The translations under genes were made by a program, and so were the position numbers. 64,000 nt of DNA, taken from the sequence record NC_048186.1. The stretch is one strand, 5' to 3'. Positions 1 to 64,000 of the stretch are shown here, in pieces. Source of the stretch: Escherichia phage vB_EcoM_KWBSE43-6. A model generated the notes under the pieces. It worked only from the letters and a program-made list of their open reading frames with translations, made no database searches and was not told where the DNA came from. Within the stretch, counting starts at the first letter, position 1, and every line of letters begins with the position of its first letter.

Positions 1-2
1 TG

Positions 3-854
3 AAGATTTCGTTGCTTTCCAATGGTTACAACAAATTGGAAGTCGATCTCTCTAATCTTGTCGTGAGGACAGACACAGCGCTCCCTCAATCGCTGGCTGT
101 GTATTCACCCACAGGTGGGTCACAAATATGGTCTATGACAAGCCTGTTCAACAGTTTTTTCGCTGACACTCGTTTCAACGACTACGTGAAGGTCGTGGAA
201 TATGATTCAGATATGCTGAACATTGAAACGCAATTCACTAGCGTCAACAACCGCATAAATCTGAAACTGGATACTGCGACATATACGACGAAAATGACCA
301 GTCTGGATTCTCAGATAGCGAATTTACAATCTGGGAAAGTGGATAATACGACGTATACGGCGAAAATGACAAGCCTTGACAGTCAAATCAGCGGCCTGTC
401 TACGAATAAAGTTGACAAATCGACGTATGACACCAAAATGGCTAGTTTAGACGGTCAAATCAGTGATCTGACTACAAACAAAGTCGATGTGTCGACGTAC
501 ACTACTGATATGAACGCCTTGAATTTGGCGCTGGCGGGTTCGGTGAAATTGGCTAAAACCAACACCACCAGTGTTTCTGTCCCGGCTTCTGGTAGTGCTG
601 CGTTACCTGATTTCACTTTGGTGAATCTGTGTCAAATTTTGATTACAGCCAAATGGGGTACATTGGTTGATACGTTCTTGGTCACAATGACGTATGACGG
701 TACTCTTCAGGCAACGTCATTGACACAAAAAAGTACGGCGGGGACTTTGTCGTTCGCAGGTTCTGTTGTTTCAGGTAAACTACGCCTGACAATGACCAAT
801 GCTAATACAACAACCGCAGCATCTGTCGATTATTCACTTCGTGCTTCTTTCTAA
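3..854 (+). CDS. tail fiber-like structural protein, C-terminal fragment (5' end outside window)
   Basis: Frame is open to the window start; four in-frame 24-aa repeats (KVDxxTYTxKMxSLDxQIxxL); Thr/Ser/Ala-rich C-terminus; sits at head of tail-spike cluster. Confidence 0.5.
   Translation, partial: KISLLSNGYNKLEVDLSNLVVRTDTALPQSLAVYSPTGGSQIWSMTSLFNSFFADTRFNDYVKVVEYDSDMLNIETQFTSVNNRINLKLDTATYTTKMTSLDSQIANLQSGKVDNTTYTAKMTSLDSQISGLSTNKVDKSTYDTKMASLDGQISDLTTNKVDVSTYTTDMNALNLALAGSVKLAKTNTTSVSVPASGSAALPDFTLVNLCQILITAKWGTLVDTFLVTMTYDGTLQATSLTQKSTAGTLSFAGSVVSGKLRLTMTNANTTTAASVDYSLRASF
264..542. repeat. four tandem in-frame 72-nt degenerate repeats inside fiber-like gene
   Basis: Peptide repeats KLDTATYTTKMTSLDSQIANLQSG / KVDNTTYTAKMTSLDSQISGLSTN / KVDKSTYDTKMASLDGQISDLTTN / KVDVSTYTTDMNAL read from translation. 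Confidence 0.7.
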
Positions 855-862
855 ATCTTAAA

Positions 863-901
863 CTAAATACCCCTAGACGATTACATGTGCTAGGGGTATT
901 T
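863..901 (+). promoter_or_regulatory. late-promoter-like CTAAATA box inside a 12-bp perfect palindrome abutting the start codon
   Basis: CTAAATA 863-869; arms AAATACCCCTAG 865-876 and CTAGGGGTATTT 890-901, 13-nt loop; ATG at 906. Confidence 0.5.
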
Positions 902-905
902 TCAA

Positions 906-3900
906 ATGGCTAATAAACCCACGAAACCAAATTTTCCGCTTGGGCTTGAATCACAAGATCAATCCGTATTTCAAGAAGGTATTCTGAATAATGGTGTTGT
1001 AGAACATGGCCCAGATGCGGTAATGACTGTGCCAGAAACTCCTGACGCATCTGGGGTTCCTTCTGCTGTCCGTTATAACGAAGATGACGACCAGTTTGAA
1101 GGCTATTACAACGAAGGCGGTTGGTTGCCGCTTGGGGGTGGTAACGGTGGGCGCTGGGAACTCCTTCCGCATGCCCCCTCTTCCTTGTTACAGCTCGGTC
1201 GTGCATATCTGGTGGATAACACTGACGGTGCCTCTACGGTGGTTTTCCCTCCCCCTAAACGGGTTGGTGATAGCATCACTGTGTGTGACCTTTTTGGTAA
1301 ATTCTCAACTTATCCTCTGACTGTTGACGGTAACGGTAAATCGATCTATGGCTCTGCGGATAGCATGACGATTTCTACCGATAACGTCAGCGCGACGTTT
1401 ACGTGGACTGGTGAATCCCGTGGCTGGGTTATTACATCAGGCGTCGGTCTGGGACAAGGCCGGGTTTATAGTCGCGAAATTTACAGCCAAATTCTGTCAG
1501 CGACAACACCATCTATTACCCTGAGCACTCAACCATCTATTGTAGATGTGTATGTTGACGGAAAACGTTTGAAAGAATCCCTGTATACTCTCGACGGGTA
1601 TGAAGTTAAATTCGATCCGGCGCTGGCCTCTGGTTCTGATGTGCAGATTATTCAGTACATCCCAATTCAGCTCGGCGCGGGCGGTGGGGGTTCTGGTGGA
1701 ACTGTAATCACCTGGGAATACAACGGCGGCTCAGCTATCGGCGGAGAAACCCAAATCGTGTTGGATGTGGTCGTGGACTCAGTATCTGAGATCTACATCC
1801 GTGGTTCCCGTCAACAGATAGGGCGCGGGTTCACATTTGATCCTGCCACCAGTACGATTACCTTGGCGGATGAACTGGATGCCGGGGATGACGTTGTCGT
1901 CGTTATCAACGGTGACCCAACGGTCTACAACCAAATAGATCGCACTCCTTGGGAAGTTGCTCGGGCGTTTAACGTCTCAAATAACAGCGTCATTATGAGC
2001 AATGACAGGAATACTACCCTTGACGGGAAAACGATAGTATACGATATTAACAGTCAAAACTCTTGGGAAATTCCTGCTGGTATTCCTGTTGGCGCTAAAA
2101 TATCAAGTGTTTCTTCAGGGATTCTTGTGTACACCCCTGGTAACGTCAGTGTCACATTGACATTGTTGACGACGGGTACTACTGTTCTGAAACGCCTCGC
2201 CAATAGCAATTCTGGTAACGGCGGTGATATGGTTCTTTACAAAGCATCTTCAAATGCTGTGGAAAGAGCTATTTCTATGGCGTTGAAAGATTTTGTAAAC
2301 CTCCATGATTATTATCTGTCTTCTGATAACGGAGATTGGTATCCTGCATTTAACAGGGCTTTCCAAGATTCCCAAAATATTTTAGTTCCTTATGGTTCTC
2401 ATGTTGTCAAAACCACGGTTGTTCCACCATCCAATTCAAAAATAATTGGTCTTGGGGAAGCCAGTATCGTTAAATCACCAGATGCGATTGACGCCGCCGC
2501 CACAAACCTCGTTACCGTGTTTCGGGCTACTGGTTCAGATAATATATTGATTTCTGATATTACAATAGATGGTGGTGTTAACGAAGTCAACACCGCCAAA
2601 TCCTTTACACGAACTGTAAGGTTCATTAATTGTACCAACGTGTCGTTGCTGAGGGTTCGAGTATTAAACAACGCGGATTGGTCGACATCGTTCGAAGGCG
2701 GTCATGACTTTACGGTGAAGAATTATTACCAAAGATCGTATCGTTATCAGAACACTGCTATCAATTTGAATGGTGGACGTGATGGCCTACATTTCATGGA
2801 TTGTTATAATGTGAATGCAGACGGCCTTGACATAGAATCTGGTGATGATTGCGTGGGTATCACCACTACTGGTACAGATCTTGAAAATATCACGATTCGT
2901 AACCTGTGGGGTTCATCCAATATTGCTTCTCTCGTTATTTTTAACGAAGAAAAAGATTCTAACGATGTGTACTATTCAGCTAATGTCACTGGATTGAATA
3001 TTAGTGGTATCAGGATCAAGAAAGGCGGCAACGCTCGAAATATCGTCAGGGTTATAGGATACGGTGCCAACACCCAAATCAAAGATGTTTCAATCTTGGA
3101 TGTAAGGGGAAAAGCCTTTAACTCTTATGGTATTTGGGTGCAAGGTAGCGTTGACCATCCAGTAGACACAGTACACATAAGCAATTCAGACGTTGGTTCA
3201 CAACAGGCCCACGGCGTTCTGTTGCAGAATATAAAACGTTTGTCCGGTAACGTCTATGGTTATTATGAGGGTGTGAATTCTTCCGCTTCATTTGTTGGTG
3301 TGAACATGGTTTCGATCACTGGTGCGATGTTCACTCCAGGTTCTAGAAGTTCTTACGGGTATGGTGTACAAGTTCTGACCAGTAAAGATATCGTGCTGAC
3401 ACCTGATATCGAAAGTTGCGGCGCTGGGTTGTTCAGCTCTGCTTCTGGGGGTAATTTACGAATAGTAAACTGTGATGGTGTAACCATACCTTATGGCCGT
3501 GCCGTCGGGGACGTGGCTGTCAGCTATTGGGGTATCAACTTCGGTGGAAATACAAATTTAGACGTGGGTCTGGAATTCGTGTTTGGTGGGTTTACCAACT
3601 CGTCTCTCCCGAACTCTTATTATTTAAAAGCCCCAGCAGTTGATATCAAATGGAAAGAAGCGTCTGACGGGACTGTGACTATGAGTATCGCTCGTGGCGC
3701 CAGTATAGTCAGAAACAGCCAAGGCAATTTTACAATAACGTTCAACAATGATATGCGCAGTACATTGTTTTCTTGGCAGGCGACCGCCTATCACAATGGC
3801 GCGTTACGTTTAGTTCGTCTTGCTTCTGCTGTGGGGACTAAAACGATGACGATACAAGTAACGGATACGGCAAATGCCGCGACGTTCGCTGATTTTATAG

Positions 3901-3935
3901 AATTGAAAGCGTTTAACACTGCTACAGGATCTTAA
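906..3935 (+). CDS. tail spike protein, 1009 aa (TSP4-like), pectate-lyase-type beta-helix
   Basis: ATG 906; beta-helix signatures (NNADWSTSFEGGHDF, GRDGLHFMDCYNVNADGLDIESGDDCVGITTTG); N-terminal Ig-like modules as in gp10-like attachment domains; late-promoter hairpin upstream. Confidence 0.75.
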   Translation: MANKPTKPNFPLGLESQDQSVFQEGILNNGVVEHGPDAVMTVPETPDASGVPSAVRYNEDDDQFEGYYNEGGWLPLGGGNGGRWELLPHAPSSLLQLGRAYLVDNTDGASTVVFPPPKRVGDSITVCDLFGKFSTYPLTVDGNGKSIYGSADSMTISTDNVSATFTWTGESRGWVITSGVGLGQGRVYSREIYSQILSATTPSITLSTQPSIVDVYVDGKRLKESLYTLDGYEVKFDPALASGSDVQIIQYIPIQLGAGGGGSGGTVITWEYNGGSAIGGETQIVLDVVVDSVSEIYIRGSRQQIGRGFTFDPATSTITLADELDAGDDVVVVINGDPTVYNQIDRTPWEVARAFNVSNNSVIMSNDRNTTLDGKTIVYDINSQNSWEIPAGIPVGAKISSVSSGILVYTPGNVSVTLTLLTTGTTVLKRLANSNSGNGGDMVLYKASSNAVERAISMALKDFVNLHDYYLSSDNGDWYPAFNRAFQDSQNILVPYGSHVVKTTVVPPSNSKIIGLGEASIVKSPDAIDAAATNLVTVFRATGSDNILISDITIDGGVNEVNTAKSFTRTVRFINCTNVSLLRVRVLNNADWSTSFEGGHDFTVKNYYQRSYRYQNTAINLNGGRDGLHFMDCYNVNADGLDIESGDDCVGITTTGTDLENITIRNLWGSSNIASLVIFNEEKDSNDVYYSANVTGLNISGIRIKKGGNARNIVRVIGYGANTQIKDVSILDVRGKAFNSYGIWVQGSVDHPVDTVHISNSDVGSQQAHGVLLQNIKRLSGNVYGYYEGVNSSASFVGVNMVSITGAMFTPGSRSSYGYGVQVLTSKDIVLTPDIESCGAGLFSSASGGNLRIVNCDGVTIPYGRAVGDVAVSYWGINFGGNTNLDVGLEFVFGGFTNSSLPNSYYLKAPAVDIKWKEASDGTVTMSIARGASIVRNSQGNFTITFNNDMRSTLFSWQATAYHNGALRLVRLASAVGTKTMTIQVTDTANAATFADFIELKAFNTATGS

Positions 3936-3936
3936 C

Positions 3937-4173
3937 ATGAATATAAATTGTGTTTTTGTGAAAGACGAAATTCCCCTTGAGAAACAAGATGACTTTTTGA
4001 AATTATTTTTGGAAAGAATATCATTGGAATTCTCTGATGTCGTGATAACGGCAGAATGGGGAGACGATGAAACTGCTGTCGTTTCAGAGGATTGTTCTGA
4101 TTACGTCAAAGCAAATTATCAAAGATTTGTAGACGGTCTTAAACAAGACCTCATTATTTTCGATTATTTCTAA
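3937..4173 (+). CDS. hypothetical protein, 78 aa, acidic
   Basis: ATG 3937 two nt after upstream stop; AT-rich small ORF between tail-spike genes. Confidence 0.5.
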   Translation: MNINCVFVKDEIPLEKQDDFLKLFLERISLEFSDVVITAEWGDDETAVVSEDCSDYVKANYQRFVDGLKQDLIIFDYF

Positions 4174-4174
4174 A

Positions 4175-4212
4175 CTAAATACCCCATATTGGTAACGCCT
4201 TATGGGGTATTT
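4175..4212 (+). promoter_or_regulatory. late-promoter-like CTAAATA box inside a 12-bp perfect palindrome abutting the start codon
   Basis: CTAAATA 4175-4181; arms AAATACCCCATA 4177-4188 and TATGGGGTATTT 4201-4212; ATG at 4216. Confidence 0.5.
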
Positions 4213-4215
4213 CAA

Positions 4216-6795
4216 ATGGCCAGAAACATAGAAGAAATTTTCGGTGGGGTAGTCGTAGCACCACACCAGATCCCGTTCACGTACACTTCAACAAACGGTG
4301 GGGAAACTTTTATATCTCTGCCATTTTATCCCATCACCGGGTTCGTTACTATCAACGGTGGTGTACAGGTCCCTCTTGACAATTTCGAAATAGACGGAAA
4401 CACATTAAATCTTGGTCGAGAACTGGATCCAAGTGATGTTGTGTTCTGTTTGTTCGATAAAATCATGTCACCTCAAGATGCCAGTAACAACGCAGTTCGA
4501 GTTTATAAATTCATCTCTGTTGGAGGAGAAACGGAATTCACTCCAGATTTTACGGCGTATGGTGTCCAATCTCTTTATATCAATGGGAAATACCAAATAG
4601 CTGGTGAGGATTACACATATTCTAAGACAGATGGGAAAGTTTCTTTTACTACCCCATTAGTTACTGGAGTATGGGTTGCAGCTGAGATGAACATAAAGCA
4701 AAATATCCCCGCTTTAGCTGGCAATAATGGCGCATCACAAATCGGAACAGAATCAGGGCAAAATGTTCAATTAGAACTCGATTCATTCCGTAATTTGTTC
4801 GGGGAATATGGGTTTAGCATGATAGGGCAAACCACATATCAAGGATTGAGGAATTATAACGGCAATTCCAATTATATGATGATATATGGTAGATCCTATC
4901 TTCTAGATGGTGGTCATGGTATATTTGATTTAGTTCCTGGCGGTAATGCCATGACAACCCCTGACGATGATTGTGTGCATATTCGAGATACGTTGGGGCG
5001 GTTATGGCGTCGTAGATTTGAAGACAATGTCATAAGAATGAGCTGGGCGGGTGCTAAAAACCAATTAGAAACATCATCACCACAAGATGATGCTTTCAGG
5101 AACTGCCTGCTTGCGGCCAAATCGTTGTCTCCTACTGGTTATCCACAATCAATCATTAAAGGATTAGACCGTGGTGTAGTTTATCTTGCAGAGCGGCATT
5201 ATATCCGTTGTGGTAATTTCCCTGAATATATGGCGTGGAAATTGCCACCTACTGGTGGTGGTGACCGTTTTGGGCTGGATCTGCTGTGTGCATTGGGAGA
5301 AGGGGCGGGGTTCTTTATCGTCCAAGCTAATAACCCATTGTTGCGCGTCCGGGTAGACAACACTGGTATCCCATTCAATGTTTCGAATTATACTGATGCC
5401 CAACTTGTGAGTATAGTTGAGAACAATTATATCTTACGTTTGGAATCAATGGTGAACGCTCCGGAATTCGACGTTCATCCAGGTAATTATCCCGGTACTG
5501 TTCTTTACAGCACGGGTAAAAAGGATTATTCTGCAGTAACTGCACAATGGCCTGATTTGGTCCAAGTCTTACCGTCTATACAGAACGTCGGTAACGCGGT
5601 GTTTAACATAAAAAACTGTGGTCGAGATTTTATGTTAACCAATACTGGGGCTGGGTTGGGTCATTTTCATTCCGTTTGGTCACAAAATAACCGACTCCCT
5701 GGTTATATATCGAACTGCTATGATTTAACGATGACATATGAAGATTATGTCCCACACAACGAAACATCTGGTGGATTGATATTTAGTGAATGTGGCACTC
5801 TTTCTTTAGAAAATATTTTGATTGGCGCAGGTGGGGTAGGACATTTGTGTATATGGGATTGCCGTAACGTCCATATGAACCGTCATATCTCTATATGTGG
5901 TAATACCACTTGGGCTGCATCTAACCAAGTAGATGATCTTTATGCTTTAGAAATTTGTAACTCCGAAGTTCATATGAGCGGCGTGCATGCTCAAAACTCT
6001 GGTAAATTCGCACGTGTAGGATTCAATTCACAATTAACGGTTGATCACCTTACTGCATGGGATGTTTCAAAATTATTCTTGATGACGAATGATTTGACTA
6101 AATTGAAATATCGTGGGCAGCGGCAGGCTGTTACAGGGGACCCGAGCCGGATTTATGTGACATCAGGATTCGCTCAAAACCTTAACGCATCTCAGTTCGG
6201 TTGGGCTTGTGCTCCTGTAATAGAAATCGACAGCACAGTTAACGGTGATTTCAAATTTTATTGGAATTGCTGGACCAATAACGTTCATGCAGGGTATGGA
6301 TCTGAATCTGAAGCAAATCTTGCTATTATTAGCGTGGCTTCTACAAGTTCTACAGGATCTGTGTCATTCGGCGAAGACGCTAAATTGGAAGGTAATACGA
6401 CGAACTACGTCCTTCGTCTTGCAAACAAAAACCAATTGGGGAAAGTGCGCACTCGTCAAACATCTTTCTGTCGTGTACGTTATACCAATGACAACTCACA
6501 GTCATCTTTTGCAATGCGCGAAGCTGCTCATGACAATGGAACTACTGTGATCCCTATTGACGGAACAACATACAGCTATCCGTACCGCAGACCTGCTAAA
6601 TATTTCGTATCTTTAAACGTCCCTGCTGGTGGTGGTTCATGCTCAGTGACATTAAACGGTATGACGATTTTCCAAACTACGGTAGTCGGGACACATGGTA
6701 TAGTTATTGAAATGAAATACCAAGAAACCGTCGTGTTTACGTCATCCAACGTTACTGTATCGAATGCGCAGTGGCGTTATATTTTGGAGGAATAA
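4216..6795 (+). CDS. tail spike protein, 859 aa (TSP2-like), beta-helix
   Basis: ATG 4216 (track start 4189 is TTG inside the hairpin); same upstream architecture and tttcaaATGGC start context as 906 gene; beta-helix-like repeats in C-terminal half. Confidence 0.7.
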   Translation: MARNIEEIFGGVVVAPHQIPFTYTSTNGGETFISLPFYPITGFVTINGGVQVPLDNFEIDGNTLNLGRELDPSDVVFCLFDKIMSPQDASNNAVRVYKFISVGGETEFTPDFTAYGVQSLYINGKYQIAGEDYTYSKTDGKVSFTTPLVTGVWVAAEMNIKQNIPALAGNNGASQIGTESGQNVQLELDSFRNLFGEYGFSMIGQTTYQGLRNYNGNSNYMMIYGRSYLLDGGHGIFDLVPGGNAMTTPDDDCVHIRDTLGRLWRRRFEDNVIRMSWAGAKNQLETSSPQDDAFRNCLLAAKSLSPTGYPQSIIKGLDRGVVYLAERHYIRCGNFPEYMAWKLPPTGGGDRFGLDLLCALGEGAGFFIVQANNPLLRVRVDNTGIPFNVSNYTDAQLVSIVENNYILRLESMVNAPEFDVHPGNYPGTVLYSTGKKDYSAVTAQWPDLVQVLPSIQNVGNAVFNIKNCGRDFMLTNTGAGLGHFHSVWSQNNRLPGYISNCYDLTMTYEDYVPHNETSGGLIFSECGTLSLENILIGAGGVGHLCIWDCRNVHMNRHISICGNTTWAASNQVDDLYALEICNSEVHMSGVHAQNSGKFARVGFNSQLTVDHLTAWDVSKLFLMTNDLTKLKYRGQRQAVTGDPSRIYVTSGFAQNLNASQFGWACAPVIEIDSTVNGDFKFYWNCWTNNVHAGYGSESEANLAIISVASTSSTGSVSFGEDAKLEGNTTNYVLRLANKNQLGKVRTRQTSFCRVRYTNDNSQSSFAMREAAHDNGTTVIPIDGTTYSYPYRRPAKYFVSLNVPAGGGSCSVTLNGMTIFQTTVVGTHGIVIEMKYQETVVFTSSNVTVSNAQWRYILEE

Positions 6796-6797
6796 TA

Positions 6798-7097
6798 ATG
6801 ATTAAAGCAATCAAAGGGGATTTCACTGCTGTAACTTCAGTAGGAGAAATTTCATATCAATACGCTACTGTCCAGACTTTTCGGGGAGATGCAACGAGCG
6901 TGACCGTAGATGTATTTCTTTCCGATCGCTGGATTATCCAACGGGACGGGATCAATGTGGTAGATGATACTGCGCCTGGATTTTTCAAATCTGTACAGTT
7001 TGCTCCTGATTGGCAGAGCAGTTTGAATATCATAGATCAGGCTTATGAATATTTGAAAAGTCTTCCAGAGTTTTCAAATTCTACTGATGTTGTATAA
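6798..7097 (+). CDS. hypothetical protein, 99 aa
   Basis: ATG 6798 with GGAGG 8 nt upstream; overlaps end of preceding tail-spike gene. Confidence 0.5.
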   Translation: MIKAIKGDFTAVTSVGEISYQYATVQTFRGDATSVTVDVFLSDRWIIQRDGINVVDDTAPGFFKSVQFAPDWQSSLNIIDQAYEYLKSLPEFSNSTDVV

Positions 7098-7130
7098 AGT
7101 TAAGGGGGCTAGACCCCCTTAACTTATTTT
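7097..7130. terminator. bidirectional rho-independent terminator
   Basis: 12-bp perfect stem AAGTTAAGGGGG / CCCCCTTAACTT, loop ctaga, T-tract after; A-tract before serves the minus strand. Confidence 0.6.
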
Positions 7131-7372
7131 TCTATTTGTACAACAATCCCGTTTTCTTTTAAAACAGCTTCCAATTGCTCAATATGTAGCCTTAAATTTG
7201 AGTAGACGGTCGCTGCGATCAAAATTTCTTCACTTAATTTAACAGGTGAGTGAAGTGCGTCTATGTTAAAATTTCCTCCTGACGCAATAACTTTTCCATC
7301 TTCGTTAAATGTGTAGATGCAAGGATCTGGTTTATTTTTCTTAATCTTTATCAGTATTTCTTGTTTCCCCAT
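7124..7372 (-). CDS. hypothetical protein, 82 aa, opposite orientation inside tail-spike cluster
   Basis: ATG (minus) at 7370-7372 with GGAGA 9 nt upstream; stop lies in bidirectional terminator. Confidence 0.45.
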   Translation of the reverse strand: MGKQEILIKIKKNKPDPCIYTFNEDGKVIASGGNFNIDALHSPVKLSEEILIAATVYSNLRLHIEQLEAVLKENGIVVQIEK

Positions 7373-7442
7373 GATACATATCTCCAGCTGACTATGATTT
7401 GTACAAACATTGTACCCGAAACCGTTCGTTTGGAATAATACA

Positions 7443-7449
7443 CTAAATA
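7443..7449 (+). promoter_or_regulatory. late-promoter-like box CTAAATA
   Basis: CACTAAATACAAG 39 nt upstream of ATG 7488; same 13-mer context upstream of 9822 gene. Confidence 0.4.
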
Positions 7450-7487
7450 CAAGAATCAAGCCACAGAAAAACAACAGGAGATTCATC

Positions 7488-9491
7488 ATGAATCCGCAAT
7501 TTAGTCAGCCCGGTGGTTCCGTCTCTAAAGACGTGAACAAACAATCTATCGCACGTGTATTCTCTAAGAAAAAGAGTGATATATCATATTTGAAAGTTGG
7601 TTCTAGCGTTAATGGTTATGCTGTGCTATTCGAGCCGACAACCCAAACGTGTTGGTTTAGAGGGACTGCAACAGGTAATACAGTTTCTTGGACTATCAAC
7701 AATGATATCATGACTTTAGTGACTTCGGGTGGTTCCTTCACTCTGAACAAAGCCCAAGTTTGGGATTCTGTTACACTTTCCGGTGGAAATGCGACGAGTT
7801 TGATCGGAACACCTTCTGGTGGAACGTTAGCTAATCTGTTATTACGGACTGTGTCTCCTGCTGAATTCGGATTAGAAAACGATCCAACAGGAGTCAAAGC
7901 AGATAAAAATACCATGGCTGTTCAAAAGGCTATTCGTTACCTGAATTCTTTGGGTGGTGGACGTCTCTTGTTCCCTACTGGGCAATACACATTTTGCTAT
8001 GGAATTTGGTTGTTTGACAACATTCTGATCGATCTGAACGGTAGCATCTGTACTTTCAAAAACGCAACTTTTCCATTACGCAGTCGGGCATGTTTTGTTA
8101 TGGGTTCTTCTTATGAAGTCAACCGTGACAAGGCTATGAGTTTTTATGATGACGGCACCTACATCAACAACCCAAACCCGACCAATACAGCATATGTGAA
8201 TTTGCCGTTGGGAACGTTTTTGCGTGACAATGTCAATAAAGCGGAAATCAAAAACGCGCATATAATGAATGGGCATATCAAAGCCACGTTTGATTCCCCT
8301 ACTGCAAACGGTGCTTATGCAATAAATATGGCAAATGCGATGTATTGCACAGCACATGATTTATTCTTTACTGGATTCACAGAAGCCATAAACATGGGTT
8401 CGGATACTGGTTCTGAAACTCCGTCTTGCCATGGTTGTCTGGCTCATGATCTTTATATCGTTCAGCCTGACCAAAATAAAACTTATTATTCAATTGGTTT
8501 TATTTCAAACTCCACCAACTGTTCCATTCAACGGGCGATACAATATCTGCCTTGCGCCGCCGGGACAGAGAACGGGTCGGGTGTGGCTACTAACGTCGTT
8601 GAAGATTGTATTATAGAGGACATATTCATACCTTCTTTGGGTATTACGCAATCTTCTGAAGGGGTTCTTTTAAACAACGCAAAAGGATGTGTTGTGAGGA
8701 ACATTTGTGTCCGAAACTGTAAAGTGGTGGTGGCTGTTTATTATGTCAGCACCAGCTATATCAGTGCTGACAAATGGAATCATATTTCTGGCATAACTGG
8801 CCAAGGCACAGTTGCATTGATCGCAGTGCGCGGAAAATATACCACATTTACCGGATTCGCTGCGGATTCAACGACGCCGTATGAAATATATTTCGGGACT
8901 ACAAACGGATCTAACAACCGTATTGAACAAGAACCGGCTAGTATGTATTTCACAGAGACATCAACGGTCAAACAATATTGGTATTGCAATAACAACTACA
9001 TCAAAGGATGGGTCGTCAAATATCTGTATTTGCGGCCAATGAATACACTGGTGAATGACAAATCTGTTGCATTCAACTGGAACATGAACAAATCCGTGTC
9101 AGCCAACGATGACACCACGTTGTATTTCTTATGGGAAGTTCCTCCGTCCGTGAAGGCTATAAAGGCGGTCAAACTTTTCGCATATTACAATACCAACGCA
9201 GTGGCTAAAGGAAGTAATATCAAAATAGAAGTTCGTAGGATGATAGCGTTTGATGGTAACGCTAACACGTTGCCGTACATAGAACCTGCCATTGGTGCAA
9301 CTTCTACAGCAACGGTGGATCAACAGAATATAGCCATGAGCGCGGTTCATTCCGATACGGTTAGTCCCGGCATGGTAGTAACTGGCGATACTACGAATGG
9401 CCTGTCGAATAGTGTTGACATTTTGGTTACGTTTGCCAACACGTCCAAAAACTCTTTAATGAAAGAAATGGAAATTACATACCTGGGGTGA
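7488..9491 (+). CDS. tail spike protein, 667 aa, conserved N-terminal anchor module
   Basis: ATG 7488; N-terminus MNPQFSQPGGSVSKDVNKQSIARVF... shared with 9822 gene and resembling Ackermannviridae tail-spike N-termini; beta-helix-like C-terminal region. Confidence 0.75.
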   Translation: MNPQFSQPGGSVSKDVNKQSIARVFSKKKSDISYLKVGSSVNGYAVLFEPTTQTCWFRGTATGNTVSWTINNDIMTLVTSGGSFTLNKAQVWDSVTLSGGNATSLIGTPSGGTLANLLLRTVSPAEFGLENDPTGVKADKNTMAVQKAIRYLNSLGGGRLLFPTGQYTFCYGIWLFDNILIDLNGSICTFKNATFPLRSRACFVMGSSYEVNRDKAMSFYDDGTYINNPNPTNTAYVNLPLGTFLRDNVNKAEIKNAHIMNGHIKATFDSPTANGAYAINMANAMYCTAHDLFFTGFTEAINMGSDTGSETPSCHGCLAHDLYIVQPDQNKTYYSIGFISNSTNCSIQRAIQYLPCAAGTENGSGVATNVVEDCIIEDIFIPSLGITQSSEGVLLNNAKGCVVRNICVRNCKVVVAVYYVSTSYISADKWNHISGITGQGTVALIAVRGKYTTFTGFAADSTTPYEIYFGTTNGSNNRIEQEPASMYFTETSTVKQYWYCNNNYIKGWVVKYLYLRPMNTLVNDKSVAFNWNMNKSVSANDDTTLYFLWEVPPSVKAIKAVKLFAYYNTNAVAKGSNIKIEVRRMIAFDGNANTLPYIEPAIGATSTATVDQQNIAMSAVHSDTVSPGMVVTGDTTNGLSNSVDILVTFANTSKNSLMKEMEITYLG

Positions 9492-9494
9492 TTT

Positions 9495-9740
9495 ATGCAA
9501 AATTCGGCTATGCGTGATGCGTTATCTCTATTTTATGCTTTATACGACTATTTGGTAAACAAAGTGGAATTGACAGAAACAGAAGAATCTGTCAAATCTA
9601 AAATAGAACAAGATATGGGGATACGTTGTGATGATTCATTGGATGAGCAAATCCTACAACTGCAATCAGAACTAAACCAAGCAGTTGAAGAGGGAGAACG
9701 TCACCAAATCTTAGATAATGTGGTTGAACTTTTGAAATAA
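9495..9740 (+). CDS. hypothetical protein, 81 aa, acidic
   Basis: ATG 9495 four nt after upstream stop; terminator follows. Confidence 0.5.
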   Translation: MQNSAMRDALSLFYALYDYLVNKVELTETEESVKSKIEQDMGIRCDDSLDEQILQLQSELNQAVEEGERHQILDNVVELLK

Positions 9741-9742
9741 CA

Positions 9743-9767
9743 AAGCCCCTTCGGGGGCTTTTCTTTT
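9743..9767 (+). terminator. rho-independent terminator
   Basis: AAGCCCC ttcg GGGGCTT followed by TTCTTTT. Confidence 0.6.
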
Positions 9768-9774
9768 GAACAAA

Positions 9775-9781
9775 CTAAATA
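9775..9781 (+). promoter_or_regulatory. late-promoter-like box CTAAATA
   Basis: AACTAAATACAAGGAG 41 nt upstream of ATG 9822. Confidence 0.4.
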
Positions 9782-9821
9782 CAAGGAGACATTGTTAGAA
9801 AAACAACATGAGGAACCACCC

Positions 9822-12098
9822 ATGAAAACGCAATTTAACCAATCACAAGGCTCAACTTCACGTGAGACGAATAAAGAAGCGATTGCTCGCATCTTTGGTC
9901 TCAAGAAGTCTCAAGTCGGATATCTGTCAACAACCACTCCAATTGATTCGTATGTCATATTGTTTGACAAAGAAACTCAGACGTGTTGGTATCGAGGTAC
10001 AGCAACAGGTACTCCAATTTCTTGGAATGTCAATGGTGAATCATTATCTTTGACAACTAATTCTGGAACTTCTATATTAACTAAATCTAAACCATGGGAT
10101 GAATTGAATCAAAAACTATCATCACCACAAGGATTTGGTGCGATAGGCAAATTTTCTTCTTTGATTAATTTAAGAAATCATGAACCCACATACCCTGGCG
10201 AATCTGTGATTTTAGAAAGAATAGCGTCTGGGAAACCGACAGTTAACGTAGTGCTAAGGCATGATCCTACTGATACCACGTCTGTGGATGACGACATAAG
10301 CATATTTGTTACACCTGGTGGTGCTCGTTGGAAATTGGATATTAGTGATGGTTATGATATGAGACTGGCAGGGGTTAATGTTGATGGTACAAACTTTTCC
10401 TCTGCTTTAAATAAAATAGTCAGTGTCATTATTTCAAAAATAGTAGCTAATGGGCGGGTAAATAATGTTGCTCGTCGCATAAAAGTTGTCCCGACAAATT
10501 TTTTATGTCAATTCTTTTTAACTGATCCTGTTGATTTACCATCAATCGTGTCATGTTCTTTTTATGGGTCACCATTCATAGAATCACAAAACATGACGGG
10601 ACTCTATTCTTTCAGAATAGCCAACCAACCGTTCAGCACGTTGACCAAGGCTATGATGCAAGCAGAAACTTCGTGGCCTAATGGCCCGTTAAACCAAGTT
10701 ATCGGGAATAAAGTTATAAATTCAGGGGATGGCGGGAGAATAACTTTAAGGGGACCCGGATTTTCAGATGGTGTCCCAAGGATAGGTGTTATATTAGGTA
10801 ATGATGTGACCACAGATAAAGACGTGAGGGATTGTAGCGTAGAAGATATGAATATCTTCGGCTTCGACGCTTCTCATACGTTGGGTGGCTATTTTACCTT
10901 TATGGCAGGCTTCCGGAATTGTAACTTCTCGCGTTGTAATGTTGGTATGCGATTACCAAATATCACTGGAAACGCTGGGGAAAGAATGTGGTATGATTCT
11001 TGCACTTTTGGTAACATGACAAGCCATGCATTACACGTATTTGGGGCTGGTACGTATAGCTTGGTCAACACTTCCATAGACTTCATAGGCGGGGATATGT
11101 TCCATTATGGATCTGATTCTTCTGTGTCTATAGAATTTATTTCAGGCCATATAGAAGGTATACAAGGGTATGATGCCGCGAAAGATACTCCGACGAACTA
11201 TTCTCAGGCCAGGGTTCATATCCATTCTGCCGTTCTGAGAGATCCGAGACAAGGAAGCGGCCAATACAGGGGTATAAGGCAACGTTGGTCTTGCCCTTCT
11301 TCTTCATTTGGGCAAGGACTTTCCGTAATAGACGAATCTATTTCCCCCGGAATGGAGAATACAAAACCGAACACTGCATATCCGTGCTTTATGGGTAGTC
11401 CAAGTAATACTGGTGTTTACATAGAAACCCCGCGAACTGCTAACCGGGGAACGCCGTGGTTGAACAGCTATAGTGATTCTTGTTCCAAGAGAATAAATCC
11501 GACATATTTCTTTATAACTTCGGCGGGTACTGGGGAGTTAGGTCAGAGTCAATTAGTGTTGGATTATAACTTTTCATACACCAAAACTGGGGATGGAATA
11601 GTAGAATATGGTGTAGTCGGTGACGCGGATGCAGATGGATTTATACCGTTCAAGATTACTTGTAATGATGTCAATACAGTCATTAATTTGTTCTGTAATA
11701 ACCGATCTAAAGCCACCAACGGAAACAAGCCTTTATGGGGAGCTTGCTCAGTTAAATTGGCGAATTCCGTGGGTGATGTCATGATCGCTCCACTTAGGGC
11801 AACATATTTAGGTTCTACTATCACGTCGATATATAATGACACCACGAAGACGGTAACAAGTACGTTAAATCCTGTTCTTCGTTCAACAAACGTGGGAGTT
11901 GCTCTTAACCTTAGAGATCTGTTGAACGGAAGCGGACTAACAACTAATGACTATCAGGCGACTTATCCTCGATATGTTACTGGTTACTACCAGGGCAATG
12001 ATTTCTTTGTCCCCGGTTTCCGCCTTTGGAATTTCACAGGAACCATATATTTGAAATTGCCTATTTGGTGGTTCGAAGGTGATAACTTTGGAGCATAA
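9822..12098 (+). CDS. tail spike protein, 758 aa, conserved N-terminal anchor module
   Basis: ATG 9822 (GAGGA 8 nt upstream); N-terminus MKTQFNQSQGSTSRETNKEAIARIFG... homologous to 7488 gene; divergent C-terminal receptor-binding/depolymerase region. Confidence 0.75.
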   Translation: MKTQFNQSQGSTSRETNKEAIARIFGLKKSQVGYLSTTTPIDSYVILFDKETQTCWYRGTATGTPISWNVNGESLSLTTNSGTSILTKSKPWDELNQKLSSPQGFGAIGKFSSLINLRNHEPTYPGESVILERIASGKPTVNVVLRHDPTDTTSVDDDISIFVTPGGARWKLDISDGYDMRLAGVNVDGTNFSSALNKIVSVIISKIVANGRVNNVARRIKVVPTNFLCQFFLTDPVDLPSIVSCSFYGSPFIESQNMTGLYSFRIANQPFSTLTKAMMQAETSWPNGPLNQVIGNKVINSGDGGRITLRGPGFSDGVPRIGVILGNDVTTDKDVRDCSVEDMNIFGFDASHTLGGYFTFMAGFRNCNFSRCNVGMRLPNITGNAGERMWYDSCTFGNMTSHALHVFGAGTYSLVNTSIDFIGGDMFHYGSDSSVSIEFISGHIEGIQGYDAAKDTPTNYSQARVHIHSAVLRDPRQGSGQYRGIRQRWSCPSSSFGQGLSVIDESISPGMENTKPNTAYPCFMGSPSNTGVYIETPRTANRGTPWLNSYSDSCSKRINPTYFFITSAGTGELGQSQLVLDYNFSYTKTGDGIVEYGVVGDADADGFIPFKITCNDVNTVINLFCNNRSKATNGNKPLWGACSVKLANSVGDVMIAPLRATYLGSTITSIYNDTTKTVTSTLNPVLRSTNVGVALNLRDLLNGSGLTTNDYQATYPRYVTGYYQGNDFFVPGFRLWNFTGTIYLKLPIWWFEGDNFGA

Positions 12099-12099
12099 T

Positions 12100-12354
12100 A
12101 TGTATACCATACATAAAATTCCTTGTGACATAGTCTACAATTCTTTGTTAGAGCATCATAAGTTTTTCATATCTTTAAAGAAAGATTTGGCAAAGCGTAT
12201 TAAGAATTCTACGTCAGGATTCAAATATGAAAATTTCAAATTTTGTTATGACAAAGATGATGTAAATCAATATTATCTAAAATTAGATTCAAAATGTCGT
12301 GACTTTGAAACCCAATTAAACGAAATTTGGTTTCATTCAGTACACCAACAATGA
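12100..12354 (+). CDS. hypothetical protein, 84 aa
   Basis: ATG 12100 immediately after tail-spike stop; AT-rich. Confidence 0.45.
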   Translation: MYTIHKIPCDIVYNSLLEHHKFFISLKKDLAKRIKNSTSGFKYENFKFCYDKDDVNQYYLKLDSKCRDFETQLNEIWFHSVHQQ

Positions 12355-12364
12355 GGATTATGGT

Positions 12365-12625
12365 ATGAAATTTAGTATAATTGAAACAGAAGTTAACCCA
12401 GGTTCTGAACTAAGGAATTTCTTAGTCGTTCCTGCAGGAAGTGAAAAAGAAACCGAAGACAATTGGATTCTTTCTTTCAAACATGATTCTGTCGATACTT
12501 TGCAAGAAACCGCTTCTCGTTATCTCATCGCATTCGGTGTCTTGTCCTCGTTGTCACTCAGTTTAGACAACACTGCTATTGTTGAATTGGTGAAAACTTT
12601 AGATAACACTTCAGTTTCAAGTTGA
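12365..12625 (+). CDS. hypothetical protein, 86 aa
   Basis: ATG 12365 with GAGGA 7 nt upstream; terminator follows. Confidence 0.5.
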   Translation: MKFSIIETEVNPGSELRNFLVVPAGSEKETEDNWILSFKHDSVDTLQETASRYLIAFGVLSSLSLSLDNTAIVELVKTLDNTSVSS

Positions 12626-12632
12626 TGCAATT

Positions 12633-12656
12633 AGCCCCCTCGGGGGCTTTATTCTT
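12633..12656 (+). terminator. rho-independent terminator
   Basis: AGCCCCC tc GGGGGCT followed by TTATTCTT. Confidence 0.6.
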
Positions 12657-12679
12657 CATACGATGGGTTGTGTGGTATA

Positions 12680-12686
12680 CTAAATA
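12680..12686 (+). promoter_or_regulatory. late-promoter-like box CTAAATA
   Basis: TACTAAATAATTCC about 35 nt upstream of ATG 12721. Confidence 0.4.
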
Positions 12687-12720
12687 ATTCCAAGACAAAA
12701 CTCTATAGATGGAGTACAAA

Positions 12721-15700
12721 ATGCAACAATTGAATCTTAACCGCCGCCCTTATTGGGACGACTGGAATCCAGAGAAGCGTTTCAGCCGCATCCTGTTCCG
12801 CCCAAATCCAATCAAAGTACAGACTCGTGAGCTGAACCAGCTGCAGACTATCCTACAGGATCAAATTGAGAAGATCGGTAATCATCTTTTCAAAGACGGT
12901 TCCATGGTAATCCCAGGCGGTTTGACTATTACCAATTCGGCTGTATCCATGAAGTTCCAGCTGGCGGGTGGGAGCGAATTCACCGACCTGGAAGGCATTC
13001 AAGAACTGTACGTGATTGGCAAAGACAACAACGCCAAGGCCCGTGTATTGTCTCTGGAACGCTACACCAGCGAACCGGATATGATGTTCTGTATCCTGGA
13101 AATGACCGAGTCCGGCACTGCCGATGGATTCAGCCCGAACGATAATCTATACTTCAACACTTATGATGTGAATGATAACTTCATCCGTATCGGTTATGGT
13201 GTTGCACAGACTGTCGGTGGCTCTATTGTTGCTCGGATGACCAAAGGCGTCTATTTCGTTCGTGGGTTCTTCCTCGACGTTGACGATGATATGTTGGTTG
13301 TCAACAAATATGCAAATAACACCAGCCATCGCGTCGGGTTCAAAGTTACTGAAGAAATCGTGACTGAAGAGCAAGATAGTAGTCTGTTCTCCAATGCCCA
13401 GGGTACACCGAACACCAAAGCGCCGGGCGCTCATCGCCTTCGTTTGGATCTGAGTCTTCAGGCGTTTGATTATGACGCAGAAGTCGAAGATTTCGTTGAG
13501 CTGGCGAAGATCAAAGACGGTAAAATCCAGTCTATGGTCACCCAATCGACGTACAATATCCTCGAAGACACTATGGCCCAGCGCACCTATGAGCAAGCTG
13601 GTGACTACAACGTGTCTACTCACCAGATCGACCTTCGCGAACACCTGAAAGAAAACAACAATGGTGGGGTATATACTCCGGCCGAAGGTGGCGATGAAAG
13701 CAAACTGGTTGCGGTAATGAAGCCGGGCATTTCTTATGTCCGTGGTCGTCGTATTGAGAACGTCGGGGAAGAACTCGTCGTCATTGATAAGGCGCGTGAT
13801 ACAGACCTCCTGAACAACACGCCAGTTGCTGTAGCGACAGGTAATTTCCTGACGACCAAGAACTCTAAAGGTGTTCCTGTTATCAGCCGTAGTATTCGCT
13901 ACAAATTGCTGAATGCTTCTGGTGTTACCCAAGCGACTGCCCTGTGTATCTCCGCCGACCGTACCGGGACGGAATTCCGTCTGTATATGCGTGACCTGGT
14001 CGTCACTGGTGATATGAGCACGGTCACCAAAGTCGCTTACGAAGAAAGCGGGACCACGATGTTCTCGGCAGCGTTGGAAACTAATCAGTTCTCACAAAGT
14101 TCATCTATGGATCTCATATTTGAACTGCCTGTCTTTGGCGTGAAAACTTTGGCTCCGACCGGAACGATTGATATCAACTACACCGTCTTGCGTTCTTACA
14201 AAATTACGCTGGATGCGTCAGGTAACGGTTCTATATCTGCACCGCTGGGATACAGTTTTTCTCCGGAATTCTCACTCTACTCCGGAGCGAAATCTGACGG
14301 AACCGCCGCCCAGATCGATATCTCCAGCAGCCTGTCTCTGACCGGGACACCAGTTGGGTCGGCTCTGCAGATTTCCCTCGGTTCCGGTAATGCTCTGCAA
14401 TCTATCAACCTGTTGGCGCTGATGGTACGCACCACTGCTATCATCAAAACCAAAACTGTTACGACTGCTACTGAGACTGTGATCTTCACCAACCAGGCCA
14501 GCATCCAGCTTGCGAACCATGACGGCTACAAATTGACTTCCGTCAAAAATGCCAATGGTGCTGACGTGACCTCTAACTTCACTCTGGATGGCGGGCAGCG
14601 TGATGCGGCGTACTACAAGTCCAGTCTGATATCGGCCACTGGAGCCATTTCAGGCGCGTATACCGTGGAATACACGTATTTCGCTCACAGTACTGGTGAC
14701 TTCTTTACCGCTGATTCGTATACTTCTATTGATTACAAATCAATCCCGAATTATACGTCGAGCACGTCGGGTACAGTGTATGGTCTGGCCGACAGTATAG
14801 ACTTCCGCCCTAAAATCACCAATGGTGCGTCTGATACTGATATGGTGCGGCCTAACACGGCGATCATCATGGACGTTGAATATTATCTGCCTCGCATTGA
14901 TGCTGTGTACCTGGCAGACAACGGCGTTTTCAACGTTGCTCGTGGTATCAGTTCGAACAACCTGGCGGCTCCGGCTATTCCAGCAAACGCCATGCGTTTG
15001 TACGAACTGTTGATTCCCCCATATACTCCGGATATTGACGATATTCAGATCCGTACTATCGACAACCGCCGCTACACAATGCGGGATATCGGTAAGCTGG
15101 ACACCCGTATATCGAACGTCGAGTATTACACAACACTGTCTCAGCTGGAATCTTCGGCTATGACTCAGCAAGTATTCGACCCGGTAACAGGCAACCCACG
15201 TTACAAAAATGGTATCGCTGCTGATCCGTTCAAAGACTTTCGTCTGATTGATGATCTGTCTTCCGACTGGATGGGTTCCGTAGACACCGACAATGGTCGC
15301 CTGCGTCCGTTTGTACAACAAAACGCGATTGACCTGGTTCCGGATGGGTGGGACAAGGTTATGGACGGTATGGTCGTGTGCAAATACACACCGGAAATTT
15401 CTGTTAATCAGGAATATGCGACGACGACGATCAACGTCAACCCATATGCTGTGTTTAACTGGACGGGGTTCCTCAAACTCAATCCGACAACAGATTACTG
15501 GTTTGAAAACTACTACGTTGCCCCTCGTGTTATCAACGAGACGATCAATACCCGTGGTGCTGTCCAAGAAGGTACGGTTTATGGTACATGGCGGACTGTG
15601 TCTGTATCTGAGCGGGTATGGGAACCGCACGGCGCGGGCGGCGTATGGTGGGGATATCGTTATAGAACCACTGTGTCTACACGTGATGTTTCGACTTACA

Positions 15701-17559
15701 CGTACACGGATACAACCACCACTTCACTTTCTGGCGAACAGATTGTTGAAACTCAGGTTATTCCGTACATGCGTTCAATCGAAATCAACTTTGACGCCAG
15801 CGGCCTGCGCCCGTTCACCAGAATGTATGCATTCTTCTCTGGTCGGGATGTGAATCTGTACTGCAAACCGAACGGCGGGGCATATGGTGCACCGTTGACG
15901 ACGGACGCCAACGGTAATCTGAAAGGTGTATTCAAAGTTCCGCAGAATAACACCATTAAATTCAATACTGGTGACAACGTCTTCCGGTTAACTGACAGCC
16001 CGACTGATAGCAAGTCTGCTGATGATACTCTGACGAATGCCGAGATTGTTCATAAGTCCTTTGGTAAGAAACAAGGTATCCAGAAGACCTATGTTAACAC
16101 ACGTGTCCTGGGTTATACTGTATCGACTAAATCTGAAACAACTTCGTCTGAAGCCGTTGTTGGTCAGTGGCGTGATCCTATCGCACAATCTTTCATGGTG
16201 GCGACCAGCATCGGTGGTGAATACATTGAAGGTGTGGAAGTGTTCTTCTCAAGCAAATCACGTGATGTTCCAGTAACTCTGGAAATCCGTGAGATGAGCA
16301 ATGGCCTTCCGGCAAGTACTGTTATCACCCGGAAAACTTTGAACCCGTCTGACGTCAAAGTATCGAATGACTCTTCCCTCGGGACGAAATTCACTTTCGA
16401 TTATCCAGTATATCTGCAGGCTGGCACAGAGTTTGCTATCGTTCTTCTGGCTAACACCCAGGATTACAATGCTTACATTGCAGAAATGGGTAAAAAGAAT
16501 TTGCTGTCGAACGAATATATCGCCAAACAACCGTATACTGGCGTGTTCTTCACCTCGTCAAACGGTTCAACCTGGTCTCCAAACCAAATGGCGGATATGA
16601 AATTCCGTGTGTATCGCTGTAATTTTGCTGCTGCCGACAACGTGGTGACATTTACTCCGAACGCCGGGCCTAAAATCCGTCCTCTTGGTCTGAACGTGTT
16701 GAACTGCGTCAACGGTTCTACTGTGGTCACAGTTTACGCACCGGGCCATGGTCTTGTTGCGGGCAACTCTGTGACGTTGTCAGAACTGACGGGCGGCTGC
16801 GGCTTTACCGCAGAGCAACTGAATAAAGTTCACACTGTCACGGATGCGAGCTATACTTCATTCAAGATTGATGTTGGCGCAGCTGCGGACAGCGATGGAC
16901 AGATTGGTGGTGAAGACGGTTCTTTCTTGGGCAATTACCTGGTAGATATGTTCTATGCCAGCGTGACCAATTCAGCCCTGGAAGGTTCTATATTGAAACT
17001 GGAATACCGTTATCGTGATTCTACTTCCAATTCTATGTCTGATTGGGCTGAGTTTGAATCTGATACTGATGTTCCTTTGCCAACAGAAGGTATTTATCGT
17101 CAGGCTGGGGATTTCCAGGTAAGAGCCACCATGACTCGCAGCGCGAGCAATGCGTACACGGCACCAATGATTGATGGTGATGACTTAACCGTGGTTCTCA
17201 ACTCGCATGGCGTAGATCCTTTCGAGGACGTTTTCCGCTATGTGACCAAGGACGTAAGTTTTGACAACCCGTGTACAACTTTGAAAATGTACTTCGGCGC
17301 GATGTTGCCTTCTCAGTCCACCATGACTGTACAGGTCAAACTTCTGCGCCCAGGGCAAGAAATGGATTCGATCGAATGGGAAACGGTTACGCCGAATTCT
17401 CCTCTGGTCAACGATGGTTCCGCATTCTTTGAATATGAATACGATAAGACCGTCGACAGCAGCAGTCCATTTTCAGCCCTGAAAGTCAGAGCATTAATTC
17501 GCGGAAGCCGGATAGCCCCACCTTCCTGCAAAGATTTCCGCTTGATTGCTCTGGCATAA
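12721..17559 (+). CDS. large virion structural protein, 1612 aa (baseplate or fiber component, function unassigned)
   Basis: 4.8 kb uninterrupted ORF; ATG 12721 preferred over 12709 because GGAG lies 6 nt upstream; between tail-spike cluster and neck genes. Confidence 0.6.
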   Translation: MQQLNLNRRPYWDDWNPEKRFSRILFRPNPIKVQTRELNQLQTILQDQIEKIGNHLFKDGSMVIPGGLTITNSAVSMKFQLAGGSEFTDLEGIQELYVIGKDNNAKARVLSLERYTSEPDMMFCILEMTESGTADGFSPNDNLYFNTYDVNDNFIRIGYGVAQTVGGSIVARMTKGVYFVRGFFLDVDDDMLVVNKYANNTSHRVGFKVTEEIVTEEQDSSLFSNAQGTPNTKAPGAHRLRLDLSLQAFDYDAEVEDFVELAKIKDGKIQSMVTQSTYNILEDTMAQRTYEQAGDYNVSTHQIDLREHLKENNNGGVYTPAEGGDESKLVAVMKPGISYVRGRRIENVGEELVVIDKARDTDLLNNTPVAVATGNFLTTKNSKGVPVISRSIRYKLLNASGVTQATALCISADRTGTEFRLYMRDLVVTGDMSTVTKVAYEESGTTMFSAALETNQFSQSSSMDLIFELPVFGVKTLAPTGTIDINYTVLRSYKITLDASGNGSISAPLGYSFSPEFSLYSGAKSDGTAAQIDISSSLSLTGTPVGSALQISLGSGNALQSINLLALMVRTTAIIKTKTVTTATETVIFTNQASIQLANHDGYKLTSVKNANGADVTSNFTLDGGQRDAAYYKSSLISATGAISGAYTVEYTYFAHSTGDFFTADSYTSIDYKSIPNYTSSTSGTVYGLADSIDFRPKITNGASDTDMVRPNTAIIMDVEYYLPRIDAVYLADNGVFNVARGISSNNLAAPAIPANAMRLYELLIPPYTPDIDDIQIRTIDNRRYTMRDIGKLDTRISNVEYYTTLSQLESSAMTQQVFDPVTGNPRYKNGIAADPFKDFRLIDDLSSDWMGSVDTDNGRLRPFVQQNAIDLVPDGWDKVMDGMVVCKYTPEISVNQEYATTTINVNPYAVFNWTGFLKLNPTTDYWFENYYVAPRVINETINTRGAVQEGTVYGTWRTVSVSERVWEPHGAGGVWWGYRYRTTVSTRDVSTYTYTDTTTTSLSGEQIVETQVIPYMRSIEINFDASGLRPFTRMYAFFSGRDVNLYCKPNGGAYGAPLTTDANGNLKGVFKVPQNNTIKFNTGDNVFRLTDSPTDSKSADDTLTNAEIVHKSFGKKQGIQKTYVNTRVLGYTVSTKSETTSSEAVVGQWRDPIAQSFMVATSIGGEYIEGVEVFFSSKSRDVPVTLEIREMSNGLPASTVITRKTLNPSDVKVSNDSSLGTKFTFDYPVYLQAGTEFAIVLLANTQDYNAYIAEMGKKNLLSNEYIAKQPYTGVFFTSSNGSTWSPNQMADMKFRVYRCNFAAADNVVTFTPNAGPKIRPLGLNVLNCVNGSTVVTVYAPGHGLVAGNSVTLSELTGGCGFTAEQLNKVHTVTDASYTSFKIDVGAAADSDGQIGGEDGSFLGNYLVDMFYASVTNSALEGSILKLEYRYRDSTSNSMSDWAEFESDTDVPLPTEGIYRQAGDFQVRATMTRSASNAYTAPMIDGDDLTVVLNSHGVDPFEDVFRYVTKDVSFDNPCTTLKMYFGAMLPSQSTMTVQVKLLRPGQEMDSIEWETVTPNSPLVNDGSAFFEYEYDKTVDSSSPFSALKVRALIRGSRIAPPSCKDFRLIALA

Positions 17560-17572
17560 ATAAAATTGAAAT

Positions 17573-17591
17573 GGCGGGGGATTCCCCCGCC
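17573..17591 (+). other. GC-rich hairpin after large structural gene
   Basis: GGCGGGGG att CCCCCGCC; no clear T-tract so terminator function uncertain. Confidence 0.35.
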
Positions 17592-17604
17592 CTCTTGAGA
17601 GGAT

Positions 17605-17859
17605 ATGTGTATGCGTGGAATGAAAGTACAGGGGCACGCATCAATGGTACGCAGTAGCTCTTGCCCCGGAGCAATCATCTGCACTGACCATGTTGCTGGA
17701 ATGGCGGCGCTTCGGTCTCGCCAAGATACTGAACAAAGAGAGGCTAAGATTGCTGCGCAATCGGCCCAAATTGATCAGCTTGAAGCAACCGTTAAAATGT
17801 TGGCAGAAAAACTCGGGATTACAATCCCGGACGGGGGCGAAAATGACAACGCAGAATAA
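17605..17859 (+). CDS. hypothetical protein, 84 aa, coiled-coil C-terminus
   Basis: ATG 17605 after GAGAGG; overlaps next gene in another frame; start uncertain. Confidence 0.3.
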   Translation: MCMRGMKVQGHASMVRSSSCPGAIICTDHVAGMAALRSRQDTEQREAKIAAQSAQIDQLEATVKMLAEKLGITIPDGGENDNAE

Positions 17860-18181
17860 CAGCTTGTTTAATGTTAAGGAAATCTTGACTGCTGCCGTTG
17901 CATCTCTATTGGTCTCTTCTGCGACATTCGTATGGTTTATGGGTGGATTAGAAAACCGTGTGAATGTTCTGGAAAAAGACTCTGGGAAAGTTGACCAGAT
18001 TTTGATAAAGGTTAATGATCTCAGCGAAAGAATGGCTGTCATGAACAACGATATATCCTACGTTAAACAAAACATGACTGAATTGAAATTAAACAGCAGC
18101 AGCCTTTCTGACGACGTTAGAACATTGCGCCTGACTGTTTCAGATCTACAGCGCAAGGAGGGTGATAATGGCCGTCAATAA
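17843..18181 (+). CDS. membrane-anchored coiled-coil protein, 112 aa
   Basis: ATG 17843; N-terminal hydrophobic helix ILTAAVASLLVSSATFVWFMGG followed by coiled-coil-like region. Confidence 0.45.
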   Translation: MTTQNNSLFNVKEILTAAVASLLVSSATFVWFMGGLENRVNVLEKDSGKVDQILIKVNDLSERMAVMNNDISYVKQNMTELKLNSSSLSDDVRTLRLTVSDLQRKEGDNGRQ

Positions 18182-18920
18182 GATTCGGGACAAAGATTCA
18201 TTTATGAATTATGTCCTTCGTAAATTGGGTGCGCCTGTCATCCAAATCAACCTCGACAAAACACAAGTTGAAGACGCGGTTGATGATGCTTTACAGAAGT
18301 TTTGGGAGTACCATCGCGACGGTAGCCAAGATGCATTCTTCCTTTACCAGGTGAAGCAGGAAGACATCGATAAAGGATATATCACCTTTCCAGAAGATAT
18401 CGATGACGTTGTCGAAGTTATCCAAGGGCCACCAATTGAATCTATCGGTAACTGGGCAACCCCCCAGTGGCAGATGGCTCAGGCGATGTTAGTGCCCAAA
18501 GCTGCTTTGGTATCTATCCGTCTTATCGATTATGTCTCTATGCAGCAGCGCCTTTCCGATATCACCAGCGTCCTCAATGTCCGCAGGGCATTCGTCTACA
18601 AGAAATTCCAGCGCCGTCTGTACCCTCAATTCTCAGCTGTTATCGACGAAGTCCTGGCGTTCAAGTGCTACCAGAACATCGACCCCACAGCGGAAGAGAA
18701 CACAGAAGCATGGAATGACATGTGGCTGAAGGCTTATGCGACCGCATTGGTAAAACGCCGCTGGGCGGAAGTGCTCAAAAAGGCCCGAGGCATCCGTCTC
18801 CCTGGCGGGATAGAACTGGATGGCGATAGTATGTTCAGCGAGGCCGAGGCCGAGATCGAGCGCCTGGAAGAAGAACTGCGTACTGGTCAGCAGTATCCCA
18901 TCGACTTCTTTATGGGATAA
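18168..18920 (+). CDS. gp13: neck protein gp13
   Basis: ATG 18168 with AAGGAGG upstream; VLRKLGAPVIQINLDK...EYHRDG and C-terminal LPGGIELDG match T4 gp13 as remembered. Confidence 0.85.
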   Translation: MAVNKIRDKDSFMNYVLRKLGAPVIQINLDKTQVEDAVDDALQKFWEYHRDGSQDAFFLYQVKQEDIDKGYITFPEDIDDVVEVIQGPPIESIGNWATPQWQMAQAMLVPKAALVSIRLIDYVSMQQRLSDITSVLNVRRAFVYKKFQRRLYPQFSAVIDEVLAFKCYQNIDPTAEENTEAWNDMWLKAYATALVKRRWAEVLKKARGIRLPGGIELDGDSMFSEAEAEIERLEEELRTGQQYPIDFFMG

Positions 18921-18924
18921 CAAA

Positions 18925-18950
18925 AAGCCGGGGTTTCCCGGCTTTCTTTT
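18925..18950. terminator. rho-independent terminator (bidirectional)
   Basis: AAGCCGGG gttt CCCGGCTT then TCTTTT; stop of minus ORF lies at its 3' edge. Confidence 0.6.
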
Positions 18951-19161
18951 AGAGTTTGATATCCCGAGGGCCGGGTAGCGCAGTCGCCTGAATATACCCA
19001 TCATGGACGTTATTACTGTCCCACCATTCAATGAAGTCATTCCCGTCAGATTGTTTTACCAAACCGACGATATCATAATCACCACCTGCAATTTTAGCAT
19101 CCACACAGATGATTCTTACTCGACTTCCATCACGAGTTTCTTTGATATCTTCTACTTGCAT
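18949..19161 (-). CDS. hypothetical protein, 70 aa, opposite orientation between neck genes
   Basis: ATG (minus) 19159-19161 with GAGGA 8 nt upstream. Confidence 0.4.
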   Translation of the reverse strand: MQVEDIKETRDGSRVRIICVDAKIAGGDYDIVGLVKQSDGNDFIEWWDSNNVHDGYIQATALPGPRDIKL

Positions 19162-19192
19162 TCATCAATTCCTCAATAGAATTAAACATCGA

Positions 19193-19199
19193 CTAAATA
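19193..19199 (+). promoter_or_regulatory. late-promoter-like box CTAAATA
   Basis: CGACTAAATACC 30 nt upstream of ATG 19223. Confidence 0.4.
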
Positions 19200-19222
19200 C
19201 CTTCAAAATTGAGGGTATAGTC

Positions 19223-19864
19223 ATGGCCACTTCAAAATATTTCAACTACACGAACCACCAAGGCACGCAGAAGTTAATTGATGACCTCGTGGTGGAGATG
19301 ATACAATTACGTGGGATCGACGTCAAGTATATTCCACGCGCCATTTATGAAAAATACCCAATTTTAAACGAAGCCGAACATCGTTTCGACCAGGCGTTTG
19401 ATATTGAGGTCTATATGCAGGATTATCAGGGCTTCAACACCCAAATGTGGGAGAAGTTCGGTGGTATCCAGCTACAAGATGAGGTGACATTTACTATCGC
19501 CCGTCGCCGCTTTGCGGAAGTTATTGGTAACGGACCAGGACTGGATCAACAACCTCAGGAAGGGGATCTCATTTATCTTCCGATGGCGAATAAAATATTC
19601 AAGGTCAATAACCCGAATAATGACGAAGACTTCATGCAATTCGGTAAATGGTACACGTATTCATTACCATGTACCTTGTTCCAGTATGGCAACGAAGACT
19701 TCGATACTGGTGTCCCTGAAATTGATGATATTGATAAACGTCTTCAAGATCTTGAAGGTGATGGGGTTTACCAGGATGCTACTCTCCAAACAGACAACCA
19801 GTTTGCTGATGAGATCGAAGAAGATCTGGCCCCCAATAATGTCAAAATAGATTTTGGAGAATAA
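19223..19864 (+). CDS. gp14: neck protein gp14-like
   Basis: ATG 19223 after GAGGG; position between gp13 and gp15 homologs; size and acidic C-terminus consistent. Confidence 0.65.
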   Translation: MATSKYFNYTNHQGTQKLIDDLVVEMIQLRGIDVKYIPRAIYEKYPILNEAEHRFDQAFDIEVYMQDYQGFNTQMWEKFGGIQLQDEVTFTIARRRFAEVIGNGPGLDQQPQEGDLIYLPMANKIFKVNNPNNDEDFMQFGKWYTYSLPCTLFQYGNEDFDTGVPEIDDIDKRLQDLEGDGVYQDATLQTDNQFADEIEEDLAPNNVKIDFGE

Positions 19865-19866
19865 CC

Positions 19867-20565
19867 ATGAGACCTTTTCAGAATTATTTTTACCATGGTT
19901 CACTCCTGAAATATATCCATGTGTTCAACGCTATTATGTCTGACGTTCAGGTGAAAACTGAGCGCGGTCTTATGAAAGTCCCGTTACACATGGCTATTGG
20001 TCGTCGTAATGACCTGAACCGAAATGTCCCAGCGAATGCATTACCATTTGCGACGATGTCTTTCGGTCAATTTGAAATCAATAAACAGGTAACGAATTCG
20101 TATCACAACAAATTGGCGACTAATACTGCGACGTCTAAGCAACGAATTCCAATCATCATCGACTTTGAATACAATGTGCGTACAAAGAAGATGAATGAAA
20201 TGCTTCAGATCCTCGAACAGATTTATTCTGTTTACACTCCTTCAATAGATTGCCAGATAAAGGACAACGAAACGCTCAAGCAGGATCAGGTTGTGAAGAT
20301 CCAATTGATGAGCCATACGATGTCAGATAACTGGGAAGGGGATGCTGCTGAATCTCCTCATGTCGATTGTAATTTCATGTTTCAGCTTCATGGTGCTATC
20401 TATGGCTGGGATTATTGGGTTGATGACGGTTCCGGTACTGGTGATCCAAACGTTATCAAGGAAATAATTATCGAAATGTCTACTGATTTGAATACACCGT
20501 GGACGGAATTGCCTCTTTGGTTTACTGTTGACAAAGACGGCGTCCACCATCCAGAGGATGATTGA
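19867..20565 (+). CDS. gp15: tail sheath stabilizer / tail completion protein gp15
   Basis: N-terminus FYHGSLLKYIHVFNAIMSDVQVKTERG...KVPL matches T4 gp15 pattern as remembered; synteny. Confidence 0.8.
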   Translation: MRPFQNYFYHGSLLKYIHVFNAIMSDVQVKTERGLMKVPLHMAIGRRNDLNRNVPANALPFATMSFGQFEINKQVTNSYHNKLATNTATSKQRIPIIIDFEYNVRTKKMNEMLQILEQIYSVYTPSIDCQIKDNETLKQDQVVKIQLMSHTMSDNWEGDAAESPHVDCNFMFQLHGAIYGWDYWVDDGSGTGDPNVIKEIIIEMSTDLNTPWTELPLWFTVDKDGVHHPEDD

Positions 20566-20567
20566 TT

Positions 20568-21254
20568 ATGTCTAATATGTCGGAACGTTTGTTACAGACC
20601 TTAGATGCTGTCTCAGCACGAGATGAGGTTGCTCAAGATGCGATGAAGAAAACCGCATTGAAGCCCGGTGTTGATTATGATGAAGAAACGGGGGAGTGGT
20701 TAGGTGATCCCCCGGAAGGGTATCAAGGATTCGAGATGCCACCATCATTGTCTGAAGTCGCATCAAAAGAATCAAAAGTTCCTGAATACGAGGACACTGA
20801 CGCCACGACTGACTACAAACGTATTCGTGACACCACATATGCTATGCAAGAAGCCACGATGTTCATGATGGGCAAGGCCGCTGAACTCGCCGCTTCTACA
20901 GAGGCTCCTCGTGCATTCAGCGTCTTCCGCGAGCTGGGTGAACTCATGCGTGGTCTCAATAAAGACTTGATGGAAAACCAGAAAACCATCAAGGATGTTA
21001 CTCGCGACAAAGAACCGCCGGGACAGACCACCGTTGAGGTTTCTGAAGATGAAAATGGAACGACTACAGTCAAAGTCGGTAAGACTGCTCGTTCGTCCAG
21101 AGATCTTCTCCAGATGATTGAGAAAGTTCGACGTGATGCCGAAGCCAATCGAAATTCTCGCGTCAACCCCGATGAAGAAGTAATTGACGTCGCGGAAGAA
21201 CCAAAACAGGAAGATAAGTCAGAGGGCGAGGACAATGGCGTATCCGAAGCGTGA
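20568..21254 (+). CDS. gp16: terminase small subunit gp16
   Basis: ATG 20568; central region MFMMGKAAELAASTEAPRAFSVFRELGELMRGLNKDLMENQKTIKDVT resembles T4 gp16; directly upstream of large terminase. Confidence 0.75.
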   Translation: MSNMSERLLQTLDAVSARDEVAQDAMKKTALKPGVDYDEETGEWLGDPPEGYQGFEMPPSLSEVASKESKVPEYEDTDATTDYKRIRDTTYAMQEATMFMMGKAAELAASTEAPRAFSVFRELGELMRGLNKDLMENQKTIKDVTRDKEPPGQTTVEVSEDENGTTTVKVGKTARSSRDLLQMIEKVRRDAEANRNSRVNPDEEVIDVAEEPKQEDKSEGEDNGVSEA

Positions 21255-23445
21255 AGTCGAATATGCCCCGGTCAAGACGGGGTTTAAAATTGAAGACGTC
21301 AAATTGCGTATGGACCAAACGTTCATGCGCAAGCCGACTGTGCGTGCTCCTCGTGTTGAATTAGTCCTTACTGATGAGCAAGAAGATGAATATGTCAAGT
21401 GTGCCATGGACGCACACTATTTCGCTGCGAACTATTACAAGATCACCACTATCGACCACGGCTTCATCTTGTTCGATATGCATGATTATCAGAAGCAATT
21501 GTTCCATGATTTCCAGGATCATCGATTCAATGCTGTCGTACAGGCTCGTCAGTCTGGTAAATGTGTTCGGGGCGACTCTGAAGTTTATGTTTACGATACT
21601 CTCAGCCAGGAAGAGTTCTCTATCACCATAGAGGAGCTTCACAGCCGCTTCGAGGACGTTAACCATGCAGAGCCGTTGAATACCATTGGCAAACACAATA
21701 AGTTCGTAGATAGCCGCTTCGGCAAACGATACTTTGTGAAGTCTGATAGTGGTTGGGTTCCTGTAATAGCAGCACACAAGACAAAAGAATATGCAGAATA
21801 TGTGGTAAAAACTGAAAGTGGTCGGACGATTCATGTCGCGGACGAACATCTATTCTTTAATGAATATAATAGTGAGGTTTTCGCCAAAGATCTGGAAGCC
21901 GGGGATGCCATCATGACGCAAGATGGCCTTGAATGTATTTCTGAAATTTGGGAAACCGGCGAATCTCACCACATGTTTGACCTCCAGGTGAAATCATCTG
22001 AGCAGCGTTATTACACCAATGGGTTCCTGAGCCATAATACGACAGTGGTGGCGGCATTTCTCCTCTGGTACGCGATGTTCAACTCTGACAAAGAGATCGC
22101 GGTTCTTGCGAACAAAGAGAAACAGGCTATTGAAATCCTGGATCGTATTCGTAAAGCATATCAGGACATGCCATTCTTCGTCCAGCAAGGTTGTGAGAAA
22201 TTTGGTTCAACCCTGATTGAATTCGAGAACGGTTCGAAGATCTTTGCATACGCGACTTCCTCGGACTCCATCCGTGGTCGTTCTGTATCTCTCCTGTATG
22301 TGGACGAAGTCGCATTCATCGAAAACGACTTTGAATTCTGGGAATCAACTTTCCCGGCGATCGCCCAGGCAGAGACTTCGAAGTGTATCCTCACCAGTAC
22401 ACCAAAAGGTCAGCGCGGGCTGTTTTACGACATCGTCACGAAGGCGAACCCAGAACATCCTCAATACAACGACTTCAATCTTACGGAAGTTCCTTGGTAC
22501 AGGGTTCCGGCGTACACCAAAGACCCGAATTGGGAATCCAAACAACGTGCCAAACTTGGCGACGCTCGTTTCGATCAGGAATTCGGTATCAAGTTCCGTG
22601 GTTCTGTCGGTTCATTAATACCGTCGAAATGTCTGGACAAGATGACATCCAAGTTGTATCAGGAGCCGAATGAGTTCACCAAAATCTACAAACCCTTTGA
22701 CAAAACCAGAACATATTTTGGTATTGCGGATACAGGCAAAGGGGTTGAGGGGGACTACTCTGTGCTGACCATATTGGACATCACGGAATATCCTCATACG
22801 ATTGCAGCCAAATACCGGAACAACACGATACCGCCGATGATGTATGCATACACGATTGCCGATATGTGTACTCAATACGGTGAATGCCCTGTGCTTGTAG
22901 AGACCAACAATGATGTTGGTGGCCAGGTGATCACAATCCTGTATCAAGAAATTGAATATCCGGAAATCGTGTTTACATCAACGGACAATAAGGGTACTGG
23001 TAAGAAGATCGGCGGTCGTCGTCCTGAACCAGGGATCAACACCAACAAGAAAGTTCGCTCTATCGGTTGTGCTAACCTGAAAGCACTTATCGAAAGAGAG
23101 ATGTTGGTAATCGAAGACCAGGATACGATTGATGAACTGAGTACGTTCGTGTTTACTGGGACCCGCTATGAGGCCGATCAGGGTTGTCATGACGACTGCG
23201 TTATGCCACTTGTTTTATATTCATGGGCTGTAAAACAGGAATGGTTCAGTGATTTAACTGATACCAGCATTTCTCGAGATATGCGCGGTCGTATGAATGC
23301 GATGGAGCAACACCAAGTCCTCCCGTTTGGGGGCAAATTTACTGGTGATACCCCTCATGAAGTACAGCATATGCCGGGCTTTGGGGGTGTGAATGTATTT
23401 GATGAACGTTCTGGGATGTCAATGGAAGAGTGGTTCAAGAACTGA
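21235..23445 (+). CDS. gp17: terminase large subunit gp17, intein-containing precursor
   Basis: ATG 21235; extein sequence reconstitutes Walker A QARQSGK-TTVVAAFLL (T4: SRQLGKTTVVAIF); downstream ATPase and nuclease regions match T4 gp17. Confidence 0.9.
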   Translation: MAYPKREVEYAPVKTGFKIEDVKLRMDQTFMRKPTVRAPRVELVLTDEQEDEYVKCAMDAHYFAANYYKITTIDHGFILFDMHDYQKQLFHDFQDHRFNAVVQARQSGKCVRGDSEVYVYDTLSQEEFSITIEELHSRFEDVNHAEPLNTIGKHNKFVDSRFGKRYFVKSDSGWVPVIAAHKTKEYAEYVVKTESGRTIHVADEHLFFNEYNSEVFAKDLEAGDAIMTQDGLECISEIWETGESHHMFDLQVKSSEQRYYTNGFLSHNTTVVAAFLLWYAMFNSDKEIAVLANKEKQAIEILDRIRKAYQDMPFFVQQGCEKFGSTLIEFENGSKIFAYATSSDSIRGRSVSLLYVDEVAFIENDFEFWESTFPAIAQAETSKCILTSTPKGQRGLFYDIVTKANPEHPQYNDFNLTEVPWYRVPAYTKDPNWESKQRAKLGDARFDQEFGIKFRGSVGSLIPSKCLDKMTSKLYQEPNEFTKIYKPFDKTRTYFGIADTGKGVEGDYSVLTILDITEYPHTIAAKYRNNTIPPMMYAYTIADMCTQYGECPVLVETNNDVGGQVITILYQEIEYPEIVFTSTDNKGTGKKIGGRRPEPGINTNKKVRSIGCANLKALIEREMLVIEDQDTIDELSTFVFTGTRYEADQGCHDDCVMPLVLYSWAVKQEWFSDLTDTSISRDMRGRMNAMEQHQVLPFGGKFTGDTPHEVQHMPGFGGVNVFDERSGMSMEEWFKN
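21562..22038 (+). mobile_element. mini-intein (159 aa) inserted in terminase Walker A P-loop
   Basis: Begins Cys (TGT 21562), ends His-Asn (AAT 22036-22038), +1 residue Thr; block A CVRGDSEVYV and block F/G FDLQV...NGFLSHN recognisable; no homing endonuclease domain. Confidence 0.8.
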
Positions 23446-23448
23446 TCA

Positions 23449-23455
23449 CTAAATA
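23449..23455 (+). promoter_or_regulatory. late-promoter-like box CTAAATA
   Basis: CACTAAATATC 43 nt upstream of ATG 23498. Confidence 0.4.
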
Positions 23456-23497
23456 TCTTTCAAATTGAGCGAAACTCTACCGAGAAGGAATAATATT

Positions 23498-25393
23498 ATG
23501 GCAACTACAAGCTTCAGCGTTGCGCCGTCTGTACAGTGGACCGAGCGCGATGCCACGCTTCAGACATCTCCGTCCGTTGTTGTTCAGGGCGCGTCTGCTG
23601 GTAAATTCCAATGGGGTGAAGTAGAATTGCCCGTGTTGGTTACTAGCGGTGAGACTGGTCTGGTGAAGAAATTCTTCAAACCGAATGATGATACTGCAAT
23701 CGACTTTCTGGTCATCGCTGACTTTTTGTCGTACAGTTCTGCTGCATGGGTGACCCGTATCGTCGGCCCTACTGCCAAGAACGCCGTGACTAAAGGTCAG
23801 AGCGCTATCCTCATCAAAAACAAACTGGACTTTGAGACCGCAAGTCCTTCGGCTTCTATCACGTGGACTGGTCGTTATCCCGGTTCCCTGGGCAACGATA
23901 TTGCCGTTAACATCTGTGATGCAGCGTCATTCCCAACCTGGGAATTCCGTAACAACTTCGCCTATGCTCCTCAGGCTGGTGAATTCCACGTTGTTGTTGT
24001 GGATAAAGTTGGCCGTATCACCGATTCTTCCGGCGCTGTCGGTCAGGTTGATCGTATTTCTATTTCTGGTACTGCTACCGCCGCTGGCGCCATCACAGTA
24101 GCAGGTGAATCTGTTGCGTACCTGCAGACGGATACCCCAGCAACTCTGGCGGCTAAAATCGGCCTGGAGATGGAAGCACTGACTGATGTTTATTCGAGCG
24201 TTGTTGTGAAATCGAATACCGTCATTCTGACCCACAAAGCTATCGGCCCGCAGCCTGTTACCACCGTGGTTCCTGATGCCAATGGTCTGACTGGGACTGC
24301 GATCATCACCACTGTTGGCGCATCCGGTACGATCATTGAGAAATATGAACTGATGCAGAATACCCAGGGTTCTAAAAAATCCGACGGCGCGAACGCATAT
24401 TTCAAAGATGTTATCAACAATACTTCGAATTGGGTTTACACCTTCACTAATGCCCTGGCGGCAGGTGTAGTTGAACTCGAAGGTGGTGTTGATGATTACG
24501 ACGTCAACCGTGTCGCTGCTATCGAAGCCCTGAACAACGCCGAAGCATACGATGCCAAACCTGTGTTTGCATACTGCGAAGAGCTGATTGAACAGCAGGC
24601 GATCATCGATCTGTCGACTAACCGTAAAGACACAGTGTCCTTCGTGTCGCCGCTGCGTGATGTTGTAGTCGGCAACCGTGGTCGTGAAATGGATGATGTT
24701 GTGGCTTGGCGTGAAAGCCTGGTGCGCGATTCTTCCTATTTCTTTATGGATGACAACTGGGCATACGTTTACGACAAGTACAACGACAAAATGCGCTGGA
24801 TCCCGGCGTGTGGTGGTACTGCAGGTCTGTGGGCGCGTACTATTGAGATTGCTGGTATCTATAAGTCCCCGGCGTTCCATAACCGTGGCAAATACAACAA
24901 CTACAATCGTATGGCATGGTCCGCGTCTTCTGATGAACGTGCTGTGCTGTATCGCAACCAGATCAACAGCATCGTCACCTTCTCCACAGAAGGCATCGTG
25001 CTGTACGGTGATAAGACTGGCCTGACCCGCCCGTCAGCGTTCGATCGCATTAACGTGCGCGGCCTGTTCATCATGGCTGAACAAAACATCGCTGCCATCG
25101 CCAAATACTATCTTGGTGAAAACAACGATGCGTTCACTCGCAGCCTGTTTAGCAACGCCGTTCGTCCTTATATTCGCCAGCTGGCCAACATGGGCGCGAT
25201 TTATGACGGTAAAGTGAAGTGCGACGAAGACAATAACCCGGCTGAAGTTATTGCTGCCAACCAGATGGTTGCTGGTATCTGGCTGAAACCAGAATACAGC
25301 ATTAACTGGATTTATTTGGATTTTGCTGCCGTTCGTCCGGACATGGAATTCTCGGAAATCGAATCCGGCGGCGGTATTGTCGCAGCGTCATAA
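23498..25393 (+). CDS. gp18: tail sheath protein gp18
   Basis: ATG 23498; GKFQWG motif and overall similarity to T4 gp18. Confidence 0.9.
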   Translation: MATTSFSVAPSVQWTERDATLQTSPSVVVQGASAGKFQWGEVELPVLVTSGETGLVKKFFKPNDDTAIDFLVIADFLSYSSAAWVTRIVGPTAKNAVTKGQSAILIKNKLDFETASPSASITWTGRYPGSLGNDIAVNICDAASFPTWEFRNNFAYAPQAGEFHVVVVDKVGRITDSSGAVGQVDRISISGTATAAGAITVAGESVAYLQTDTPATLAAKIGLEMEALTDVYSSVVVKSNTVILTHKAIGPQPVTTVVPDANGLTGTAIITTVGASGTIIEKYELMQNTQGSKKSDGANAYFKDVINNTSNWVYTFTNALAAGVVELEGGVDDYDVNRVAAIEALNNAEAYDAKPVFAYCEELIEQQAIIDLSTNRKDTVSFVSPLRDVVVGNRGREMDDVVAWRESLVRDSSYFFMDDNWAYVYDKYNDKMRWIPACGGTAGLWARTIEIAGIYKSPAFHNRGKYNNYNRMAWSASSDERAVLYRNQINSIVTFSTEGIVLYGDKTGLTRPSAFDRINVRGLFIMAEQNIAAIAKYYLGENNDAFTRSLFSNAVRPYIRQLANMGAIYDGKVKCDEDNNPAEVIAANQMVAGIWLKPEYSINWIYLDFAAVRPDMEFSEIESGGGIVAAS

Positions 25394-25399
25394 GACACC

Positions 25400-25423
25400 A
25401 AACCCCGCTTCGGCGGGGTTTTA
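25400..25423 (+). terminator. rho-independent terminator
   Basis: AAACCCCGC ttcg GCGGGGTTT. Confidence 0.6.
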
Positions 25424-25461
25424 CTTCGGGGTAAATAATATCGGCAACCCGGAGATTTGAA

Positions 25462-25917
25462 ATGATATTTGCATACAAAATTGAAATGATATCTAACAAC
25501 AAGGTCTACATCGGTGTGACCAATGATCCGCAAAGGCGATATGAGCAACATTTGGCCAATGCATTTCAATATAATGTTGAAAGTGAATTGTATGATGCCA
25601 TGCGCAAATATGGGGCTTCCGCTTTTACTTTCGTGATTATTGCTCAAACCGATGAAGTCCACAAATGGGAATTGGAAAAGCAATTAATTGCTCAATACGA
25701 TTCTTATGAATTGGGCTACAACATGAATAAAGGCGGTAACGATGGAAGTCATCTGGTTGGTAAAGCTGCTGCTAAATTGACCTCCACTGGAGAACATATT
25801 GGTATGGTCTCATTAATTGATCCACGTTGGGATCTCTGTGAGATTGAACCAGTACGGAACAATGTTGATCATGGCTTTGATCTCAGTAAATTGACGATCA
25901 AAAGATTAACAGACTAA
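25462..25917 (+). CDS. GIY-YIG endonuclease (free-standing homing endonuclease-like), 151 aa
   Basis: YKIEMISNNKVYIGVTNDPQRRYEQH aligns with I-TevI GIY-YIG catalytic core; conserved R, E and N (GYNMNKGG) present; inserted between sheath and tube genes. Confidence 0.8.
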   Translation: MIFAYKIEMISNNKVYIGVTNDPQRRYEQHLANAFQYNVESELYDAMRKYGASAFTFVIIAQTDEVHKWELEKQLIAQYDSYELGYNMNKGGNDGSHLVGKAAAKLTSTGEHIGMVSLIDPRWDLCEIEPVRNNVDHGFDLSKLTIKRLTD

Positions 25918-25951
25918 TTAGAATTGTGTAACTCTTTTTGGAGAATGTATA

Positions 25952-26485
25952 ATGGCTACAGTAAATGAATTTCGCGCGGCCATGTCACGTGGGGGCGGCG
26001 TTCAACGTCAGCACCGCTGGCGTGTGACTGTAAACTTCCCGGCATTCGTAGCGGGTTCTGACACCATTCGTGACGTATCTCTGTTGGCTGTAACAACCAA
26101 CACCCCGACAGGCCAGCTGGGTGAGATTCTCGTTCCGTGGGGTGGCCGTGAACTGCCGTTCCCTGGCGACCGTCGTTTTGAGGCTCTGCCTGTAACGTTT
26201 ATCAACGTTGTGGACAACGCCCCGTACAACGCATTTGAAATCTGGCAGCAGTATATCAACGGCAGCAACAACAACCGTGCGTCTGCTAACGCAGATGATT
26301 ATTTCCGTGACATCATCATGGAACTGCTGGATGCTAACGACAACGTCACCAAGACCTGGACGCTGCAGGGCGGCTGGCCTCAGAACCTCGGTCAGCTGGA
26401 ACTGGATATGTCTGCTATGGACTCCTATACTCAGTTCACTGTTGACCTGCGTTACTTCCAGGCCATTTCGGACAAGTCTCTCTAA
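25952..26485 (+). CDS. gp19: tail tube protein gp19
   Basis: C-terminus WTLQGGWPQNLGQLELDMSAMDSYTQFTVDLRYF matches T4 gp19 as remembered. Confidence 0.85.
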   Translation: MATVNEFRAAMSRGGGVQRQHRWRVTVNFPAFVAGSDTIRDVSLLAVTTNTPTGQLGEILVPWGGRELPFPGDRRFEALPVTFINVVDNAPYNAFEIWQQYINGSNNNRASANADDYFRDIIMELLDANDNVTKTWTLQGGWPQNLGQLELDMSAMDSYTQFTVDLRYFQAISDKSL

Positions 26486-26553
26486 CGTTACACGTGGTGG
26501 GGGAATTTATTTCCCCCTCACTAATTACAAGAAAACGTTGAGGACATATAATC

Positions 26554-28236
26554 ATGGCATACGGCAAAGGTTTCTTTGGTCTGTTCAGCGGCGGCGGTTT
26601 AGTTGACGCCAAAGTTGACACGGACAAATATGTCCAGAGTCAAGAAGAGAAGCTGCTTTCAAAAGCGACTGTTGTAGCTCTGGACGACGCTCAGGATGGT
26701 TCAGTCATCCTCCAGGGCGGGGCCAACACTTACAATTATGTTGGTGTTGAGAGCGAGCTGCTTAATGTCAAACAGCTTGTTGAAGAATATCAGTCCATGG
26801 CTCAGCAGCCTGAAATCCGCAAAGCGGTGGACATCATTATTAACGACGTTGTCACCTGCGAAGAAGATGAAACGCCGGTTACTATCAATCTCGATAAAGT
26901 TGAAGGCATCAGTGAAGATTTGAAAGAACAAATCACAGAATGCTTCAAAGAGATTATGAATTTGCTGGACTTTGACGACACTGCGTATCAGAAGATGCGT
27001 AAATGGTATGTTGAAGGCCGTCAGGCATATCATGTTGTAACTGACCCGACCAAGCCAGGTAACGGCATTCAGAAGCTGGTCATGCTTGATTCTCGTTGCA
27101 TCCGTCCAGTATACGTCGTTGAGAAAACGATGCGAGAAGGCGGCATCGAGGCAATCGAAAAGGTCACTCTCAAGTATTACTACAATCCGAACTACAACCG
27201 CAACCAATTCACTGGTCAATCTGGGACATCTCAGAACTTCCAGCCGTCTCAACAGGAACTGGTATTTGACGAAGAAAGTATCGTCTATGTTGATAGCGGT
27301 GAAGATCCTTTGGCAAATGGTGTTGTTCCCGGTCTGCTGAACCCTGCTATCCGCCCGCTCAACAACCTGGTTACGGTTGAGGATGCGACGGTAATTTACG
27401 CCATCACCCGTGCTCCAGAAAAACGTGCATTCTATCTGGACGTCGGTACTCTCGGTAAGAAATCTGCCGAAGAATACATGACTATGATGATGGGTAAATT
27501 CAAAAACCGTCTGGCGTTTGACCGCAGTACTGGTAAGATTACGGGCAACAGCCATCTGATGGGGATAGCTGAGGACTATTGGTTGCCTCGTCGTGAAGGT
27601 CAGAACGCCACTGAGATTTCAACAGTCGGTGGTGGCGACCAATTAGGACAGATGGACCACGTCAATTACTTCCTTGAAAAACTGTATAGCTCTCTGTTTA
27701 TTCCAAAGAGTCGTATCCAGGAAGAAGGGAGCATCAATATTGGCGGTTCTAATTTGGCTGAGATCACCCAGGAAGAACTGCGGTTCAACAAATTCTGCGC
27801 AGGTTTGCGCCGTCGTTATTCTAAATTCTTCTCTGAATTTTTACGTCGTCAGTTAATTTTGAAAAAGATTACTGACGAACAAGATTGGGTTGAAAAAATT
27901 CAACCGTTCGTTACGTTTGAATTCACCTCAGACAGTTTTATCCGTGAACAGCAAGAAAATGAAATGCTTGCTGGTCGTCTGAGCGCCCTGACCGGGATTG
28001 AGCCTTATATCGGAACATTCTTCTCAATTGATTACGCGATGCGGAACATTATGCGTATGTCTGATGAAGAAATTAAGGCCCAGCAAGAGAAGATCAAAGA
28101 AGAAAAAGATAAAGGAATGTATCCGAAGGTTCAGGCTGATGAGAGTGGTGGATTTAGTGGACAAGATGTTAGCCCGCTGAAATGGCGACCTGAAGTTATC
28201 CCTTTCCAGGGTACACCCGGCGGAGTAGAAGAGTAA
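26554..28236 (+). CDS. gp20: portal vertex protein gp20
   Basis: AVVIYAITRAPEKRAFYLDVG...EDYWLPRREGQ matches T4 gp20. Confidence 0.9.
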   Translation: MAYGKGFFGLFSGGGLVDAKVDTDKYVQSQEEKLLSKATVVALDDAQDGSVILQGGANTYNYVGVESELLNVKQLVEEYQSMAQQPEIRKAVDIIINDVVTCEEDETPVTINLDKVEGISEDLKEQITECFKEIMNLLDFDDTAYQKMRKWYVEGRQAYHVVTDPTKPGNGIQKLVMLDSRCIRPVYVVEKTMREGGIEAIEKVTLKYYYNPNYNRNQFTGQSGTSQNFQPSQQELVFDEESIVYVDSGEDPLANGVVPGLLNPAIRPLNNLVTVEDATVIYAITRAPEKRAFYLDVGTLGKKSAEEYMTMMMGKFKNRLAFDRSTGKITGNSHLMGIAEDYWLPRREGQNATEISTVGGGDQLGQMDHVNYFLEKLYSSLFIPKSRIQEEGSINIGGSNLAEITQEELRFNKFCAGLRRRYSKFFSEFLRRQLILKKITDEQDWVEKIQPFVTFEFTSDSFIREQQENEMLAGRLSALTGIEPYIGTFFSIDYAMRNIMRMSDEEIKAQQEKIKEEKDKGMYPKVQADESGGFSGQDVSPLKWRPEVIPFQGTPGGVEE

Positions 28237-28248
28237 AAATTTTATCAA

Positions 28249-28255
28249 CTAAATA
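28249..28255 (+). promoter_or_regulatory. late-promoter-like box CTAAATA
   Basis: CAACTAAATATAG 28 nt upstream of ATG 28283. Confidence 0.4.
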
Positions 28256-28282
28256 TAGAAAATTAACTTCGGAGATACAATC

Positions 28283-28447
28283 ATGAGCGCGATCGATATT
28301 GTTCGAGCCGTACTGGATGGTGACATCGAAAATGCCACGGCAGAATGTGGTATGGAACTTGATGCCCGCCGTGAAGAACTGATTGCTCAGGGTACAGAAT
28401 ACGTTCTGAATTCCCTGGGTGACGATCTCAGCACTGGCGCGGAATAG
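28283..28447 (+). CDS. small protein, 54 aa (possible gp67-like prohead core protein)
   Basis: ATG 28283 with GGAGA upstream; not in ORF track (<60 aa); position between portal and protease as T4 gene 67. Confidence 0.4.
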   Translation: MSAIDIVRAVLDGDIENATAECGMELDARREELIAQGTEYVLNSLGDDLSTGAE

Positions 28448-28456
28448 GTGATTAAT

Positions 28457-28765
28457 ATGGAAATCAAAGAAATTGCCACGTTCGCTGATTTCCTGGCTTC
28501 CCGCATGGACGAACAGAAAGTCATCGATAAAGTGAACGCAAAAGGTAAACGCCGTCGTCGTTTAAAATGCGCTCCTGGATTCAAACTTTCCGCTGATGGT
28601 TCTCGTTGTGAAGTCATGAACGCCAGCGAGCGTCGTACCCGTAAACTGGGCAACCGGAAAGCCATACGCGCTAAAAAACGTATGGGCCTGGGGTATGAAC
28701 GCAAAGTGGAGCGGCGTAAAAAGAAAGCCATGAAGTTCCGTAAAATGATGGGACTGAGCAAGTAA
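28457..28765 (+). CDS. basic protein, 102 aa (possible gp68-like prohead core / internal protein)
   Basis: ATG 28457; Arg/Lys-rich; synteny with T4 gene 68. Confidence 0.5.
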   Translation: MEIKEIATFADFLASRMDEQKVIDKVNAKGKRRRRLKCAPGFKLSADGSRCEVMNASERRTRKLGNRKAIRAKKRMGLGYERKVERRKKKAMKFRKMMGLSK

Positions 28766-28772
28766 GGAGCAA

Positions 28773-29441
28773 ATGATGAAACTGTTGCGTGAGATCACGG
28801 CGATAGGAAAGGAACTTCAGATCGGGGAAGCGCAAACTTCCACTGGTGGGAAGGCCATGTTCATCGAAGGTCCGTTTGTGATGTGTAACCAGGTTAACCG
28901 CAACGGGCGCAACTACGACCTTGAAAAAGTCGGTCGCCCTGCTGTGGAAGCATATGACCGGGAATACATTCAAGATCGTCGCGCAATCGGTGAACTCAAG
29001 CATCCTGACTATCCATTTCCTGATATCGAACATGCCGCCCTCAAAACCGAGTCACTCGTGTGGCAAGGCAACAATGCAATCGGGCGGGCGCGTATTTTAA
29101 ACACCCCCAAAGGTCAGATCATCCGTGCTCTGGCTGATGCGGACTTCAACCTGGCTGTCTCTACACGTGGCCTGGGTGAGACAGTAGAAGTTAACGGCTA
29201 TGATGACGTCAAGCCGGGCTTCATGCTTACCGCTGTTGATGCTGTCGACCGTCCTTCTGGACAAGTTTGTTATGTAAAAGCGGTTCACGAATCTGTAGAC
29301 TGGCAACTTGATGAATCCTCTGGTATCTGGATGCCTCGGGACATCAAAGGTCAGGTTGTAGACAATCTGGTTAAACACAATAGCCAGCTTGAAGACGACT
29401 TCCTGCGCCGTCTTGATTTAGCTCTTAAAAAATTGGGTTGA
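28773..29441 (+). CDS. gp21: prohead core protease gp21
   Basis: GELKHP, GRARI, STRGLG and TAVDAV motifs parallel T4 gp21. Confidence 0.85.
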   Translation: MMKLLREITAIGKELQIGEAQTSTGGKAMFIEGPFVMCNQVNRNGRNYDLEKVGRPAVEAYDREYIQDRRAIGELKHPDYPFPDIEHAALKTESLVWQGNNAIGRARILNTPKGQIIRALADADFNLAVSTRGLGETVEVNGYDDVKPGFMLTAVDAVDRPSGQVCYVKAVHESVDWQLDESSGIWMPRDIKGQVVDNLVKHNSQLEDDFLRRLDLALKKLG

Positions 29442-29451
29442 TTTCAGCTCA

Positions 29452-29458
29452 CTAAATA
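29452..29458 (+). promoter_or_regulatory. late-promoter-like box CTAAATA
   Basis: CACTAAATACTG 29 nt upstream of ATG 29487. Confidence 0.4.
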
Positions 29459-29486
29459 CTGAAAAATCGTTCAGAAGGAAATTATC

Positions 29487-30347
29487 ATGAAACCTGAATT
29501 ACAAAAACTGTTTGAGGGCGTTAATGGCCTCAGCACCGAGTTCCTGGACAAAGTGAGCGGTCTGATGGAGGCTAAAGTCGGCGAAGCCCGTCTTCAGGCT
29601 ATCCAAGAGACTGAACATGTTGCCCACCAGGAACGTCTGAAACTGGTGGAAGCGCATCAGCAAGAAATCGCTAACCTGAAAGAAACTCATATTCAGGAAG
29701 TGGCGACCAAAGTTGATGCATTCCTGAATGCCGTGGTTGAAGAATGGGCGAACAAAAATGCTCCGGCTATTGACGCTACCATCAAAACCGAAGCGGCTGA
29801 AAAATTCCTGTCTGGTATGGTCAACGTGCTGAAAGAAGCCAACGTTGAATTTACTGTAGACACCGACGGCCAGATCGCGGCCCTGACTCATCGTCTGGCG
29901 GAAGCAGAAAAACGTGCAAACGTTTCTGAATCCGAGCTGAAACAGATCCGTGAACAAGAAAGTGTCCGCCAGCGCAATAACGTCATTGACGAAATTTGCG
30001 AAGGCATGGTCAGTACCAAAAAAGAAGTCGTTGTTGGCCTTCTGGAAGGTATTCAATTTTCTGACGCCTCTTCCTTCGGCGCTCGCGTTCGCACCTTCCG
30101 CAACCTGGTAGAAGGTAACAAAGACGACTTTACTGACAAAGTCGGTAAAGACAACGAAGGCGGTAAATCTTCTGATGATCAGGAAAAAGACATCAAAGAA
30201 GGCAAAAAACAGAAAAAAGAAGGCGACGATGACGATGATGACGACAACGACAACGACGATGACCCTGATGAAACCGACAAAGAACTGAAAGAGTCGGTCA
30301 GCCGTCAGCTGGAAGAATACCGTCGTATGCGTGGTCTGAAAGGCTAA
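29487..30347 (+). CDS. gp22: prohead scaffold protein gp22
   Basis: Coiled-coil, highly acidic C-terminal tract DDDDDDDNDNDDDPDE; between protease and capsid genes. Confidence 0.8.
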   Translation: MKPELQKLFEGVNGLSTEFLDKVSGLMEAKVGEARLQAIQETEHVAHQERLKLVEAHQQEIANLKETHIQEVATKVDAFLNAVVEEWANKNAPAIDATIKTEAAEKFLSGMVNVLKEANVEFTVDTDGQIAALTHRLAEAEKRANVSESELKQIREQESVRQRNNVIDEICEGMVSTKKEVVVGLLEGIQFSDASSFGARVRTFRNLVEGNKDDFTDKVGKDNEGGKSSDDQEKDIKEGKKQKKEGDDDDDDDNDNDDDPDETDKELKESVSRQLEEYRRMRGLKG

Positions 30348-30361
30348 ATTTTGCAGCCACA

Positions 30362-30389
30362 GCCCTCTATAAAAGGGGGCTTGATTTTG
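30362..30389 (+). terminator. terminator-like hairpin
   Basis: GCCCTCT ataaaa GGGGGC (one G-U pair) followed by TTGATTTTG. Confidence 0.45.
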
Positions 30390-30394
30390 AACGA

Positions 30395-30401
30395 CTAAGT
30401 A
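30395..30401 (+). promoter_or_regulatory. late-promoter-like box variant CTAAGTA
   Basis: One mismatch to CTAAATA, 41 nt upstream of ATG 30442. Confidence 0.3.
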
Positions 30402-30441
30402 ATTTCAACTTAACTGAATATCAATGTAAGGAATGAGCATC

Positions 30442-31764
30442 ATGGCTAAGAAACTTGTTACTGAACAAATGCGCGAAACGTGGCTGCCGGTTCTGAATGA
30501 AGAATCCAAATCTATTCAGCCGCTGTCTGCCGAAAACGTCGCGGTTCGCCTGCTGCAGAACCAGGCCGAATGGAACGCCAAAAACCTGGGCGAATCCGAA
30601 GCGCCGGGTTCTCTGAACACCACTGTCGGTAAATGGCAACCGGTTCTGATCGATATGGCAAAACGTCTGGCGCCGATCAACATCGCGATGGACTTCTTCG
30701 GCGTTCAGCCGCTGTCTGGTCCGGACGGTCAGATCTTCGCACTGCGTGCTCGCCAGGGCGTTGCTGACGGTTCTAACACCCAGCAGTCCCGTAAAGAACT
30801 GTTCATGCAGGAAGCCGATTCCGGTTATTCTGGTGACGGTACTGTACAGGCTGGCGACCCGTCTGGCTTCACCCAGGCTGAGATCGAAGGTTCCGGCGCT
30901 GGCACCACCACCATCGGTAAAGGTATGCCGTCGACCGACGCTGAACTGCTGGGCTCTCCGTCCAATCCGTGGGCGCGTGTTGGTATCACCGTTCAAAAAG
31001 CGACCGTTACTGCGAAATCTCGCGGCCTGTACGCTGATTACAGCCACGAACTGCGCCAGGATATGATGGCGATCCACGGCGAAGACGTGGACAACATTCT
31101 GTCCGACGTGATGGTAACTGAAATTCAGGCGGAAATGAACCGCGAATTCATCCGCACCATGAACTTCAGCGCAGTGCGTTTCAAAAAATTCGGCACCAAC
31201 GGTATCGTAGACATCGCTCAAGACATCTCCGGTCGTTGGGCGCTGGAAAAATGGAAATTCCTGACCTTCATCCTGGAAGTTGAAGCGAACGGTATCGGCG
31301 TCGACACCCGTCGTGGTAAAGGCAACCGTGTTCTGTGTTCCCCGAACGTAGCGTCCGCGCTGGCAATGTCCGGCATGCTGGATTACGCTCCAGTTCTGCA
31401 GGAAAACACCAAGCTGGCGGTTGACCCGACTGGTCAGACCTTTGCGGGCGTTCTGTCCAACGGTATGCGCGTCTATATCGACCCGTATGCAGTAGCAGAA
31501 TATATCACCCTGGCGTACAAAGGCGCAACTGCGCTGGATGCTGGTATCTTCTTCGCACCTTACGTGCCGCTGGAAATGTACCGTACCCAGGGTGAAAGCA
31601 CCTTCGCACCGCGTATGGCGTTCAAAACCCGTTACGGTATCTGCGCGAACCCGTTCGTACAGATCCCGGCGAACCAAGACCCGCAGGTATACGTTACTGC
31701 CGATGGCATCGCCCAAGACAGCAACCCGTACTTCCGTAAAGGTCTCATCAAATCTCTGTTCTAA
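30442..31764 (+). CDS. gp23: major capsid protein gp23
   Basis: ATG 30442 preferred (ATG 30433 abuts the SD); FFGVQPLSGPDGQIFALRA and KSRGLYADYSHELRQDMMAIHG match T4 gp23. Confidence 0.9.
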   Translation: MAKKLVTEQMRETWLPVLNEESKSIQPLSAENVAVRLLQNQAEWNAKNLGESEAPGSLNTTVGKWQPVLIDMAKRLAPINIAMDFFGVQPLSGPDGQIFALRARQGVADGSNTQQSRKELFMQEADSGYSGDGTVQAGDPSGFTQAEIEGSGAGTTTIGKGMPSTDAELLGSPSNPWARVGITVQKATVTAKSRGLYADYSHELRQDMMAIHGEDVDNILSDVMVTEIQAEMNREFIRTMNFSAVRFKKFGTNGIVDIAQDISGRWALEKWKFLTFILEVEANGIGVDTRRGKGNRVLCSPNVASALAMSGMLDYAPVLQENTKLAVDPTGQTFAGVLSNGMRVYIDPYAVAEYITLAYKGATALDAGIFFAPYVPLEMYRTQGESTFAPRMAFKTRYGICANPFVQIPANQDPQVYVTADGIAQDSNPYFRKGLIKSLF

Positions 31765-31784
31765 TCGGACAGCTGATCTGAATC

Positions 31785-31812
31785 AAACCCCGCCATGTGC
31801 GGGGTTTTTCTT
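31785..31812 (+). terminator. rho-independent terminator (sequence repeated at 49594)
   Basis: AAACCCCGC catgt GCGGGGTTT TTCTTT. Confidence 0.65.
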
Positions 31813-31863
31813 TATACACCCTCAGTGTTATTATATTATGGTCTATCACTGAGGAAACAAAAC

Positions 31864-32109
31864 ATGAATCTGTCAGGAGCAGCAATTGATGTTCTATACC
31901 AACTTTTCTGGTTTGGGCCAAGAGAAGCTGGTGAAATTCCGTCTAAATCTGGTGAGTTGGAATTGTTGTCTAAAGGGTTGTGCGAAAGATTAGATCTGGT
32001 TTCTACACCCAAAGGCAAAGATACTCATCTCTGCGTTTTGACTCCAAATGGTTACATCCAATCCCGCGCTCTTTTCTTCCATTCCAACAAACAGGAAATC
32101 AAATCATGA
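31864..32109 (+). CDS. hypothetical protein, 81 aa
   Basis: ATG 31864 after GAGGA; SD lies in right arm of inverted repeat CCTCAGTG/CACTGAGG. Confidence 0.5.
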   Translation: MNLSGAAIDVLYQLFWFGPREAGEIPSKSGELELLSKGLCERLDLVSTPKGKDTHLCVLTPNGYIQSRALFFHSNKQEIKS

Positions 32110-32426
32110 GTATTCAATTAACCATTTCTTCCCTGATCCCAGCGTTCGGCAGCAATCTGGAACAAATCACTTACATCCGTAATCGGCTGGAAGATGTGGC
32201 GTTCCAATTGGGGTATGTGGAACCTCCTCGGGAAGTAAAAGAAGCGGAGGATGCTGCGGCACCTTCCAACCTCATCGATGCGTATGATGAAATCGGGCGT
32301 AAAACGAACGTTGTCATACAGCAAATTTTTGAATATATCGGGTTTATAGAAAACGCGCTGGGGAATTCTTACCACCCCCAGTCTGATTCGGTTAAGGAAA
32401 TTGTTCCAACATCTAATGGTATTTAA
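32106..32426 (+). CDS. hypothetical protein, 106 aa
   Basis: ATGA overlap with upstream stop. Confidence 0.55.
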   Translation: MSIQLTISSLIPAFGSNLEQITYIRNRLEDVAFQLGYVEPPREVKEAEDAAAPSNLIDAYDEIGRKTNVVIQQIFEYIGFIENALGNSYHPQSDSVKEIVPTSNGI

Positions 32427-32464
32427 AGAGAGGGCGCAGTCGCGCCCTTTTATTTGGGGGTTTT

Positions 32465-32713
32465 ATGTACTCAAATATTTCAAACTCTGAAGCCCTGTCT
32501 TTGGCTAAACGATACCATTGCTTCAAGTCCCGCGCCGGGCATTCCTGGGATAAAAAGGCGTGGATCAAGCAATTACAGATACAAATAGAGATAATGGAAT
32601 CTCTATCCACTCAGTGCGGAAATAACCCATTCGCTGCCCGTTGTCTTGAACAAGAGTATGCAACTCTTAAAATGCAACTGAACACTGCGATGTCACACGT
32701 TTTGCACTCTTAA
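32465..32713 (+). CDS. hypothetical protein, 82 aa
   Basis: ATG 32465 after hairpin GGGCGC agtc GCGCCC. Confidence 0.5.
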   Translation: MYSNISNSEALSLAKRYHCFKSRAGHSWDKKAWIKQLQIQIEIMESLSTQCGNNPFAARCLEQEYATLKMQLNTAMSHVLHS

Positions 32714-32742
32714 CTTTTCAATAAACAGATTTCAATTATTAT
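32714..32742 (+). promoter_or_regulatory. early-promoter-like element (-35 CTTTTC, 17 bp, -10 TATTAT)
   Basis: -35 immediately followed by AATAAAC; 30 nt upstream of ATG 32772. Confidence 0.35.
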
Positions 32743-32771
32743 TCACCCACAATCTAAACGAGGAACAACTG

Positions 32772-32978
32772 ATGGCCCGCGAAGACAATTCACAGATTTC
32801 TACCAACGCCAACTCAACCTTCAATGAGTGGCACAACACCCTTGAGCGCGTAGCACGTTCTCAAGGTGGTTCAGCTGCTGACGCCGATGCCTGGCGTGAA
32901 GATTATGACAATGGCAAGACTCCGCGCCAGGCATGGGAAGACGAATGGGGATGGGAAGATGCAGACACTAATTCGTAA
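32772..32978 (+). CDS. hypothetical protein, 68 aa
   Basis: ATG 32772 with GAGGAA upstream. Confidence 0.45.
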   Translation: MAREDNSQISTNANSTFNEWHNTLERVARSQGGSAADADAWREDYDNGKTPRQAWEDEWGWEDADTNS

Positions 32979-33189
32979 AATCTTTCTGGATAAAAAGGGG
33001 ATGGAATCAAAGGTCGAAATCATCACGACTCAAAAATTGTTTGAGAAAGGTGAAACTCGATACTATCTTAATGTGTTCCTTTACCTTCCAGAATGCAGCC
33101 TGAACCGCGATATTACCCAACCGGATGGAACTGTGGTCCGTTGGGAAATAGCCAAACAGGAAGATGTTGAAAAAGACATATCACTTTGA
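32959..33189 (+). CDS. hypothetical protein, 76 aa
   Basis: First in-frame ATG giving minimal overlap with upstream gene. Confidence 0.4.
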   Translation: MQTLIRKIFLDKKGMESKVEIITTQKLFEKGETRYYLNVFLYLPECSLNRDITQPDGTVVRWEIAKQEDVEKDISL

Positions 33190-33204
33190 AGCGAGATCTA
33201 TATC

Positions 33205-33642
33205 ATGACAAATAAATTCATTTTTCTGGACGTTCGCGGTAAACGATTCTTCAAAACCGATCTGGACGAAAAGACAGAAGGGTTCCAGGGGCGATTATCA
33301 TATTTGTTGCCGACAGGCGATATCGACACCCAAAGATATGTGGCGGATGTACGGGATCTCCTGGATTGTGGTTGGGTTGAAATTCCTAACCCCCAGGTGT
33401 TGACCGTCAACCTGTATTACATGAAGGAAAGTGGGAAGTATTATTCCAATGGAGAACTCCACCTCCTTCGTTCTGAAGTCACTGCCGATCCAGCCAAGAG
33501 TTGGTACAATGCTAGAGAAACCGTCCGGAAGATGGTTGATGAAGGCAATTTGCCTGGCCTGGTATCCGGTTCTCGTTACGATGTGTTCATGTCCTGTGAA
33601 GAGCACCCGTGTTATGTGCCCACTTTGGTGAAGGTGAAATGA
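33205..33642 (+). CDS. hypothetical protein, 145 aa
   Basis: ATG 33205. Confidence 0.55.
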   Translation: MTNKFIFLDVRGKRFFKTDLDEKTEGFQGRLSYLLPTGDIDTQRYVADVRDLLDCGWVEIPNPQVLTVNLYYMKESGKYYSNGELHLLRSEVTADPAKSWYNARETVRKMVDEGNLPGLVSGSRYDVFMSCEEHPCYVPTLVKVK

Positions 33643-34022
33643 TGGAACTCTTAACTGTTGGTGACGTTTTCGAATTGACGCCGGATATGAAAATCGGCAC
33701 AAATGTCCCTAATCATTTCCTGTATTCAAATCGAGTAGGTGATTGGACGCTTTCTCATGGGAGCGTATATCCAGAAGGCGTGTTTGATTATATGCTTGGG
33801 AATTATGTGGTCACCAAAACTGCCAAAGACGGCGGTGGTACTGGTCATGGCCCAGGCGACGTCTATCCCGACGGGCATCACGTTTGGGCGCAGAATGTGG
33901 ACAACGAGAATATCGTAATTGATTTCTATCAGACTGGTTGTTTCACTAATATGCATCGTAATGTGTCCGTCATCGGAAAAGCAAAGGCTCAGAAATGGTC
34001 TTGGGAACGTTTAGATGGGTAG
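33639..34022 (+). CDS. hypothetical protein, 127 aa
   Basis: ATGA overlap with upstream stop. Confidence 0.55.
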   Translation: MMELLTVGDVFELTPDMKIGTNVPNHFLYSNRVGDWTLSHGSVYPEGVFDYMLGNYVVTKTAKDGGGTGHGPGDVYPDGHHVWAQNVDNENIVIDFYQTGCFTNMHRNVSVIGKAKAQKWSWERLDG

Positions 34023-34179
34023 ATCCCTCGTTTCTCATCATTACCGTGACCTCATAAAGCGTCTGGAGCGCAAAGGTATCTTTGAGGGAATGGATAAAGA
34101 AAAGGTGAAGGTCTTGAAAGAAGAAATTCATGAAGCCATTAAAGACACTTCTCGTTCCACATATTTCAAAACTTTATAG
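34015..34179 (+). CDS. small protein, 54 aa
   Basis: ATG 34015 overlapping upstream stop; not in ORF track; weak SD. Confidence 0.3.
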   Translation: MGRSLVSHHYRDLIKRLERKGIFEGMDKEKVKVLKEEIHEAIKDTSRSTYFKTL

Positions 34180-34189
34180 GCTATAACAA

Positions 34190-34630
34190 ATGAAAACTCT
34201 CGAACAAATTTTAGAAGGTCATAAAACAGGAACTTTGTCAGCGGCTTTAGACGGTCGTGACCTGGTTCGCCTGTCTCAGTTTTTGACAGTTGAGCAAATT
34301 GAAAGTCTGGGATTGTCTTTCGAATCTTCTGAAAAACGTGAATCCCATGTCCCGGTTGAATTCACCAAAGAAAATATCCTGAAACAACTGGAAAAGGACG
34401 TCGCCTTTGGGTTTGAAAAGGCTCTGAATCGTCGTGGGATTAGTTCTAGCCTTATGTACGAAGTCGTACAAATGTGGAACTGTATCCTTGAAGAAGGTCT
34501 CGAAGATTTTGATTCGTATGCGATGTACGGCCTTCCTCTGTTTAAAGCAACTGCTGTCAAATACGGGTTTGACAACCCAATCGGTGATGACACAGGTGCC
34601 GAAGATCATTATGAAGAGCAGGGCTATTAA
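34190..34630 (+). CDS. hypothetical protein, 146 aa
   Basis: ATG 34190. Confidence 0.55.
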   Translation: MKTLEQILEGHKTGTLSAALDGRDLVRLSQFLTVEQIESLGLSFESSEKRESHVPVEFTKENILKQLEKDVAFGFEKALNRRGISSSLMYEVVQMWNCILEEGLEDFDSYAMYGLPLFKATAVKYGFDNPIGDDTGAEDHYEEQGY

Positions 34631-34631
34631 T

Positions 34632-34868
34632 ATGCGTATCAAAAAGATCGGATCCAGCCCGCTGACTGGTACTATCTTCTACGGCACCCTGGAAACCAAA
34701 ACCAGCATGTGGGTAGGGGATAAAATTGATGTCACCGAAGAGTGTGTCGCAGCGACGGCTGAGCATATGCGTCATATCAAGAAAGACTACTGCTACAAAA
34801 CGCCTGATGGAAAATATCTGGTGTTGTCTGCTGAAGTCCACGATACTCTTCCGGACAGATTCAAATAA
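34632..34868 (+). CDS. hypothetical protein, 78 aa
   Basis: ATG 34632 two nt after upstream stop. Confidence 0.5.
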   Translation: MRIKKIGSSPLTGTIFYGTLETKTSMWVGDKIDVTEECVAATAEHMRHIKKDYCYKTPDGKYLVLSAEVHDTLPDRFK

Positions 34869-34891
34869 TTTAAAAATATTCAATAAACGGG

Positions 34892-34920
34892 GTTTACTTC
34901 TTCAATAAACCCCGTATACT
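34892..34920 (+). promoter_or_regulatory. early-promoter-like element (-35 GTTTAC, 17 bp, -10 TATACT)
   Basis: Matches T4 early promoter pattern as remembered; contains 17-mer TTTACTTCTTCAATAAA also found at 52830. Confidence 0.4.
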
Positions 34921-34969
34921 TCATTTCATAAGCAGTACGACACCAACTCTGAAATGAAGGAACTATATC

Positions 34970-35392
34970 ATGATCACTCCCAACATCACCGCCTATGCGT
35001 TTGACGACTTCGCCAATTTTGATTCATTCATCAAGAAATTTGGTGTGAATTCCGTCGAAGCCAAGCAATTGTATGGTTCCGATCGTCTGAGCAAAACCGC
35101 CCAGATCAAAGCTACGTTGGAAGAACTGATTGAGTCCTTGGGTGAATCCTTCCGCGCCAAAATCTATAAGAAGGACGGTGGCCTGCGCCAACTGAAAGGC
35201 AAGACTGTCATTCATGAGGCTGATCAATTTACCGTATCTATGCATTTCACGTTCAAGCCTGAATATGAACTTTTTTCCAACGGCGAGGATTCCACCCATT
35301 ACGTCATAGCCAAAGGTAGCAATCGCCCAGTATTTGAATCCGGTGATATCATGGCAGCAATCAATGAAATGGAACGCCTGAATAAAGCATAA
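34970..35392 (+). CDS. hypothetical protein, 140 aa
   Basis: ATG 34970 with GAAGGA upstream. Confidence 0.55.
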   Translation: MITPNITAYAFDDFANFDSFIKKFGVNSVEAKQLYGSDRLSKTAQIKATLEELIESLGESFRAKIYKKDGGLRQLKGKTVIHEADQFTVSMHFTFKPEYELFSNGEDSTHYVIAKGSNRPVFESGDIMAAINEMERLNKA

Positions 35393-35421
35393 CTATTCAA
35401 TAGTCACTATCGGGGTATGAT
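35393..35421 (+). promoter_or_regulatory. early-promoter-like element (-35 CTATTC, 17 bp, -10 TATGAT)
   Basis: TTCAATA-N9-GGGGTATGAT shared with 47033 and 53390. Confidence 0.35.
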
Positions 35422-35461
35422 AAACTTCGTACCCTACACAAATTGATGAGGTCTATATATC

Positions 35462-35722
35462 ATGGCTTGTGCGTCATCTATTCCGAAAATGCTTATCCTG
35501 AAATGGTATGAGCACAGTATTTATGCTCGCATCAAATCAGCTGCGAAAGAGGGTCGAAAAACGATCGAATTATTCCGTCCTTGCGCATCCTCCAAAGCGC
35601 ATCGCGATACATTCGTCTTACTGCGTGAATTGGAACGACTCGGCATCAAAATCGAACCTATGCCATGCAGTAACCCGATGGTCAATCTCTTCGTTCTGAG
35701 CAATTTTGAGAATTTGGAATGA
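35462..35722 (+). CDS. hypothetical protein, 86 aa
   Basis: ATG 35462. Confidence 0.5.
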   Translation: MACASSIPKMLILKWYEHSIYARIKSAAKEGRKTIELFRPCASSKAHRDTFVLLRELERLGIKIEPMPCSNPMVNLFVLSNFENLE

Positions 35723-36162
35723 ATACGATTATCCTCATAACTGGTTCGCGTTCTATTACGGAGCGCGACAAAATCTTTGAAAAGTTAGACGAACTTTCTC
35801 ATACAGATTCCGTTTGTAATCTGTATCATCCGTGCGATACCCTATTGATCGCTGGGGAGGCTGTCGGCGTCGATACGATCTGCAAAGATTGGGCTGAATC
35901 CAGAGGGGTGACTTATCTCGGGATGCCTATCCCCGATGAATACTTCGCTACATATGGGAAAGGGGCTGGAAACAAACGCAACCAGGACATGTTAGACAAG
36001 GCGTTGGAGTTATCACAGAAATACAAGGCGGAGATACTGCCTCTGGCTTTCTGGGACGGTTCATCGACTGGTACGCAGGATATGATCAAACGAATCAACA
36101 AAGCAGGGTTGCATTGTAAGGTCATGCTCTTGGGTAAGCCAAAAACCAAACGCCTTCTGTAA
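35719..36162 (+). CDS. SLOG-like (YpsA/DUF2493-type) Rossmann-fold protein, 147 aa
   Basis: N-terminal ILITGSRS strand-loop, central IAGEAVGVD glycine loop, C-terminal WDGSSTGT; pattern recalled from SLOG family. Confidence 0.45.
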   Translation: MNTIILITGSRSITERDKIFEKLDELSHTDSVCNLYHPCDTLLIAGEAVGVDTICKDWAESRGVTYLGMPIPDEYFATYGKGAGNKRNQDMLDKALELSQKYKAEILPLAFWDGSSTGTQDMIKRINKAGLHCKVMLLGKPKTKRLL

Positions 36163-36185
36163 TTTGTTAACACTGGAGACGTCCC

Positions 36186-36353
36186 ATGATCATTTTTCAA
36201 CTGTTTTGCTATTTGTTCACTCTGTACTTTCTGGTTGCTGTCGGTTATGAAACCTTCCGTGACCTGGCATCGAGCCAGTATGCGTCCAAACTGGTTTATG
36301 CTAAGAAATTTGCTGTCCGCTTCTGGAGCAATTTTCTGTATCGCCTCCCCTGA
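36186..36353 (+). CDS. small membrane protein, 55 aa
   Basis: ATG 36186 with GGAGA upstream; N-terminal hydrophobic helix; not in ORF track. Confidence 0.35.
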   Translation: MIIFQLFCYLFTLYFLVAVGYETFRDLASSQYASKLVYAKKFAVRFWSNFLYRLP

Positions 36354-36354
36354 T

Positions 36355-36383
36355 TTAAATACCCCCATCAATTGGGGGTATTT
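36355..36383 (+). promoter_or_regulatory. late-promoter-like box TTAAATA inside an 11-bp palindrome abutting the start codon
   Basis: Arms AAATACCCCCA 36357-36367 and TGGGGGTATTT 36373-36383, 5-nt loop; ATG 36388. Confidence 0.5.
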
Positions 36384-36387
36384 TCTT

Positions 36388-37116
36388 ATGAACGCACAAA
36401 TTTATGACGCCCTTGAACAAGGCAATGCATTTAACAATCCTCTCCCGGGATTCTCTGCTACTTCTCAGACGTTAATCACCAGTGGCCAACAAAGTATAGC
36501 TGGTATTACAAGCATCCCGGATACGTCCGTTCAGGCGGCGATAACCGCTGGTGGTTTGACTCCTGCTAAACTCAATACAATGAACACCATGTACGGGACT
36601 GCCAACACCGGGATCGGGACTCTGAATTCTTATGGTGACCAGACCGTTAATGAGGCATACAATAGGATCGGAACTTCAGTATCCTATAAATCCGGCCTCA
36701 AAAGTATTGAACGAGAACCCACCAACTGTGATTTGATTAACAACGCATTCGGTGTTGTACAGACACTTGGTCGTCAATGGTTGACTGCAATGGAGGATGC
36801 CTTATCTCCAATAACAGACAAAGTTCAAGAACTGTATGATCTGGCCAAACAAGGCGCGGCGGCGGGGCTGGCCAAAATACAGGCATTAGCCTCACAGGTC
36901 AACGGATTAATCAATGACGCTGTAGCAAAGGTGAATGGTGTTATTCAGAACATCACTGATGGGATAGCTGCTGAGTTAGCTCATATTGAAGATATGGTGA
37001 AGAAGTGTCTTAATTTCTCCTTTGCTAATGTTCTTGGCGAATGGGCAAAAGATCTTTGCGCAGGCGGTGTCATCAACAATATCGGTTCTAATGATCTGAA
37101 AAATGCCCTGAAATAA
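36388..37116 (+). CDS. hypothetical late protein, 242 aa, coiled-coil-rich (possible virion component)
   Basis: ATG 36388; same palindromic late element as two tail-spike genes. Confidence 0.6.
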   Translation: MNAQIYDALEQGNAFNNPLPGFSATSQTLITSGQQSIAGITSIPDTSVQAAITAGGLTPAKLNTMNTMYGTANTGIGTLNSYGDQTVNEAYNRIGTSVSYKSGLKSIEREPTNCDLINNAFGVVQTLGRQWLTAMEDALSPITDKVQELYDLAKQGAAAGLAKIQALASQVNGLINDAVAKVNGVIQNITDGIAAELAHIEDMVKKCLNFSFANVLGEWAKDLCAGGVINNIGSNDLKNALK

Positions 37117-37767
37117 TCAGGGCACAGTCCTTGCTGGCAGAACTCCCACTGGCTCAATACCTTCCACCAGGAGGGAGTTCACGCCTACATCGCTCAACCT
37201 AATCCATATCTTCCCACCAGGCTTAATTTCAAAAACGTTCATTTCATTTCCAACCGCTTCATTATTCACAAATACACCTTGTGTTGCGATCCTGATAGGC
37301 TTCTTCGTGTTGTTTGTGATTTGAAATGTAACAGTTATATCCGTGGTCAGATTAACTCCCTGTTTCATGGTGTAGCGTTTTATTTTGTCGTAGAATGATG
37401 GATTGAATGTGATGATGATGCTGTTGTTCTGTGAGTAATAAATACTTGCTGACAAGTAAGGAATTTTGCCTTCTTCCCCTTTGCGTAAAAGAGGGATGGT
37501 GGTTTTCCAGTATGGTCGCAAAGTGTCTTTATTGTCATCAAAACAACCGACAGGCTGGAGATTTTGGAAACTTTGAAACAAAATAGTGGCCTCATCCAGC
37601 ATGGATTTTTCACATTTGTTGCTGTCTGTTGAAATGGTTACTGGTACAACACGGACATCAGTATCCCAGAGGTCACTAACGGAAATGATGGGCGTGACGA
37701 AAATACGGCAACTTGTCAATACAAGTACCATAAAAATCATCACAATCCATCTTCTGATTCCGCGCAT
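37117..37767 (-). CDS. predicted lipoprotein, 216 aa
   Basis: Minus ATG at 37765-37767; signal peptide MRGIRRWIVMIFMVLVLTSC with lipobox LTSC; stop abuts stop of converging plus gene. Confidence 0.6.
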   Translation of the reverse strand: MRGIRRWIVMIFMVLVLTSCRIFVTPIISVSDLWDTDVRVVPVTISTDSNKCEKSMLDEATILFQSFQNLQPVGCFDDNKDTLRPYWKTTIPLLRKGEEGKIPYLSASIYYSQNNSIIITFNPSFYDKIKRYTMKQGVNLTTDITVTFQITNNTKKPIRIATQGVFVNNEAVGNEMNVFEIKPGGKIWIRLSDVGVNSLLVEGIEPVGVLPARTVP

Positions 37768-37805
37768 CAGGGACACAATTAATCTCCACAGCAAAGGTGC
37801 TAACA

Positions 37806-38306
37806 ATGTCTACTTCAGTCCAATTCAAACATGACAACCCAAATTATGCAGCATCCGATAAGTGGCGCTTAACTATCGGTGATCTGATATTGTTATCCCG
37901 CTCTGTACACGATTTTAGCATACCAGGCGTGTATTCCGAGGGCATCGATGGGCCTTCGCCCGGTTCAGTGCTCAACACGATCCCTTCTGAACGTTTAACA
38001 TATGATCCCATCGTATTTACGTTCGTTATCGATGAGGATTGGGTAAACTGGGAAACCATCTACAACTGGATAGCCAGCAACGCCGCCGCTGATATGGCTG
38101 TTAGTAAAGACATCACCATAGAATTACTCAACAACATGAACCGCCCGGTTGGCCTGCAACTTCTGTTGGAAGAAGCACGTCCAACTGCACTGGACAACGT
38201 TCTTGTTGATGTGGACGCTTCTGTTCCCCAATTAGTTACAACGGTGACTTTCAAGTATCTGAAACTGACACCGACCCGTGTCGTACGTGAAATTGATAAA
38301 GAATGA
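37806..38306 (+). CDS. hypothetical protein, 166 aa
   Basis: ATG 37806; diverges from lipoprotein gene across a 38-bp spacer. Confidence 0.55.
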   Translation: MSTSVQFKHDNPNYAASDKWRLTIGDLILLSRSVHDFSIPGVYSEGIDGPSPGSVLNTIPSERLTYDPIVFTFVIDEDWVNWETIYNWIASNAAADMAVSKDITIELLNNMNRPVGLQLLLEEARPTALDNVLVDVDASVPQLVTTVTFKYLKLTPTRVVREIDKE

Positions 38307-38343
38307 GTTATAATAGAGAGAGTTGAAAAGGTGGGAATATTTT

Positions 38344-38805
38344 ATGGAAGTTAACAACACTCAATATCAAACGATGTCTATAGAGGACATCATGGCTGAA
38401 CTGGATCCACTGATTACGGTTGATCCAGCTGATCGTAATTTAGATCAGATTTCGTTGAAGATCGGACGTTCCTTTATGACAGTGCAGCGGCATTACATTC
38501 GTGAAGGGCGTTATCTGGAATATCTGACTGGGCGGTTTAAACAGATTGATGTTTATCTGCGGAGATATTATGCCGGGGAATTACCTGCGCAATCGTACCG
38601 AGATCGTCCTCTCAACAACAAACCACTGAAAACTGATCTGCCTCTATGGGTCCAGGCTGATGACATGTATGTTGAGATGTCCGGGCTGCTCCAAGAGCAG
38701 AGAGCAAAAGTGAAATTCATCGAAAGTTGTTTGGATCGTTTGAACAAGCTGGGTTATGAAGTCAAAAACGCCATAGATTGGCGAAAATACATGGACGGTA
38801 TGTAG
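38344..38805 (+). CDS. possible recombination mediator UvsY-like protein, 153 aa
   Basis: C-terminal half aligns loosely with remembered T4 UvsY; adjacent to nuclease and UvsW. Confidence 0.4.
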   Translation: MEVNNTQYQTMSIEDIMAELDPLITVDPADRNLDQISLKIGRSFMTVQRHYIREGRYLEYLTGRFKQIDVYLRRYYAGELPAQSYRDRPLNNKPLKTDLPLWVQADDMYVEMSGLLQEQRAKVKFIESCLDRLNKLGYEVKNAIDWRKYMDGM

Positions 38806-38807
38806 CG

Positions 38808-39554
38808 ATGAGTCGACTCCAGGCACTCAAGAAGATCAACAATATTGAGGAACGTCAATATACATTTCAGCAGTACGAATTACCGTACAAGGAGCTGACT
38901 TGTGTAACGAACGAGAATGGACGCCATTACGTTTCCCCAACAGGAGTAAAGTTGACCTCTGTGACAACCATGTTGGGGCGTACCAGTGATCATACATGGT
39001 TGGATGCCTGGGTCGAAAGGCTTGGAGTTGAAGAAGCAGCAATTGAAACACAAAGGTGCGCTGATAGGGGAGAGGCAGTGCATCTTGCTTGTGAGTTATA
39101 TCTGAAGAATGCCCCAATGAAAGATGTTGTGGCCGCCGCCGGACAATATCTGTTCATGTTCATGCAGTTGTTTCCCTATCTGAACCGCATGACAAAGATA
39201 TATGCTCAGGAAATACCTCTATATAGCGAAGTATTGGGCTTGGCCGGGCGTGTGGATTTAATTGGGGTGTACAACGGAACCCCAGCAATTATCGACTTCA
39301 AGACTTCGAACACCCTGAAAACCAGAGACATGATCGAGGATTACAGCATCCAATTGTGTCTGTATTCAGTTATGTTTCAACAGATGTTTAATGTCAAAAT
39401 CGAGCGTCTCATCAACATCATATCCAATGAGAATGGTTTACTGCCGACAGTAATAGAATTCGACAGAAAGGATATTCTCCCAAAAATGTTCGAGCGCGTC
39501 CGTTTATATCACCGTATGGACAAGGAACAGAATGGAATCTGGGCAGACCGCTAA
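38808..39554 (+). CDS. PD-(D/E)xK family nuclease (RecB/Cas4-like exonuclease fold), 248 aa
   Basis: Motifs GEAVH, GRVDL, IIDFKTS, QLCLY in canonical order. Confidence 0.65.
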   Translation: MSRLQALKKINNIEERQYTFQQYELPYKELTCVTNENGRHYVSPTGVKLTSVTTMLGRTSDHTWLDAWVERLGVEEAAIETQRCADRGEAVHLACELYLKNAPMKDVVAAAGQYLFMFMQLFPYLNRMTKIYAQEIPLYSEVLGLAGRVDLIGVYNGTPAIIDFKTSNTLKTRDMIEDYSIQLCLYSVMFQQMFNVKIERLINIISNENGLLPTVIEFDRKDILPKMFERVRLYHRMDKEQNGIWADR

Positions 39555-39557
39555 ATA
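39551..39557 (+). promoter_or_regulatory. late-promoter-like box CTAAATA
   Basis: GCTAAATACTCC 25 nt upstream of ATG 39582. Confidence 0.35.
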
Positions 39558-39581
39558 CTCCATATAATTGGGAGGATTGGT

Positions 39582-41099
39582 ATGGCCGACATTTCTGTGA
39601 CCAAAGTGAACGAAGTCCGTATGCGTGTGCATGCTGACGCAGGGATCTATGAAGAACTAAATGATTATTTCAAATTTGAAGATCCCAACTTTCAGCCTAA
39701 TCCTTTCAGCAAATGGGATGGCGTCGTCCGTTTATTCACCAAATCTTCCGGGTTGATCGACATCGGTCTTCTGTTTGAACTCTTCAAATTTTGTAAGACC
39801 AACGGTTATTCACTTGACGTAGATCCTGCATTGAAATATATCCAGGACATCCCTGATAATGAAATTCATGATTTCTGTAATAATTTGAAAACACAAATTC
39901 GCACAGAATCTGGGGAATACATTGATGCTGAAGTTCGACAGTATCAATTCGATTCCATCGCCACTGCCATGAGGCAATCTCGCTGCGTCCTCGAGCTGGC
40001 TACAAGTGCCGGTAAATCCTTTATTCTTTATGTGATGGCCCGTTACTACAGGGAAAGACGAGAAGCGCTCGAAAGTAATCTGAGGACGCTTATCGTTGTT
40101 CCTTCTGTGCATCTTGTCAGACAATTGTACGAGAACTTCGAAGAATACAGTCATGGACAATCCTGGAACCCGTTCTACCAGGTACAGACCATATGCGAAG
40201 GTGCAACCCGCAATATTGATAAACCCATCACAATTTCCACATGGCAAGGCATACAAGACCAGCCAAAGGATTGGTTTCATCAGTTTGGTGATATCATTGT
40301 TGACGAAGTTCATACCTCAAAGTCGGATAAACTTTCATATATCCTCAACAACTGCATAAATGCTGACCAGCGCCTTGGGGTGACTGGTACTTTGGCGAAC
40401 ACTAAAGTTGCTGGTCTGCAGGTGGTATCCCACTTTGGTGCCTATCACAAGATCATCACGGCTCGAGAACTGATCAGTATGGGATATGCAGCTGACATTA
40501 AAATCCGGATGATAGAATTGAAACACAGATTGGCCGACGCTATTGATATGCATGGCGCCGATTACCAGAAAGAAATGGAATATTTGATATCGAACGAAGT
40601 TAGAAACCGGCTTATCGCCAAGATGGCTTTAACATTGAAGGGTAACGTCGCCATCATGTTCGAACGTATTGATGCCCATATGATGATCGTGTATGATATC
40701 CTCAAAGAAATAAAGCCCAACGTATTTGTCATCAACGGGGAAGTCAAATCAGCAGACCGCATGCAAATCCAAAGGGCGATAGAAGAAGGTGAGGATATTA
40801 CTCTGTTGGCATCTTATGGAACGATGCAACAAGGGGTTTCTATAAAGAAACTTCACCATCTGGTATTGGCACACCCAAGCAAATCATATATTCGTGTTAT
40901 CCAGACTCTGGGAAGATTGATGCGTCAGCACTCAACAAAAGACGTGGCACTCATATGGGATTTGGTAGACAATTTGAGTTATAATGGGAGTTACAATCAT
41001 GCGTTGCGTCACTCTCACGAGCGATACAAATTTTATTTGACAGAACGCCACCCTGTCGAATTGAAAAGAGTGGCGCTGGAAGATTATTTGGGGTCTTGA
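39582..41099 (+). CDS. uvsW: UvsW-like SF2 DNA helicase
   Basis: ATSAGKSFILYVMARYY (Walker A), DEVH box, TWQGIQDQPKDWFHQFG match T4 UvsW. Confidence 0.85.
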   Translation: MADISVTKVNEVRMRVHADAGIYEELNDYFKFEDPNFQPNPFSKWDGVVRLFTKSSGLIDIGLLFELFKFCKTNGYSLDVDPALKYIQDIPDNEIHDFCNNLKTQIRTESGEYIDAEVRQYQFDSIATAMRQSRCVLELATSAGKSFILYVMARYYRERREALESNLRTLIVVPSVHLVRQLYENFEEYSHGQSWNPFYQVQTICEGATRNIDKPITISTWQGIQDQPKDWFHQFGDIIVDEVHTSKSDKLSYILNNCINADQRLGVTGTLANTKVAGLQVVSHFGAYHKIITARELISMGYAADIKIRMIELKHRLADAIDMHGADYQKEMEYLISNEVRNRLIAKMALTLKGNVAIMFERIDAHMMIVYDILKEIKPNVFVINGEVKSADRMQIQRAIEEGEDITLLASYGTMQQGVSIKKLHHLVLAHPSKSYIRVIQTLGRLMRQHSTKDVALIWDLVDNLSYNGSYNHALRHSHERYKFYLTERHPVELKRVALEDYLGS

Positions 41100-41476
41100 T
41101 CCACATAGGCGGGCGTTGGCTCGCCTTCTTCACTGTCGTCAACCAAACCCAGGAATGCGTCAATACTATCACAACAACGTTGTAACAGTTCCGGTTTGAT
41201 GGTTTTGTTGATGATCGCCTGATTTTTGTTGACCAGAGGGAACACTCTTAATTCGCCGAAGTTGCTCATATTGACGATCGCAACATAAAGCCCTGGCTTG
41301 GTATTACCAGACAGAAATGAGAATGGGACTTCTTTGGCAGAGTCGGATTTTGTTTCATCAACTAAAACCTTCAAAAGAGTAGTTGTTGATGTCTCACTAC
41401 CCAATTTCCGGCTTGCCATATCTCCGTGGCTGTACCCTACGGCATAGATTGCTACTAATTGTTTCATTCTATTCAT
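41084..41476 (-). CDS. hypothetical protein, 130 aa, opposite orientation
   Basis: Minus ATG 41474-41476; 3' end overlaps uvsW by 16 nt. Confidence 0.45.
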   Translation of the reverse strand: MNRMKQLVAIYAVGYSHGDMASRKLGSETSTTTLLKVLVDETKSDSAKEVPFSFLSGNTKPGLYVAIVNMSNFGELRVFPLVNKNQAIINKTIKPELLQRCCDSIDAFLGLVDDSEEGEPTPAYVDQDPK

Positions 41477-41790
41477 CTCGTGTTGTTTACATCCTTATAT
41501 AATAGTCTCATGTTATGTTTAGACCAATTTAAAATAATTTGCCTTTCGGATTAAAAAGTCCTTTCTTGTTGAACAACTCCGTCGTACTATACGAGTTGTG
41601 AGCTTTGCGAGCAACGAGTATTAGGGGTTTACGAGCGAAGCGAGTTGATTAATATAAATTAATAGATTAATCTATTTCGTTAATAATTTGCGCGCGAAGA
41701 GATTTAACACTTGTTCTATATCCCCAAATGGGCGATACTAAATTGCGTCAACAACATGACTTGACTTCACTATATCTTGAGGATACATAA
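41477..41790. promoter_or_regulatory. 314-bp AT-rich divergent intergenic region with direct repeats upstream of clamp gene
   Basis: Repeated ACGAG/GCGAG (ACGAGTTG 41591, GCGAGTTG 41636), clustered ATTAAT/TTAATA 41648-41690; TTGACT and MotA-box-like TTGCGTCA near gene 45 start. Confidence 0.4.
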
Positions 41791-42459
41791 ATGCAAGAAA
41801 TTACTCTGTCGGAACGCACTCTGCAACTTCTGGCTAACTTTGAAACCATCTGCCCGTCTATCGTCCTGACTCCTGGCAAAAAGCTGCGTACCGTAAATGA
41901 CGCATCGACGGTTATCGCCATCGCCGATATCGACGAAGACTTCCCGTTCGAATTCCCGATCCTCGATCTAACCAAGCTGCTGGCCATCCAGCGCCTGCCG
42001 AGTTTCAAGAGCGGTAAGATCGAAATGTACGAAGATCACGTGCTGCTCAAAGGCGAAAACTCTCAACTGCAATTCTGGCGCTCGGCCAAAGAACTGACGA
42101 CTGTTCCGGCTGATACCATTGATCTGCCGTCGGTTGATTTCGAAGCAACTGTGTCGCCGGAAAAAATGAAAGAGCTGATCCGCGCGTGTTCTACCCTGGG
42201 CCACAAAACTGTCCGTATGGTCGCCAGCGGCGGCAAAACCCGTCTGGTGGGTACTACTCCGGCAATCGACAATTCCAACGATTACACCGTTGAATTGGGC
42301 GAAACTGCGCTGGGTGATTTCTCCATGCCGATCGACGTTGTCAACCTGAAAATGATCGAAGGCAACTATACTATCCGCGCCTGCACTGAAATGCAGCTGG
42401 TCAATTTCCAATCGGTCGACGGCACCATCAACTATTACGTCGGCATGCAGCTGGAATAA
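41791..42459 (+). CDS. gp45: sliding clamp gp45
   Basis: N-terminus TLQLLANFETICPSIVLTPGK parallels T4 gp45; followed by clamp loader genes. Confidence 0.8.
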   Translation: MQEITLSERTLQLLANFETICPSIVLTPGKKLRTVNDASTVIAIADIDEDFPFEFPILDLTKLLAIQRLPSFKSGKIEMYEDHVLLKGENSQLQFWRSAKELTTVPADTIDLPSVDFEATVSPEKMKELIRACSTLGHKTVRMVASGGKTRLVGTTPAIDNSNDYTVELGETALGDFSMPIDVVNLKMIEGNYTIRACTEMQLVNFQSVDGTINYYVGMQLE

Positions 42460-42492
42460 TCTTCAATATCTGCCTGTTGCTTTAATATCGTT

Positions 42493-42518
42493 GCAGGGGC
42501 TTTGTGCCCCTGTATTTT
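42493..42518 (+). terminator. terminator-like hairpin
   Basis: GCAGGGGC tttgt GCCCCTGT then ATTTTG. Confidence 0.45.
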
Positions 42519-42544
42519 GAAACGCATCATCTAAAGAGGCTGTA

Positions 42545-43534
42545 ATGTCTAATATCACAATCGTTGGTGACCAATACGCATGGGAAAACAAATATCGCCC
42601 GGACAATCTGGACGAAATCGTTCTCCCCCAGGACGTCCGTGCCAAGATCCATGGCTATATCACTGGTGGCAATGGCAACATCCCGTCAATGCTGTTCTAC
42701 TCACCGAAACCGGGTACTGGTAAGACCACGACTGCTCTGGCGGTTTGTAATGAAATCGGCTGCGTCAAGCCGCTGATGATCAACGCATCCCTGGACAACA
42801 ACATCGACACCATCCGCGACAAAGTTATCCAGTATTCGACTGGCGTCAGCGTATATGGCGGACGGAAAGTCGTTATCCTGGATGAAGCCGAGCGCCTGTC
42901 TATGGCCGCTCAGGAATCGTTGAAAGGTATTATCGAGAAGGTGAGCAAAAACTGCTCGTTTATCCTCACCACCAACTCGAAATCCCGTCTGAACGAACCG
43001 CTGGTTTCCCGCTGCCGTGAAATCGACTTCATCTGGACCGACAAAGAAGCACATGAAGTGCAGCTACAGTTCATGCGGCGCTGTGCTGAAATCCTTGCTG
43101 CTGAAAACGTCGAAGTCGATCTGAAAGTCCTCGGCCGGATCATTCCTCAGTTCTTCCCGGACAACCGTAAGATCATGGGCATCTTGCAAGACAATGCCTC
43201 CACCTACGGAAAAATTGATGAACGCGCTTTGGCCGTCGTCAACGCAGGCGGTATGCGCCAGCTGGTTGAAGAGATGAAGAAAAACAACTGGGACGGCGTT
43301 CGCCAATGGGTGACTGATAATCAGAACTACATCGGCGATGATTTCTATTCCCGTTTCTTCCATTTCTGTGTGCCGCAGGATAAGGACAAGCCACGGGCTA
43401 TCGAAACGACTAGCATCGTCGATATGGTCGCTCTCTGCGGTCAGGCGCAGATTGAACACAGACAGGCTGGTGACGTTTGGCTGCATGCGGTTTATTTCCT
43501 GACCAACGTCATGCTCAACATTAAGTGGAGCTGA
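42545..43534 (+). CDS. gp44: clamp loader large subunit gp44 (AAA+)
   Basis: WENKYRP, Walker A SPKPGTGKTT, Walker B ILDEAER, sensor SRCREIDF; matches T4 gp44. Confidence 0.9.
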   Translation: MSNITIVGDQYAWENKYRPDNLDEIVLPQDVRAKIHGYITGGNGNIPSMLFYSPKPGTGKTTTALAVCNEIGCVKPLMINASLDNNIDTIRDKVIQYSTGVSVYGGRKVVILDEAERLSMAAQESLKGIIEKVSKNCSFILTTNSKSRLNEPLVSRCREIDFIWTDKEAHEVQLQFMRRCAEILAAENVEVDLKVLGRIIPQFFPDNRKIMGILQDNASTYGKIDERALAVVNAGGMRQLVEEMKKNNWDGVRQWVTDNQNYIGDDFYSRFFHFCVPQDKDKPRAIETTSIVDMVALCGQAQIEHRQAGDVWLHAVYFLTNVMLNIKWS

Positions 43535-43536
43535 TT

Positions 43537-43959
43537 ATGGCCGCTCCGTCTTTGTTCGATTTCCTGGGTGCGTTGAACAACACCAAAGAGAACCTCTTGC
43601 AAACGGACGACCCTGATGTTCGTAAGGCTTTTGATCCGTTTATGACCCGGCGCGGGCTGGCACAGAACAAAGATACTCTTGTCATCGCCCAGCGAATGAA
43701 TTTGCTTCACAAGGTCACGCCGTGGATGCAATGGAATATGGCATTCCATTCTATCCCGGCGCGTAAGCGGTATGGGAAGTGGGCCAAAAAAGGTCCGCTC
43801 GACCCTGATATTCAGATGTTGTCTGAGTATTATTACATCAGCCATGAAAAGGCATCAGAGTATCTCAAATTTCTTCCAAAAGAAGCACTGGCCGAGATCA
43901 GGAAGAAAGTTGAGTTGTCTAACAGCAACGAGAAAGCGAAGCCGCGCAAGGCTAAGTAG
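43537..43959 (+). CDS. gp62: clamp loader small subunit gp62-like
   Basis: RYGKWAK motif and position directly after gp44. Confidence 0.7.
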   Translation: MAAPSLFDFLGALNNTKENLLQTDDPDVRKAFDPFMTRRGLAQNKDTLVIAQRMNLLHKVTPWMQWNMAFHSIPARKRYGKWAKKGPLDPDIQMLSEYYYISHEKASEYLKFLPKEALAEIRKKVELSNSNEKAKPRKAK

Positions 43960-43987
43960 TTAAAATCATTAATGAAGGAGTTTGGTC

Positions 43988-44452
43988 ATGGCGCGCAATA
44001 CGCTCGACATCTTAAAACTGACTGCGGTCGACGATGAGGCCAGCATCGTCGATTGTATGGTCGAAGTTGAACTGAACCAAGATAAACCGGGAATTTTCCT
44101 GGGTATCAAGGAAACACTGAGCCGAATCGGGGTTAATACTCGCCAAGAGCCTGAAACCCTGTATCAGACCTGCCATATCCTCCACAAATCTGGCAAGTAT
44201 TTTATCGTCCATTTCAAGCATCTGTTTATGCTGGATGGGCATTACAACGGCTTTCAGCGTGAAGATGTCCTGCGTATGAATCGCATCATTCGTCTTCTGG
44301 AGCAGTGGAAGATGATTAAGGTTCTGCATCCGGAACAAGTAACCGAATGCGCCGACATGTCCCGTATCAAAGTTGTGAAACACGATCAGATCGCTGATTG
44401 GAAACTGGTTCCCAAATATATCATTCGCCCATCTCGGGCCAAAAGCGAATAA
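43988..44452 (+). CDS. regA: translational repressor RegA
   Basis: LYQTCHILHKSGKYFIVHFKHLFMLDG and DWKLVPKYIIR match T4 RegA; AAGGAG SD. Confidence 0.75.
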   Translation: MARNTLDILKLTAVDDEASIVDCMVEVELNQDKPGIFLGIKETLSRIGVNTRQEPETLYQTCHILHKSGKYFIVHFKHLFMLDGHYNGFQREDVLRMNRIIRLLEQWKMIKVLHPEQVTECADMSRIKVVKHDQIADWKLVPKYIIRPSRAKSE

Positions 44453-44468
44453 CTGGAGTCGCTATATT

Positions 44469-45335
44469 ATGACAACTACATTTAGTAAGAACGTGAGACT
44501 GAATCTGGCTTTTGGTAATGCTAAAGGGGACGTAACCGCCCCCGACTTTAGCAAAATTCGCAATCAGGCGAAACTCGTTCTGGAAGAAACCCGCGAACTC
44601 CTGGAAGCGGCGTATTTCGATCATCAAGTAGTTCTGACATTGGAACTTAATCCTCGGGAAAGTGAAACGCCGACCACTACCGAAGATCTGATGAAAGCCA
44701 TCATGGATGCGCAGGGTGATATCACCACAGTCAACGACGGCGTAGCTCATATTGCCGGTTTCGACGGTGATGAATGCCTGCAACGTGTCTTTGCTTCCAA
44801 CATGAGCAAGTTCATCCGTTCTGAAGATGAAGTCGGCCCGGCGCTGGACTACTACTATTCCCGTGGTTTCCCGGAAGGCCAGCTGCGCGTTGAAGGCGAA
44901 TTCCCCCAGGCATGCATCAAGGTTAATGAAACCGTGATGTGGAAAGGTAAAGAATATCCGGCTGGCAAATTCCTGAAGAACATGGCGGTCTTCCAGGAAC
45001 CGGATTTCAGTGACATGTTGACGGATAGCCCCAAACAACAGATCAAAACCATCATCGCTACCCAAGCGGTTGAAGAAGGTAAATTACATGTTGATCATAC
45101 AAACGGCGTCGCGTATTTCCATTTGAAAGATTTTCAGGCATTCCTTTTAGCCCAATCTGAAACTTTTTCGCACAGCGTTGTTGCAAACAAAGGCCATATC
45201 GAAAGTTATGTCCCTGTCTTTCAAGTCGTGGACGAAGAACATCCGCCACTGAAAGGCGTTTGGGCAGCGAATGTCCGTATGTTTGTGTACTCCCCGTACA
45301 ATCCGGAAATTACACAGCTGACCCGAATCGATTAA
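44469..45335 (+). CDS. MazG-like all-alpha NTP pyrophosphohydrolase domain protein, 288 aa
   Basis: EExxELxEA (LVLEETRELLEAA) and downstream EDL...DAQGD acidic motif in N-terminal 110 aa; C-terminal 170 aa unassigned. Confidence 0.55.
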   Translation: MTTTFSKNVRLNLAFGNAKGDVTAPDFSKIRNQAKLVLEETRELLEAAYFDHQVVLTLELNPRESETPTTTEDLMKAIMDAQGDITTVNDGVAHIAGFDGDECLQRVFASNMSKFIRSEDEVGPALDYYYSRGFPEGQLRVEGEFPQACIKVNETVMWKGKEYPAGKFLKNMAVFQEPDFSDMLTDSPKQQIKTIIATQAVEEGKLHVDHTNGVAYFHLKDFQAFLLAQSETFSHSVVANKGHIESYVPVFQVVDEEHPPLKGVWAANVRMFVYSPYNPEITQLTRID

Positions 45336-45359
45336 GGCTATCAGGGTTTCAATATACAG

Positions 45360-45386
45360 CAGAGGCTATAATGGCCTCTGTTTTTG
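45360..45386 (+). terminator. rho-independent terminator
   Basis: CAGAGGC tataatg GCCTCTG TTTTT. Confidence 0.6.
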
Positions 45387-45406
45387 TATTCTAAGAAGAG
45401 GATACC

Positions 45407-46624
45407 ATGAAAGATAAACAGTCAGACATCCAATATTGCGGTGTCCGTGAAGATAAAATCAAATCAGCTGAACCAATTCTCAGTCCTTTCCATCGTAAGC
45501 TGTCCTATGATTGGATGGATGAACGTTACAAAATCCACGTGAGAAAGGACGTCCAGCGCCTTCCTTCTCCCTGGACAGAAAACGAGATACTACGGCAGGT
45601 CAAGTTCTGTAACGTCCGGAGAGAGCACGACAGGCAGTCTCAGCATCTTATCCGCAATATTGTCGAGAACAACAACCTGTCTCTGGCCGACAAGATGTTC
45701 AACTGCCTTCTGTTTCGTATGTTCAACATGTGGGATCCTATCGAACATGTTCTAGAAGGCCCGGTCTCCATCAATGATTTCCGTAATATCAATTTGGATC
45801 GAACTCGTGAACGGTTTGCGGACTTTGATAAAAAAGGCGGCGTGACATTCACCAATGCTTTCAACACAGGCGGTCTAAAGCAATGTTTGGCCTTCCCTGA
45901 ACTGGCAGTGACTGGAAAGCCCGCCAGCCCCAGCAAAATGATGGTGAAAGTCTTCGAGAACGAAGGACCGATGAAGTTTTATGTCGGTGAAATGAAATAC
46001 AAAGATGCCAAGTCTTTGGCGGAAGATAATCCAGGGTCAGTAACAATCGAAGGGTGGGAACCGCATATGGGGATGCGTGTTGTCCGGTTCCTGAAATCGT
46101 TTGTTACCCATAACCCTCATTTCTTCCATTCATTGTTGGGGTTCAATTCACCGCTATCTGTTTATGAAGAACTCCTTAACAAAGTTGAAGGCCTCGGACC
46201 ATTCTTGGCATATCAGGTTTGGGTTGACTTCACGTACAACCCGGATTATCCGTTTAGTGAAAACCATTTCACTATCGCCGGGCCGGGGTGCCGCGCCGGG
46301 ATTGATCTGTTGTTCCTGGATAAAGACGGGATGACACATGAAGAATGTATCTTCTGGCTGCGTGACAATCAGGATGATGTGTATCGGCAATATGGTTATG
46401 AACGTGATGCGTTTTGGTCAGCAGAAGAGCCGTATGACCGTTGTATGAACGTCATGCAGCTGGAAAACATGTTCTGCGAGCTGAGCAAATACACCCGTTG
46501 TGTTGAGGCTGTCATGCGCGGCGAGAAACCTCGAGGCAAGGTTGGATACAATGGCGGGGAAGTGTATACCGCTCCTAAGACCCAAGTCCGCTCTATCAAC
46601 CTCCTAGAAAGGATGAAGAAATGA
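45407..46624 (+). CDS. hypothetical protein, 405 aa
   Basis: ATG 45407 with GAGGA upstream; no motif recognised by eye. Confidence 0.6.
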   Translation: MKDKQSDIQYCGVREDKIKSAEPILSPFHRKLSYDWMDERYKIHVRKDVQRLPSPWTENEILRQVKFCNVRREHDRQSQHLIRNIVENNNLSLADKMFNCLLFRMFNMWDPIEHVLEGPVSINDFRNINLDRTRERFADFDKKGGVTFTNAFNTGGLKQCLAFPELAVTGKPASPSKMMVKVFENEGPMKFYVGEMKYKDAKSLAEDNPGSVTIEGWEPHMGMRVVRFLKSFVTHNPHFFHSLLGFNSPLSVYEELLNKVEGLGPFLAYQVWVDFTYNPDYPFSENHFTIAGPGCRAGIDLLFLDKDGMTHEECIFWLRDNQDDVYRQYGYERDAFWSAEEPYDRCMNVMQLENMFCELSKYTRCVEAVMRGEKPRGKVGYNGGEVYTAPKTQVRSINLLERMKK

Positions 46625-47028
46625 AACCTGTGAAGTGCCACCGTTCTTGGAAAGTATGCCCGGCATGTTCAAGCCGGGCCACAAAGATGATTGAATTTGA
46701 GACTGGCTTGTATCGTTGTCAGATCTGCTTTCATCGTTATTCGGATCCAGCTGGTCGTTCTTTGGTTGATAAGAAGTACAAATTCAAAATATTGTTGGGG
46801 ACTTCTGAACAATATGAATACACTGTGGTGGGCGACTCTCTTTCTCAGATTAATCTTCATGTCCTGGAAAAGATTTCCCATTATGATAAAAATTGTGAAC
46901 GTCCTGTGCGAGTTGTCAAAACTCCAAAGGGATACCCGGAAGGCACTCGCAGTGTTGTCGTGGCTGGATACACAAGATTTGACGGTAAGAGATTCAGAAG
47001 TATCCGAATTAATATGATCCCGGTTTAA
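46621..47028 (+). CDS. zinc-ribbon protein, 135 aa
   Basis: ATGA overlap with upstream gene; CPAC-x17-CQIC cysteine pairs near N-terminus. Confidence 0.55.
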   Translation: MKPVKCHRSWKVCPACSSRATKMIEFETGLYRCQICFHRYSDPAGRSLVDKKYKFKILLGTSEQYEYTVVGDSLSQINLHVLEKISHYDKNCERPVRVVKTPKGYPEGTRSVVVAGYTRFDGKRFRSIRINMIPV

Positions 47029-47029
47029 A

Positions 47030-47058
47030 GTTTTCAATAACTGTAATCGGGGTATATT
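47030..47058 (+). promoter_or_regulatory. early-promoter-like element (-35 GTTTTC, 17 bp, -10 TATATT)
   Basis: TTCAATA-N9-GGGGTATATT; 66 nt upstream of ATG 47124. Confidence 0.35.
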
Positions 47059-47123
47059 GACCTCACTTTAACGAAGCGCCTCAACCGGGGCGCACATTTG
47101 AACTGAAACAGGAAGACTATATC

Positions 47124-49160
47124 ATGTCAGATTTTAAACCCTTCGCAGTTGCTGTAAAGAATCAAATCACCGCGATGTCCAGCAATGGCCTGTACATGAC
47201 TTCGGTTGACAAAGACGCCCTGTGGGATCTGTACCTGTCATCTTTCCCGGAAGGCACGAACAACATCTACCGCGAGCGCACTGAGCACGATTGCACCTGC
47301 TGCAAGCAATTCATCCGTAACATCGGCGGCGTCGTATCGATTGACGCTGATCTGAACCTGGTTACTGTGTGGGACAGCGTCAATCTGGGTAACGAATACG
47401 AAGTGGTGGCGGCAGCGCTGGCCAAATATGTCAAGCAGCACAACATCGTCGGCGTTTACTTCAACGATTCAGCTAAGGTGAGCGTAGAAAGCAACCACGA
47501 AATGGGTGAAAACGGTAAAGTCCGCACCTACGACCATTTCCACGCCGTTCTGAACAATAAATTCGTCCTGCGCGGCGAAGATATCGCCTCCACCAAAGGC
47601 GAAATTTCCCAATCCATTGAAGTATTTGAGCGCAGCATGCGTGAGCTGACTATGGAATCGGCTGAAATCGTCCTGGAACTGATCGATCAGAATTCTCTGT
47701 ATCGCGGCGAAGAGCATCGTTCGGCTGTACAAAGTTTTGTGCAGAGCAAAACCGAATACATGAAAATTCGCTCCGATCTGAAACAACTTTGGGCCTGGCG
47801 AACTGGTTGGTTGTCTAAAAACCATAAGCCGTTCGGCATCCGCAATACTGTCATCGGCACCCTGCTGACCGATCTTTCTGACGGCGTTGAAATGGAAAAG
47901 GCGGTGAAATCCTTTGAAACCAAAGTCGCTCCGACCAACTACCGCCGCCCGACTGCCCTGGTCACCAAAGGTATGATCGAAAAGGCGCAGAAAACGGTTG
48001 CCGAACTCGGCCTGACTGAATCTTTGGGTCGCCGCTATGCGAAGTATGAAGACCTGACGATCAACAACGTGCTGTTCGCCGATATCGATGCGCGGAAAGC
48101 TATGGATCCGTTCGATCAATTGGCGCAGGAAGTCAAAGTGACTGAAAAGTCGCTGGGTAAAATTGAAGAGATCAGCGTCGATGATTTCATCAAAAACGTT
48201 ATCCCGAAAGCGCGTTCCATGGAAGTGATGTTTGAAGGACGTCATACCGCCAACCTGATGTCTCTGGTCGCACCGGAAACTCAAGGCGCTCCGAACCTGT
48301 TCAAATGGGGTAATAATTTCTCCTGGTCCTACAACGGTGAAGTTGCTGATTCCATCAAAGAGCGCGTGAAAGCCGCTGGTGGTAACGTTGATTCATTCCT
48401 GCGCATTTCGCTGGCCTGGTTCAACAATGACGACCTGGACCTGCACATGTACACTCCGACGAACGAACACATTTATTTCTCTCGCGGTTGCCGCCGTTCT
48501 TACCATACTGGTGGTGAGTTGGATATTGACATGAACGGTATGGATGGGATCAACAAAGAGCGTAAACCGGTTGAGAACATCTTCTTCAAAGACAAGAACA
48601 TGCTGCGTGATGGCGTGTACCGTTTCATCGTCGACAACTATGCCCAGCGTGAAACCATCGACACCGGGTTCATCGTTGAGGTGGAATATGAAGGCGACCT
48701 GAAACGTTTCTCCTGTGAAAAAGGTCTGAAGAATAAACAGCAGATGACCGTCATTGAACTGCGCGTCAAAGACAAAAAGGTTGTTGAAATTCAGTCTTCC
48801 CTGGTGCCGACAACTGGCGTGGAAACTGAAATTTGGGGTATCCGTACCCAGAATTTCCAGAAGGTGCAACTGGTCCTGAATTCTCCTAACCACTGGGACG
48901 GTGAACAGACCGGAAACCGACATCTGTTCTTTATCCTGGAAGGTTGTATCAACCCGGCCAGCACTCGCGGCTTCTACAATGAATATCTGAAGCCGGAATT
49001 GGCACCGCATGGCAAGGTTTTTGAAATGTTGGGCGCTAAAATGAGAGCAGAACCGAGTGATAAGCAACTCAGCGGCCTGGGCTTCTCTTCCACTCAGCGC
49101 AATTATGTCCTGGTGAAGGTAAGCGGTTCATTTAATCGTGTAGTCAAAGTCGTTTTTTAA
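47124..49160 (+). CDS. hypothetical protein, 678 aa
   Basis: Long ORF with good start context; HDCTCCKQF cysteine cluster near N-terminus; no Walker motifs. Confidence 0.6.
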   Translation: MSDFKPFAVAVKNQITAMSSNGLYMTSVDKDALWDLYLSSFPEGTNNIYRERTEHDCTCCKQFIRNIGGVVSIDADLNLVTVWDSVNLGNEYEVVAAALAKYVKQHNIVGVYFNDSAKVSVESNHEMGENGKVRTYDHFHAVLNNKFVLRGEDIASTKGEISQSIEVFERSMRELTMESAEIVLELIDQNSLYRGEEHRSAVQSFVQSKTEYMKIRSDLKQLWAWRTGWLSKNHKPFGIRNTVIGTLLTDLSDGVEMEKAVKSFETKVAPTNYRRPTALVTKGMIEKAQKTVAELGLTESLGRRYAKYEDLTINNVLFADIDARKAMDPFDQLAQEVKVTEKSLGKIEEISVDDFIKNVIPKARSMEVMFEGRHTANLMSLVAPETQGAPNLFKWGNNFSWSYNGEVADSIKERVKAAGGNVDSFLRISLAWFNNDDLDLHMYTPTNEHIYFSRGCRRSYHTGGELDIDMNGMDGINKERKPVENIFFKDKNMLRDGVYRFIVDNYAQRETIDTGFIVEVEYEGDLKRFSCEKGLKNKQQMTVIELRVKDKKVVEIQSSLVPTTGVETEIWGIRTQNFQKVQLVLNSPNHWDGEQTGNRHLFFILEGCINPASTRGFYNEYLKPELAPHGKVFEMLGAKMRAEPSDKQLSGLGFSSTQRNYVLVKVSGSFNRVVKVVF

Positions 49161-49196
49161 GTTAAAATATAACCGAATTCAATTGAGGATACAAAA

Positions 49197-49568
49197 ATGT
49201 TTGATAAAGCAACCCGTCTGAAACTGCGTTTCAACTCCAACAAAGGACAGCTGTCCGTTGAGCAGGTGTGGGATCTGAGCCTGACTGCTCTGAACGAAAT
49301 GGCGAAAGGTCTGAGCCGCGAACTGAAAGCTGCTGCGGTCGACGATGAAGATTTCATCGGCAACAATACATCCGTCGACTCTCAGCTGCAACTGCGCTTT
49401 GACATCGTCAAAAGCATCATCAGCACCAAGCTGAAAGAGCGCGATGACAGCCTGTCCGCTGCAGAAAAACGTGAGCACAACCAGGCCATCCTGGAACTCA
49501 TCAAGAAGAAACAGCAGGAAGAGCTGGCGGGTAAATCTGTTGAAGAACTGCAAGCCCTGCTGAAATAA
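49197..49568 (+). CDS. hypothetical protein, 123 aa
   Basis: ATG 49197 after GAGGA. Confidence 0.5.
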   Translation: MFDKATRLKLRFNSNKGQLSVEQVWDLSLTALNEMAKGLSRELKAAAVDDEDFIGNNTSVDSQLQLRFDIVKSIISTKLKERDDSLSAAEKREHNQAILELIKKKQQEELAGKSVEELQALLK

Positions 49569-49593
49569 ATCCGCTGCCTTTGGCGCGATAATG

Positions 49594-49620
49594 AACCCCG
49601 CCATGTGCGGGGTTTGTTGT
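49594..49620 (+). terminator. rho-independent terminator (same hairpin as 31785)
   Basis: ACCCCGCCATGTGCGGGGTTT identical to 31786-31806. Confidence 0.6.
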
Positions 49621-49694
49621 ATCCATCAGCAATAAAGCCTCATTCAATATACGTGGGCATATAATATCCTAGTGTTAAACAGTGGAGAAGATTT

Positions 49695-50051
49695 ATGTCG
49701 GTCAAAATGAAAGGTGCCGAGTTTAAAGCATACTACGATGACTCAGAGTATTGGGTTCAGGATGCTTGGCATGATTATCACAACATAAAGGTTAATGGCG
49801 AATATATCGACGATATTGAAACTGAGAATATTCCCGACGAGGCTGATGTGGTTATTGAGTCGGGGATAGTTTATATTCCCATCAGAAGTGAATCCGGTTA
49901 TGAAGAAAAAGAAGTCCAACTGGTCACTCACATCAAGAACTGGCGCAAACAGCAGAAATTTTCTACTATTGTCGTGGTAGTTGAAAAAGACAAAGCTGAA
50001 GAAATTATAGCCTCAATTAAAACGATACCTGGCGTCAATACCGTCAAGTGA
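49695..50051 (+). CDS. hypothetical protein, 118 aa
   Basis: ATG 49695 after GGAGAAG; perfect TATAAT at 49660. Confidence 0.5.
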   Translation: MSVKMKGAEFKAYYDDSEYWVQDAWHDYHNIKVNGEYIDDIETENIPDEADVVIESGIVYIPIRSESGYEEKEVQLVTHIKNWRKQQKFSTIVVVVEKDKAEEIIASIKTIPGVNTVK

Positions 50052-50058
50052 GGCGATA

Positions 50059-50202
50059 ATGGATTCCTGTCTATTAGATCCCGAGAACGTTCTTGTGGTT
50101 GAAATTGAAAACAACAAGCCGTTCATTTTGAAAATGTTGGAGAAGGATAATAATCCTGAAACCAATCCTAAACTATCCCAAAAGGGGAATAACGATGATT
50201 GA
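50059..50202 (+). CDS. small protein, 47 aa
   Basis: ATG 50059 after GAGG; not in ORF track; overlaps next gene start. Confidence 0.3.
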   Translation: MDSCLLDPENVLVVEIENNKPFILKMLEKDNNPETNPKLSQKGNNDD

Positions 50203-52448
50203 ATCATTAGAATTTAAGAATGCCACACAGACGGTCGCTCCTTCCAATCACGTCATCGTCGTTGACATTTCTTATTCCATGTGTTATGCGCTGCCGAAAC
50301 TGCGCCAGCACCTGAAAGAAAACCTGCCCTCCCTGGTTAAGCCGGAAGACACCGTCAGTATTCTGTACTTCTCTTCTCGTGGCGACTTCGGTACTGTGTT
50401 CGCTGGGCGCCAGGTCACCAACGCATCTGACCTGAGTGAGCTGGGTAAACTGATCGATCGCTTCCTGCAACCAACTGGCTGCACCGGATTTGTTGAGCCG
50501 CTCAAGCTGGCTATCGAAACCGCCAACGATCTGAAAAAGTCCGGCGTCATCAATTCCCTGGTGTTCATGACCGACGGTTATGACAACTGCTGGCGTTCCA
50601 GTGAAATTCTCGCGGTCGCAGAGCAGCTGCCAAAGGCGTACGACAACATCACGCTGATCGAATACGGCTGGAACTGCAACCGGGAACTGCTGCAGAAAAT
50701 GGCAGAGTGCTCTGGTGCCACCCATGTATTCGCCGAAGGCCAGGAAGAATATCAGATCGAACTGGAAACAGCGATGGTTTCTGTCGCTCCGCGCGTTCGC
50801 GTTGATTTCAGTATCATCTATTCCTATGCCGTTTATATCGAAAACGGGATTCCGACCATCCTGGCCGCCCAGTCTGATGAAGACCATCCTATCAATTACG
50901 TCAACATCCCTGAGAGCGTCTCTAAGCTGTGGGTTGTTGATCCTGATATGATCGACCAACTGGATAACCTGGCGGACGTTGAAGCGGCATATGTGCTGGC
51001 TCTCTTTGGCGTGCATACTATGGATGCCGACCTGGTGTGGGCCGCGCTGAAAAAGACTGGCGATGTGCGCTTCATTAAACAGTACACCAACTGCTTCACC
51101 AAGCAGGATTATTCCAACATCAAAACTGACATCACAGCAGCGATTGTAGACCCGGCGCTGCGCGGTGTGGACGGTATCGATTACAATCTGGTGCCGCCGG
51201 AAGACGCAACTACTGTTGTTGATGTTCTGACTTACCTGGCGGGAGCAGATGCACAACTGGTTGTTGACCATCCCCTGTTCTCTTACAAGCGGATCGGTCG
51301 CGGTACGGTACAAAAAGCCGACGATACCGAAGACAAGCTGGCGGCAGAAATTGCCGAAGCCAAATCTAAAGAAGAGCGTAAAGCGCTGGCCCTGAAACTG
51401 GCTGAGCACGAAGACTGGACTCCTGTGTTTGAGCCGGTGAAAGGCGCGGGCGTTCCCATCAGCAATCTGGTTTACAACTCGGCCCGCCCGAACATCAGTC
51501 TGCAGACTGTGCAAAACGGGACCGTCATCATCCCGAAGTTCGCACAAAAGAAATACGATCTGCCTGAATCTATTGATACGTGGCAGTGGAAGAACTACAC
51601 CAAAGAAATACGATCTGCCTGAATCTATTGATACGTGGCAGTGGAAGAACTACACCATCGTCAAAGACGGTATCATCCATATGAAGACCCTTCCTGTGGT
51701 CTGCTCGGTGGAAACCGTATCTGAACTGGTTAGCAAAGGCGTTGAAGTTTACGGCGGGCCGGAAGTGTTCATCGTAAATCTGGGCAGCGTTCCTCTGGTT
51801 AACCGCGCGATGGTTAAGAACATCAGCGCCGCGCAGTTCTTTGCTGACCACGTCCGTCTGGAATCCCTGAAAGCCAAGCAGAAGGTTCTCAAATATTTCC
51901 GTGACGAACTGGTTGGGAAAGGTAATGCCGTGGGCCTGGCAGGCAAATACGGCTTTGAAGCGGCTGAGTTTTTGTCTGCGAATGGCATCCGCGATTACGG
52001 CTTCTCTCCGAAGACCGCTTCGGTTGAGTCTACTGATTTCTACATGAGCCGCGAACTCAATGTGAAGATCAAAGGCGCTTCCTCGCTGCCGTCAATTGCC
52101 GCCGTTCTGAAGAAACAGGCCGACAACAAAAAACTGAACGCAGCTGATCAGCTGATCGCTAATGCGCTGGCAGAATACAACGCCTTTGTCAAATCTCCGG
52201 CGGTGACTGCAGTTCCGGAAGCAACGCAGGCCAAGATCATTGAATCTTGGATCAGTGATGCTGCCAAGGCTGCTATCACCCAAGTCCGTGAGCTGAACAA
52301 GACCCTGTCCAAATCTCTGTATGCCATCGTTGCAGGCCATGGCTGGTTCACCGACCTGGATCTGGAAGAGTCCACCATGGAAGTGGAAGTTGATGGCGTC
52401 AAATACACCGTCAGTGCAGTCCTGGAAGAGAAAGAGATCAAAATCTAA
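50195..52448 (+). pseudogene. vWA-domain protein gene split into two ORFs (50195-51622, 51573-52448) by a 55-bp tandem duplication
   Basis: N-terminal vWA/MIDAS motifs (VVVDISYSM, FMTDG); removing one repeat copy restores a single ORF of about 732 aa with KKYDLPESIDTWQWKNYT read once. Confidence 0.6.
51547..51656. repeat. perfect 55-bp direct tandem duplication (2 copies)
   Basis: AAAGAAATACGATCTGCCTGAATCTATTGATACGTGGCAGTGGAAGAACTACACC at 51547-51601 and 51602-51656; 55 is not a multiple of 3. Confidence 0.9.
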
Positions 52449-52456
52449 TCAACTGT

Positions 52457-52478
52457 GCCGGGGAAACCCGGCCTTTTC
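52457..52478 (+). terminator. rho-independent terminator
   Basis: GCCGGG gaaa CCCGGC CTTTTC. Confidence 0.55.
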
Positions 52479-52492
52479 ATAAGGTATCCCAA

Positions 52493-52816
52493 ATGTCTAA
52501 GAATGTGTCTTATATCGATGTCATGCGCTTCCTTGTCCAGTATGCAAGTGACAATCTGAATATGGAACTGTGGCGTGAGAAGAAACACTCCGTAACAATA
52601 CAATCCGCGATTGACAAAATCGAAGATCAGCTGGAATCCCTGGCTCCTCTGCGCGTCAAAGAACATCTGGGTGGCGATGAACTTGACGCGATAGAGATCA
52701 TCATGGACCTGGAAGAAGAATATGATGTAGAGATCACGGATTATTGGGTCGGTTCTCATAAAGACGACCCAACCCTGGGTGAATTGGCAGAGCATGTGGT
52801 GCATCTTTTAAAATAA
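52493..52816 (+). CDS. acyl carrier protein-like protein lacking the phosphopantetheine-attachment serine, 107 aa
   Basis: EHLGGDELDAIEIIMDLEEEYDVEITD aligns with ACP [26 protein letters not shown]; canonical DSL is DEL. Confidence 0.65.
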   Translation: MSKNVSYIDVMRFLVQYASDNLNMELWREKKHSVTIQSAIDKIEDQLESLAPLRVKEHLGGDELDAIEIIMDLEEEYDVEITDYWVGSHKDDPTLGELAEHVVHLLK

Positions 52817-52828
52817 TTTTGAAGTTGG

Positions 52829-52857
52829 CTTTACTTCTTCAATAAATGATTTAATAT
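52829..52857 (+). promoter_or_regulatory. early-promoter-like element (-35 CTTTAC, 17 bp, -10 TAATAT)
   Basis: Contains 17-mer TTTACTTCTTCAATAAA identical to 34893-34909. Confidence 0.35.
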
Positions 52858-52909
52858 TAATTTTGTAGGGCGGGAACGGCTCCCGCCTGATTGAAGAAGG
52901 CACTATATT

Positions 52910-53155
52910 ATGGAACAACTACTCCCCGAATCCGTATGCACATACGTGCGCCTCGCAGGTGAAGGCCACGATGTAGCAACTCAACTTACCGACCTCATTC
53001 TGAGCTACGGTATCAAGAAAGTTAATTCCGTTGACAACTCTGGTGTGAAAGGCGACTATATCGTTCTGAACCACCGCGGTCTGAAGACCAATCCGGTATT
53101 TTTCGTCGGCGTTCATAAGAAAGATGGCCAGGAAGTCGTGGAGATCGTATCGTGA
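52910..53155 (+). CDS. hypothetical protein, 81 aa
   Basis: ATG 52910 after GAAGAAGG and hairpin GGGCGGG...CCCGCC. Confidence 0.5.
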   Translation: MEQLLPESVCTYVRLAGEGHDVATQLTDLILSYGIKKVNSVDNSGVKGDYIVLNHRGLKTNPVFFVGVHKKDGQEVVEIVS

Positions 53156-53388
53156 GTAATAAGAAAGTCGAAACCACGGTTGAAATTGAAAAGAATTGGG
53201 GTTTCCTGCGTGCTAAAGGTTTCCGCCGTGTGTATGCTGCGAAGGAAGTCTATGTCCAGCGTAAGGACGTTATCATTAGCAAGAAAGGTAAGTCCTGGGT
53301 GGCAGAAGAAGTAGACGAAGACGGCATCGTAGGCAAGATTAAGGCCAAGGCCGAAATCCTCTTCGCTCTTCTGAAGCAAATTAACTAA
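53152..53388 (+). CDS. hypothetical protein, 78 aa, basic
   Basis: GTG start overlapping upstream stop, GGAGA 7 nt upstream. Confidence 0.45.
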   Translation: MSNKKVETTVEIEKNWGFLRAKGFRRVYAAKEVYVQRKDVIISKKGKSWVAEEVDEDGIVGKIKAKAEILFALLKQIN

Positions 53389-53414
53389 AATCAATAACAC
53401 GGACGGGGTATGAT
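53386..53414 (+). promoter_or_regulatory. early-promoter-like element (-10 TATGAT in GGGGTATGAT context)
   Basis: ATCAATA-N8-GGGGTATGAT; overlaps hairpin GACGGGG...CCCCGTC so the two roles conflict. Confidence 0.3.
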
Positions 53415-53447
53415 TGCCCCGTCTATTTGAAATGCAGGAACTATACC

Positions 53448-53918
53448 ATGACCCGTATTAATGTCATTCCCGTTGAATCTCTGTGTGATCAGCATTTGCT
53501 CGCTGAATATACCGAACTGGCGCCTGTTGTCCTTAATGTTGTGAATGGAAAACGTCGCAATCTCAAAGGCGCTCCAAAACATTACAAACTCAACGAAGGT
53601 CATGTGTTATTTTTCCGGGACAAACTGATTTATCTGATTGAGCGCTATGACCAACTTGTCACTGAACTGATATCTCGCGGGTATACCGTGAATTATCCTT
53701 CTCTTCGAAATCAGATAACTCATGAGAACAAACAGGAACTCCGGATTTATCTAAATGATTATCAACCGACTCAAGCTGCAGTCCAAGAAAATGTGGAACG
53801 CATAGTCGAAAGGTTGAAGGGTATGGGCAAAATAACGTATAACAGAAAGCCCGTAGATCCTTCTTATATGGTTGGCGTCATGAAACAGAATTTCGAATTT
53901 GGTGAGGTGGCATTATGA
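53448..53918 (+). CDS. denV: endonuclease V (pyrimidine dimer DNA glycosylase) DenV
   Basis: MTRINVIPVESLCDQHLLAEYTELAPV...GHVLFFRDKL matches T4 DenV N-terminus. Confidence 0.8.
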   Translation: MTRINVIPVESLCDQHLLAEYTELAPVVLNVVNGKRRNLKGAPKHYKLNEGHVLFFRDKLIYLIERYDQLVTELISRGYTVNYPSLRNQITHENKQELRIYLNDYQPTQAAVQENVERIVERLKGMGKITYNRKPVDPSYMVGVMKQNFEFGEVAL

Positions 53919-54223
53919 CAGATTTTATAGTCCCTCCAGCCTCATTCCTTCGCGTGAAAAATGAAGTGAAGGAAATCACGGGCTGTACTCACAAAGAATC
54001 TACGACTATCACCATGATGCTGGAAGCAAAAATGTTGGTAGATTCAGAGGATACAAAAGCGGCACTGAATTCTCTGTTGGCTCTTATTATCCGAGCGTAC
54101 CGAATCCCTGCTATTTCAGATGCGGACGATTTGGTTAAACTCCTCAACACTGGAGGGAAAGAATATGATTCCCTCCGCATCTTTATGACCGGTATACAAG
54201 AAGGTGGTTGGTATGAATCTTAA
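53915..54223 (+). CDS. hypothetical protein, 102 aa
   Basis: ATGA overlap with denV stop. Confidence 0.5.
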   Translation: MTDFIVPPASFLRVKNEVKEITGCTHKESTTITMMLEAKMLVDSEDTKAALNSLLALIIRAYRIPAISDADDLVKLLNTGGKEYDSLRIFMTGIQEGGWYES

Positions 54224-54389
54224 TTGGGAATTAATGGGTTGGATCCTTTGCTCCATTTTTGGCGTATTGGGTATTCTGTGGATTATTGTTGGTATCTGGT
54301 TCTATCGGGTTATTACACAATATGAAGCGCGTAAAGCGGAGCGCCAGGTACGCCAGGAAGAAATTCGCAATCGCCGGGAGAACTGGTGA
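54213..54389 (+). CDS. small membrane protein, 58 aa
   Basis: ATG 54213; hydrophobic helix WILCSIFGVLGILWIIVGIWFY then basic tail. Confidence 0.4.
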   Translation: MNLNWELMGWILCSIFGVLGILWIIVGIWFYRVITQYEARKAERQVRQEEIRNRRENW

Positions 54390-54502
54390 TGGAAGAAAAT
54401 ATCTGGCATGTCATCGGCGGCAATCTGTTGGGTATTCTGATCGTCTGGTTCTGTTATTGGTTCGGTGGCAAGCTGGCTAAATTTTTCCACGGACGTGACT
54501 AA
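54389..54502 (+). CDS. small membrane protein, 37 aa
   Basis: ATG overlapping upstream stop; single hydrophobic helix; not in ORF track. Confidence 0.25.
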   Translation: MEENIWHVIGGNLLGILIVWFCYWFGGKLAKFFHGRD

Positions 54503-54534
54503 CTAAGGGATAACTCCATATCCCGAGGTGTGCC

Positions 54535-54984
54535 ATGTTCTTGACTTCCTTTATCGACTGGTTGAATATCATCAACGGCCTGAGGATTCCTGTGGGAAAC
54601 CTCGGGCTTTCTCGTTCTTCTATGCCACAAATTGACGCTGATAAACAGCAAGACTTCCATGATTATCTGGAGGCGAATGGCGTGACCATAGATGCATCTC
54701 AAGTCCCGATCCGAACATTGCGGCTGACTCAGAACGAGATCAACAAAATGAAGGTCTGGAAGATCATGAAGCAGATCAGGAACAAGAAGCCGATGGGCCG
54801 GGTTTGGGTATCTTCAGACAATTACGTCGTGGATGGTTCCCATCGGTTTGTGGCCGCTCTGAATATGGACGGCAAGCAACGAATGAAGGTTTACAAAGTA
54901 GATTTGCCTGCCATGGAATTTGTCAAATTAGCTCGAAAATTCAATGGGGTGCGTTATCGTACTGTTTCTGATGCACGTTTCTGA
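54535..54984 (+). CDS. ParB/sulfiredoxin-like nuclease domain protein, 149 aa
   Basis: IRTLRLTQNEI and VVDGSHRFVAA resemble ParB N-terminal domain motifs (DGHHR-type). Confidence 0.5.
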   Translation: MFLTSFIDWLNIINGLRIPVGNLGLSRSSMPQIDADKQQDFHDYLEANGVTIDASQVPIRTLRLTQNEINKMKVWKIMKQIRNKKPMGRVWVSSDNYVVDGSHRFVAALNMDGKQRMKVYKVDLPAMEFVKLARKFNGVRYRTVSDARF

Positions 54985-55005
54985 ATAAAGAATATTATTG
55001 AAATC

Positions 55006-55035
55006 CTTTACTCAATAAACCTTCCGAACTACTAT
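55006..55035 (+). promoter_or_regulatory. early-promoter-like element (-35 CTTTAC, 18 bp, -10 TACTAT)
   Basis: CTTTAC followed by TCAATAAAC; 28 nt upstream of ATG 55063. Confidence 0.35.
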
Positions 55036-55062
55036 TTCCTCAATGAACAAGAGGGAATCACC

Positions 55063-55749
55063 ATGAAACGTTTAATCCTTGGGGTGCTGCTGGCTGGGCT
55101 GGCGCTCCCCGCCGCTGCCAAACTGAACTCTACAGGTGAGAAACTGTGGGGAGATCTTTCTTACTGTGCTGGATGGTCTCAGGCTGTCGCCATAGACAAG
55201 ACTGGTTCTATCGAGAACTTTTCTGAATTGTGGAACACAGGCAACGTATCTGACGCTGTTGTCAACGCCGGAATTGAATTTAATCGATACAAACAAGGAG
55301 CCTATAATCTCAAAGGCTATCTGAATGACGATAAATTCAACAAAGGTGGGATGGATGCCTCAGATTTGATCATGACCGGGCGTATGGGGACGGCAGGGAG
55401 GATTCAGGTTAGACAATGCCGTTCGCTTCCCATCCCGGCGCTTCAGAAAGGTGTCAACATCGGGCGTCGCCATCTTGATCTCATTAATGATGGGAACCAG
55501 TGCGTCAAAGTATTTGAATACAGTGCCGATCAGATCAATGATCCTAAATTAAAGAAAGAATGGCGGACTCGTGCTCTTGGGCTTCGGGCCTGGTTGGTAG
55601 AGAATGACCATTATTACCAGGACAGGGTTGATTCAGGCCTCAAAGATTTATCGACCAACTTGTCTGTAAATCTGGATGACCCAAGACTTTCCCGGGAACT
55701 TCAACAGACACGTATTGATTGTGACAACATGATGAAGGAGAACGAATGA
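55063..55749 (+). CDS. secreted / periplasmic protein, 228 aa
   Basis: Signal peptide MKRLILGVLLAGLALPAAA. Confidence 0.6.
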   Translation: MKRLILGVLLAGLALPAAAKLNSTGEKLWGDLSYCAGWSQAVAIDKTGSIENFSELWNTGNVSDAVVNAGIEFNRYKQGAYNLKGYLNDDKFNKGGMDASDLIMTGRMGTAGRIQVRQCRSLPIPALQKGVNIGRRHLDLINDGNQCVKVFEYSADQINDPKLKKEWRTRALGLRAWLVENDHYYQDRVDSGLKDLSTNLSVNLDDPRLSRELQQTRIDCDNMMKENE

Positions 55750-56093
55750 TGCGTGCGAAAAAGTCGACTATCATTATCGTCTACCTGATTTTGGTCTCTG
55801 TCTTTGGTTTATGGGCAAACCATGCATTGGCGGTCCCGGCCAACAATCTGAACAAATGTGCTGCATGGTTGTCTACTTATCAACAATTTCATCCTGACGA
55901 TAAAGATACTTCCATTTTGCTTTCCGATTTTGAAGGTGAAATGAAACGTTTGGACCAGTACAGTACTGACCAGATTGAGAATGCTCTGGATTTACCGATG
56001 ATGGATTCCGCAGCAGATAACAGTCACCAAACTGCCGTAGACCTGTCATATTGCCGTGAGATTGCGATTAACTTTACCCGTAATCAAAAATAA
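55746..56093 (+). CDS. secreted or membrane-anchored protein, 115 aa
   Basis: ATGA overlap; N-terminal KKSTIIIVYLILVSVFGLWANHALA signal/anchor. Confidence 0.55.
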   Translation: MMRAKKSTIIIVYLILVSVFGLWANHALAVPANNLNKCAAWLSTYQQFHPDDKDTSILLSDFEGEMKRLDQYSTDQIENALDLPMMDSAADNSHQTAVDLSYCREIAINFTRNQK

Positions 56094-56142
56094 AATCGGG
56101 TTAAAATTTAGGCTCTAATTGAAAATGACCGGAGTACTTTAA

Positions 56143-56883
56143 ATGACCGATAACGAAATTGCCCAGATCATTAAGCAGCATTCCCGTTTTGCTCCGAATG
56201 CTGCTAATGTCATCATAGTACACAAAGACGGACGTGTATTCTTTGCTGAAAAGTTTGAGCAAGGGAGCCAGTTCTGGGATGCGAGCACGATGCTTCCACG
56301 TACCTTACAAGGTATCATCTACTCCTGTTCTCTGGTGGCGAAGCGGAGCGATGCCGGTCATTGGGTTGGCGTTAATGATCTCGGTGGCATTATGGGTGGG
56401 AAAGAATATCCGACCAAACGCTCCCCGCCGCCTTATGTCAAAGAACAGATGTCCAAGATTACCAATCGTCCAAGGCCGACCCCGAAAGAACCGAAAGTCG
56501 AAGTCGTTCCTGCAACGGCGGTAGAAACAAAACCAGCCAAAAAGGATACTGATTGGCGTTCTGGATTTATCGGGGTTAAAGAATTGGATCGCGAACGTAA
56601 TCCTCGCAATCATCCATTGTTCGTGTCAATACGGACTGATGGTAAAATCATCCTGAGCAAAGGTCTTCTGGATAAAATCGATGGTAATTTTGATTTTCTG
56701 GTGTCTAAGGATCGGAAGGTCATTGCCCTGGTGAAAAACGGTTCTATGTATAATATGAACAAATCGGGGAATTACTCTCACAAAGGTCTGCCCAAGTATC
56801 TCAAGTTCCCAGAAGATTCCGGCACAGTTCGAATCTATATGGATTGGGACCAAGAAAAGAACGCATTTATCGGCAGTCTATAA
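56143..56883 (+). CDS. hypothetical protein, 246 aa, two domains joined by Pro/Lys-rich linker
   Basis: ATG 56143 after CCGGAG; internal linker PPPYVKEQMSKITNRPRPTPKEPKVEVVP. Confidence 0.55.
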   Translation: MTDNEIAQIIKQHSRFAPNAANVIIVHKDGRVFFAEKFEQGSQFWDASTMLPRTLQGIIYSCSLVAKRSDAGHWVGVNDLGGIMGGKEYPTKRSPPPYVKEQMSKITNRPRPTPKEPKVEVVPATAVETKPAKKDTDWRSGFIGVKELDRERNPRNHPLFVSIRTDGKIILSKGLLDKIDGNFDFLVSKDRKVIALVKNGSMYNMNKSGNYSHKGLPKYLKFPEDSGTVRIYMDWDQEKNAFIGSL

Positions 56884-56930
56884 TATCGGGGCGGTTATAA
56901 TGACCGCCTCTTTGATTTGAAGGAATTATT

Positions 56931-57641
56931 ATGCACAATGTAACAAAACTCTATCCGATCATTATCGGGGCCGATCAAGGGCACCTGCATTTATCTGAAC
57001 CCTCATATATCGCCTACGCCCGCGCCGGGGGATCTCGGTATGTATATTGTGAACATGACCATGGGCGTGGTACAGGCATCCTTCACTATACGGTGAACGA
57101 CACTACAATGGTCCCTCTGGCCCCAGAAGACGTTGTGTTGGCCCGGCGCATTTACATTGAATTTAATGCCATGCACAACAACGAAATAGACGCTCGTTAT
57201 CATGCCATGCGTTCTATGGAGGGGCGAGACTGTATTTATCGTATTGATCATTTTTCTGAATTTAGCCAGTCTATAGATTGGTTCATTTCTGACAAGATCT
57301 TGGGTGAAAGGATCATCACAACTCCTTGGGCGCATGCCGAACAACTTCGTGTCTCCACAGACGCATACAAAGAAGTTGATACCCTGTGCAACAAATTCCG
57401 CATTTCTGTAACCTGCAACCAGGACCTGGGTGAAGAGATACAATGGAAAGCGCAGTCCCCACATTTTAGTGATATGGAAATGTGGGCTGAAACCCGTTCC
57501 CGTGCTGTTGTTCAATTAGTTCTGTGGGCATTCTACCAGCGCACCCCATTCTCTTACATGGGACAGAAAACGATTGGTGAAATTCTGAAATCTCATAAAG
57601 TAGAGATTGTTGAAGATTTAATGGGTTGGAGCACATTATGA
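56931..57641 (+). CDS. hypothetical protein, 236 aa
   Basis: ATG 56931 after GAAGGA. Confidence 0.55.
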   Translation: MHNVTKLYPIIIGADQGHLHLSEPSYIAYARAGGSRYVYCEHDHGRGTGILHYTVNDTTMVPLAPEDVVLARRIYIEFNAMHNNEIDARYHAMRSMEGRDCIYRIDHFSEFSQSIDWFISDKILGERIITTPWAHAEQLRVSTDAYKEVDTLCNKFRISVTCNQDLGEEIQWKAQSPHFSDMEMWAETRSRAVVQLVLWAFYQRTPFSYMGQKTIGEILKSHKVEIVEDLMGWSTL

Positions 57642-57871
57642 GCATGCTATTTGATGTCTATTTGGTCCATTTCGTTGCCAGTCAATCCCAAACAACTTTC
57701 CTAGTTTTGTTGCCTTCTGGCAAAGGTATGAGCCTTGATGACATATCCACTTTAGAAAATCAATTCTACGAACGTTGTCATGATCTTGGGTATTTGGTTA
57801 ATTTCAATAAATTGACGGACGAGATCACTGCCGAAGAACATGACCAACTCCATCTTTTTTTCCAATTTTGA
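57638..57871 (+). CDS. hypothetical protein, 77 aa
   Basis: ATGA overlap with upstream stop. Confidence 0.45.
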   Translation: MSMLFDVYLVHFVASQSQTTFLVLLPSGKGMSLDDISTLENQFYERCHDLGYLVNFNKLTDEITAEEHDQLHLFFQF

Positions 57872-57894
57872 ATTACAACAGATTAGAGGCAAAC

Positions 57895-58221
57895 ATGAGC
57901 AGCCGTATTTTTGATCTAAAATTCCGCGTTTGGCACGTTCCTCAGGTGCCGGGGAAAATGTTTACAGTTGAAGTCCCGACGTATGCTGAAGCTGAACGTT
58001 TGAAATCGTCGCTGGCTGATTATGATCTGTTCCAGTATGAGAACAACATCAAACCCGATTATTGCAATGCCAGCGGTATTCAGATTTATCAACACGACCT
58101 ATGTGACGCCGAGTTGATCGAAATGGGCCTTGAAGATCGTTGGGTGGATATCGAGGATGACCAAGATCTACAGGATTATCTGGATCATATTCGTTCTACT
58201 GGTTGGGAAATAAAATCATGA
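57895..58221 (+). CDS. hypothetical protein, 108 aa, acidic
   Basis: ATG 57895 after AGAGG. Confidence 0.5.
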   Translation: MSSRIFDLKFRVWHVPQVPGKMFTVEVPTYAEAERLKSSLADYDLFQYENNIKPDYCNASGIQIYQHDLCDAELIEMGLEDRWVDIEDDQDLQDYLDHIRSTGWEIKS

Positions 58222-58532
58222 CCATGATCAGTTCTTATATCGTTCAAAAAGGTGATACCCTTATGGGGATCTGTATGAAATTTTATTCAGATCCCTATAT
58301 GTATTCAGATATAGCGAAGTACAACAATATCATTGATCCGAACAAAATTTGCGTCGGCCAGCTGATTAAATTCCCCCGGCCTGTCAATGACCCACAAACA
58401 GTCGTTATCCCGGTAGAACCCACTCAGAAATGTTTGGATGCTATTGCAGGCTTATTCCAGGAAGGATTTTGTGATGGTCGTATAGAAAGAGATATTTATG
58501 CCGTCATAGTGAGTTCGGCTCTGAACCAATAA
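58218..58532 (+). CDS. LysM domain protein, 104 aa
   Basis: YIVQKGDTLMGICMKFYSDPYMYSDIAKYNNIIDPNKICVGQLIKFP fits LysM consensus. Confidence 0.6.
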   Translation: MTMISSYIVQKGDTLMGICMKFYSDPYMYSDIAKYNNIIDPNKICVGQLIKFPRPVNDPQTVVIPVEPTQKCLDAIAGLFQEGFCDGRIERDIYAVIVSSALNQ

Positions 58533-58648
58533 TTTATTGGGAATCGGCAAATAAGTGCTTTATTCAATAATTTTTGTTAGGTAAGCTGTAATCCTCTTGT
58601 AGTGAACACAGAAGTAAACATTAACATAAACCAACTGGAGTAATCCGA

Positions 58649-58927
58649 ATGAATCGTCAAGATTTTATCGCACATATCGCCCAAACTCAGGGTGTGACCA
58701 AAACCGAAGCTGAAAAAACTGTCGCGTCCTTTATCGCTGGTATCAACTCTGCCGTCGCTGCTGGCCAATCCGTTCAACTCGTCGGATTCGGCACCTTCGA
58801 AGTGAAACATCAGGAAGCCCGCGCTGGCCGCAACCCGCTGACCGGGGCTGCGCTGACCATCGAAGCGAAAAATGTCGTCAAATTCAAGGTCGGCGAAACT
58901 CTGAAAAACGTCGCCAACGGCAAATAA
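58649..58927 (+). CDS. HU/IHF-family DNA-binding protein
   Basis: GFGTFEVKHQEARAGRNPLTGAALTIEAKNVVKFKVGETLK matches HU beta-arm signature. Confidence 0.8.
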   Translation: MNRQDFIAHIAQTQGVTKTEAEKTVASFIAGINSAVAAGQSVQLVGFGTFEVKHQEARAGRNPLTGAALTIEAKNVVKFKVGETLKNVANGK

Positions 58928-58976
58928 AACAAATTCGGCCAGTACCAGGCGCACTGCGCAGGCAGGTACAAAGAGG

Positions 58977-59003
58977 AAGCCGGGGATTACCCCGGCTTTT
59001 TCG
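58977..59003 (+). terminator. rho-independent terminator
   Basis: AAGCCGGGG atta CCCCGGCTT TTTCGTTCTT. Confidence 0.65.
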
Positions 59004-59052
59004 TTCTTGGGATTCGGGTAAACTATACTGACACCCCCAAAGGAGAAATCAA

Positions 59053-60774
59053 GTGACAGCATTTAACCAGCATGCCAAAGCGCTGGATACTCTTCGCAGA
59101 GAAATACCTATAGAAGAAATCCAGAAATTGGCCGAACAATATTTTCCATATGACCACGCCAACCCCGGCCAAATGGAATGTATTGTTGAAGCCATAGATG
59201 CGTTGGCCAATAAGAAATTCAAACACGTGATTATCGAAGCTCCTACCGGAGTCGGTAAATCCCTCATCGGCACAACTATCCATCAGGTGTTGCGCCATCT
59301 TGTGCTTGAAGCAAACCCTTATGGCCAATTCCGTACATCCATTTCCACGCCGACCAAAGGTCTACAAGATCAATATGCGGCTGAAAAAGCTGTTGCTATC
59401 GATATCCTGAAAGGCAAGAAGAATTATCGCTGCCATATGCATCCGGATATCTATTACAACGCAGTGCAATGCCGTATCGCTTGCCGGGATGGGCATTGTA
59501 GTAAGAGGCGTTGCCCCTATGTCCAGGCCCGTAATCTCTGGACCAACATCTCTTCATTACGCTGCACAAACGCAGCCATGATGATAGAAATGTGCACCAC
59601 CATTTGTATGAAGCCAGAAAACCGGGCCGACATGCTTATTTTGGATGAGTGCCATAAAATGCCCTCTACACTCCTAGACCATACGATCATGGAATACAAT
59701 ACGAAGGTATTGGAAGGACTGAGATCGTTGCCTCAGGGGAAGGATATCGTCCAGGCAGTGGTTGAGATCGTTTCCCATTGCAAAGACTATGAATTGGGCA
59801 AGCTGTATTCCCTTGATGGTTATCTGTTCGACCGTTTTGTAGACTTGTTAGGAAAGGTGGAAGCCATTTTAACAGAACTGCATGAACTCGTCGAAGATGA
59901 CCGCCTGACCGAAGCCCAGGTAATGAAGCTGGCCGATATTATCGACATCCTCCACAACCTATCTGACTATTGTGGTATCATGTCACAGACCCAGGCGAGT
60001 ACATTCATTGTACAGGAGAAAGGAGAAGAATTCATCCGCTTCAAACCTGTTATGGCATCGGATGTGTCTGAATTCGGGCTTTTCCGCAAAGCCGATTATC
60101 ACGTACATATGTCTGCAACCATCTGTGGAATTGATGCGTATGCTCGCTCCTTGGGTATTCGTCCTGGGCAGTACCATAAGATACAGATAGGAAACCCAAT
60201 CCCGATTGAGAATCGCAAAGTCAATTACATGCCGGTTATGAAAATGACCAACAATATGGGTGACTATGAGATGCGTCAGCTGGCCGGGTTTGTTGACGAG
60301 ATCATACAATTCCATCAAGGCCAGTCTGGCATCATTCATACGGTGAGTTATGACCGGGCGCTGGCGATACAGAAGTTCAGCAAATATCGGAACATCATCC
60401 ACGTACCCAGGACCCGTAAGGCTCTGATGGAACTGATGGATAATGCTTTCCGTACGAAGACGCCGTGCATCATCGCCAGCCCGGCTATGGAAGAAGGATA
60501 TGACTTCAAAGGGGATTATAGTCGTTTCCAGATTCTTATCAAGGTGCCATATGATTACCTTGGTGACCCATTAGTTGCGCATATCAACTCTGTGGATCCA
60601 TCGGCGTATTTCCGGAATGCCATACTGCGTATCATACAAATGTGTGGGCGTTCGGTCAGGGGCGTGAACGACTGGGCCGCGACATACATCCTGGATTCTT
60701 CCTTTGAATCCTTGATGATGCGCAACCCAGAGTTCTTTCCAACTTGGTTTACCGAGGCAGTATTTGAAGTTTAA
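59053..60774 (+). CDS. DinG/Rad3(XPD)-family helicase, 573 aa
   Basis: GTG start with AAAGGAGA SD; Walker A EAPTGVGKSL, DECH box, Cys cluster CRIACRDGHCSKRRCPY. Confidence 0.8.
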   Translation: MTAFNQHAKALDTLRREIPIEEIQKLAEQYFPYDHANPGQMECIVEAIDALANKKFKHVIIEAPTGVGKSLIGTTIHQVLRHLVLEANPYGQFRTSISTPTKGLQDQYAAEKAVAIDILKGKKNYRCHMHPDIYYNAVQCRIACRDGHCSKRRCPYVQARNLWTNISSLRCTNAAMMIEMCTTICMKPENRADMLILDECHKMPSTLLDHTIMEYNTKVLEGLRSLPQGKDIVQAVVEIVSHCKDYELGKLYSLDGYLFDRFVDLLGKVEAILTELHELVEDDRLTEAQVMKLADIIDILHNLSDYCGIMSQTQASTFIVQEKGEEFIRFKPVMASDVSEFGLFRKADYHVHMSATICGIDAYARSLGIRPGQYHKIQIGNPIPIENRKVNYMPVMKMTNNMGDYEMRQLAGFVDEIIQFHQGQSGIIHTVSYDRALAIQKFSKYRNIIHVPRTRKALMELMDNAFRTKTPCIIASPAMEEGYDFKGDYSRFQILIKVPYDYLGDPLVAHINSVDPSAYFRNAILRIIQMCGRSVRGVNDWAATYILDSSFESLMMRNPEFFPTWFTEAVFEV

Positions 60775-61538
60775 TAACCAGCAATAAATGACAGGCGACA
60801 TTTGAGATTCGGTGCCAGGGATGTCAGGGATATGATCATATCATCGCTGTCCATACTGTACTCAATTGTCGCCAGTTGCTGGGTTTGAACATTGTTGTAT
60901 TCACTGTAGATCAAGTCCTCACCACGGAAACCGATTTTTCCATCTGTATCTTGCCAATGACCTTGTGTTTTGTCATAAACATGGACACGGAATTCTACCA
61001 TATGGAAAAGCGCTTTCGGTATACTTTTCAATATACTGGTGCCGACGACTGGGATCTCAATATTGGCATCATTGGCCCCGCCTTCATAAACTGGCGCCCA
61101 ATTGAATATAGGATCACCACCAGCGACCGGAGTCCTTTTCCAATATTGGAATTCCGGGTTCCCTGAATCGTTTTTCTGCAACAATATGACTTCACCACCT
61201 GTAAAATTGGTGGTATCAATATCGTCTCGTGCCAAGATATCTGCCGGGGAACCGATAAATTTCCAGCCATCACGATCCAATAATGACTTATAATAGTCTG
61301 TGAAAACGTTGCTGTCGCCAGCATTGTTGATTGCGTCTTTGAGACCTTCTCCTGTGACCATCTCATTGACTTTCAACCACATGTTTTTGACCGCAGACGC
61401 TGCCGCAACCTGGCCTGGTGTACCGCCTGCAGCGTAGTCATAGATGATGTCTACATTCTGTATTGCGGTCTGTATGGACAGGAGAAGTCGTTCAATTTCA
61501 GCTGCGGTTAAACTGAAACGATAAGAACGTTCAGCCAT
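60771..61538 (-). CDS. hypothetical protein, 255 aa, opposite orientation
   Basis: Minus ATG 61536-61538 with GAGGA 8 nt upstream; stop overlaps helicase stop by 4 nt. Confidence 0.5.
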   Translation of the reverse strand: MAERSYRFSLTAAEIERLLLSIQTAIQNVDIIYDYAAGGTPGQVAAASAVKNMWLKVNEMVTGEGLKDAINNAGDSNVFTDYYKSLLDRDGWKFIGSPADILARDDIDTTNFTGGEVILLQKNDSGNPEFQYWKRTPVAGGDPIFNWAPVYEGGANDANIEIPVVGTSILKSIPKALFHMVEFRVHVYDKTQGHWQDTDGKIGFRGEDLIYSEYNNVQTQQLATIEYSMDSDDMIISLTSLAPNLKCRLSFIAGY

Positions 61539-61579
61539 AATAATGTCCTCATGATAAACAAGTTTGGAGTATTTATATC

Positions 61580-62119
61580 GTGATTGAAATTTACACTGAC
61601 GGCGCTTCATCGCCACAGACCACACAAGCGGCGGGATGGGCCTTTGCAGTCAGCCCGATTTCTGGCGGGGCACAATGGAACGTATTCTATGGTTATTTGC
61701 CACCGCCTTCCACAAATAATATAGCAGAACTCTTGGGCGTTATTAATGCTCTGAAACTCCTTTGGAAATTTTCGGGTTGTGGTGAGCGTAATATTCCCAA
61801 AGCGACGATTATATCCGACAGCCAGTATGTCATCAATAGTGCCACCAAATGGCGTTCGAAATGGGAATATGAGGGTATGCCTCCCAAAAATACTGAATTG
61901 CTTCTTGATTTGTTCAATATGTATGACAAAGTTTGTTCAATTTGTGAACTTGAACTAAAATGGGTCAAAGGTCATGCGGGTACAATCGGCAACGAAATTG
62001 CGGATCAGTGGAGTGTCCGGGCCAAAGAAAATAGCAGTATGGTCCTGGAAAACGAACGATTTCGCGTCAAGAAAGTAGTCGGTTCATTCAATCAATTTAT
62101 CGGTATCTCTGAGGGTTAG
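61580..62119 (+). CDS. ribonuclease HI (RNase H type 1)
   Basis: IEIYTDGAS, TNNIAELLG, ISDSQYV, WVKGHAGTIGNEIADQ reproduce the D-E-D-H-D catalytic pattern of E. coli RNase HI. Confidence 0.8.
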   Translation: MIEIYTDGASSPQTTQAAGWAFAVSPISGGAQWNVFYGYLPPPSTNNIAELLGVINALKLLWKFSGCGERNIPKATIISDSQYVINSATKWRSKWEYEGMPPKNTELLLDLFNMYDKVCSICELELKWVKGHAGTIGNEIADQWSVRAKENSSMVLENERFRVKKVVGSFNQFIGISEG

Positions 62120-62122
62120 ATC

Positions 62123-62893
62123 ATGGGCATGAATTTCGTAGACAGAGGGGAAAACGTCACCAAATATTTCACTGACGAAGACAATGAGCGTGTCATCGCA
62201 ATATTACGTGACTGGATACCCGGAAGGAAAAAGGCGATAGCCGAAGGGAAGCCCCTACCCAAGATTCCGAATTATGTGGCCGCCAAAGTTCATATGATCA
62301 TCCACAAAATGAGTACCCGCTACAACTACAGAGATTATCCTTTCCGTGAAGATATGGTGAGCGATGCCGTCGCCAATATCCTTCGATATTTGCATACCTT
62401 CGATGTCAGCCATGTTGGAAAGAAAGGGAAGATCAATTTCTTCTCTTGGGTGACCATGTGTGCTGACCGTTCATTCGCCCGCAAATTGACCATCGAAGAA
62501 GAACACACATATATCAAATTGCGTTCGTTCGAAGACGCGGGCGGATTTGCTGCGTTCAGTGATGATCCAGACTTCCAGCCTCAGACATTTGTTGACAACA
62601 CTGGGATCACAATGGATTTTCGTGAGCGGATAGGTCACTTCGAAAATAAGAAAGAATCCCAGCGTGAAAAGGAAAGACAAAAACAAGCCGACCTCAAAGA
62701 AGACGAAAAGAATAAAAAGATTCCAAAAGGTATACTTCAATGTCTCCGTGGACCGCAAAATAATGCTACCGCACAGGCCGAAGATGATTCAGAACAAGAC
62801 TTCGGCAAAACCCAATTCAGCCTTGAAGAAATAATGGATAGCCCTACACTGCTATCCGAATTATCAGGAGAAAAGAATAATGGCGATTGCTAA
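62123..62893 (+). CDS. gp55: late-transcription sigma factor gp55-like, with long acidic/basic C-terminal extension
   Basis: N-terminal 130 aa resemble remembered T4 gp55; immediately upstream of gp47 as in T4. Confidence 0.6.
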   Translation: MGMNFVDRGENVTKYFTDEDNERVIAILRDWIPGRKKAIAEGKPLPKIPNYVAAKVHMIIHKMSTRYNYRDYPFREDMVSDAVANILRYLHTFDVSHVGKKGKINFFSWVTMCADRSFARKLTIEEEHTYIKLRSFEDAGGFAAFSDDPDFQPQTFVDNTGITMDFRERIGHFENKKESQREKERQKQADLKEDEKNKKIPKGILQCLRGPQNNATAQAEDDSEQDFGKTQFSLEEIMDSPTLLSELSGEKNNGDC

Positions 62894-63998
62894 GATCGGC
62901 GATTTACACATCGGGAGCCGTAATGGATCTCGTTATGTTCGTGACTTCATTAAGAATTATCTCATCAACTATTTCATTCCTGAACTCGTTGATGCCGATA
63001 TCAAAGAAGTCTGGCAATTCGGCGACACATTTGACGTCCGTAAATTCATGTATGGGCGCGACAAAGATTGGCTAAAAGATGAGTTGGCCCCGGCTCTGCG
63101 TGCTGCTGGTATCAAGTGGAACGGTCTTGTCGGCAACCATGACATCACTCTGGAAGAATCTAACCGCATCAACTGGCCTTCTTACCTTGTCGATATGGCC
63201 CCGGATGTGTTCACCTATTACTCCGAACCGACGGAAGTTATGGTCGAGGGCAAAAAAGTCCTGGTGCTTCCGTGGATCAACAAAGAGAATTACAATGCAT
63301 CTATTAAAGCATTACAAGATACAGACGCCAAGTACTGTTTTGCGCATCTGGAGTTGGCAGGGTTCAAAATGTACCAATCATCTGTTTGTGATCACGGTCA
63401 GATCGACGTTGCATTGCTTTCCAAATTTAACCGGGTCGACACGGGGCATTTTCATACCCGTTCGATGGAAGGTAACATTCAGTATCTGGGAACGCCATAC
63501 CATCTGACATGGGAAGACCACAAAGACGGGGATAACCGTGGATTCTACGTGGACGACCTGACTGAAGGTGGTGAGCTGTTCATCCCCAACAACGCCAGCC
63601 AAACTCTATTCCGGTATGTGGAATATGATTACACCAAACTGTCATCTGATGACGAAGGTAATTGGATCGATCCGGAATGGCTAAACACCAAGTTGGGTAT
63701 TGAAGGACAGATCGTTAAGATTATCGTAACCAATCGTGATAATTCTAAGCATTACGAGAAGTTCTGTGATGCGATGAAGCGCTGTAAATGTATTGACTAC
63801 AACTTCATCGATAAGACCGTGACTGTTTCGGCTGAAAAGGTTGAAGTCACCGAAGAAATGATCGCGACCGATGCTGTGGAAGTTCTGAAGAATGATATCC
63901 GCGCTGCTGACAATATCCAGCGCCCAGAATCGGTCTGTAAACTGGCCGAAGCATTCTATACAGCCGCCCAACAACGTCTTAATACTCTGGATGCATAA
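62880..63998 (+). CDS. gp47: recombination endonuclease subunit gp47 (Mre11/SbcD-like metallophosphoesterase)
   Basis: GDLHIG, GDTFD, GNHD phosphoesterase motifs; overlaps gp55 end by 14 nt. Confidence 0.8.
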   Translation: MAIAKIGDLHIGSRNGSRYVRDFIKNYLINYFIPELVDADIKEVWQFGDTFDVRKFMYGRDKDWLKDELAPALRAAGIKWNGLVGNHDITLEESNRINWPSYLVDMAPDVFTYYSEPTEVMVEGKKVLVLPWINKENYNASIKALQDTDAKYCFAHLELAGFKMYQSSVCDHGQIDVALLSKFNRVDTGHFHTRSMEGNIQYLGTPYHLTWEDHKDGDNRGFYVDDLTEGGELFIPNNASQTLFRYVEYDYTKLSSDDEGNWIDPEWLNTKLGIEGQIVKIIVTNRDNSKHYEKFCDAMKRCKCIDYNFIDKTVTVSAEKVEVTEEMIATDAVEVLKNDIRAADNIQRPESVCKLAEAFYTAAQQRLNTLDA

Positions 63999-64000
63999 CG

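Follow-up and report, generated by a model that had tools for sequence, protein, structure and literature searches.

Why should the start regions of two tail-spike genes each be enclosed, together with a box resembling a phage late promoter, in a single perfect hairpin? The question is raised by the window analysed here (the whole stretch of DNA, 64 kb in length), which comes from a Taipeivirus-like phage of the Ackermannviridae, a close relative of KpS110. We propose that each hairpin is a cassette of the type known from T4 gene e, which would tie translation of the hub spike that it precedes to that gene's own promoter; we put the probability of this reading at about 0.6. The cassettes, the genes that they precede and the sigma-factor gene described below lie on the + strand of the window.

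The two hairpins and the genes that they precede

An earlier note on this DNA had taken both genes for tail spikes, and the matches bear this out. The gene at 906..3935 is TSP4-like: its match is 7rej, an N-terminal construct of CBA120 TSP4 (E 1.7e-142), and it has an N-terminal anchor/assembly region of ~340 aa (PMC7506556). The gene at 4216..6795 is TSP2-like (match to TSP2 6w4q, E 7.6e-75). By these matches, the two are homologous to the spikes that form the hubs of the branched complex, TSP4 and TSP2.

The perfect 12-bp inverted repeats that had been described upstream of both genes are indeed present. At site 1, AAATACCCCTAG (865-876) pairs with CTAGGGGTATTT (890-901) across a 13-nt loop (877..889), and at site 2, AAATACCCCATA (4177-4188) pairs with TATGGGGTATTT (4201-4212) across a 12-nt loop (4189..4200) whose inner GG/CC pairs are conserved across genera and whose apical nucleotides are variable. 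The right arm ends 4 nt before the ATG at 906 and 3 nt before the ATG at 4216, also as described, with the start codon outside the stem. The late-promoter-like box CTAAATA occupies 863-869 at site 1, 9 nt past the stop (852-854) of the structural gene 12-854, and 4175-4181 at site 2, 2 nt past the stop (4171-4173) of the small ORF 3937-4173. The note had placed the whole box in the left arm; this holds for AAATA, but the leading CT lies outside. At site 1, six of the eight positions of the box agree with the T4 consensus TATAAATA. Each right arm contains a G-run (893-896 at site 1, where the arm also takes in the first part of the SD-AUG spacer, and 4204-4207 at site 2) that is the best anti-SD match of its leader, in keeping with the claim that it is the sole SD-like sequence there. 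The RNA folding energy is -18.6 kcal/mol (z -3.5) at site 1 and -19.2 kcal/mol (z -3.1) at site 2, and both leaders become unstructured in the folding once the left arm is removed.

A chance origin of these hairpins was rejected. A count of perfect hairpins (stem ≥11 bp, loop 3-20 nt) gave five in the 64-kb window, against a mean of 0.1 in Markov simulations, and three of the five shared the box/SD design, the third being that at 36357-36383. In the same window, CTAAATACCCC with at most one mismatch occurs 4 times (0.53 expected) and GGGGTATTT 6 times (0.47 expected). The third cassette (36355..36390) has the box TTAAATA, arms at 36357-36367 and 36373-36383, a 5-nt loop and its ATG at 36388, the start of a gene (36388-37116) assigned to phrog_2114. 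Two less complete versions were also found: a weaker cassette at 19193..19225 before a neck/head-closure gene (CTAAATA, ATG 19223), whose 9-bp stem at 19197-19205/19210-19218 (ACCTTCAA/TTGAGGGT) has one G.U pair, and a partial cassette at 39551..39584 before a helicase gene (ATG 39582), in which the SD GGGAGG pairs with an ACTCC that follows the box.

Predicted masking of the ribosome-binding site

In the mechanism that we propose, the 5' arm would combine a gp55-type late box, CTAAATA, with a C-run, and the 3' arm would combine the SD G-run with the first bases of the spacer. RNA derived from upstream would hold both arms, and the stem would close over its RBS; transcripts of the gene's own promoter would begin at the end of the 5' arm (~875 and ~4187), could not form the stem and would be translatable. 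Translation would thus be tied to firing of the local promoter, because only locally started RNA escapes the stem, and such RNA is probably the only template for spike translation. The box is presumably read by the gp55-like late sigma factor encoded at 62123..62893 (phrog_234, E 2.9e-54). We infer each of the three steps, promoter activity, start-site position and translational block; sequence and folding support the mechanism through its anatomy, its thermodynamics, its conservation and the register that it shares with the T4 e leader. The start sites themselves, at +6 from the box, come from the T4 spacing rule, which, carried over from T4 like the late-promoter role of CTAAATA, places +1 at ~875 and at ~4187 (4186-4188), the 3' ends of the left arms.

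Folding of the two transcript forms gave what the earlier note had anticipated, a masked long RNA and an open short one: the cost of opening the RBS falls from 21.1 kcal/mol in read-through RNA to 5.9 kcal/mol in RNA with the T4-rule start at site 1, and from 18.9 to 5.5 kcal/mol at site 2; the genome median is 6.1 kcal/mol. Starting the RNA at the T4-rule site brings the opening cost to the genome background (Wilcoxon p = 1.5e-7), and when the start position was varied in the folding, the mask was lost for any start at +4 from the box or beyond. The cost also drops at the weaker cassette (19193, from 17.3 to 5.3) and at the partial one (39551, from 12.1 to 6.3). A census of the opening cost in read-through RNA of 200 KpS110 genes ranked the TSP4-like gene 1st, the endolysin 5th, the site-3 gene 6th and the TSP2-like gene 7th. 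A TAAATA box lies 29-46 nt upstream of seven of the nine most costly genes, and the median cost is 10.4 kcal/mol for box genes vs 5.9 kcal/mol for the others (Mann-Whitney p = 4.5e-5). The complementarity is site-specific, because matched partners beat permuted ones: of 20000 permutations, none or a single one did as well as the own box/SD partners, and at each of the four strong sites the own partner ranked 1/26.

A hairpin of this strength might also be a constitutive translational attenuator. If transcription started upstream of the left arm, or if CTAAATA were not a promoter, the hairpin would be part of every spike mRNA and would set a low translation rate for the hub spikes. Promoter function and start site are predictions in our reading, and only the two hub spikes carry the hairpin, in a complex whose stoichiometry must be fixed (PMC11414711). 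The G/C-rich segment after the box is, in addition, atypical of T4 late promoters, which are usually AT-rich there (PMC2988020); for the same reason, however, pairing accounts for the CCCC better than promoter strength does. We find such an attenuator quite unlikely, as an opening cost that tops the genome at ~20 kcal/mol would all but shut off essential structural genes. The box, moreover, has the position and spacing found in KpS110, where 14 of the 18 CTAAATA copies precede an annotated start by 25-60 nt, the orthologous site-3 boxes of Kuttervirus-like contigs are exactly TATAAATA, and at sites 1 and 3 the predicted +1 is a purine that immediately follows the C-run.

The left arm begins close to the upstream stop codon (10 nt past it at site 1, 3 nt at sites 2 and 3), which brings in translational coupling, whereby a ribosome at that stop would melt the hairpin and hand over the RBS. 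A terminating ribosome reaches ~9 nt past the stop, and pairing of the C-run with the SD begins 8-15 nt past it; at most the A-U base of the stem would therefore be opened, the C-run/G-run core would stay paired, and at site 1 the stem would not be reached at all. Since, in addition, the upstream genes vary between phages and the cassette is constant, coupling seems barely credible to us.

Conservation and spread of the cassette

The element was found in 268 phage records. Across five genera both arms are nearly invariant, whereas the loop and the upstream flank are divergent. Conservation alone is no proof of pairing, because promoter and SD function constrain the arms anyway. The substitutions in the stem are almost all from C-G to U.G or from G-C to G.U, by which pairing is kept in the sense-strand RNA only; two-sided compensatory changes were not seen among the orthologues, and the one-sided wobble changes are weak as statistics. 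In Ackermannviridae the same cassette also precedes the endolysin and a resolvase; unrelated phages known from metagenomes carry it before endolysin, resolvase, homing endonuclease and neck genes. The predicted gene classes that bear it are those known for the device in T4.

Similarity between phages begins at most 3 nt from the box, and the cassette is found in at least five different upstream contexts. Such a pattern would also suit an element that acts in the DNA, either a protein-binding palindrome or a recombination joint at the 5' boundary of the spike module, with RNA folding incidental; spike genes recombine via their conserved 5' ends (PMC11414711), and PeSL cassettes, to which we return below, have been proposed as recombination sites (PMC4122927). 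A boundary of homology is expected here anyway, however, because a variable receptor-binding end or an accessory ORF precedes. The G.U pairs work in sense RNA only and in DNA would become mismatches (G.T or A.C), and the same design stands before the endolysin, the resolvase and the neck gene, which are not exchangeable. We consider an action at the DNA level very improbable.

The gene-e-type cassette may have a wider meaning, which we regard as possible though rather doubtful: it could be a late expression unit that is portable and insulates itself, moving together with the conserved N-terminal assembly module of TSP4/TSP2. If this is true, RNA from the local promoter would be translatable and RNA entering from any upstream gene would be silent, so that spike dosage would stay constant despite rearrangement of the adjacent receptor-binding modules, which are often exchanged. 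Such a unit would be the late-promoter counterpart of the PeSL mobile regulatory cassettes, and part of a genome-wide habit in Ackermannviridae of embedding both promoter classes in hairpins. Ackermannviridae phages have been engineered via tail-spike swaps (PMC11414711), and a strong change in spike translation is predicted for a construct that lacks the left arm or that keeps both arms behind a foreign promoter.

Gating, insulation or termination

Which RNA would the spike hairpins silence? According to the earlier note, they confine spike translation to late transcripts by blocking early read-through, and this part of the proposal finds no support in the gene context. Structural genes (baseplate wedge and others) make up the three that precede the first spike in KpS110; they start at a divergent intergenic region and have a late box of their own (78603), and no early-type TTCAAT-N14-TATAAT promoter on that strand points into the spike cluster. 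Since the upstream genes are structural with a late box, and a promoter of this early type is absent, the read-through RNA is most likely late; by promoter and gene context, read-through RNA of an earlier class is probably absent at the two spike sites. A scan for the sigma-70 consensus was uninformative, its matches being as many as expected from shuffled sequence. For the spikes, insulation from upstream late transcripts is more likely than early/late gating, and the incoming RNA would most likely be late RNA of the baseplate operon. Early-type promoters do lie upstream of site 3 (32717, 35396) and of the KpS110 endolysin (2802), and temporal gating would fit the third site (36355) and the Ackermannviridae endolysin. 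The searchable literature yielded no transcript maps, 5'/3' ends, toeprints or reporter data for Ackermannviridae.

In Ackermannviridae, about one late-box gene in three has the device. Against the proposed reading, the mask brings no obvious benefit to a late gene placed behind other late genes, and in the window it is absent at 23449, 28249 and 29452, late-box genes that also come straight after an upstream gene. Boxes without a hairpin are also without the cCcc tail (CTAAATACAAG, CTAAATAATT, CTAAATATAG). The idea that masks replace terminators was set aside as a trend only: the mask is absent in 3/3 box genes with an upstream terminator, but also in 3/8 without one.

The hairpins could themselves take part in termination, as a composite terminator/promoter that ends or stabilises the upstream 3' end and that, for want of intergenic space, overlaps the promoter and RBS of the next gene; in other words, they would be a late-promoter counterpart of the PeSL cassettes documented in T4-like phages (PMC4122927). 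Like Rho-independent terminators, they are stem-loops that directly follow a stop codon (3-10 nt past it) and are followed by U-rich sequence. The other promoter class of Ackermannviridae, TTCAAT-N14-TATAAT, often lies inside true terminator hairpins, and the hairpin is absent from spike genes preceded by a separate terminator (7097-7125, 9742-9761). We used an approximate Carafa score, d, of which only the relative ranking is trustworthy: metagenomic versions containing GGGGTATTTTTTTATG reach terminator-like values (+1.7 to +14.5), and site 3, at -0.5, is borderline, but sites 1 and 2 score about -26 and -31, against +13 to +30 for the canonical terminators of the phage, and are near the non-terminator T4 e (-46). 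A Rho-independent terminator, with a G+C-rich stem, a 3-8-nt loop and a 7-9-nt U-tract, was rejected for sites 1 and 2, where the loops have 12-13 nt, only 4 G-C pairs adjoin the U's and the U-tract is weak, most of its U's being the complement of the box AAATA; a terminator scan left both sites unflagged. The U-tract is absent at masked KpS110 sites of different geometry (71064, 78648, 15337 and 101354), and the SD always lies within the 3' arm, which is not required of terminators. We judge a composite terminator unlikely and retain translational insulation by a gene-e-type cassette as the preferred reading for the spikes.

Comparison with known systems

The PeSL/PmSL elements are composite promoter-terminator cassettes of T4-like phages (PMC4122927, PMC2839356). 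The spike cassettes resemble them as short conserved units that bring together stem-loop, promoter, SD and start codon, and they share the PeSL trait of lying at the junction of variable and conserved genes, a location for which a role in modular shuffling has been proposed in the case of PeSLs. They differ in that PeSLs have early or middle promoters whereas the spike cassettes have a late-type box, and in that the PeSL stem-loop lies upstream of the promoter, without the -10 box or the SD, whereas the spike-site stem includes both box and SD. The PeSL arrangement, in which a stem-loop sits immediately before an early (sigma-70-like) promoter, was rejected for these sites, the box being late-type; a late-promoter version is not among the PeSLs described in PMC4122927.

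Closer to the present phage, CTAAATAcCcc is cited in PMC7283392 as the "unique regulatory motif" by which ViI-like (Ackermannviridae) phages are marked. This motif is present without a mismatch at sites 1 and 2, and the copy listed there for EspM4VN (70604-70614) is the left arm of the TSP2-site hairpin. The literature examined, that source included, treats the motif as linear, and hairpins are not mentioned in the CBA120 and AG3 genome papers. Here, cCcc is read as the strand that pairs with the SD G-run, which offers a structural reason for the unexplained half of this Ackermannviridae signature.

The closest parallel is T4 gene e, whose hairpin masks the RBS and contains an internal late promoter, a mechanism that was shown experimentally and that has analogues in the leaders of soc, 49 and I-TevI (PMC3014915). 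The note had pointed to this architecture, and the T4 e leader (TATAAATACCTTC...TTAGGAGGTATTATG) is in the same register: there, as at the spike sites, GGTATT in the SD-AUG spacer is the partner of the box AAATACC, and the SD purines pair with the pyrimidines that follow the box. Both have a late box in the 5' strand (a predicted promoter at sites 1 and 2) and the SD in the 3' strand, both belong to phages encoding a gp55-type sigma factor, and the stability is comparable (-15 kcal/mol for T4 e vs -18.6 and -19.2 kcal/mol). The spike sites are unlike T4 e in having CTAAATA instead of TATAAATA, an AUG outside the stem and one promoter rather than two. Their genes encode virion tail spikes, the upstream genes are late structural genes with a masked RNA that is probably late, and the device is known here from sequence and folding. 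On this evidence the device is real, and it is conserved throughout the phage family, but its kind is already known; what the spike sites would contribute is the use of the T4 gene-e device at virion genes, and at late genes that follow other late genes.

Hairpins at the starts of two tail-spike genes

The first 12.5 kb of the window are 88-96% identical, in patches, to Klebsiella Ackermannviridae (Taipeivirus UPM2146, cp21, KpS110 and Magnus), and all four ORFs 906-3935, 4216-6795, 7488-9491 and 9822-12098 match tail-spike families. The N-terminus of the 906 gene resembles the 341-aa CBA120 TSP4 N-terminal constructs (7rej, E 1.7e-142), the 4216 gene resembles CBA120 TSP2 (6w4q, E 7.6e-75) and the 7488 gene the TSP3/TSP1 head domain. 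TSP4 and TSP2 are the two spikes with XD assembly domains, and both are hubs of the branched complex (PMC11414711, PMC7506556). Between-spike gene content differs from relative to relative: between the TSP4-like and TSP2-like genes the window has a 78-aa ORF and KpS110 a 554-aa gene, and the small ORFs 3937-4173 and 7124-7372 (- strand) have no family match.

The two inverted repeats claimed by the earlier note are present exactly as it described: site 1 (arms 865-876 and 890-901, 13-nt loop) precedes ATG 906, and site 2 (arms 4177-4188 and 4201-4212, 12-nt loop) precedes ATG 4216. As RNA they fold at -18.6 (z about -3.5) and -19.2 kcal/mol (z about -3.1), respectively; the leaders are unstructured once the left arm is absent, and the G-run, proposed as the Shine-Dalgarno (SD) sequence, is indeed the best anti-SD match in each. 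On the geometry of the sites, a role in translational coupling is highly improbable. A search of the whole 64 kb for perfect hairpins with stems of 11 bp or more and loops of 3-20 nt returned five, against 0.1 expected: sites 1 and 2, a site 3, the canonical terminator 7097-7125 and an AT-rich repeat within the TSP2-like coding region (5603-5638; 11 bp, 14-nt loop, TTAACATAAAA / TTTTATGTTAA).

Site 3 (36357-36383; TTAAATACCCCCA tcaat TGGGGGTATTT tctt ATG) has the design of sites 1 and 2. This perfect box/SD hairpin (window 36355-36390), absent from the earlier note, lies upstream of gene 36388-37116 (phrog_2114). The 'GTP-binding domain' profile phrog_289 has 500 positions, of which 259-500 match this gene and 22-146 match ORF 35719-36162. 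The phrog_289-type protein therefore looks split at site 3, with a predicted late promoter and mask before its C-terminal part.

Conservation of the stems

The site-1 element recurs in 95 phage records and the site-2 element in 268, whose hosts include Salmonella, Klebsiella, Escherichia, Dickeya, Shigella and Erwinia. The arms of both are nearly invariant across Taipeivirus, Kuttervirus, Agtrevirus, Limestonevirus and Nezavisimistyvirus, whereas the apical loop is variable and amino-acid identity in the spike N-terminus is down to about 70%. At least five different, unrelated sequences flank the element upstream, and similarity starts no more than 3 nt from the box. The hairpin is real, far from chance and conserved family-wide. 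Stem variation is almost entirely C-G to U.G or G-C to G.U (the 16-bp TSP4-site stem of Aglimvirinae has one G.U pair); such changes pair in sense RNA only and therefore argue against a DNA-level palindrome, so that a DNA-level or recombination element is very unlikely. Pairing holds for 98.7% of cells in the endolysin stem; three pairs there show one-sided variation, and sliding the register lowers pairing to about 50%. Two-sided compensations, looked for among orthologues, were not found; compensated differences separate paralogous sites (CTAG/CTAG, CATA/TATG, CCA/TGG, CTCTGCA/TGCGGAG).

A putative late promoter in the left arm

CTAAATA agrees with the T4 late consensus TATAAATA at 6 of 8 positions, and the orthologous site-3 box in Kuttervirus-like contigs is exactly TATAAATA. 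The box lies 29-48 nt upstream of 11 genes in the window; in KpS110, 14 of 18 CTAAATA copies lie 25-60 nt before annotated starts, mostly of structural or lysis genes (baseplate, tail tube, sheath, neck, prohead core, spikes, endolysin). The window carries a gp55-like late sigma factor gene (62123-62893; phrog_234, E 2.9e-54), and the KpS110 annotation also has gp33-like and sliding-clamp genes. For ViI-like phages, PMC7283392 cites CTAAATAcCcc as a 'unique regulatory motif', and one EspM4VN position listed there is the left arm of the TSP2-site hairpin. By its sequence and placement, CTAAATA is a putative late promoter. Between box and +1, T4 late promoters are usually AT-rich (PMC2988020), so the CCCC following the box here is better explained by pairing with the SD G-run than by promoter needs. 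At KpS110 (L137) 19071-19125, between the tail-tube and DNA-end-protector genes, a palindrome (TAAATAATAGATCTGAAGGTATTTA) is formed by two overlapping, divergent late boxes.

The genes without a hairpin have canonical terminators (7097-7125, 9742-9761, 12633-12648) ahead of their late boxes (7443, 9775, 12680), and the spike cluster therefore has two layouts: terminator then promoter, or promoter fused into a mask of the ribosome-binding site (RBS). Flanked by the 7097-7125 terminator and the 7443 box, the - strand ORF 7124-7372 has a GGAG SD of its own. That the masking hairpins are themselves terminators would fit their position close behind the upstream stop codon, the absence of the mask from spike genes having a separate upstream terminator, and the fact that the family's other class of promoter is embedded in true terminators. 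Yet the scores of sites 1 and 2 are far below those of the phage's own terminators and near that of T4 e, and masked sites of other geometries have no U-tract, which makes a terminator unlikely. In that other class, TTCAAT-N13-15-TATAAT, a G+C hairpin with a T-run behind it often holds the -10 box in its loop or arm (e.g. CAGAGGC TATAAT GGCCTCTG TTTTT), at 45348-45390, 42462, 47033 and 35396 in the window and 66006, 58547, 61100, 22018 and 128922 in KpS110 (L136-L138), a sequence arrangement that reads as a promoter embedded in a terminator. Several such genes also rank high in RBS masking (KpS110 starts 72336, 31071, 22075, 115371, 51413).

Cost of opening the ribosome-binding site

Opening cost was taken as the free energy to make -18 to +3 single-stranded in RNA from -70 to +20. 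Among 200 usable KpS110 genes the median was 6.1 kcal/mol; the TSP4-like gene ranked 1st (21.0), the endolysin 5th (19.0), the site-3 gene 6th (18.8) and the TSP2-like gene 7th (17.5). A TAAATA box lies 29-46 nt upstream of seven of the nine most-masked genes, and masking is stronger in box genes than in the others (median 10.4 vs 5.9 kcal/mol, p = 4.5e-5). The RNA start was predicted at the sixth nucleotide after the box, since in T4 +1 follows the box by about one helical turn (PMC2988020). For RNA beginning there, the opening cost is down to about 5 kcal/mol (paired test p = 1.5e-7). In the window, it falls from read-through RNA, entering from upstream with both arms, to the predicted start from 21.1 to 5.9 kcal/mol for the TSP4-like gene (906), 18.9 to 5.5 for the TSP2-like gene (4216), 19.1 to 3.5 for the site-3 gene (36388), 17.3 to 5.3 for the neck gene (19223) and 12.1 to 6.3 for the helicase (39582); six other box genes, at 4-9 kcal/mol on read-through, change little. 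Any start at least +4 from the box frees the RBS, making the exact start immaterial to the predicted switch. Because own box/SD partners outscore permuted ones in all or all but one of 20000 permutations, and each of the four strong sites ranks its own partner first of 26, the complementarity is site-specific and not a generic pyrimidine/SD attraction.

Gating or insulation

The masks had been read as restricting spike translation to late transcripts, a view that gene context does not support. In KpS110 the spike-containing + strand unit begins in a divergent intergenic region and runs through a baseplate wedge gene (own box, partial mask) and two more structural genes to the TSP4-like gene. 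No + strand copy of TTCAAT-N14-TATAAT, the other promoter motif published for the family, occurs from the divergent region to the far side of the structural block in KpS110 or the window. With structural genes and their own box upstream and no such copy, RNA entering the spike cassettes is most likely late, and the likely function is therefore insulation: the spike is predicted to be translated from its own promoter only. Long RNA from upstream, with both arms, would lock the RBS and keep the spike silent; RNA from the cassette's own promoter, lacking the 5' arm, would leave the RBS free. These functional steps are predictions drawn from sequence. A hairpin acting as a constitutive attenuator, masking whatever RNA carries the gene, would nearly silence essential genes and is quite improbable. 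Temporal gating is plausible at site 3 (early-type promoters 32717, 35396), the helicase and the endolysin, but cannot be the general purpose, since late-after-late is the arrangement at three of the window's five masked sites.

Comparison with T4 gene e and other phages

The likeness to T4 gene e, proposed earlier, holds down to the pairing register when the T4 e leader (TTATAAATACCTTCTATAAATACTTAGGAGGTATTATG; -15.1 kcal/mol) is folded and compared directly: box AAATACC pairs with spacer GGTATT, and CUUC with the SD. In T4, the helix in long early transcripts cuts lysozyme synthesis about 100-fold by experiment, late-promoter transcripts without the 5' strand are translated, and soc, 49 and I-TevI follow the same mechanism (PMC3014915). 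The KpS110 endolysin has a 13-14-bp version (TTTAAATACCTCTGCA..TGCGGAGGTATTT tctt ATG), kept in 18 Ackermannviridae contigs, and the AUG of its RuvC-like resolvase is hidden the same way (late-box masks at L137 3740-3782 and 15300-15345); by analogy, the two may be functional counterparts of T4 e and 49. At KpS110 gene 71064 (L136, - strand), the box sits in the loop of a CTCAGTGTGG/CCACACTGAG hairpin hiding the SD, another geometry with the same logic. Scanning viral contigs for the pattern turned up TATAAATACCCC...GGGGTATTTTTTATG before endolysin, resolvase, homing endonuclease and neck protein genes in unrelated metagenomic phages. Contigs with TATAAATACCCC-loop-GGGGTATTTTTTTATG (L019, L040, L045, L054, L061 and others; L017, L018, L028, L073; L023; L127; L131) carry it before neck/head-tail adaptor, RusA-like resolvase, T4-lysozyme-like endolysin and homing endonuclease genes; these versions also score as intrinsic terminators. 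Given the endolysin, resolvase, homing endonuclease and neck occurrences, the late-box RBS mask is a widespread device of an already known type, and its use at tail-spike genes is what is new.

What the first reader, a model, noticed from the sequence alone, without database searches (positions are those of the whole stretch)
906..12098. Four consecutive tail-spike genes with modular N-termini (host-range module)
Four large beta-helix proteins (1009, 859, 667 and 758 aa) are encoded in a row. The two smaller ones share an about 90-aa N-terminal anchor module but have unrelated C-terminal domains. The two larger ones have extended N-termini with Ig-like modules suited to binding the baseplate and carrying the smaller spikes. 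This matches a branched multi-spike adsorption apparatus with up to four depolymerase specificities. Small AT-rich ORFs between them could be assembly chaperones or recently acquired genes.
Basis: partly seen in the sequence, partly recalled or inferred. Interest (0 to 1): 0.6.

Follow-up and report, generated by a model that had tools for sequence, protein, structure and literature searches.

The report
Four-tailspike host-range cluster of a Taipeivirus
This is the already-described four-tailspike "branched" host-recognition gene cluster of an Ackermannviridae phage (Escherichia phage KWBSE43-6), ordinary for that family, except that the small genes behind each spike travel with the spike body across unrelated phage families and may be unrecognised spike partner proteins.

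Summary
Four + strand genes (906-3935, 4216-6795, 7488-9491, 9822-12098; 1009/859/667/758 aa) encode the TSP4, TSP2 and two short-spike proteins of the Ackermannviridae branched tailspike complex. The window is Escherichia phage vB_EcoM_KWBSE43-6 (genus Taipeivirus). TSP4 aa 1-339 matches the CBA120 TSP4 anchor/XD1-3 crystal structure (E 3e-141). TSP2 aa 1-177 matches CBA120 TSP2 (E 8e-73). The two short spikes share only a 95-aa head (44% identity). The four bodies are mutually unrelated and are swapped as cassettes with Klebsiella phages of five other families. Enzymatic fold is directly supported for TSP4 (GH28) and TSP3 (pectin-lyase cap; K57-depolymerase family). It is inferred for TSP1 (38% identical to the proven K56dep) and untested for TSP2. 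All of this is published biology (CBA120; the "Menlow group" model).

The less ordinary part is the small trailing ORFs. They are real genes (dN/dS 0.07-0.12), each preceded together with its spike by a CTAAATAC late-promoter-like motif, and three of the four units end in a hairpin. Three of them sit directly behind homologous spike bodies in sipho-, podo- and myoviruses (8/8 and 7/7 hits in the phage collection). One family has at least 1,830 clusters, with six sampled members behind 490-705-aa ORFs, five of them pectate-lyase-fold. Their function is unknown; a non-essential spike chaperone or cap is my best guess.

The parts
863..870 (+). CTAAATAC late-promoter-like motif, 43 nt before the TSP4 start
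   Evidence: 7 copies on the + strand against 1.4 expected; four of them lie 41-47 nt upstream of the four spike ATGs. That this motif is the ViI-like late promoter is from my own knowledge, not tested here.
906..3935 (+). TSP4 (1009 aa). Aa 1-339 form the baseplate anchor domain plus gp10-like XD1-XD2-XD3. The block conserved across the genus runs to about aa 420. The body (aa ~421-1009, nt 2166-3935) is GH28-like.
   Evidence: 7REJ E 2.7e-141, aa 1-339; glycine linkers conserved. (Pfam GH28, aa 556-729). (7B8B polygalacturonase, 8e-4). (conserved to nt ~2100-2160 in all relatives). (body 99.7-99.8% aa identical to UPM 2146 and cp21).
3937..4173 (+). s78: 78-aa acidic trailing ORF whose start lies 1 nt after the TSP4 stop
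   Evidence: found only in UPM 2146 and cp21, which carry the same TSP4 body. GC 0.333. No family hit.
4175..4182 (+). CTAAATAC motif, 41 nt before the TSP2 start
4216..6795 (+). TSP2 (859 aa). Aa 1-177 form the XD2-XD3 docking region. The body (aa ~180-859) has an unknown fold.
   Evidence: 6W4Q E 8e-73, aa 1-177. (body 97.5% identical to Bullseye_ER20; 64-66% to spikes of Webervirus and other phages isolated on ATCC 700603 or a K53 strain). (no PDB or Pfam hit).
6798..7097 (+). s99: 99-aa trailing gene of family phrog_18037, with a conserved C-terminal motif QAYEYLKTLPEF
   Evidence: dN/dS 0.12. 7/7 tblastn hits directly 3' of TSP2-body homologs. 1,830 representative clusters. Six sampled members 4-27 nt behind 490-705-aa ORFs, five with Pect-lyase/Beta_helix hits. 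AF2 pLDDT 88, beta-meander plus helix. No known fold.
7097..7125 (+). 12-bp GC-rich hairpin followed by a T run; it closes the TSP2+s99 unit and, on the other strand, the antisense gene
7127..7372 (-). Antisense 82-aa gene (cassette cargo): the short form of the 121-aa ORF at 7124-7489
   Evidence: dN/dS 0.11 for aa 40-121 against 0.90 for aa 1-39, versus Bullseye. GGAGA 8 nt before M40 (sequence). Only homolog is in Bullseye_ER20.
7443..7450 (+). CTAAATAC motif, 45 nt before the slot-3 spike start
   Evidence: The conserved block starts at 7464.
7488..9491 (+). Slot-3 short spike (TSP3-like, 667 aa). The head is aa 1-~95. The body belongs to the pectin-lyase-fold, K57-depolymerase-related family.
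   Evidence: 6NW9/5W6F 3.8e-8; 4OJ5; G7C gp63.1 4QNL. (colinear over 667 aa, 72% identity, no gaps, with the Gamaleyavirus K57alpha1.2 spike). (44% to JD001, 39% to ZX22). (7CHU 9e-7).
9495..9740 (+). s81: 81-aa acidic trailing gene of family phrog_19895, predicted four-helix bundle
   Evidence: dN/dS 0.067. 8/8 tblastn hits directly 3' of TSP3-body homologs. Also present in JD001 and ZX22 and in L011-L016. AF2 pLDDT 80.
9742..9761 (+). Hairpin terminator after s81 (palindromic, scored on both strands)
9775..9782 (+). CTAAATAC motif, 47 nt before the slot-4 spike start
9822..12098 (+). Slot-4 short spike (TSP1 by its position next to vriC; 758 aa). The head is aa 1-~95. The body is homologous to the proven K56 depolymerase of phage KN3-1.
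   Evidence: 6NW9 2.8e-7, 4OJ5 3.7e-7. (69% to the phage S16a spike; 38.5% over 99% of the body to KN3-1 35635-37668 = K56dep, PMC6465236). (5W5P tail fiber 7e-8, N-terminal part of the body only).
12100..12354 (+). s84: 84-aa orphan trailing ORF (91 aa if read from GTG 12079), GC 0.275
   Evidence: No homolog in any fetched locus. Whether it is a real gene is not established.
12365..12625 (+). s86: 86-aa second trailing ORF of the slot-4 cassette
   Evidence: 35% identical (E 3e-14 pairwise) to the second ORF behind the homologous spike of phage S16a. No hit at database scale.
12633..12648 (+). Hairpin terminator closing the slot-4 unit; the conserved genus backbone resumes here
12709..17559 (+). 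Context: conserved 1616-aa VriC-like protein (DUF4815), which bounds the tsp cluster and is treated by some authors as a fifth, conserved RBP
   Evidence: DUF4815, 8e-59. (92-97% nt identity in all relatives)..

Best explanation
The region is the tsp gene cluster of a Taipeivirus (Ackermannviridae), specifically Escherichia phage vB_EcoM_KWBSE43-6. It builds one branched receptor-binding complex per baseplate site.

By homology to CBA120, trimeric TSP4 is fixed to the baseplate by its N-terminal anchor domain. Its gp10-like XD2 and XD3 domains dock TSP2 and one short spike. The XD region of TSP2 carries the other short spike. The heads are slot-specific: slot 3 begins MNPQFSQPGGSV and slot 4 begins MKTQFNQSQGSTSRETNK. 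Everything distal to the head is an exchangeable, mutually unrelated receptor-binding or polysaccharide-degrading body.

Each spike gene is preceded by a late-promoter-like motif. Three of the four units end in a hairpin with a T run: TSP2+s99, TSP3+s81 and TSP1+s84+s86. A weaker hairpin lies inside the 3' end of s78.

Host range evolves by recombination in the conserved head and promoter blocks. This moves a whole cassette (body + trailing small gene(s) + hairpin) between slots, between Taipeiviruses, and to or from sipho-, podo- and other myoviruses of Klebsiella.

Shown here: the homology of all docking modules, the mosaic structure, the linkage and purifying selection of the trailing genes, and GH28 and pectin-lyase signatures for two bodies. 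Inferred: the physical assembly, the enzymatic activity of each body, and the receptors (Klebsiella-type capsules such as K53-like and K57-like). Also inferred is that the trailing proteins act on their own spike, most likely as a non-essential folding helper or transient cap.
For: Identity of the phage: s99 is 100% identical to HOV43_gp212 of KWBSE43-6; BFVD entries of that phage, 100% identity.

Docking modules: TSP4 aa 1-339 against 7REJ, E 2.7e-141, linkers conserved; TSP2 aa 1-177 against 6W4Q, E 8e-73; short-spike heads against CBA120 TSP3/TSP1 and G7C gp63.1; heads 44% identical, the rest unrelated. Assembly rules come from PMC8825819. Synteny baseplate - tsp - vriC.

Mosaic structure: (conserved blocks 1-~2100, 4165-4750, 7464-7677, 9739-10025 and 12633 onward; everything between varies). 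Slot swapping: (the same body plus s81 sits in slot 4 with a slot-4 head in L011/L012).

Cross-family bodies. The bodies are unrelated to each other.

Enzyme evidence; K56dep; K57 depolymerases and the JD001 family.

Transcription units.

Trailing genes.
Against: No experiment on this phage shows the complex, the activity of any spike, or a capsule receptor. The published host range is one E. coli strain and 0 of 19 Klebsiella strains.

The TSP2 and TSP1 bodies gave no fold signal, so 'four enzymes' is not established.

The assignment of the two short spikes to TSP1 versus TSP3 is ambiguous by sequence (32.2 against 31.8 bits). The gene order (4-2-3-1) differs from the consecutive ORF210-213 of CBA120.

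For the trailing genes: the families are structurally unrelated to each other (beta-meander against four-helix bundle) and resemble no known chaperone. Homologous bodies exist without them (KpLz-2_45, KLPPOU149, KN3-1, KpV48). Many Klebsiella depolymerases, including K56dep and the two K57 enzymes, were produced in active form alone.
Confidence: 0.88

Rival explanations
1. The small trailing ORFs are passive passengers. They are carried along only because recombination breakpoints lie in the conserved head and promoter of the next gene, and they have no functional tie to the spike. They could be morons or anti-defence genes.
For: They lie inside the variable cassettes bounded by conserved blocks. 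They are AT-rich and heterogeneous in fold and family. s78 and s84 have no relatives outside near-identical cassettes. Some homologous bodies lack them. Depolymerases fold without them.
Against: The pairing survives in phages whose flanks are entirely different: Webervirus, Gamaleyavirus, Jedunavirus, Drulisvirus and freshwater P22-like contigs. In 50,697 phage genomes, every detectable s81 hit (8/8) and s99 hit (7/7) is directly 3' of the homologous body. Six sampled s99-family members sit 4-27 nt behind 490-705-aa ORFs, five of them pectate-lyase-fold proteins not detectably similar to the TSP2 body. Selection is purifying (dN/dS 0.07-0.12). Stop-to-start gaps are 1-4 nt, and the ORFs sit between a late-promoter-like motif and a hairpin together with the spike.
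Confidence: 0.3
2. Not all four spikes are depolymerases. One or more, especially TSP2, whose body has no detectable fold or family, is a non-enzymatic binder or has a different activity such as deacetylase/esterase. The phage would then have fewer than four degradative specificities.
For: There is no Pfam, NCBIfam or PDB signal for the TSP2 or TSP1 bodies, even with profiles. Non-depolymerase RBPs mounted on the same N-terminal chassis are reported in Taipeivirus. The recorded host range is narrow.
Against: The TSP1 body is 38.5% identical over its full length to K56dep, which releases reducing ends from K56 capsule. TSP2-body homologs are the single spike of siphoviruses isolated on the same strains, ATCC 700603 and a K53 reference. 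This is the usual position of a capsule depolymerase.
Confidence: 0.3
3. The four spikes attach independently to separate baseplate sites rather than forming one branched complex.
For: There is no structural data for any Taipeivirus. TSP3 binding in CBA120 needed a pre-formed TSP4:TSP2 complex, so details may differ between genera.
Against: Only TSP4 carries the anchor domain. TSP2 starts directly with XD2-XD3. The short spikes carry only the ~95-aa head, which in CBA120 and G7C binds XD3 domains. About 70% identity to the CBA120 modules makes a different assembly unlikely.
Confidence: 0.05

Closest known systems
CBA120 (Kuttervirus) TSP1-4 branched receptor-binding complex (Plattner 2019; Chao 2022, PMC8825819; PDB 7REJ, 6W4Q, 6NW9, 4OJ5)
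   Same: TSP4 has the AD-XD1-XD2-XD3 region (aa 1-339, E 1e-141), TSP2 has the XD2-XD3 region (aa 1-177, E 8e-73), and there are two short spikes with ~95-aa heads. The cluster lies between the baseplate genes and vriC, and the distal bodies are unrelated to each other.
   Different: The gene order is TSP4-TSP2-short-short rather than consecutive ORF210-213 (TSP1-2-3-4). The bodies resemble Klebsiella capsule-depolymerase families rather than O-antigen glycosidases. One or two small genes follow every spike here, whereas the consecutive ORF numbering in CBA120 leaves no room for annotated genes between the spikes (abstract).
'Menlow group' RBP system of Klebsiella Taipeiviruses (Latka et al. 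2019, PMC6872550)
   Same: This is the same genus and the same architecture: four non-conserved RBPs with conserved N-termini of about 412, 195, 38 and 67 aa, plus a conserved large fifth protein. That paper noted the intervening 'hypothetical proteins not present in all phages'.
   Different: This phage was isolated on E. coli and has its own set of four bodies: TSP4 = UPM 2146 type, TSP2 = Bullseye type, and TSP3 and TSP1 not matched in the Taipeivirus genomes compared at nucleotide level. It lacks the extra spike gene of KpS110.
G7C gp66/gp63.1 two-spike complex and Klebsiella Gamaleyavirus spikes (PDB 4QNL)
   Same: The short-spike head is homologous to that of gp63.1. The whole 667-aa slot-3 spike, head included, is colinear with a Gamaleyavirus K57alpha1.2 spike and has the same trailing gene.
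   Different: That system is a podovirus with two spikes instead of four.
RBP plus cognate downstream chaperone modules shared between distant phage families (Alteromonas phages A5/V22, PMC10579305; classical Tfa and gp38 fibre chaperones)
   Same: A small gene directly 3' of the RBP gene moves together with it between morphologically unrelated phages. Chaperone dependence can be dispensable in some pairs, as would be required here.
   Different: Those partners serve fibres, not beta-helix spikes. The window's trailing proteins show no sequence or fold similarity to them or to intramolecular chaperone domains.

Membership tests
Ackermannviridae branched TSP complex (CBA120 type) | TSP4 with an N-terminal anchor domain followed by gp10-like XD1, XD2 and XD3 | tested here: met
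   aa 1-339 against 7REJ/7RFO, E 2.7e-141, with near-complete colinearity including the GGGG, GLGQGRVYSR and glycine-rich XD2-XD3 linkers.
Ackermannviridae branched TSP complex (CBA120 type) | TSP2 beginning with the XD2-XD3 docking region | tested here: met
   aa 1-177 against 6W4Q aa 1-176, E 8e-73.
Ackermannviridae branched TSP complex (CBA120 type) | Short spikes with the TSP1/TSP3-type N-terminal head | tested here: met
   6NW9, 5W6F, 4OJ5 and 4QNL at E 4e-8 to 1e-5 over aa 1-65/91. Which spike is TSP1 and which is TSP3 is not resolved by score.
Ackermannviridae branched TSP complex (CBA120 type) | Cluster located between the baseplate-wedge genes and vriC | tested here: met
   annotated relatives that are syntenic with the window; DUF4815 protein at 12709-17559.
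Ackermannviridae branched TSP complex (CBA120 type) | Physical assembly of the four trimers into one complex on the baseplate | not testable with these tools
   Inferred from about 70% identity of the docking modules to CBA120 proteins whose interactions were measured.
Ackermannviridae branched TSP complex (CBA120 type) | Each spike degrades or binds a distinct surface polysaccharide | tested here: inconclusive
   The bodies are mutually unrelated. A GH28 signature was found for TSP4 and a pectin-lyase cap for TSP3. The TSP1 body is homologous to the proven K56dep. Nothing was found for TSP2.
Glycoside hydrolase family 28 (TSP4 body) | Match to the GH28 profile above the curated threshold | tested here: met
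   27.8-30.6 bits against a cutoff of 22.9, covering profile positions 78-244 of 324.
Glycoside hydrolase family 28 (TSP4 body) | Conserved catalytic Asp residues in the GH28 active-site motifs | not tested
   Invariant D206, D227 and D228 in the 4-sequence alignment A7 are candidates, but they were not mapped onto a GH28 structure.
Dedicated RBP chaperone (Tfa / gp38 / Alteromonas A5-V22 type) for the trailing ORFs | Gene immediately 3' of the RBP gene and co-inherited with it | tested here: met
   for s99 and s81; for s86. Not met for s78 and s84, which have no relatives.
Dedicated RBP chaperone (Tfa / gp38 / Alteromonas A5-V22 type) for the trailing ORFs | Sequence or fold similarity to a known chaperone family or intramolecular chaperone domain | tested here: not met
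Dedicated RBP chaperone (Tfa / gp38 / Alteromonas A5-V22 type) for the trailing ORFs | Required for, or improves, folding or trimerisation of the cognate RBP | not testable with these tools
   Indirect evidence against strict requirement: related depolymerases were produced in active form alone, and homologous bodies exist without the partner.

The most novel reading that the evidence does not exclude
The small genes directly behind tailspike genes are not filler. They are dedicated partner proteins of pectate-lyase-fold spikes. In particular, the phrog_18037 family (s99) has at least 1,830 clusters at 50% identity, members of 74-119 aa, a confidently predicted fold without a known structural relative, and an invariant C-terminal helix motif QAYEYLKTLPEF. 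It would be a widespread, unrecognised spike accessory (folding helper, transient cap or virion-bound adaptor). It moves with the spike body as one host-range cassette between myo-, sipho- and podoviruses from enterobacterial, gut and freshwater settings. s81 and s86 would be analogous partners of other body families.
Probability: 0.35. Interest if true: 0.6.

Novelty: already known. Interest (0 to 1): 0.3.

Why it matters
As a tailspike cluster it adds little. The phage is published, and its genus architecture and the CBA120 mechanism are established. Its practical value is predictive. The four bodies point to testable receptors: a K53/ATCC 700603-type, a K57-related type, the UPM 2146/BAA-2146 type and an S16a type. 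They also pose a puzzle, namely why a phage carrying Klebsiella-type bodies was recovered on E. coli.

The trailing-gene linkage matters more. If these proteins assist or cap their spikes, then engineering host range by swapping only the spike body, as is now done in Ackermannviridae and Klebsiella phages, may be leaving out a needed component. A family with more than a thousand clusters would also gain a function.

Tried and rejected
1. Profile searches of each spike body against PDB sequences. These were informative for TSP3 and TSP4. They found only a head-proximal match for TSP1 and nothing for TSP2.

2. hhalign between the four body profiles. No relationship was found, so there is no hidden common catalytic domain.

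3. Pfam at E up to 5 and NCBIfam on the bodies and small ORFs. Only GH28 was found.

4. Structure prediction of the bodies was not possible.

5. I tested whether all trailing ORFs form one superfamily (shared 'beta strands + C-terminal helix ...EAEAALK' look). This was rejected: hmmsearch and hhalign between the s99 family and the UPM2146/Menlow/K5lambda5 family gave E 0.08-0.3, and s81 is all-helical.

6. The 121-aa antisense ORF with a hydrophobic N-terminus was considered as a membrane protein. This was rejected: aa 1-39 evolve neutrally (dN/dS 0.90), and the real gene is the 82-aa form.

7. Tandem Repeats Finder on 1-13000 found nothing. The 24-aa repeats of the upstream tail protein are visible only at the protein level.

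8. Sigma-70 promoter scan: no enrichment (30 found, 31.7 expected). The relevant signal is the CTAAATAC motif instead.

9. Exact-sequence look-ups of the window's TSP2 and of P0001 in the contig index failed.

10. tblastn of s86 found nothing at database scale. Its link to S16a rests on pairwise and small-set statistics.

Full report
**What is there**

The stretch 906-12098 holds four long + strand ORFs. Read from their ATG codons, they give proteins of exactly 1009, 859, 667 and 758 aa: 906-3935, 4216-6795, 7488-9491 and 9822-12098. Each is followed by one or two small ORFs:
- s78, 3937-4173
- s99, 6798-7097
- s81, 9495-9740
- s84, 12100-12354
- s86, 12365-12625

One further small ORF lies on the opposite strand (7124-7489). 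The small ORFs are AT-rich, with GC 0.275-0.40 against 0.457 for the window.

**Origin**

Nucleotide search puts the region in genus Taipeivirus (Ackermannviridae). The best matches are Klebsiella phages UPM 2146, cp21 and Bullseye_ER20, but no record covers more than 41% of the query. The s99 protein is 100% identical to HOV43_gp212 of Escherichia phage vB_EcoM_KWBSE43-6. The BFVD entries for that phage match both small-protein models at 100% identity. The window is therefore that phage. It was isolated on E. coli, lysed one strain of the E. coli panel, and lysed none of 19 Klebsiella strains (PMC6563267).

**Docking modules**

- The 1009-aa protein aligns over aa 1-339 with the crystal structure of the CBA120 TSP4 N-terminal fragment (7REJ, E 2.7e-141). 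The alignment includes the glycine linkers between the anchor domain, XD1, XD2 and XD3.
- The 859-aa protein aligns over aa 1-177 with CBA120 TSP2 (6W4Q, E 8e-73).
- The 667- and 758-aa proteins match only the first 65-91 residues of CBA120 TSP3 and TSP1 and of G7C gp63.1. They share 44% identity with each other over aa 1-95 and nothing beyond that.

In CBA120, the anchor domain fixes TSP4 to the baseplate. TSP4-XD2 binds the XD2 of TSP2, TSP4-XD3 binds the TSP1 head, and TSP3 joins only the TSP4:TSP2 complex (PMC8825819). With about 70% identity in these modules, the same assembly is the natural inference here. The domains are gp10/gp9-like jellyrolls, not Ig folds.

The cluster sits between the baseplate genes and the conserved 1616-aa VriC-like DUF4815 protein, as in the rest of the family. 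The architecture was already modelled for the 'Menlow group' of Klebsiella phages, with conserved N-termini of about 412, 195, 38 and 67 aa (PMC6872550).

**Modularity**

BLASTN against six Taipeivirus loci gives a clean mosaic. The conserved blocks are 1-~2100, 4165-4750, 7464-7677, 9739-10025 and 12633 onward. Each conserved block covers the end of the preceding unit, a promoter region and the N-terminal module. Everything between these blocks is variable.

- The TSP4 body plus s78 is shared only with UPM 2146 and cp21 (99.7-99.8% aa identity).
- The TSP2 body plus s99 plus the antisense gene is shared only with Bullseye_ER20 (97.5% aa identity).
- The slot-3 and slot-4 bodies are not matched in the Taipeivirus genomes compared at nucleotide level.

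Their best relatives are in other phage families:
- The slot-3 spike is colinear over all 667 aa, without a gap, with a spike of the N4-like Gamaleyavirus K57alpha1.2 (72% identity). It is 37-44% identical to spikes of Jedunavirus, Drulisvirus and Webervirus phages.
- The slot-4 body is 69% identical to the phage S16a spike. It is 38.5% identical over its whole length to K56dep of KN3-1.

In the metagenomic contigs L011 and L012, the slot-3 body (84-91% identical over aa 201-667) sits in the last slot. There it carries a slot-4-type head: 67% identity to the window's slot-4 head against 58% to its slot-3 head. This shows directly that bodies move between slots while heads stay slot-specific. 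Profile-profile comparison finds no relationship among the four bodies.

**Are the bodies enzymes?**

- TSP4: Pfam GH28 above threshold and a polygalacturonase structure hit.
- TSP3: the start of the body matches the N-terminal cap region of pectin-lyase-fold enzymes and Sf6/P22-type tailspikes. Its relatives include the JD001 family, to which the experimentally active K57 beta-galactosidase Dep_kpv79 belongs.
- TSP1: homologous to K56dep, which releases reducing ends from K56 capsule. There is no fold signal of its own beyond a head-proximal match to 5W5P.
- TSP2: nothing was found in Pfam, NCBIfam or the PDB. Its homologs are the spikes of phages isolated on ATCC 700603 or a K53 reference strain.

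'Up to four depolymerase specificities' is therefore plausible but not shown.

**Transcription units**

CTAAATAC occurs 7 times on the + strand against 1.4 expected. Four copies lie 41-47 nt before the four spike ATGs. That this motif corresponds to the late-promoter consensus of ViI-like phages is from my own knowledge.

GC-rich hairpins with T runs follow s99 (7097-7125), s81 (9742-9761) and s86 (12633-12648). Stop-to-start gaps between spike and trailing ORF are 1-4 nt. The trailing genes therefore appear to be made late, from the same transcript as their spike.

**The trailing genes**

This is the one part that goes beyond the literature I could read. The Ackermannviridae and Klebsiella RBP papers mention only 'hypothetical proteins not present in all phages' and intramolecular chaperones.

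*They are real genes.* dN/dS is 0.067 for s81 and 0.12 for s99.

*They stay with their spike body.* In 50,697 phage genomes, all 8 tblastn hits of s81 and all 7 hits of s99 lie directly 3' of the homolog of the cognate body. These are in Gamaleyavirus, Jedunavirus and Webervirus genomes, whose flanks are unrelated (compare the coordinates). phmmer adds a Drulisvirus member of the s81 family and a KX1 member of the s99 family. It also shows that s86 matches the second ORF behind the S16a spike.

*The s99 family is large.* A profile of the family finds 1,830 representative clusters at E <= 1e-3, and the listed best matches are 74-119 aa long. Six sampled members from freshwater, gut and other metagenomes each sit 4-27 nt behind a 490-705-aa ORF. 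Five of those ORFs carry Pect-lyase_RHGA_epim or Beta_helix hits, and the ORFs checked are not detectably similar to the TSP2 body.

*Evidence against an essential role.* The families are unrelated to each other. Some homologous bodies lack a partner. K56dep, the K57 enzymes and over a hundred other Klebsiella depolymerases were produced in active form alone.

*Closest precedent.* The Alteromonas A5/V22 fibre-plus-chaperone module is shared between distant families, and its chaperone dependence varies between pairs.

I therefore rate a spike-directed accessory role (helper or cap) as the most likely reading, at about 0.35 for a true dedicated partner. The 'passenger' alternative gets about 0.3. 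s78 and s84 remain unexplained orphans.

**Verdict**

Interest is low to moderate, and it rests on the trailing-gene linkage.

Noticed in passing
window 7127-7372 (- strand), inside ORF 7124-7489: There is an antisense 82-aa gene between the s99 terminator and the slot-3 promoter. Aa 40-121 of the 121-aa ORF are under purifying selection (dN/dS 0.11), while the hydrophobic first 39 aa evolve neutrally (0.90). GGAGA lies 8 nt before M40. The only homolog in 50,697 phage genomes is in Bullseye_ER20, which shares the TSP2 cassette. Its function is unknown.
   Followed up: partly
window 19193, 29452, 39551 (+ strand): Three further copies of the CTAAATAC motif lie outside the tsp cluster, presumably before other late genes. 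I did not examine what lies downstream of them.
   Followed up: no
window 12-854 (+), ORF running off the left edge: The C-terminal part of the tail protein upstream of TSP4 contains about 24-aa repeats (TYTxKMTSLDSQIxxLxxxKVD). The gene differs by exactly 72 nt (one repeat unit) between UPM 2146/Bullseye (1254 nt) and Menlow/KpS110/K5lambda5 (1326 nt). The window aligns without a gap to UPM 2146. TRF finds no repeat at the DNA level.
   Followed up: partly
window 12100-12354 (+): s84 has the lowest GC of the region (0.275) and no detectable homolog in any locus or library searched. It may be an orphan gene or may not be a gene at all. An alternative GTG start at 12079 overlaps the end of the slot-4 spike gene.
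   Followed up: partly
L005 (KpS110) 11895-13559; L011 651-2273 and 2277-2910: Relatives vary in spike number and cargo. KpS110 has an extra 554-aa ORF between TSP4 and TSP2. Contig L011 has a 540-aa slot-3 spike followed by two small ORFs (117 and 89 aa). A separate trailing-ORF family (88-113 aa, C-terminal ...EEAEAALK) follows TSP1, TSP2 or TSP4 in UPM 2146, Menlow, K5lambda5 and L011.
   Followed up: partly
L008 (vB_Kpl_K57alpha1.2, OY979416.1): The public annotation of this Gamaleyavirus record appears to be on the wrong strand across the spike region. 'RIIB lysis inhibitor' pseudogene features overlie what translates as a 667-aa spike plus an 80-aa trailing ORF on the other strand.
   Followed up: no
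window 906-12098 against host data: A phage isolated on E. coli carries bodies 97-99.8% identical to those of phages grown on K. pneumoniae BAA-2146 and K. quasipneumoniae ATCC 700603, yet it lysed 0 of 19 Klebsiella strains tested. Which of the four spikes recognises the E. coli host is unknown.
   Followed up: no

Follow-up and report, generated by a model that had tools for sequence, protein, structure and literature searches.

Introduction

Morons are accessory genes that bring their own transcription signals and interrupt a pair of genes which sit side by side in related phages; the concept derives from lambdoid/HK97 comparisons. A small accessory gene within a structural cluster is a familiar kind of element. 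Tail spikes supply a second point of reference: the spikes of the Ackermannviridae exchange receptor-binding modules, as described in passages of PMC8432352. Escherichia phage vB_EcoM_KWBSE43-6 is a Taipeivirus (Ackermannviridae) from sewage which, according to passages of PMC6563267, lysed one E. coli strain and none of the Klebsiella (0/19).

We use comparative sequence analysis to study a single minus-strand gene, here called orf82, that lies in the tail-spike cluster of this phage. The window is the whole stretch of DNA analysed, 64,000 nucleotides of record NC_048186.1, and all coordinates refer to it unless a contig is named. The orf82 product is a 100% match to hypothetical protein HOV43_gp211 of Escherichia phage vB_EcoM_KWBSE43-6 (158.6-kb contig), which is 82 aa long in GenBank; taken alone, the gene is a routine hypothetical protein and is already annotated as such. 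The passages of PMC6563267, PMC11721090 and PMC8432352 that bear on this cluster mention neither orf82 nor spike-cluster promoters. What is new here is the proof of selection on orf82, its tiny family with a 2-TM partner, its apparent co-transfer with a spike cassette between phage families, and the precise site of its insertion. As we discuss below, the locus has features in common with morons, with spike-module exchange, with bidirectional terminators and with the accessory genes of lambdoid phages, and differs from each in specific ways.

Results

A minus-strand gene under selection in the spike cluster

The features of the locus are collected in Table 1. The only close relative of orf82 is found in Klebsiella phage vB_KpnM_Bullseye_ER20 (hereafter Bullseye). 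The two copies differ at 51 of 246 positions, with 29 of these 51 differences at third codon positions, and dN/dS is 0.11 at a dS of 1.08. The low ratio is specific to the orf82 frame: the other five frames over the gene all contain stops, with ratios between 0.29 and 2.5. The two proteins are 79% identical and the changes between them are mostly conservative. An ATG-initiated ORF of at least 82 aa arises by chance in 1.0% of shuffles of the 390-nt gap, and we regard the dN/dS result as a stronger argument for the genuineness of orf82 than this shuffle figure. Judged by its pattern of substitution, orf82 is a real protein-coding gene under selection. Its predicted product has a mass of about 9.1 kDa, a pI of about 6 and 0 TM segments, and its GC content is 33% (GC3 29%) compared with 45.7% for the window.

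The original prediction for this DNA had described a minus-strand ORF of 82 aa preceded by a Shine-Dalgarno sequence, and this is borne out; in Bullseye the GGAG motif is replaced by GGGT. Conservation of the reading frame had been proposed as a check, and when run against Bullseye this check finds the frame kept, at the dN/dS given above. The ORF had further been called the sole opposite-strand gene in the module, which is true for ORFs that occupy the gaps between plus-strand genes and is consistent with how Bullseye is annotated. The remaining minus-strand ORFs of any size in 1..17559 are antisense inside large spike genes.

Two antisense ORFs, 13147..13932 (-) and 14740..15630 (-), which are 261 and 296 aa long and use TTG/GTG starts, lie inside the 1616-aa plus-strand gene 12709..17559 and are probably codon-bias artefacts. 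Outside the spike cluster, minus-strand ORFs fill or overlap plus-gene gaps at 37117..37806, 41084..41476, 58577..59062 and 60771..61625; a 229-aa ORF among them has a hydrophobic N-terminus.

Table 1. Coordinates of the features at and around orf82 in the window.
Feature	Position	Strand	Remarks
Receptor-binding part of the spike	4810..6795	+	~aa 199-859 of the gene starting at 4216; horizontally exchanged module
99-aa ORF (phrog_18037)	6798..7097	+	Convergent neighbour of orf82; dN/dS 0.12
Hairpin AAGTTAAGGGGG-CTAGA-CCCCCTTAACTT	7097..7125	both	12-bp perfect stem, 5-nt loop
orf82	7124..7372	-	82 aa + stop; from translation, dN/dS and homologue starts
T-run ATTTTTCTATTT	7126..7137	+	Predicted plus-strand terminator; identical in Bullseye
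In-frame upstream extension of orf82	7373..7489	-	Hydrophobic start MMNLLLFFCGLILVFSVLF; judged non-coding
Shine-Dalgarno GGAG	7382..7385	-	9 nt 5' of the orf82 ATG at 7372
Candidate sigma-70-type promoter GTGGCT-18 nt-TATTAT	7435..7464	-	Putatively for orf82; back-to-back with the ACTAAATA box
ACTAAATA box, late-promoter-like	7442..7449	+	Serves the next spike gene (ATG 7488); not part of orf82

A hairpin fills the space between two convergent stop codons

One GC-rich hairpin takes up the entire 26-nt space between the stop codons of orf82 and its convergent neighbour. The base of the hairpin is overlapped by both stops, TAA at 7095..7097 for the upstream plus-strand gene and TAA at 7126..7124 for orf82. 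Folding energies of -26 kcal/mol (plus strand) and -24.4 kcal/mol (minus strand) are predicted, with z-scores of -6.1 and -5.4, respectively, and 0/200 shuffles were as good. Bullseye keeps the hairpin with one compensatory pair change, T-A to A-T. The complement of the adjoining T-run encodes the C-terminus of orf82, QIEK-stop.

As the U-tract criterion for terminators we applied a 5-of-8 rule. In the window the plus strand passes this rule, with the tail ATTTTTCT, and the minus strand fails it, while in Bullseye the rule is passed on both strands. From these properties the hairpin is predicted to act as a strong intrinsic terminator of plus-strand transcripts; for transcripts of the minus strand it is a weaker candidate. 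The claim that orf82 ends inside a perfect 12-bp stem held in common with the upstream plus-strand gene finds its counterpart in this hairpin. The same structure had been called bidirectional, and that description is half borne out: the stem is stable on both strands and conserved, and a T-run that passes the rule is present for the plus strand only in the window and for both strands in Bullseye. A search of the locus against Rfam returned sub-threshold hairpin matches only.

A late-promoter-like box marks the insertion point

Upstream of orf82, and on the opposite strand, lies a short motif that belongs to the next spike gene. The motif ACTAAATA occurs 10 times in the window where 1.76 copies are expected, a 5-6x over-representation. 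The plus strand carries nine of the ten copies, eight of them 30-50 nt upstream of gene starts; Bullseye shows the same pattern ahead of its gene starts. ACTAAATA is probably the late-promoter element of this phage group, where it would replace T4 TATAAATA. The T4-type late promoter TATAAATA was itself considered and set aside: it has a single copy in the window, distant from the orf82 locus. The plus-strand sites are at 862, 4174, 7442, 9774, 12679, 19192, 23448, 28248 and 29451 in the window, and on L001 at 2110, 5475, 8745 and 13033. The box often comes directly after a GC hairpin with a T-run, and the genes it serves are spike genes and other structural genes.

At the orf82 locus the box is followed by the UTR AGAAAAACAACAGGAGA, and this succession recurs upstream of other spike genes and in phages without orf82; spike-gene upstream regions in general align across phages. 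We attribute the conservation of 7421..7487 to the ACTAAATA box of the next spike gene, which lies there.

Now we consider how orf82 itself could be transcribed. A scan of the window found no ACTAAATA upstream of orf82 facing it on the minus strand, and this absence hints, no more, at host-type rather than late-type transcription. The only promoter candidate for orf82 that is common to the window and Bullseye is GTG(G/A)CT-18-TATTAT, which scores 8/12 in the window, below the scan threshold, and 9/12 in Bullseye (GTGACT-18-TATTAT). The support for a minus-strand promoter consists of one conserved -10-like hexamer. The orf82 leader also contains TTGTACAAACATTGTAC at 7396..7412 (+), a direct repeat of TTGTAC that is not kept in Bullseye, and the first TTGTAC copy sits within the palindrome TTGTACAA.

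Alignment of these elements with those of other phages locates the insertion point. A GC hairpin and its T-run lead directly into AACAAACTAAATA in KP6, in phi1_146041 and, within the window itself, ahead of the next spike gene. In the window and in Bullseye, roughly 300 nt (7138..7436) containing orf82 part the hairpin and T-run from AACAAACTAAATA. A minus-strand gene at that terminator/box junction is absent from the other Taipeiviruses compared.

The spike, the 99-aa ORF and orf82 in Bullseye and beyond

Bullseye and the window share 87.6% nucleotide identity over 4165..7560, a stretch that covers the spike, the 99-aa ORF, orf82 and the start of the next spike gene. Apart from Bullseye, which is the exception, Klebsiella Taipeiviruses match the DNA surrounding orf82 only in the conserved N-terminal spike anchors. 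The receptor-binding part of the spike has its counterpart in a different kind of phage: over aa 199-859 it is 65% identical to the spike of the siphophage LHC_ER2. Across phages isolated on K. quasipneumoniae ATCC 700603 (Bullseye, LHC_ER2, Bubbly, KX1 and P700603), identity to this part of the spike ranges from 65 to 74%. The spike receptor is likely a Klebsiella-type capsule, yet KWBSE43-6 reportedly lysed an E. coli strain and 0/19 Klebsiella strains.

The 99-aa ORF always follows this spike type, be it in the Taipeivirus, on a Casjensviridae-like contig or in six Webervirus-like siphophages (P1, AYM, LHC_ER2, Bubbly, P700603 and K53PH164C2). By tblastn, a homologue of orf82 is absent from all six of these siphophages. 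As a candidate for a spike-specific helper, the 99-aa ORF is better than orf82. Other sites of the 99-aa ORF are 2996..3295 (-) on L005 and 3435..3734 on L011.

Homologues of orf82 in two other phage backgrounds

The orf82 family has five known members, all of them in Klebsiella-type phages. An exhaustive HMMER search of 1.84 billion representative proteins returned, besides orf82, only two small homologues: P0003 (83 aa, 46-49% identity to orf82) and P0009 (99 aa, 39%). Two profile searches over 5.8 billion clusters added only P0013, a 103-aa tandem paralogue encoded on the same contig as P0003 (BLASTP E 1e-7; hhalign probability 95%). When the orf82 protein was run by tblastn against 50,697 phage records, Bullseye was the only match, and tblastn of P0009 against phages gave none. 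No further loci of the family came up when IMG/VR, GTDB genomes and JGI metagenomes were scanned by pattern.

P0003 is encoded on contigs of about 4 kb (L005-L007), the left half of which matches Klebsiella phage YMC16/01/N133 (Casjensviridae, Seodaemunguvirus). On L005 a GC hairpin separates the 83-aa homologue from a convergent 99-aa gene, which has 53% identity to the one at 6798..7097 in the window, and the spike fragment before this 99-aa gene is 73% identical to the C-terminus of the window spike. Spike C-terminus, 99-aa ORF and convergent homologue are all present on L005, and therefore the three-gene block and its orientation recur in an unrelated phage. The homologue is here the last gene of a five-gene opposite-strand operon (85, 106, 58, 103 and 83 aa), and phage N133 is without this operon.

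P0009 comes from a lambdoid Klebsiella phage (L008), in whose nin region its gene sits between ea-type genes and ninB; the 20 kb analysed around it contain no spike gene. A search of E. coli genomes did not recover the L008 island. Three of the families in the L005 operon recur in this lambdoid nin region in the same order: Zn-ribbon, 2-TM and orf82 family. On L008 the stop of the 2-TM gene overlaps the P0009 start as ATGA, which from the sequence suggests translational coupling. No copy of the Zn-ribbon or 2-TM partners was detectable in the window (64 kb examined). In all three backgrounds the GC content of the family member is below that of its genome; for the homologues the values are 48 vs 53.5% and 39 vs 52.6% of their contigs.

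The accessory operon spans 1656..2965 (+) on L005 and 9137..10300 (+) on L008, with Zn-ribbon proteins that are 65% identical and 2-TM proteins (56-58 aa) that are 50% identical, and it ends with one or two members of the orf82 family. As a separate matter, we considered whether 7373..7440 is a relic of the C-terminus of an upstream L005_103-like paralogue, and rejected this: local alignment against shuffles gave p values from 0.05 to 0.95 and BLASTP returned nothing.

A small protein with a misleading resemblance

Searches of Pfam, PHROGs, NCBIfam, PADLOC and PDB sequences gave no significant match to orf82. AlphaFold models of the protein are of low confidence, with pLDDT of 50.7 from a single sequence and 64.8 from three sequences, and they comprise three short strands and two helices, a short one and a long one at the C-terminus. 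Foldseek with this low-confidence model returned nothing at E <=0.001 from PDB and BFVD.

Residues 5-45 of orf82 (7127..7372) resemble one cyanobacterial-type WD40 blade (KLIKKLKEH..VTFSPDGKxLASGS..) at 34-36% identity. The E-values for this resemblance, down to 1e-21 against multi-repeat proteins, are misleading: the large WD40 proteins listed by the HMMER search score through up to 13 summed copies of FSPDGKxLASGS, and a single WD40 repeat reaches only 23-26 bits by BLASTP. Pfam WD40 matched 0/5 members of the orf82 family, even at E <=1, and the FSPDGKxLASGS motif is absent from P0003, P0009 and P0013. We rejected WD40 homology and treat the likeness as a resemblance at the level of a motif.

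Discussion

With moderate confidence, we read orf82 as an accessory gene of the moron kind, which would have arrived along with the receptor-binding cassette of the spike, is kept by purifying selection and probably encodes a small soluble intracellular protein. The original prediction had offered two roles, moron or regulator. The moron part is supported by the insertion between elements that otherwise abut, the low GC content, the orientation and terminator, and the rare homologues in unrelated phages; the regulator part finds no support, for reasons given below. In the sequence of events that we propose, orf82 apparently came into the spike cluster of the Taipeivirus at the outer end of a transferred block, which consists of receptor-binding module, 99-aa ORF, hairpin and convergent small gene, the same block that is seen in the Casjensviridae-like Klebsiella siphophage. 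It would be transcribed leftwards from the weak sigma-70-type promoter at 7464..7435, back-to-back with ACTAAATA, and translated from GGAG/ATG at 7385/7372. Its transcript would stop at the shared hairpin, which would also insulate the spike-operon and orf82 transcripts from each other. The protein would then act as a host-directed accessory factor inside the infected cell, and would be neither a part of the virion nor a regulator of the spike.

Several other readings have to be weighed against this one. That orf82 is non-functional, whether as an antisense ORF that arose by chance or as a passenger that came with the cassette and is now decaying, strikes us as very improbable. It is true that it is an orphan ORF with no family match, that its Shine-Dalgarno sequence is not kept in Bullseye and that the scan found no clear promoter. 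Against this stand the low dN/dS at a dS of ~1.1, with its third-position bias and the stops in the other frames, as well as four further homologues (24-49% identity) with the same length and core motifs and the scarcity of ORFs of such length in the shuffles (1%). The dN/dS result largely refutes the non-functional reading. A different question is which product the gene makes, since the frame as a mechanical ORF reaches upstream to 7489 and would then encode 121 aa. The true product could be this longer form (7124..7489), membrane-anchored, with an N-terminal hydrophobic helix that replaces the 2-TM partner. The longer frame is open in the window and Bullseye alike, because a 1-nt deletion is made good by an insertion of 1 nt at a distance of 22 nt; the Bullseye annotation uses the long form; the hydrophobic MMNLLLFFCGLILVFSVLF stretch is kept; and elsewhere a small membrane-protein gene precedes the homologues and couples to them. 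However, the strand opposite the extension is exactly the stretch that holds the next spike gene's ACTAAATA box, UTR and RBS, all of which are conserved for the spike gene's sake and partly in phages without orf82, and the hydrophobic 'N-terminus' arises as a by-product because an A-rich promoter and UTR lie on the opposite strand. No Shine-Dalgarno sequence precedes the ATG at 7489, which itself overlaps the spike ATG at 7488. Within the first 26 codons three of five substitutions are nonsynonymous (two are synonymous), and a stretch of ~7 codons is frame-shifted between the window and Bullseye. Both P0003 and P0009 begin at or near the 82-aa start: P0003 begins at the short start itself, and P0009 has a lead of 16 aa that is different and non-hydrophobic. 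The 82 aa that GenBank gives for gp211 point the same way, the extension is open by chance in 6.7% of shuffles, and no homology of the extension to the 2-TM protein was detectable. On these comparisons the 82-aa form is favoured, and we consider the 121-aa form unlikely.

A role tied to the adjacent spike deserves separate treatment. Here orf82 would be an assembly helper, or would regulate spike expression through its protein or through convergent/antisense transcription. We keep a spike-linked function as a rival because the family member is next to the same type of spike in two of three independent contexts, and these two, the Taipeivirus and the Casjensviridae-like L005, are unrelated backgrounds. 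In addition, the putative promoter region of orf82 and the promoter that serves the next spike gene overlap, and orf82 is convergent with the spike operon with a hairpin in common. Nevertheless, spike and 99-aa ORF occur without an orf82 homologue in the six Webervirus-like siphophages, the lambdoid homologue sits among delayed-early accessory genes, and the operon members on L005 are unrelated small genes. The family libraries gave no match to a nucleic-acid-binding or chaperone family, and antisense read-through into the spike operon would be blocked by the hairpin. The earlier suggestion of a regulator of spike expression finds no support: no DNA- or RNA-binding family or fold matched, six phages have the spike and not the gene, and the lambdoid homologue has no spike gene in the 20 kb analysed around it. 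We assign a spike-tied role a small share of the probability.

The moron-like reading that we prefer can be extended, although we would put little weight on the extension. The spike module and orf82 could form a 'host-matching' cassette, with the orf82 protein handling an intracellular barrier (defence/exclusion) of the Klebsiella lineage that carries the matching capsule. If this were true, spike module and orf82 would have been co-transferred and co-retained across a Casjensviridae-like siphophage and an Ackermannviridae myophage. In a more speculative structural variant of this idea, the one-blade WD40-like N-terminal half and the long C-terminal helix might build a ring-shaped oligomer.

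Whatever the function of the protein, the locus suggests that a receptor-binding module exchanged between phage families can carry along an opposite-strand accessory gene that is then kept by selection, as the dN/dS of orf82 indicates. It is easy to see how such a spike-cassette passenger gene bears on the engineering and prediction of host range. The orf82 family is very rare, is confined in our searches to Klebsiella-type phages and is usually paired with a 2-TM protein, and its members are candidates for screens for counter-defence, exclusion and toxicity.

Finally, we set the locus against the known systems. As in the spike exchange of the Ackermannviridae, the N-terminal anchor of the window spike (aa 1-~198) is conserved in the genus while the C-terminal part is swapped with Klebsiella siphophages; unlike that exchange, the block in the window brings along two more small genes, of which one faces the opposite way, and none is described in the passages of PMC8432352 on this subject. 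The hairpin resembles bidirectional terminators in that it is GC-rich and stable whichever strand is folded, and in that a compensatory change preserves it in Bullseye, but its U-tract in the window is strong for the plus strand only, and the minus strand passes only in Bullseye. With the lambdoid nin/ea accessory genes orf82 has in common that P0009 lies among them, in an operon with a small 2-TM protein to which it is coupled; on the other hand, the named nin/ea families give no match to orf82 and the window copy is without the partners. The comparison with morons also has two sides. The phage that carries orf82 is virulent, which leaves no lysogen for expression; the gene faces the opposite way and uses its neighbour's terminator, with a weak candidate as its own promoter; and it came attached to a spike module rather than as a lone insertion. 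Like the morons, it parts two elements, a terminator and a promoter-like box, which adjoin directly in related Taipeiviruses, its GC content is below that of its surroundings, a hairpin terminator stands at its end, and it is small, rare and found in unrelated phages.
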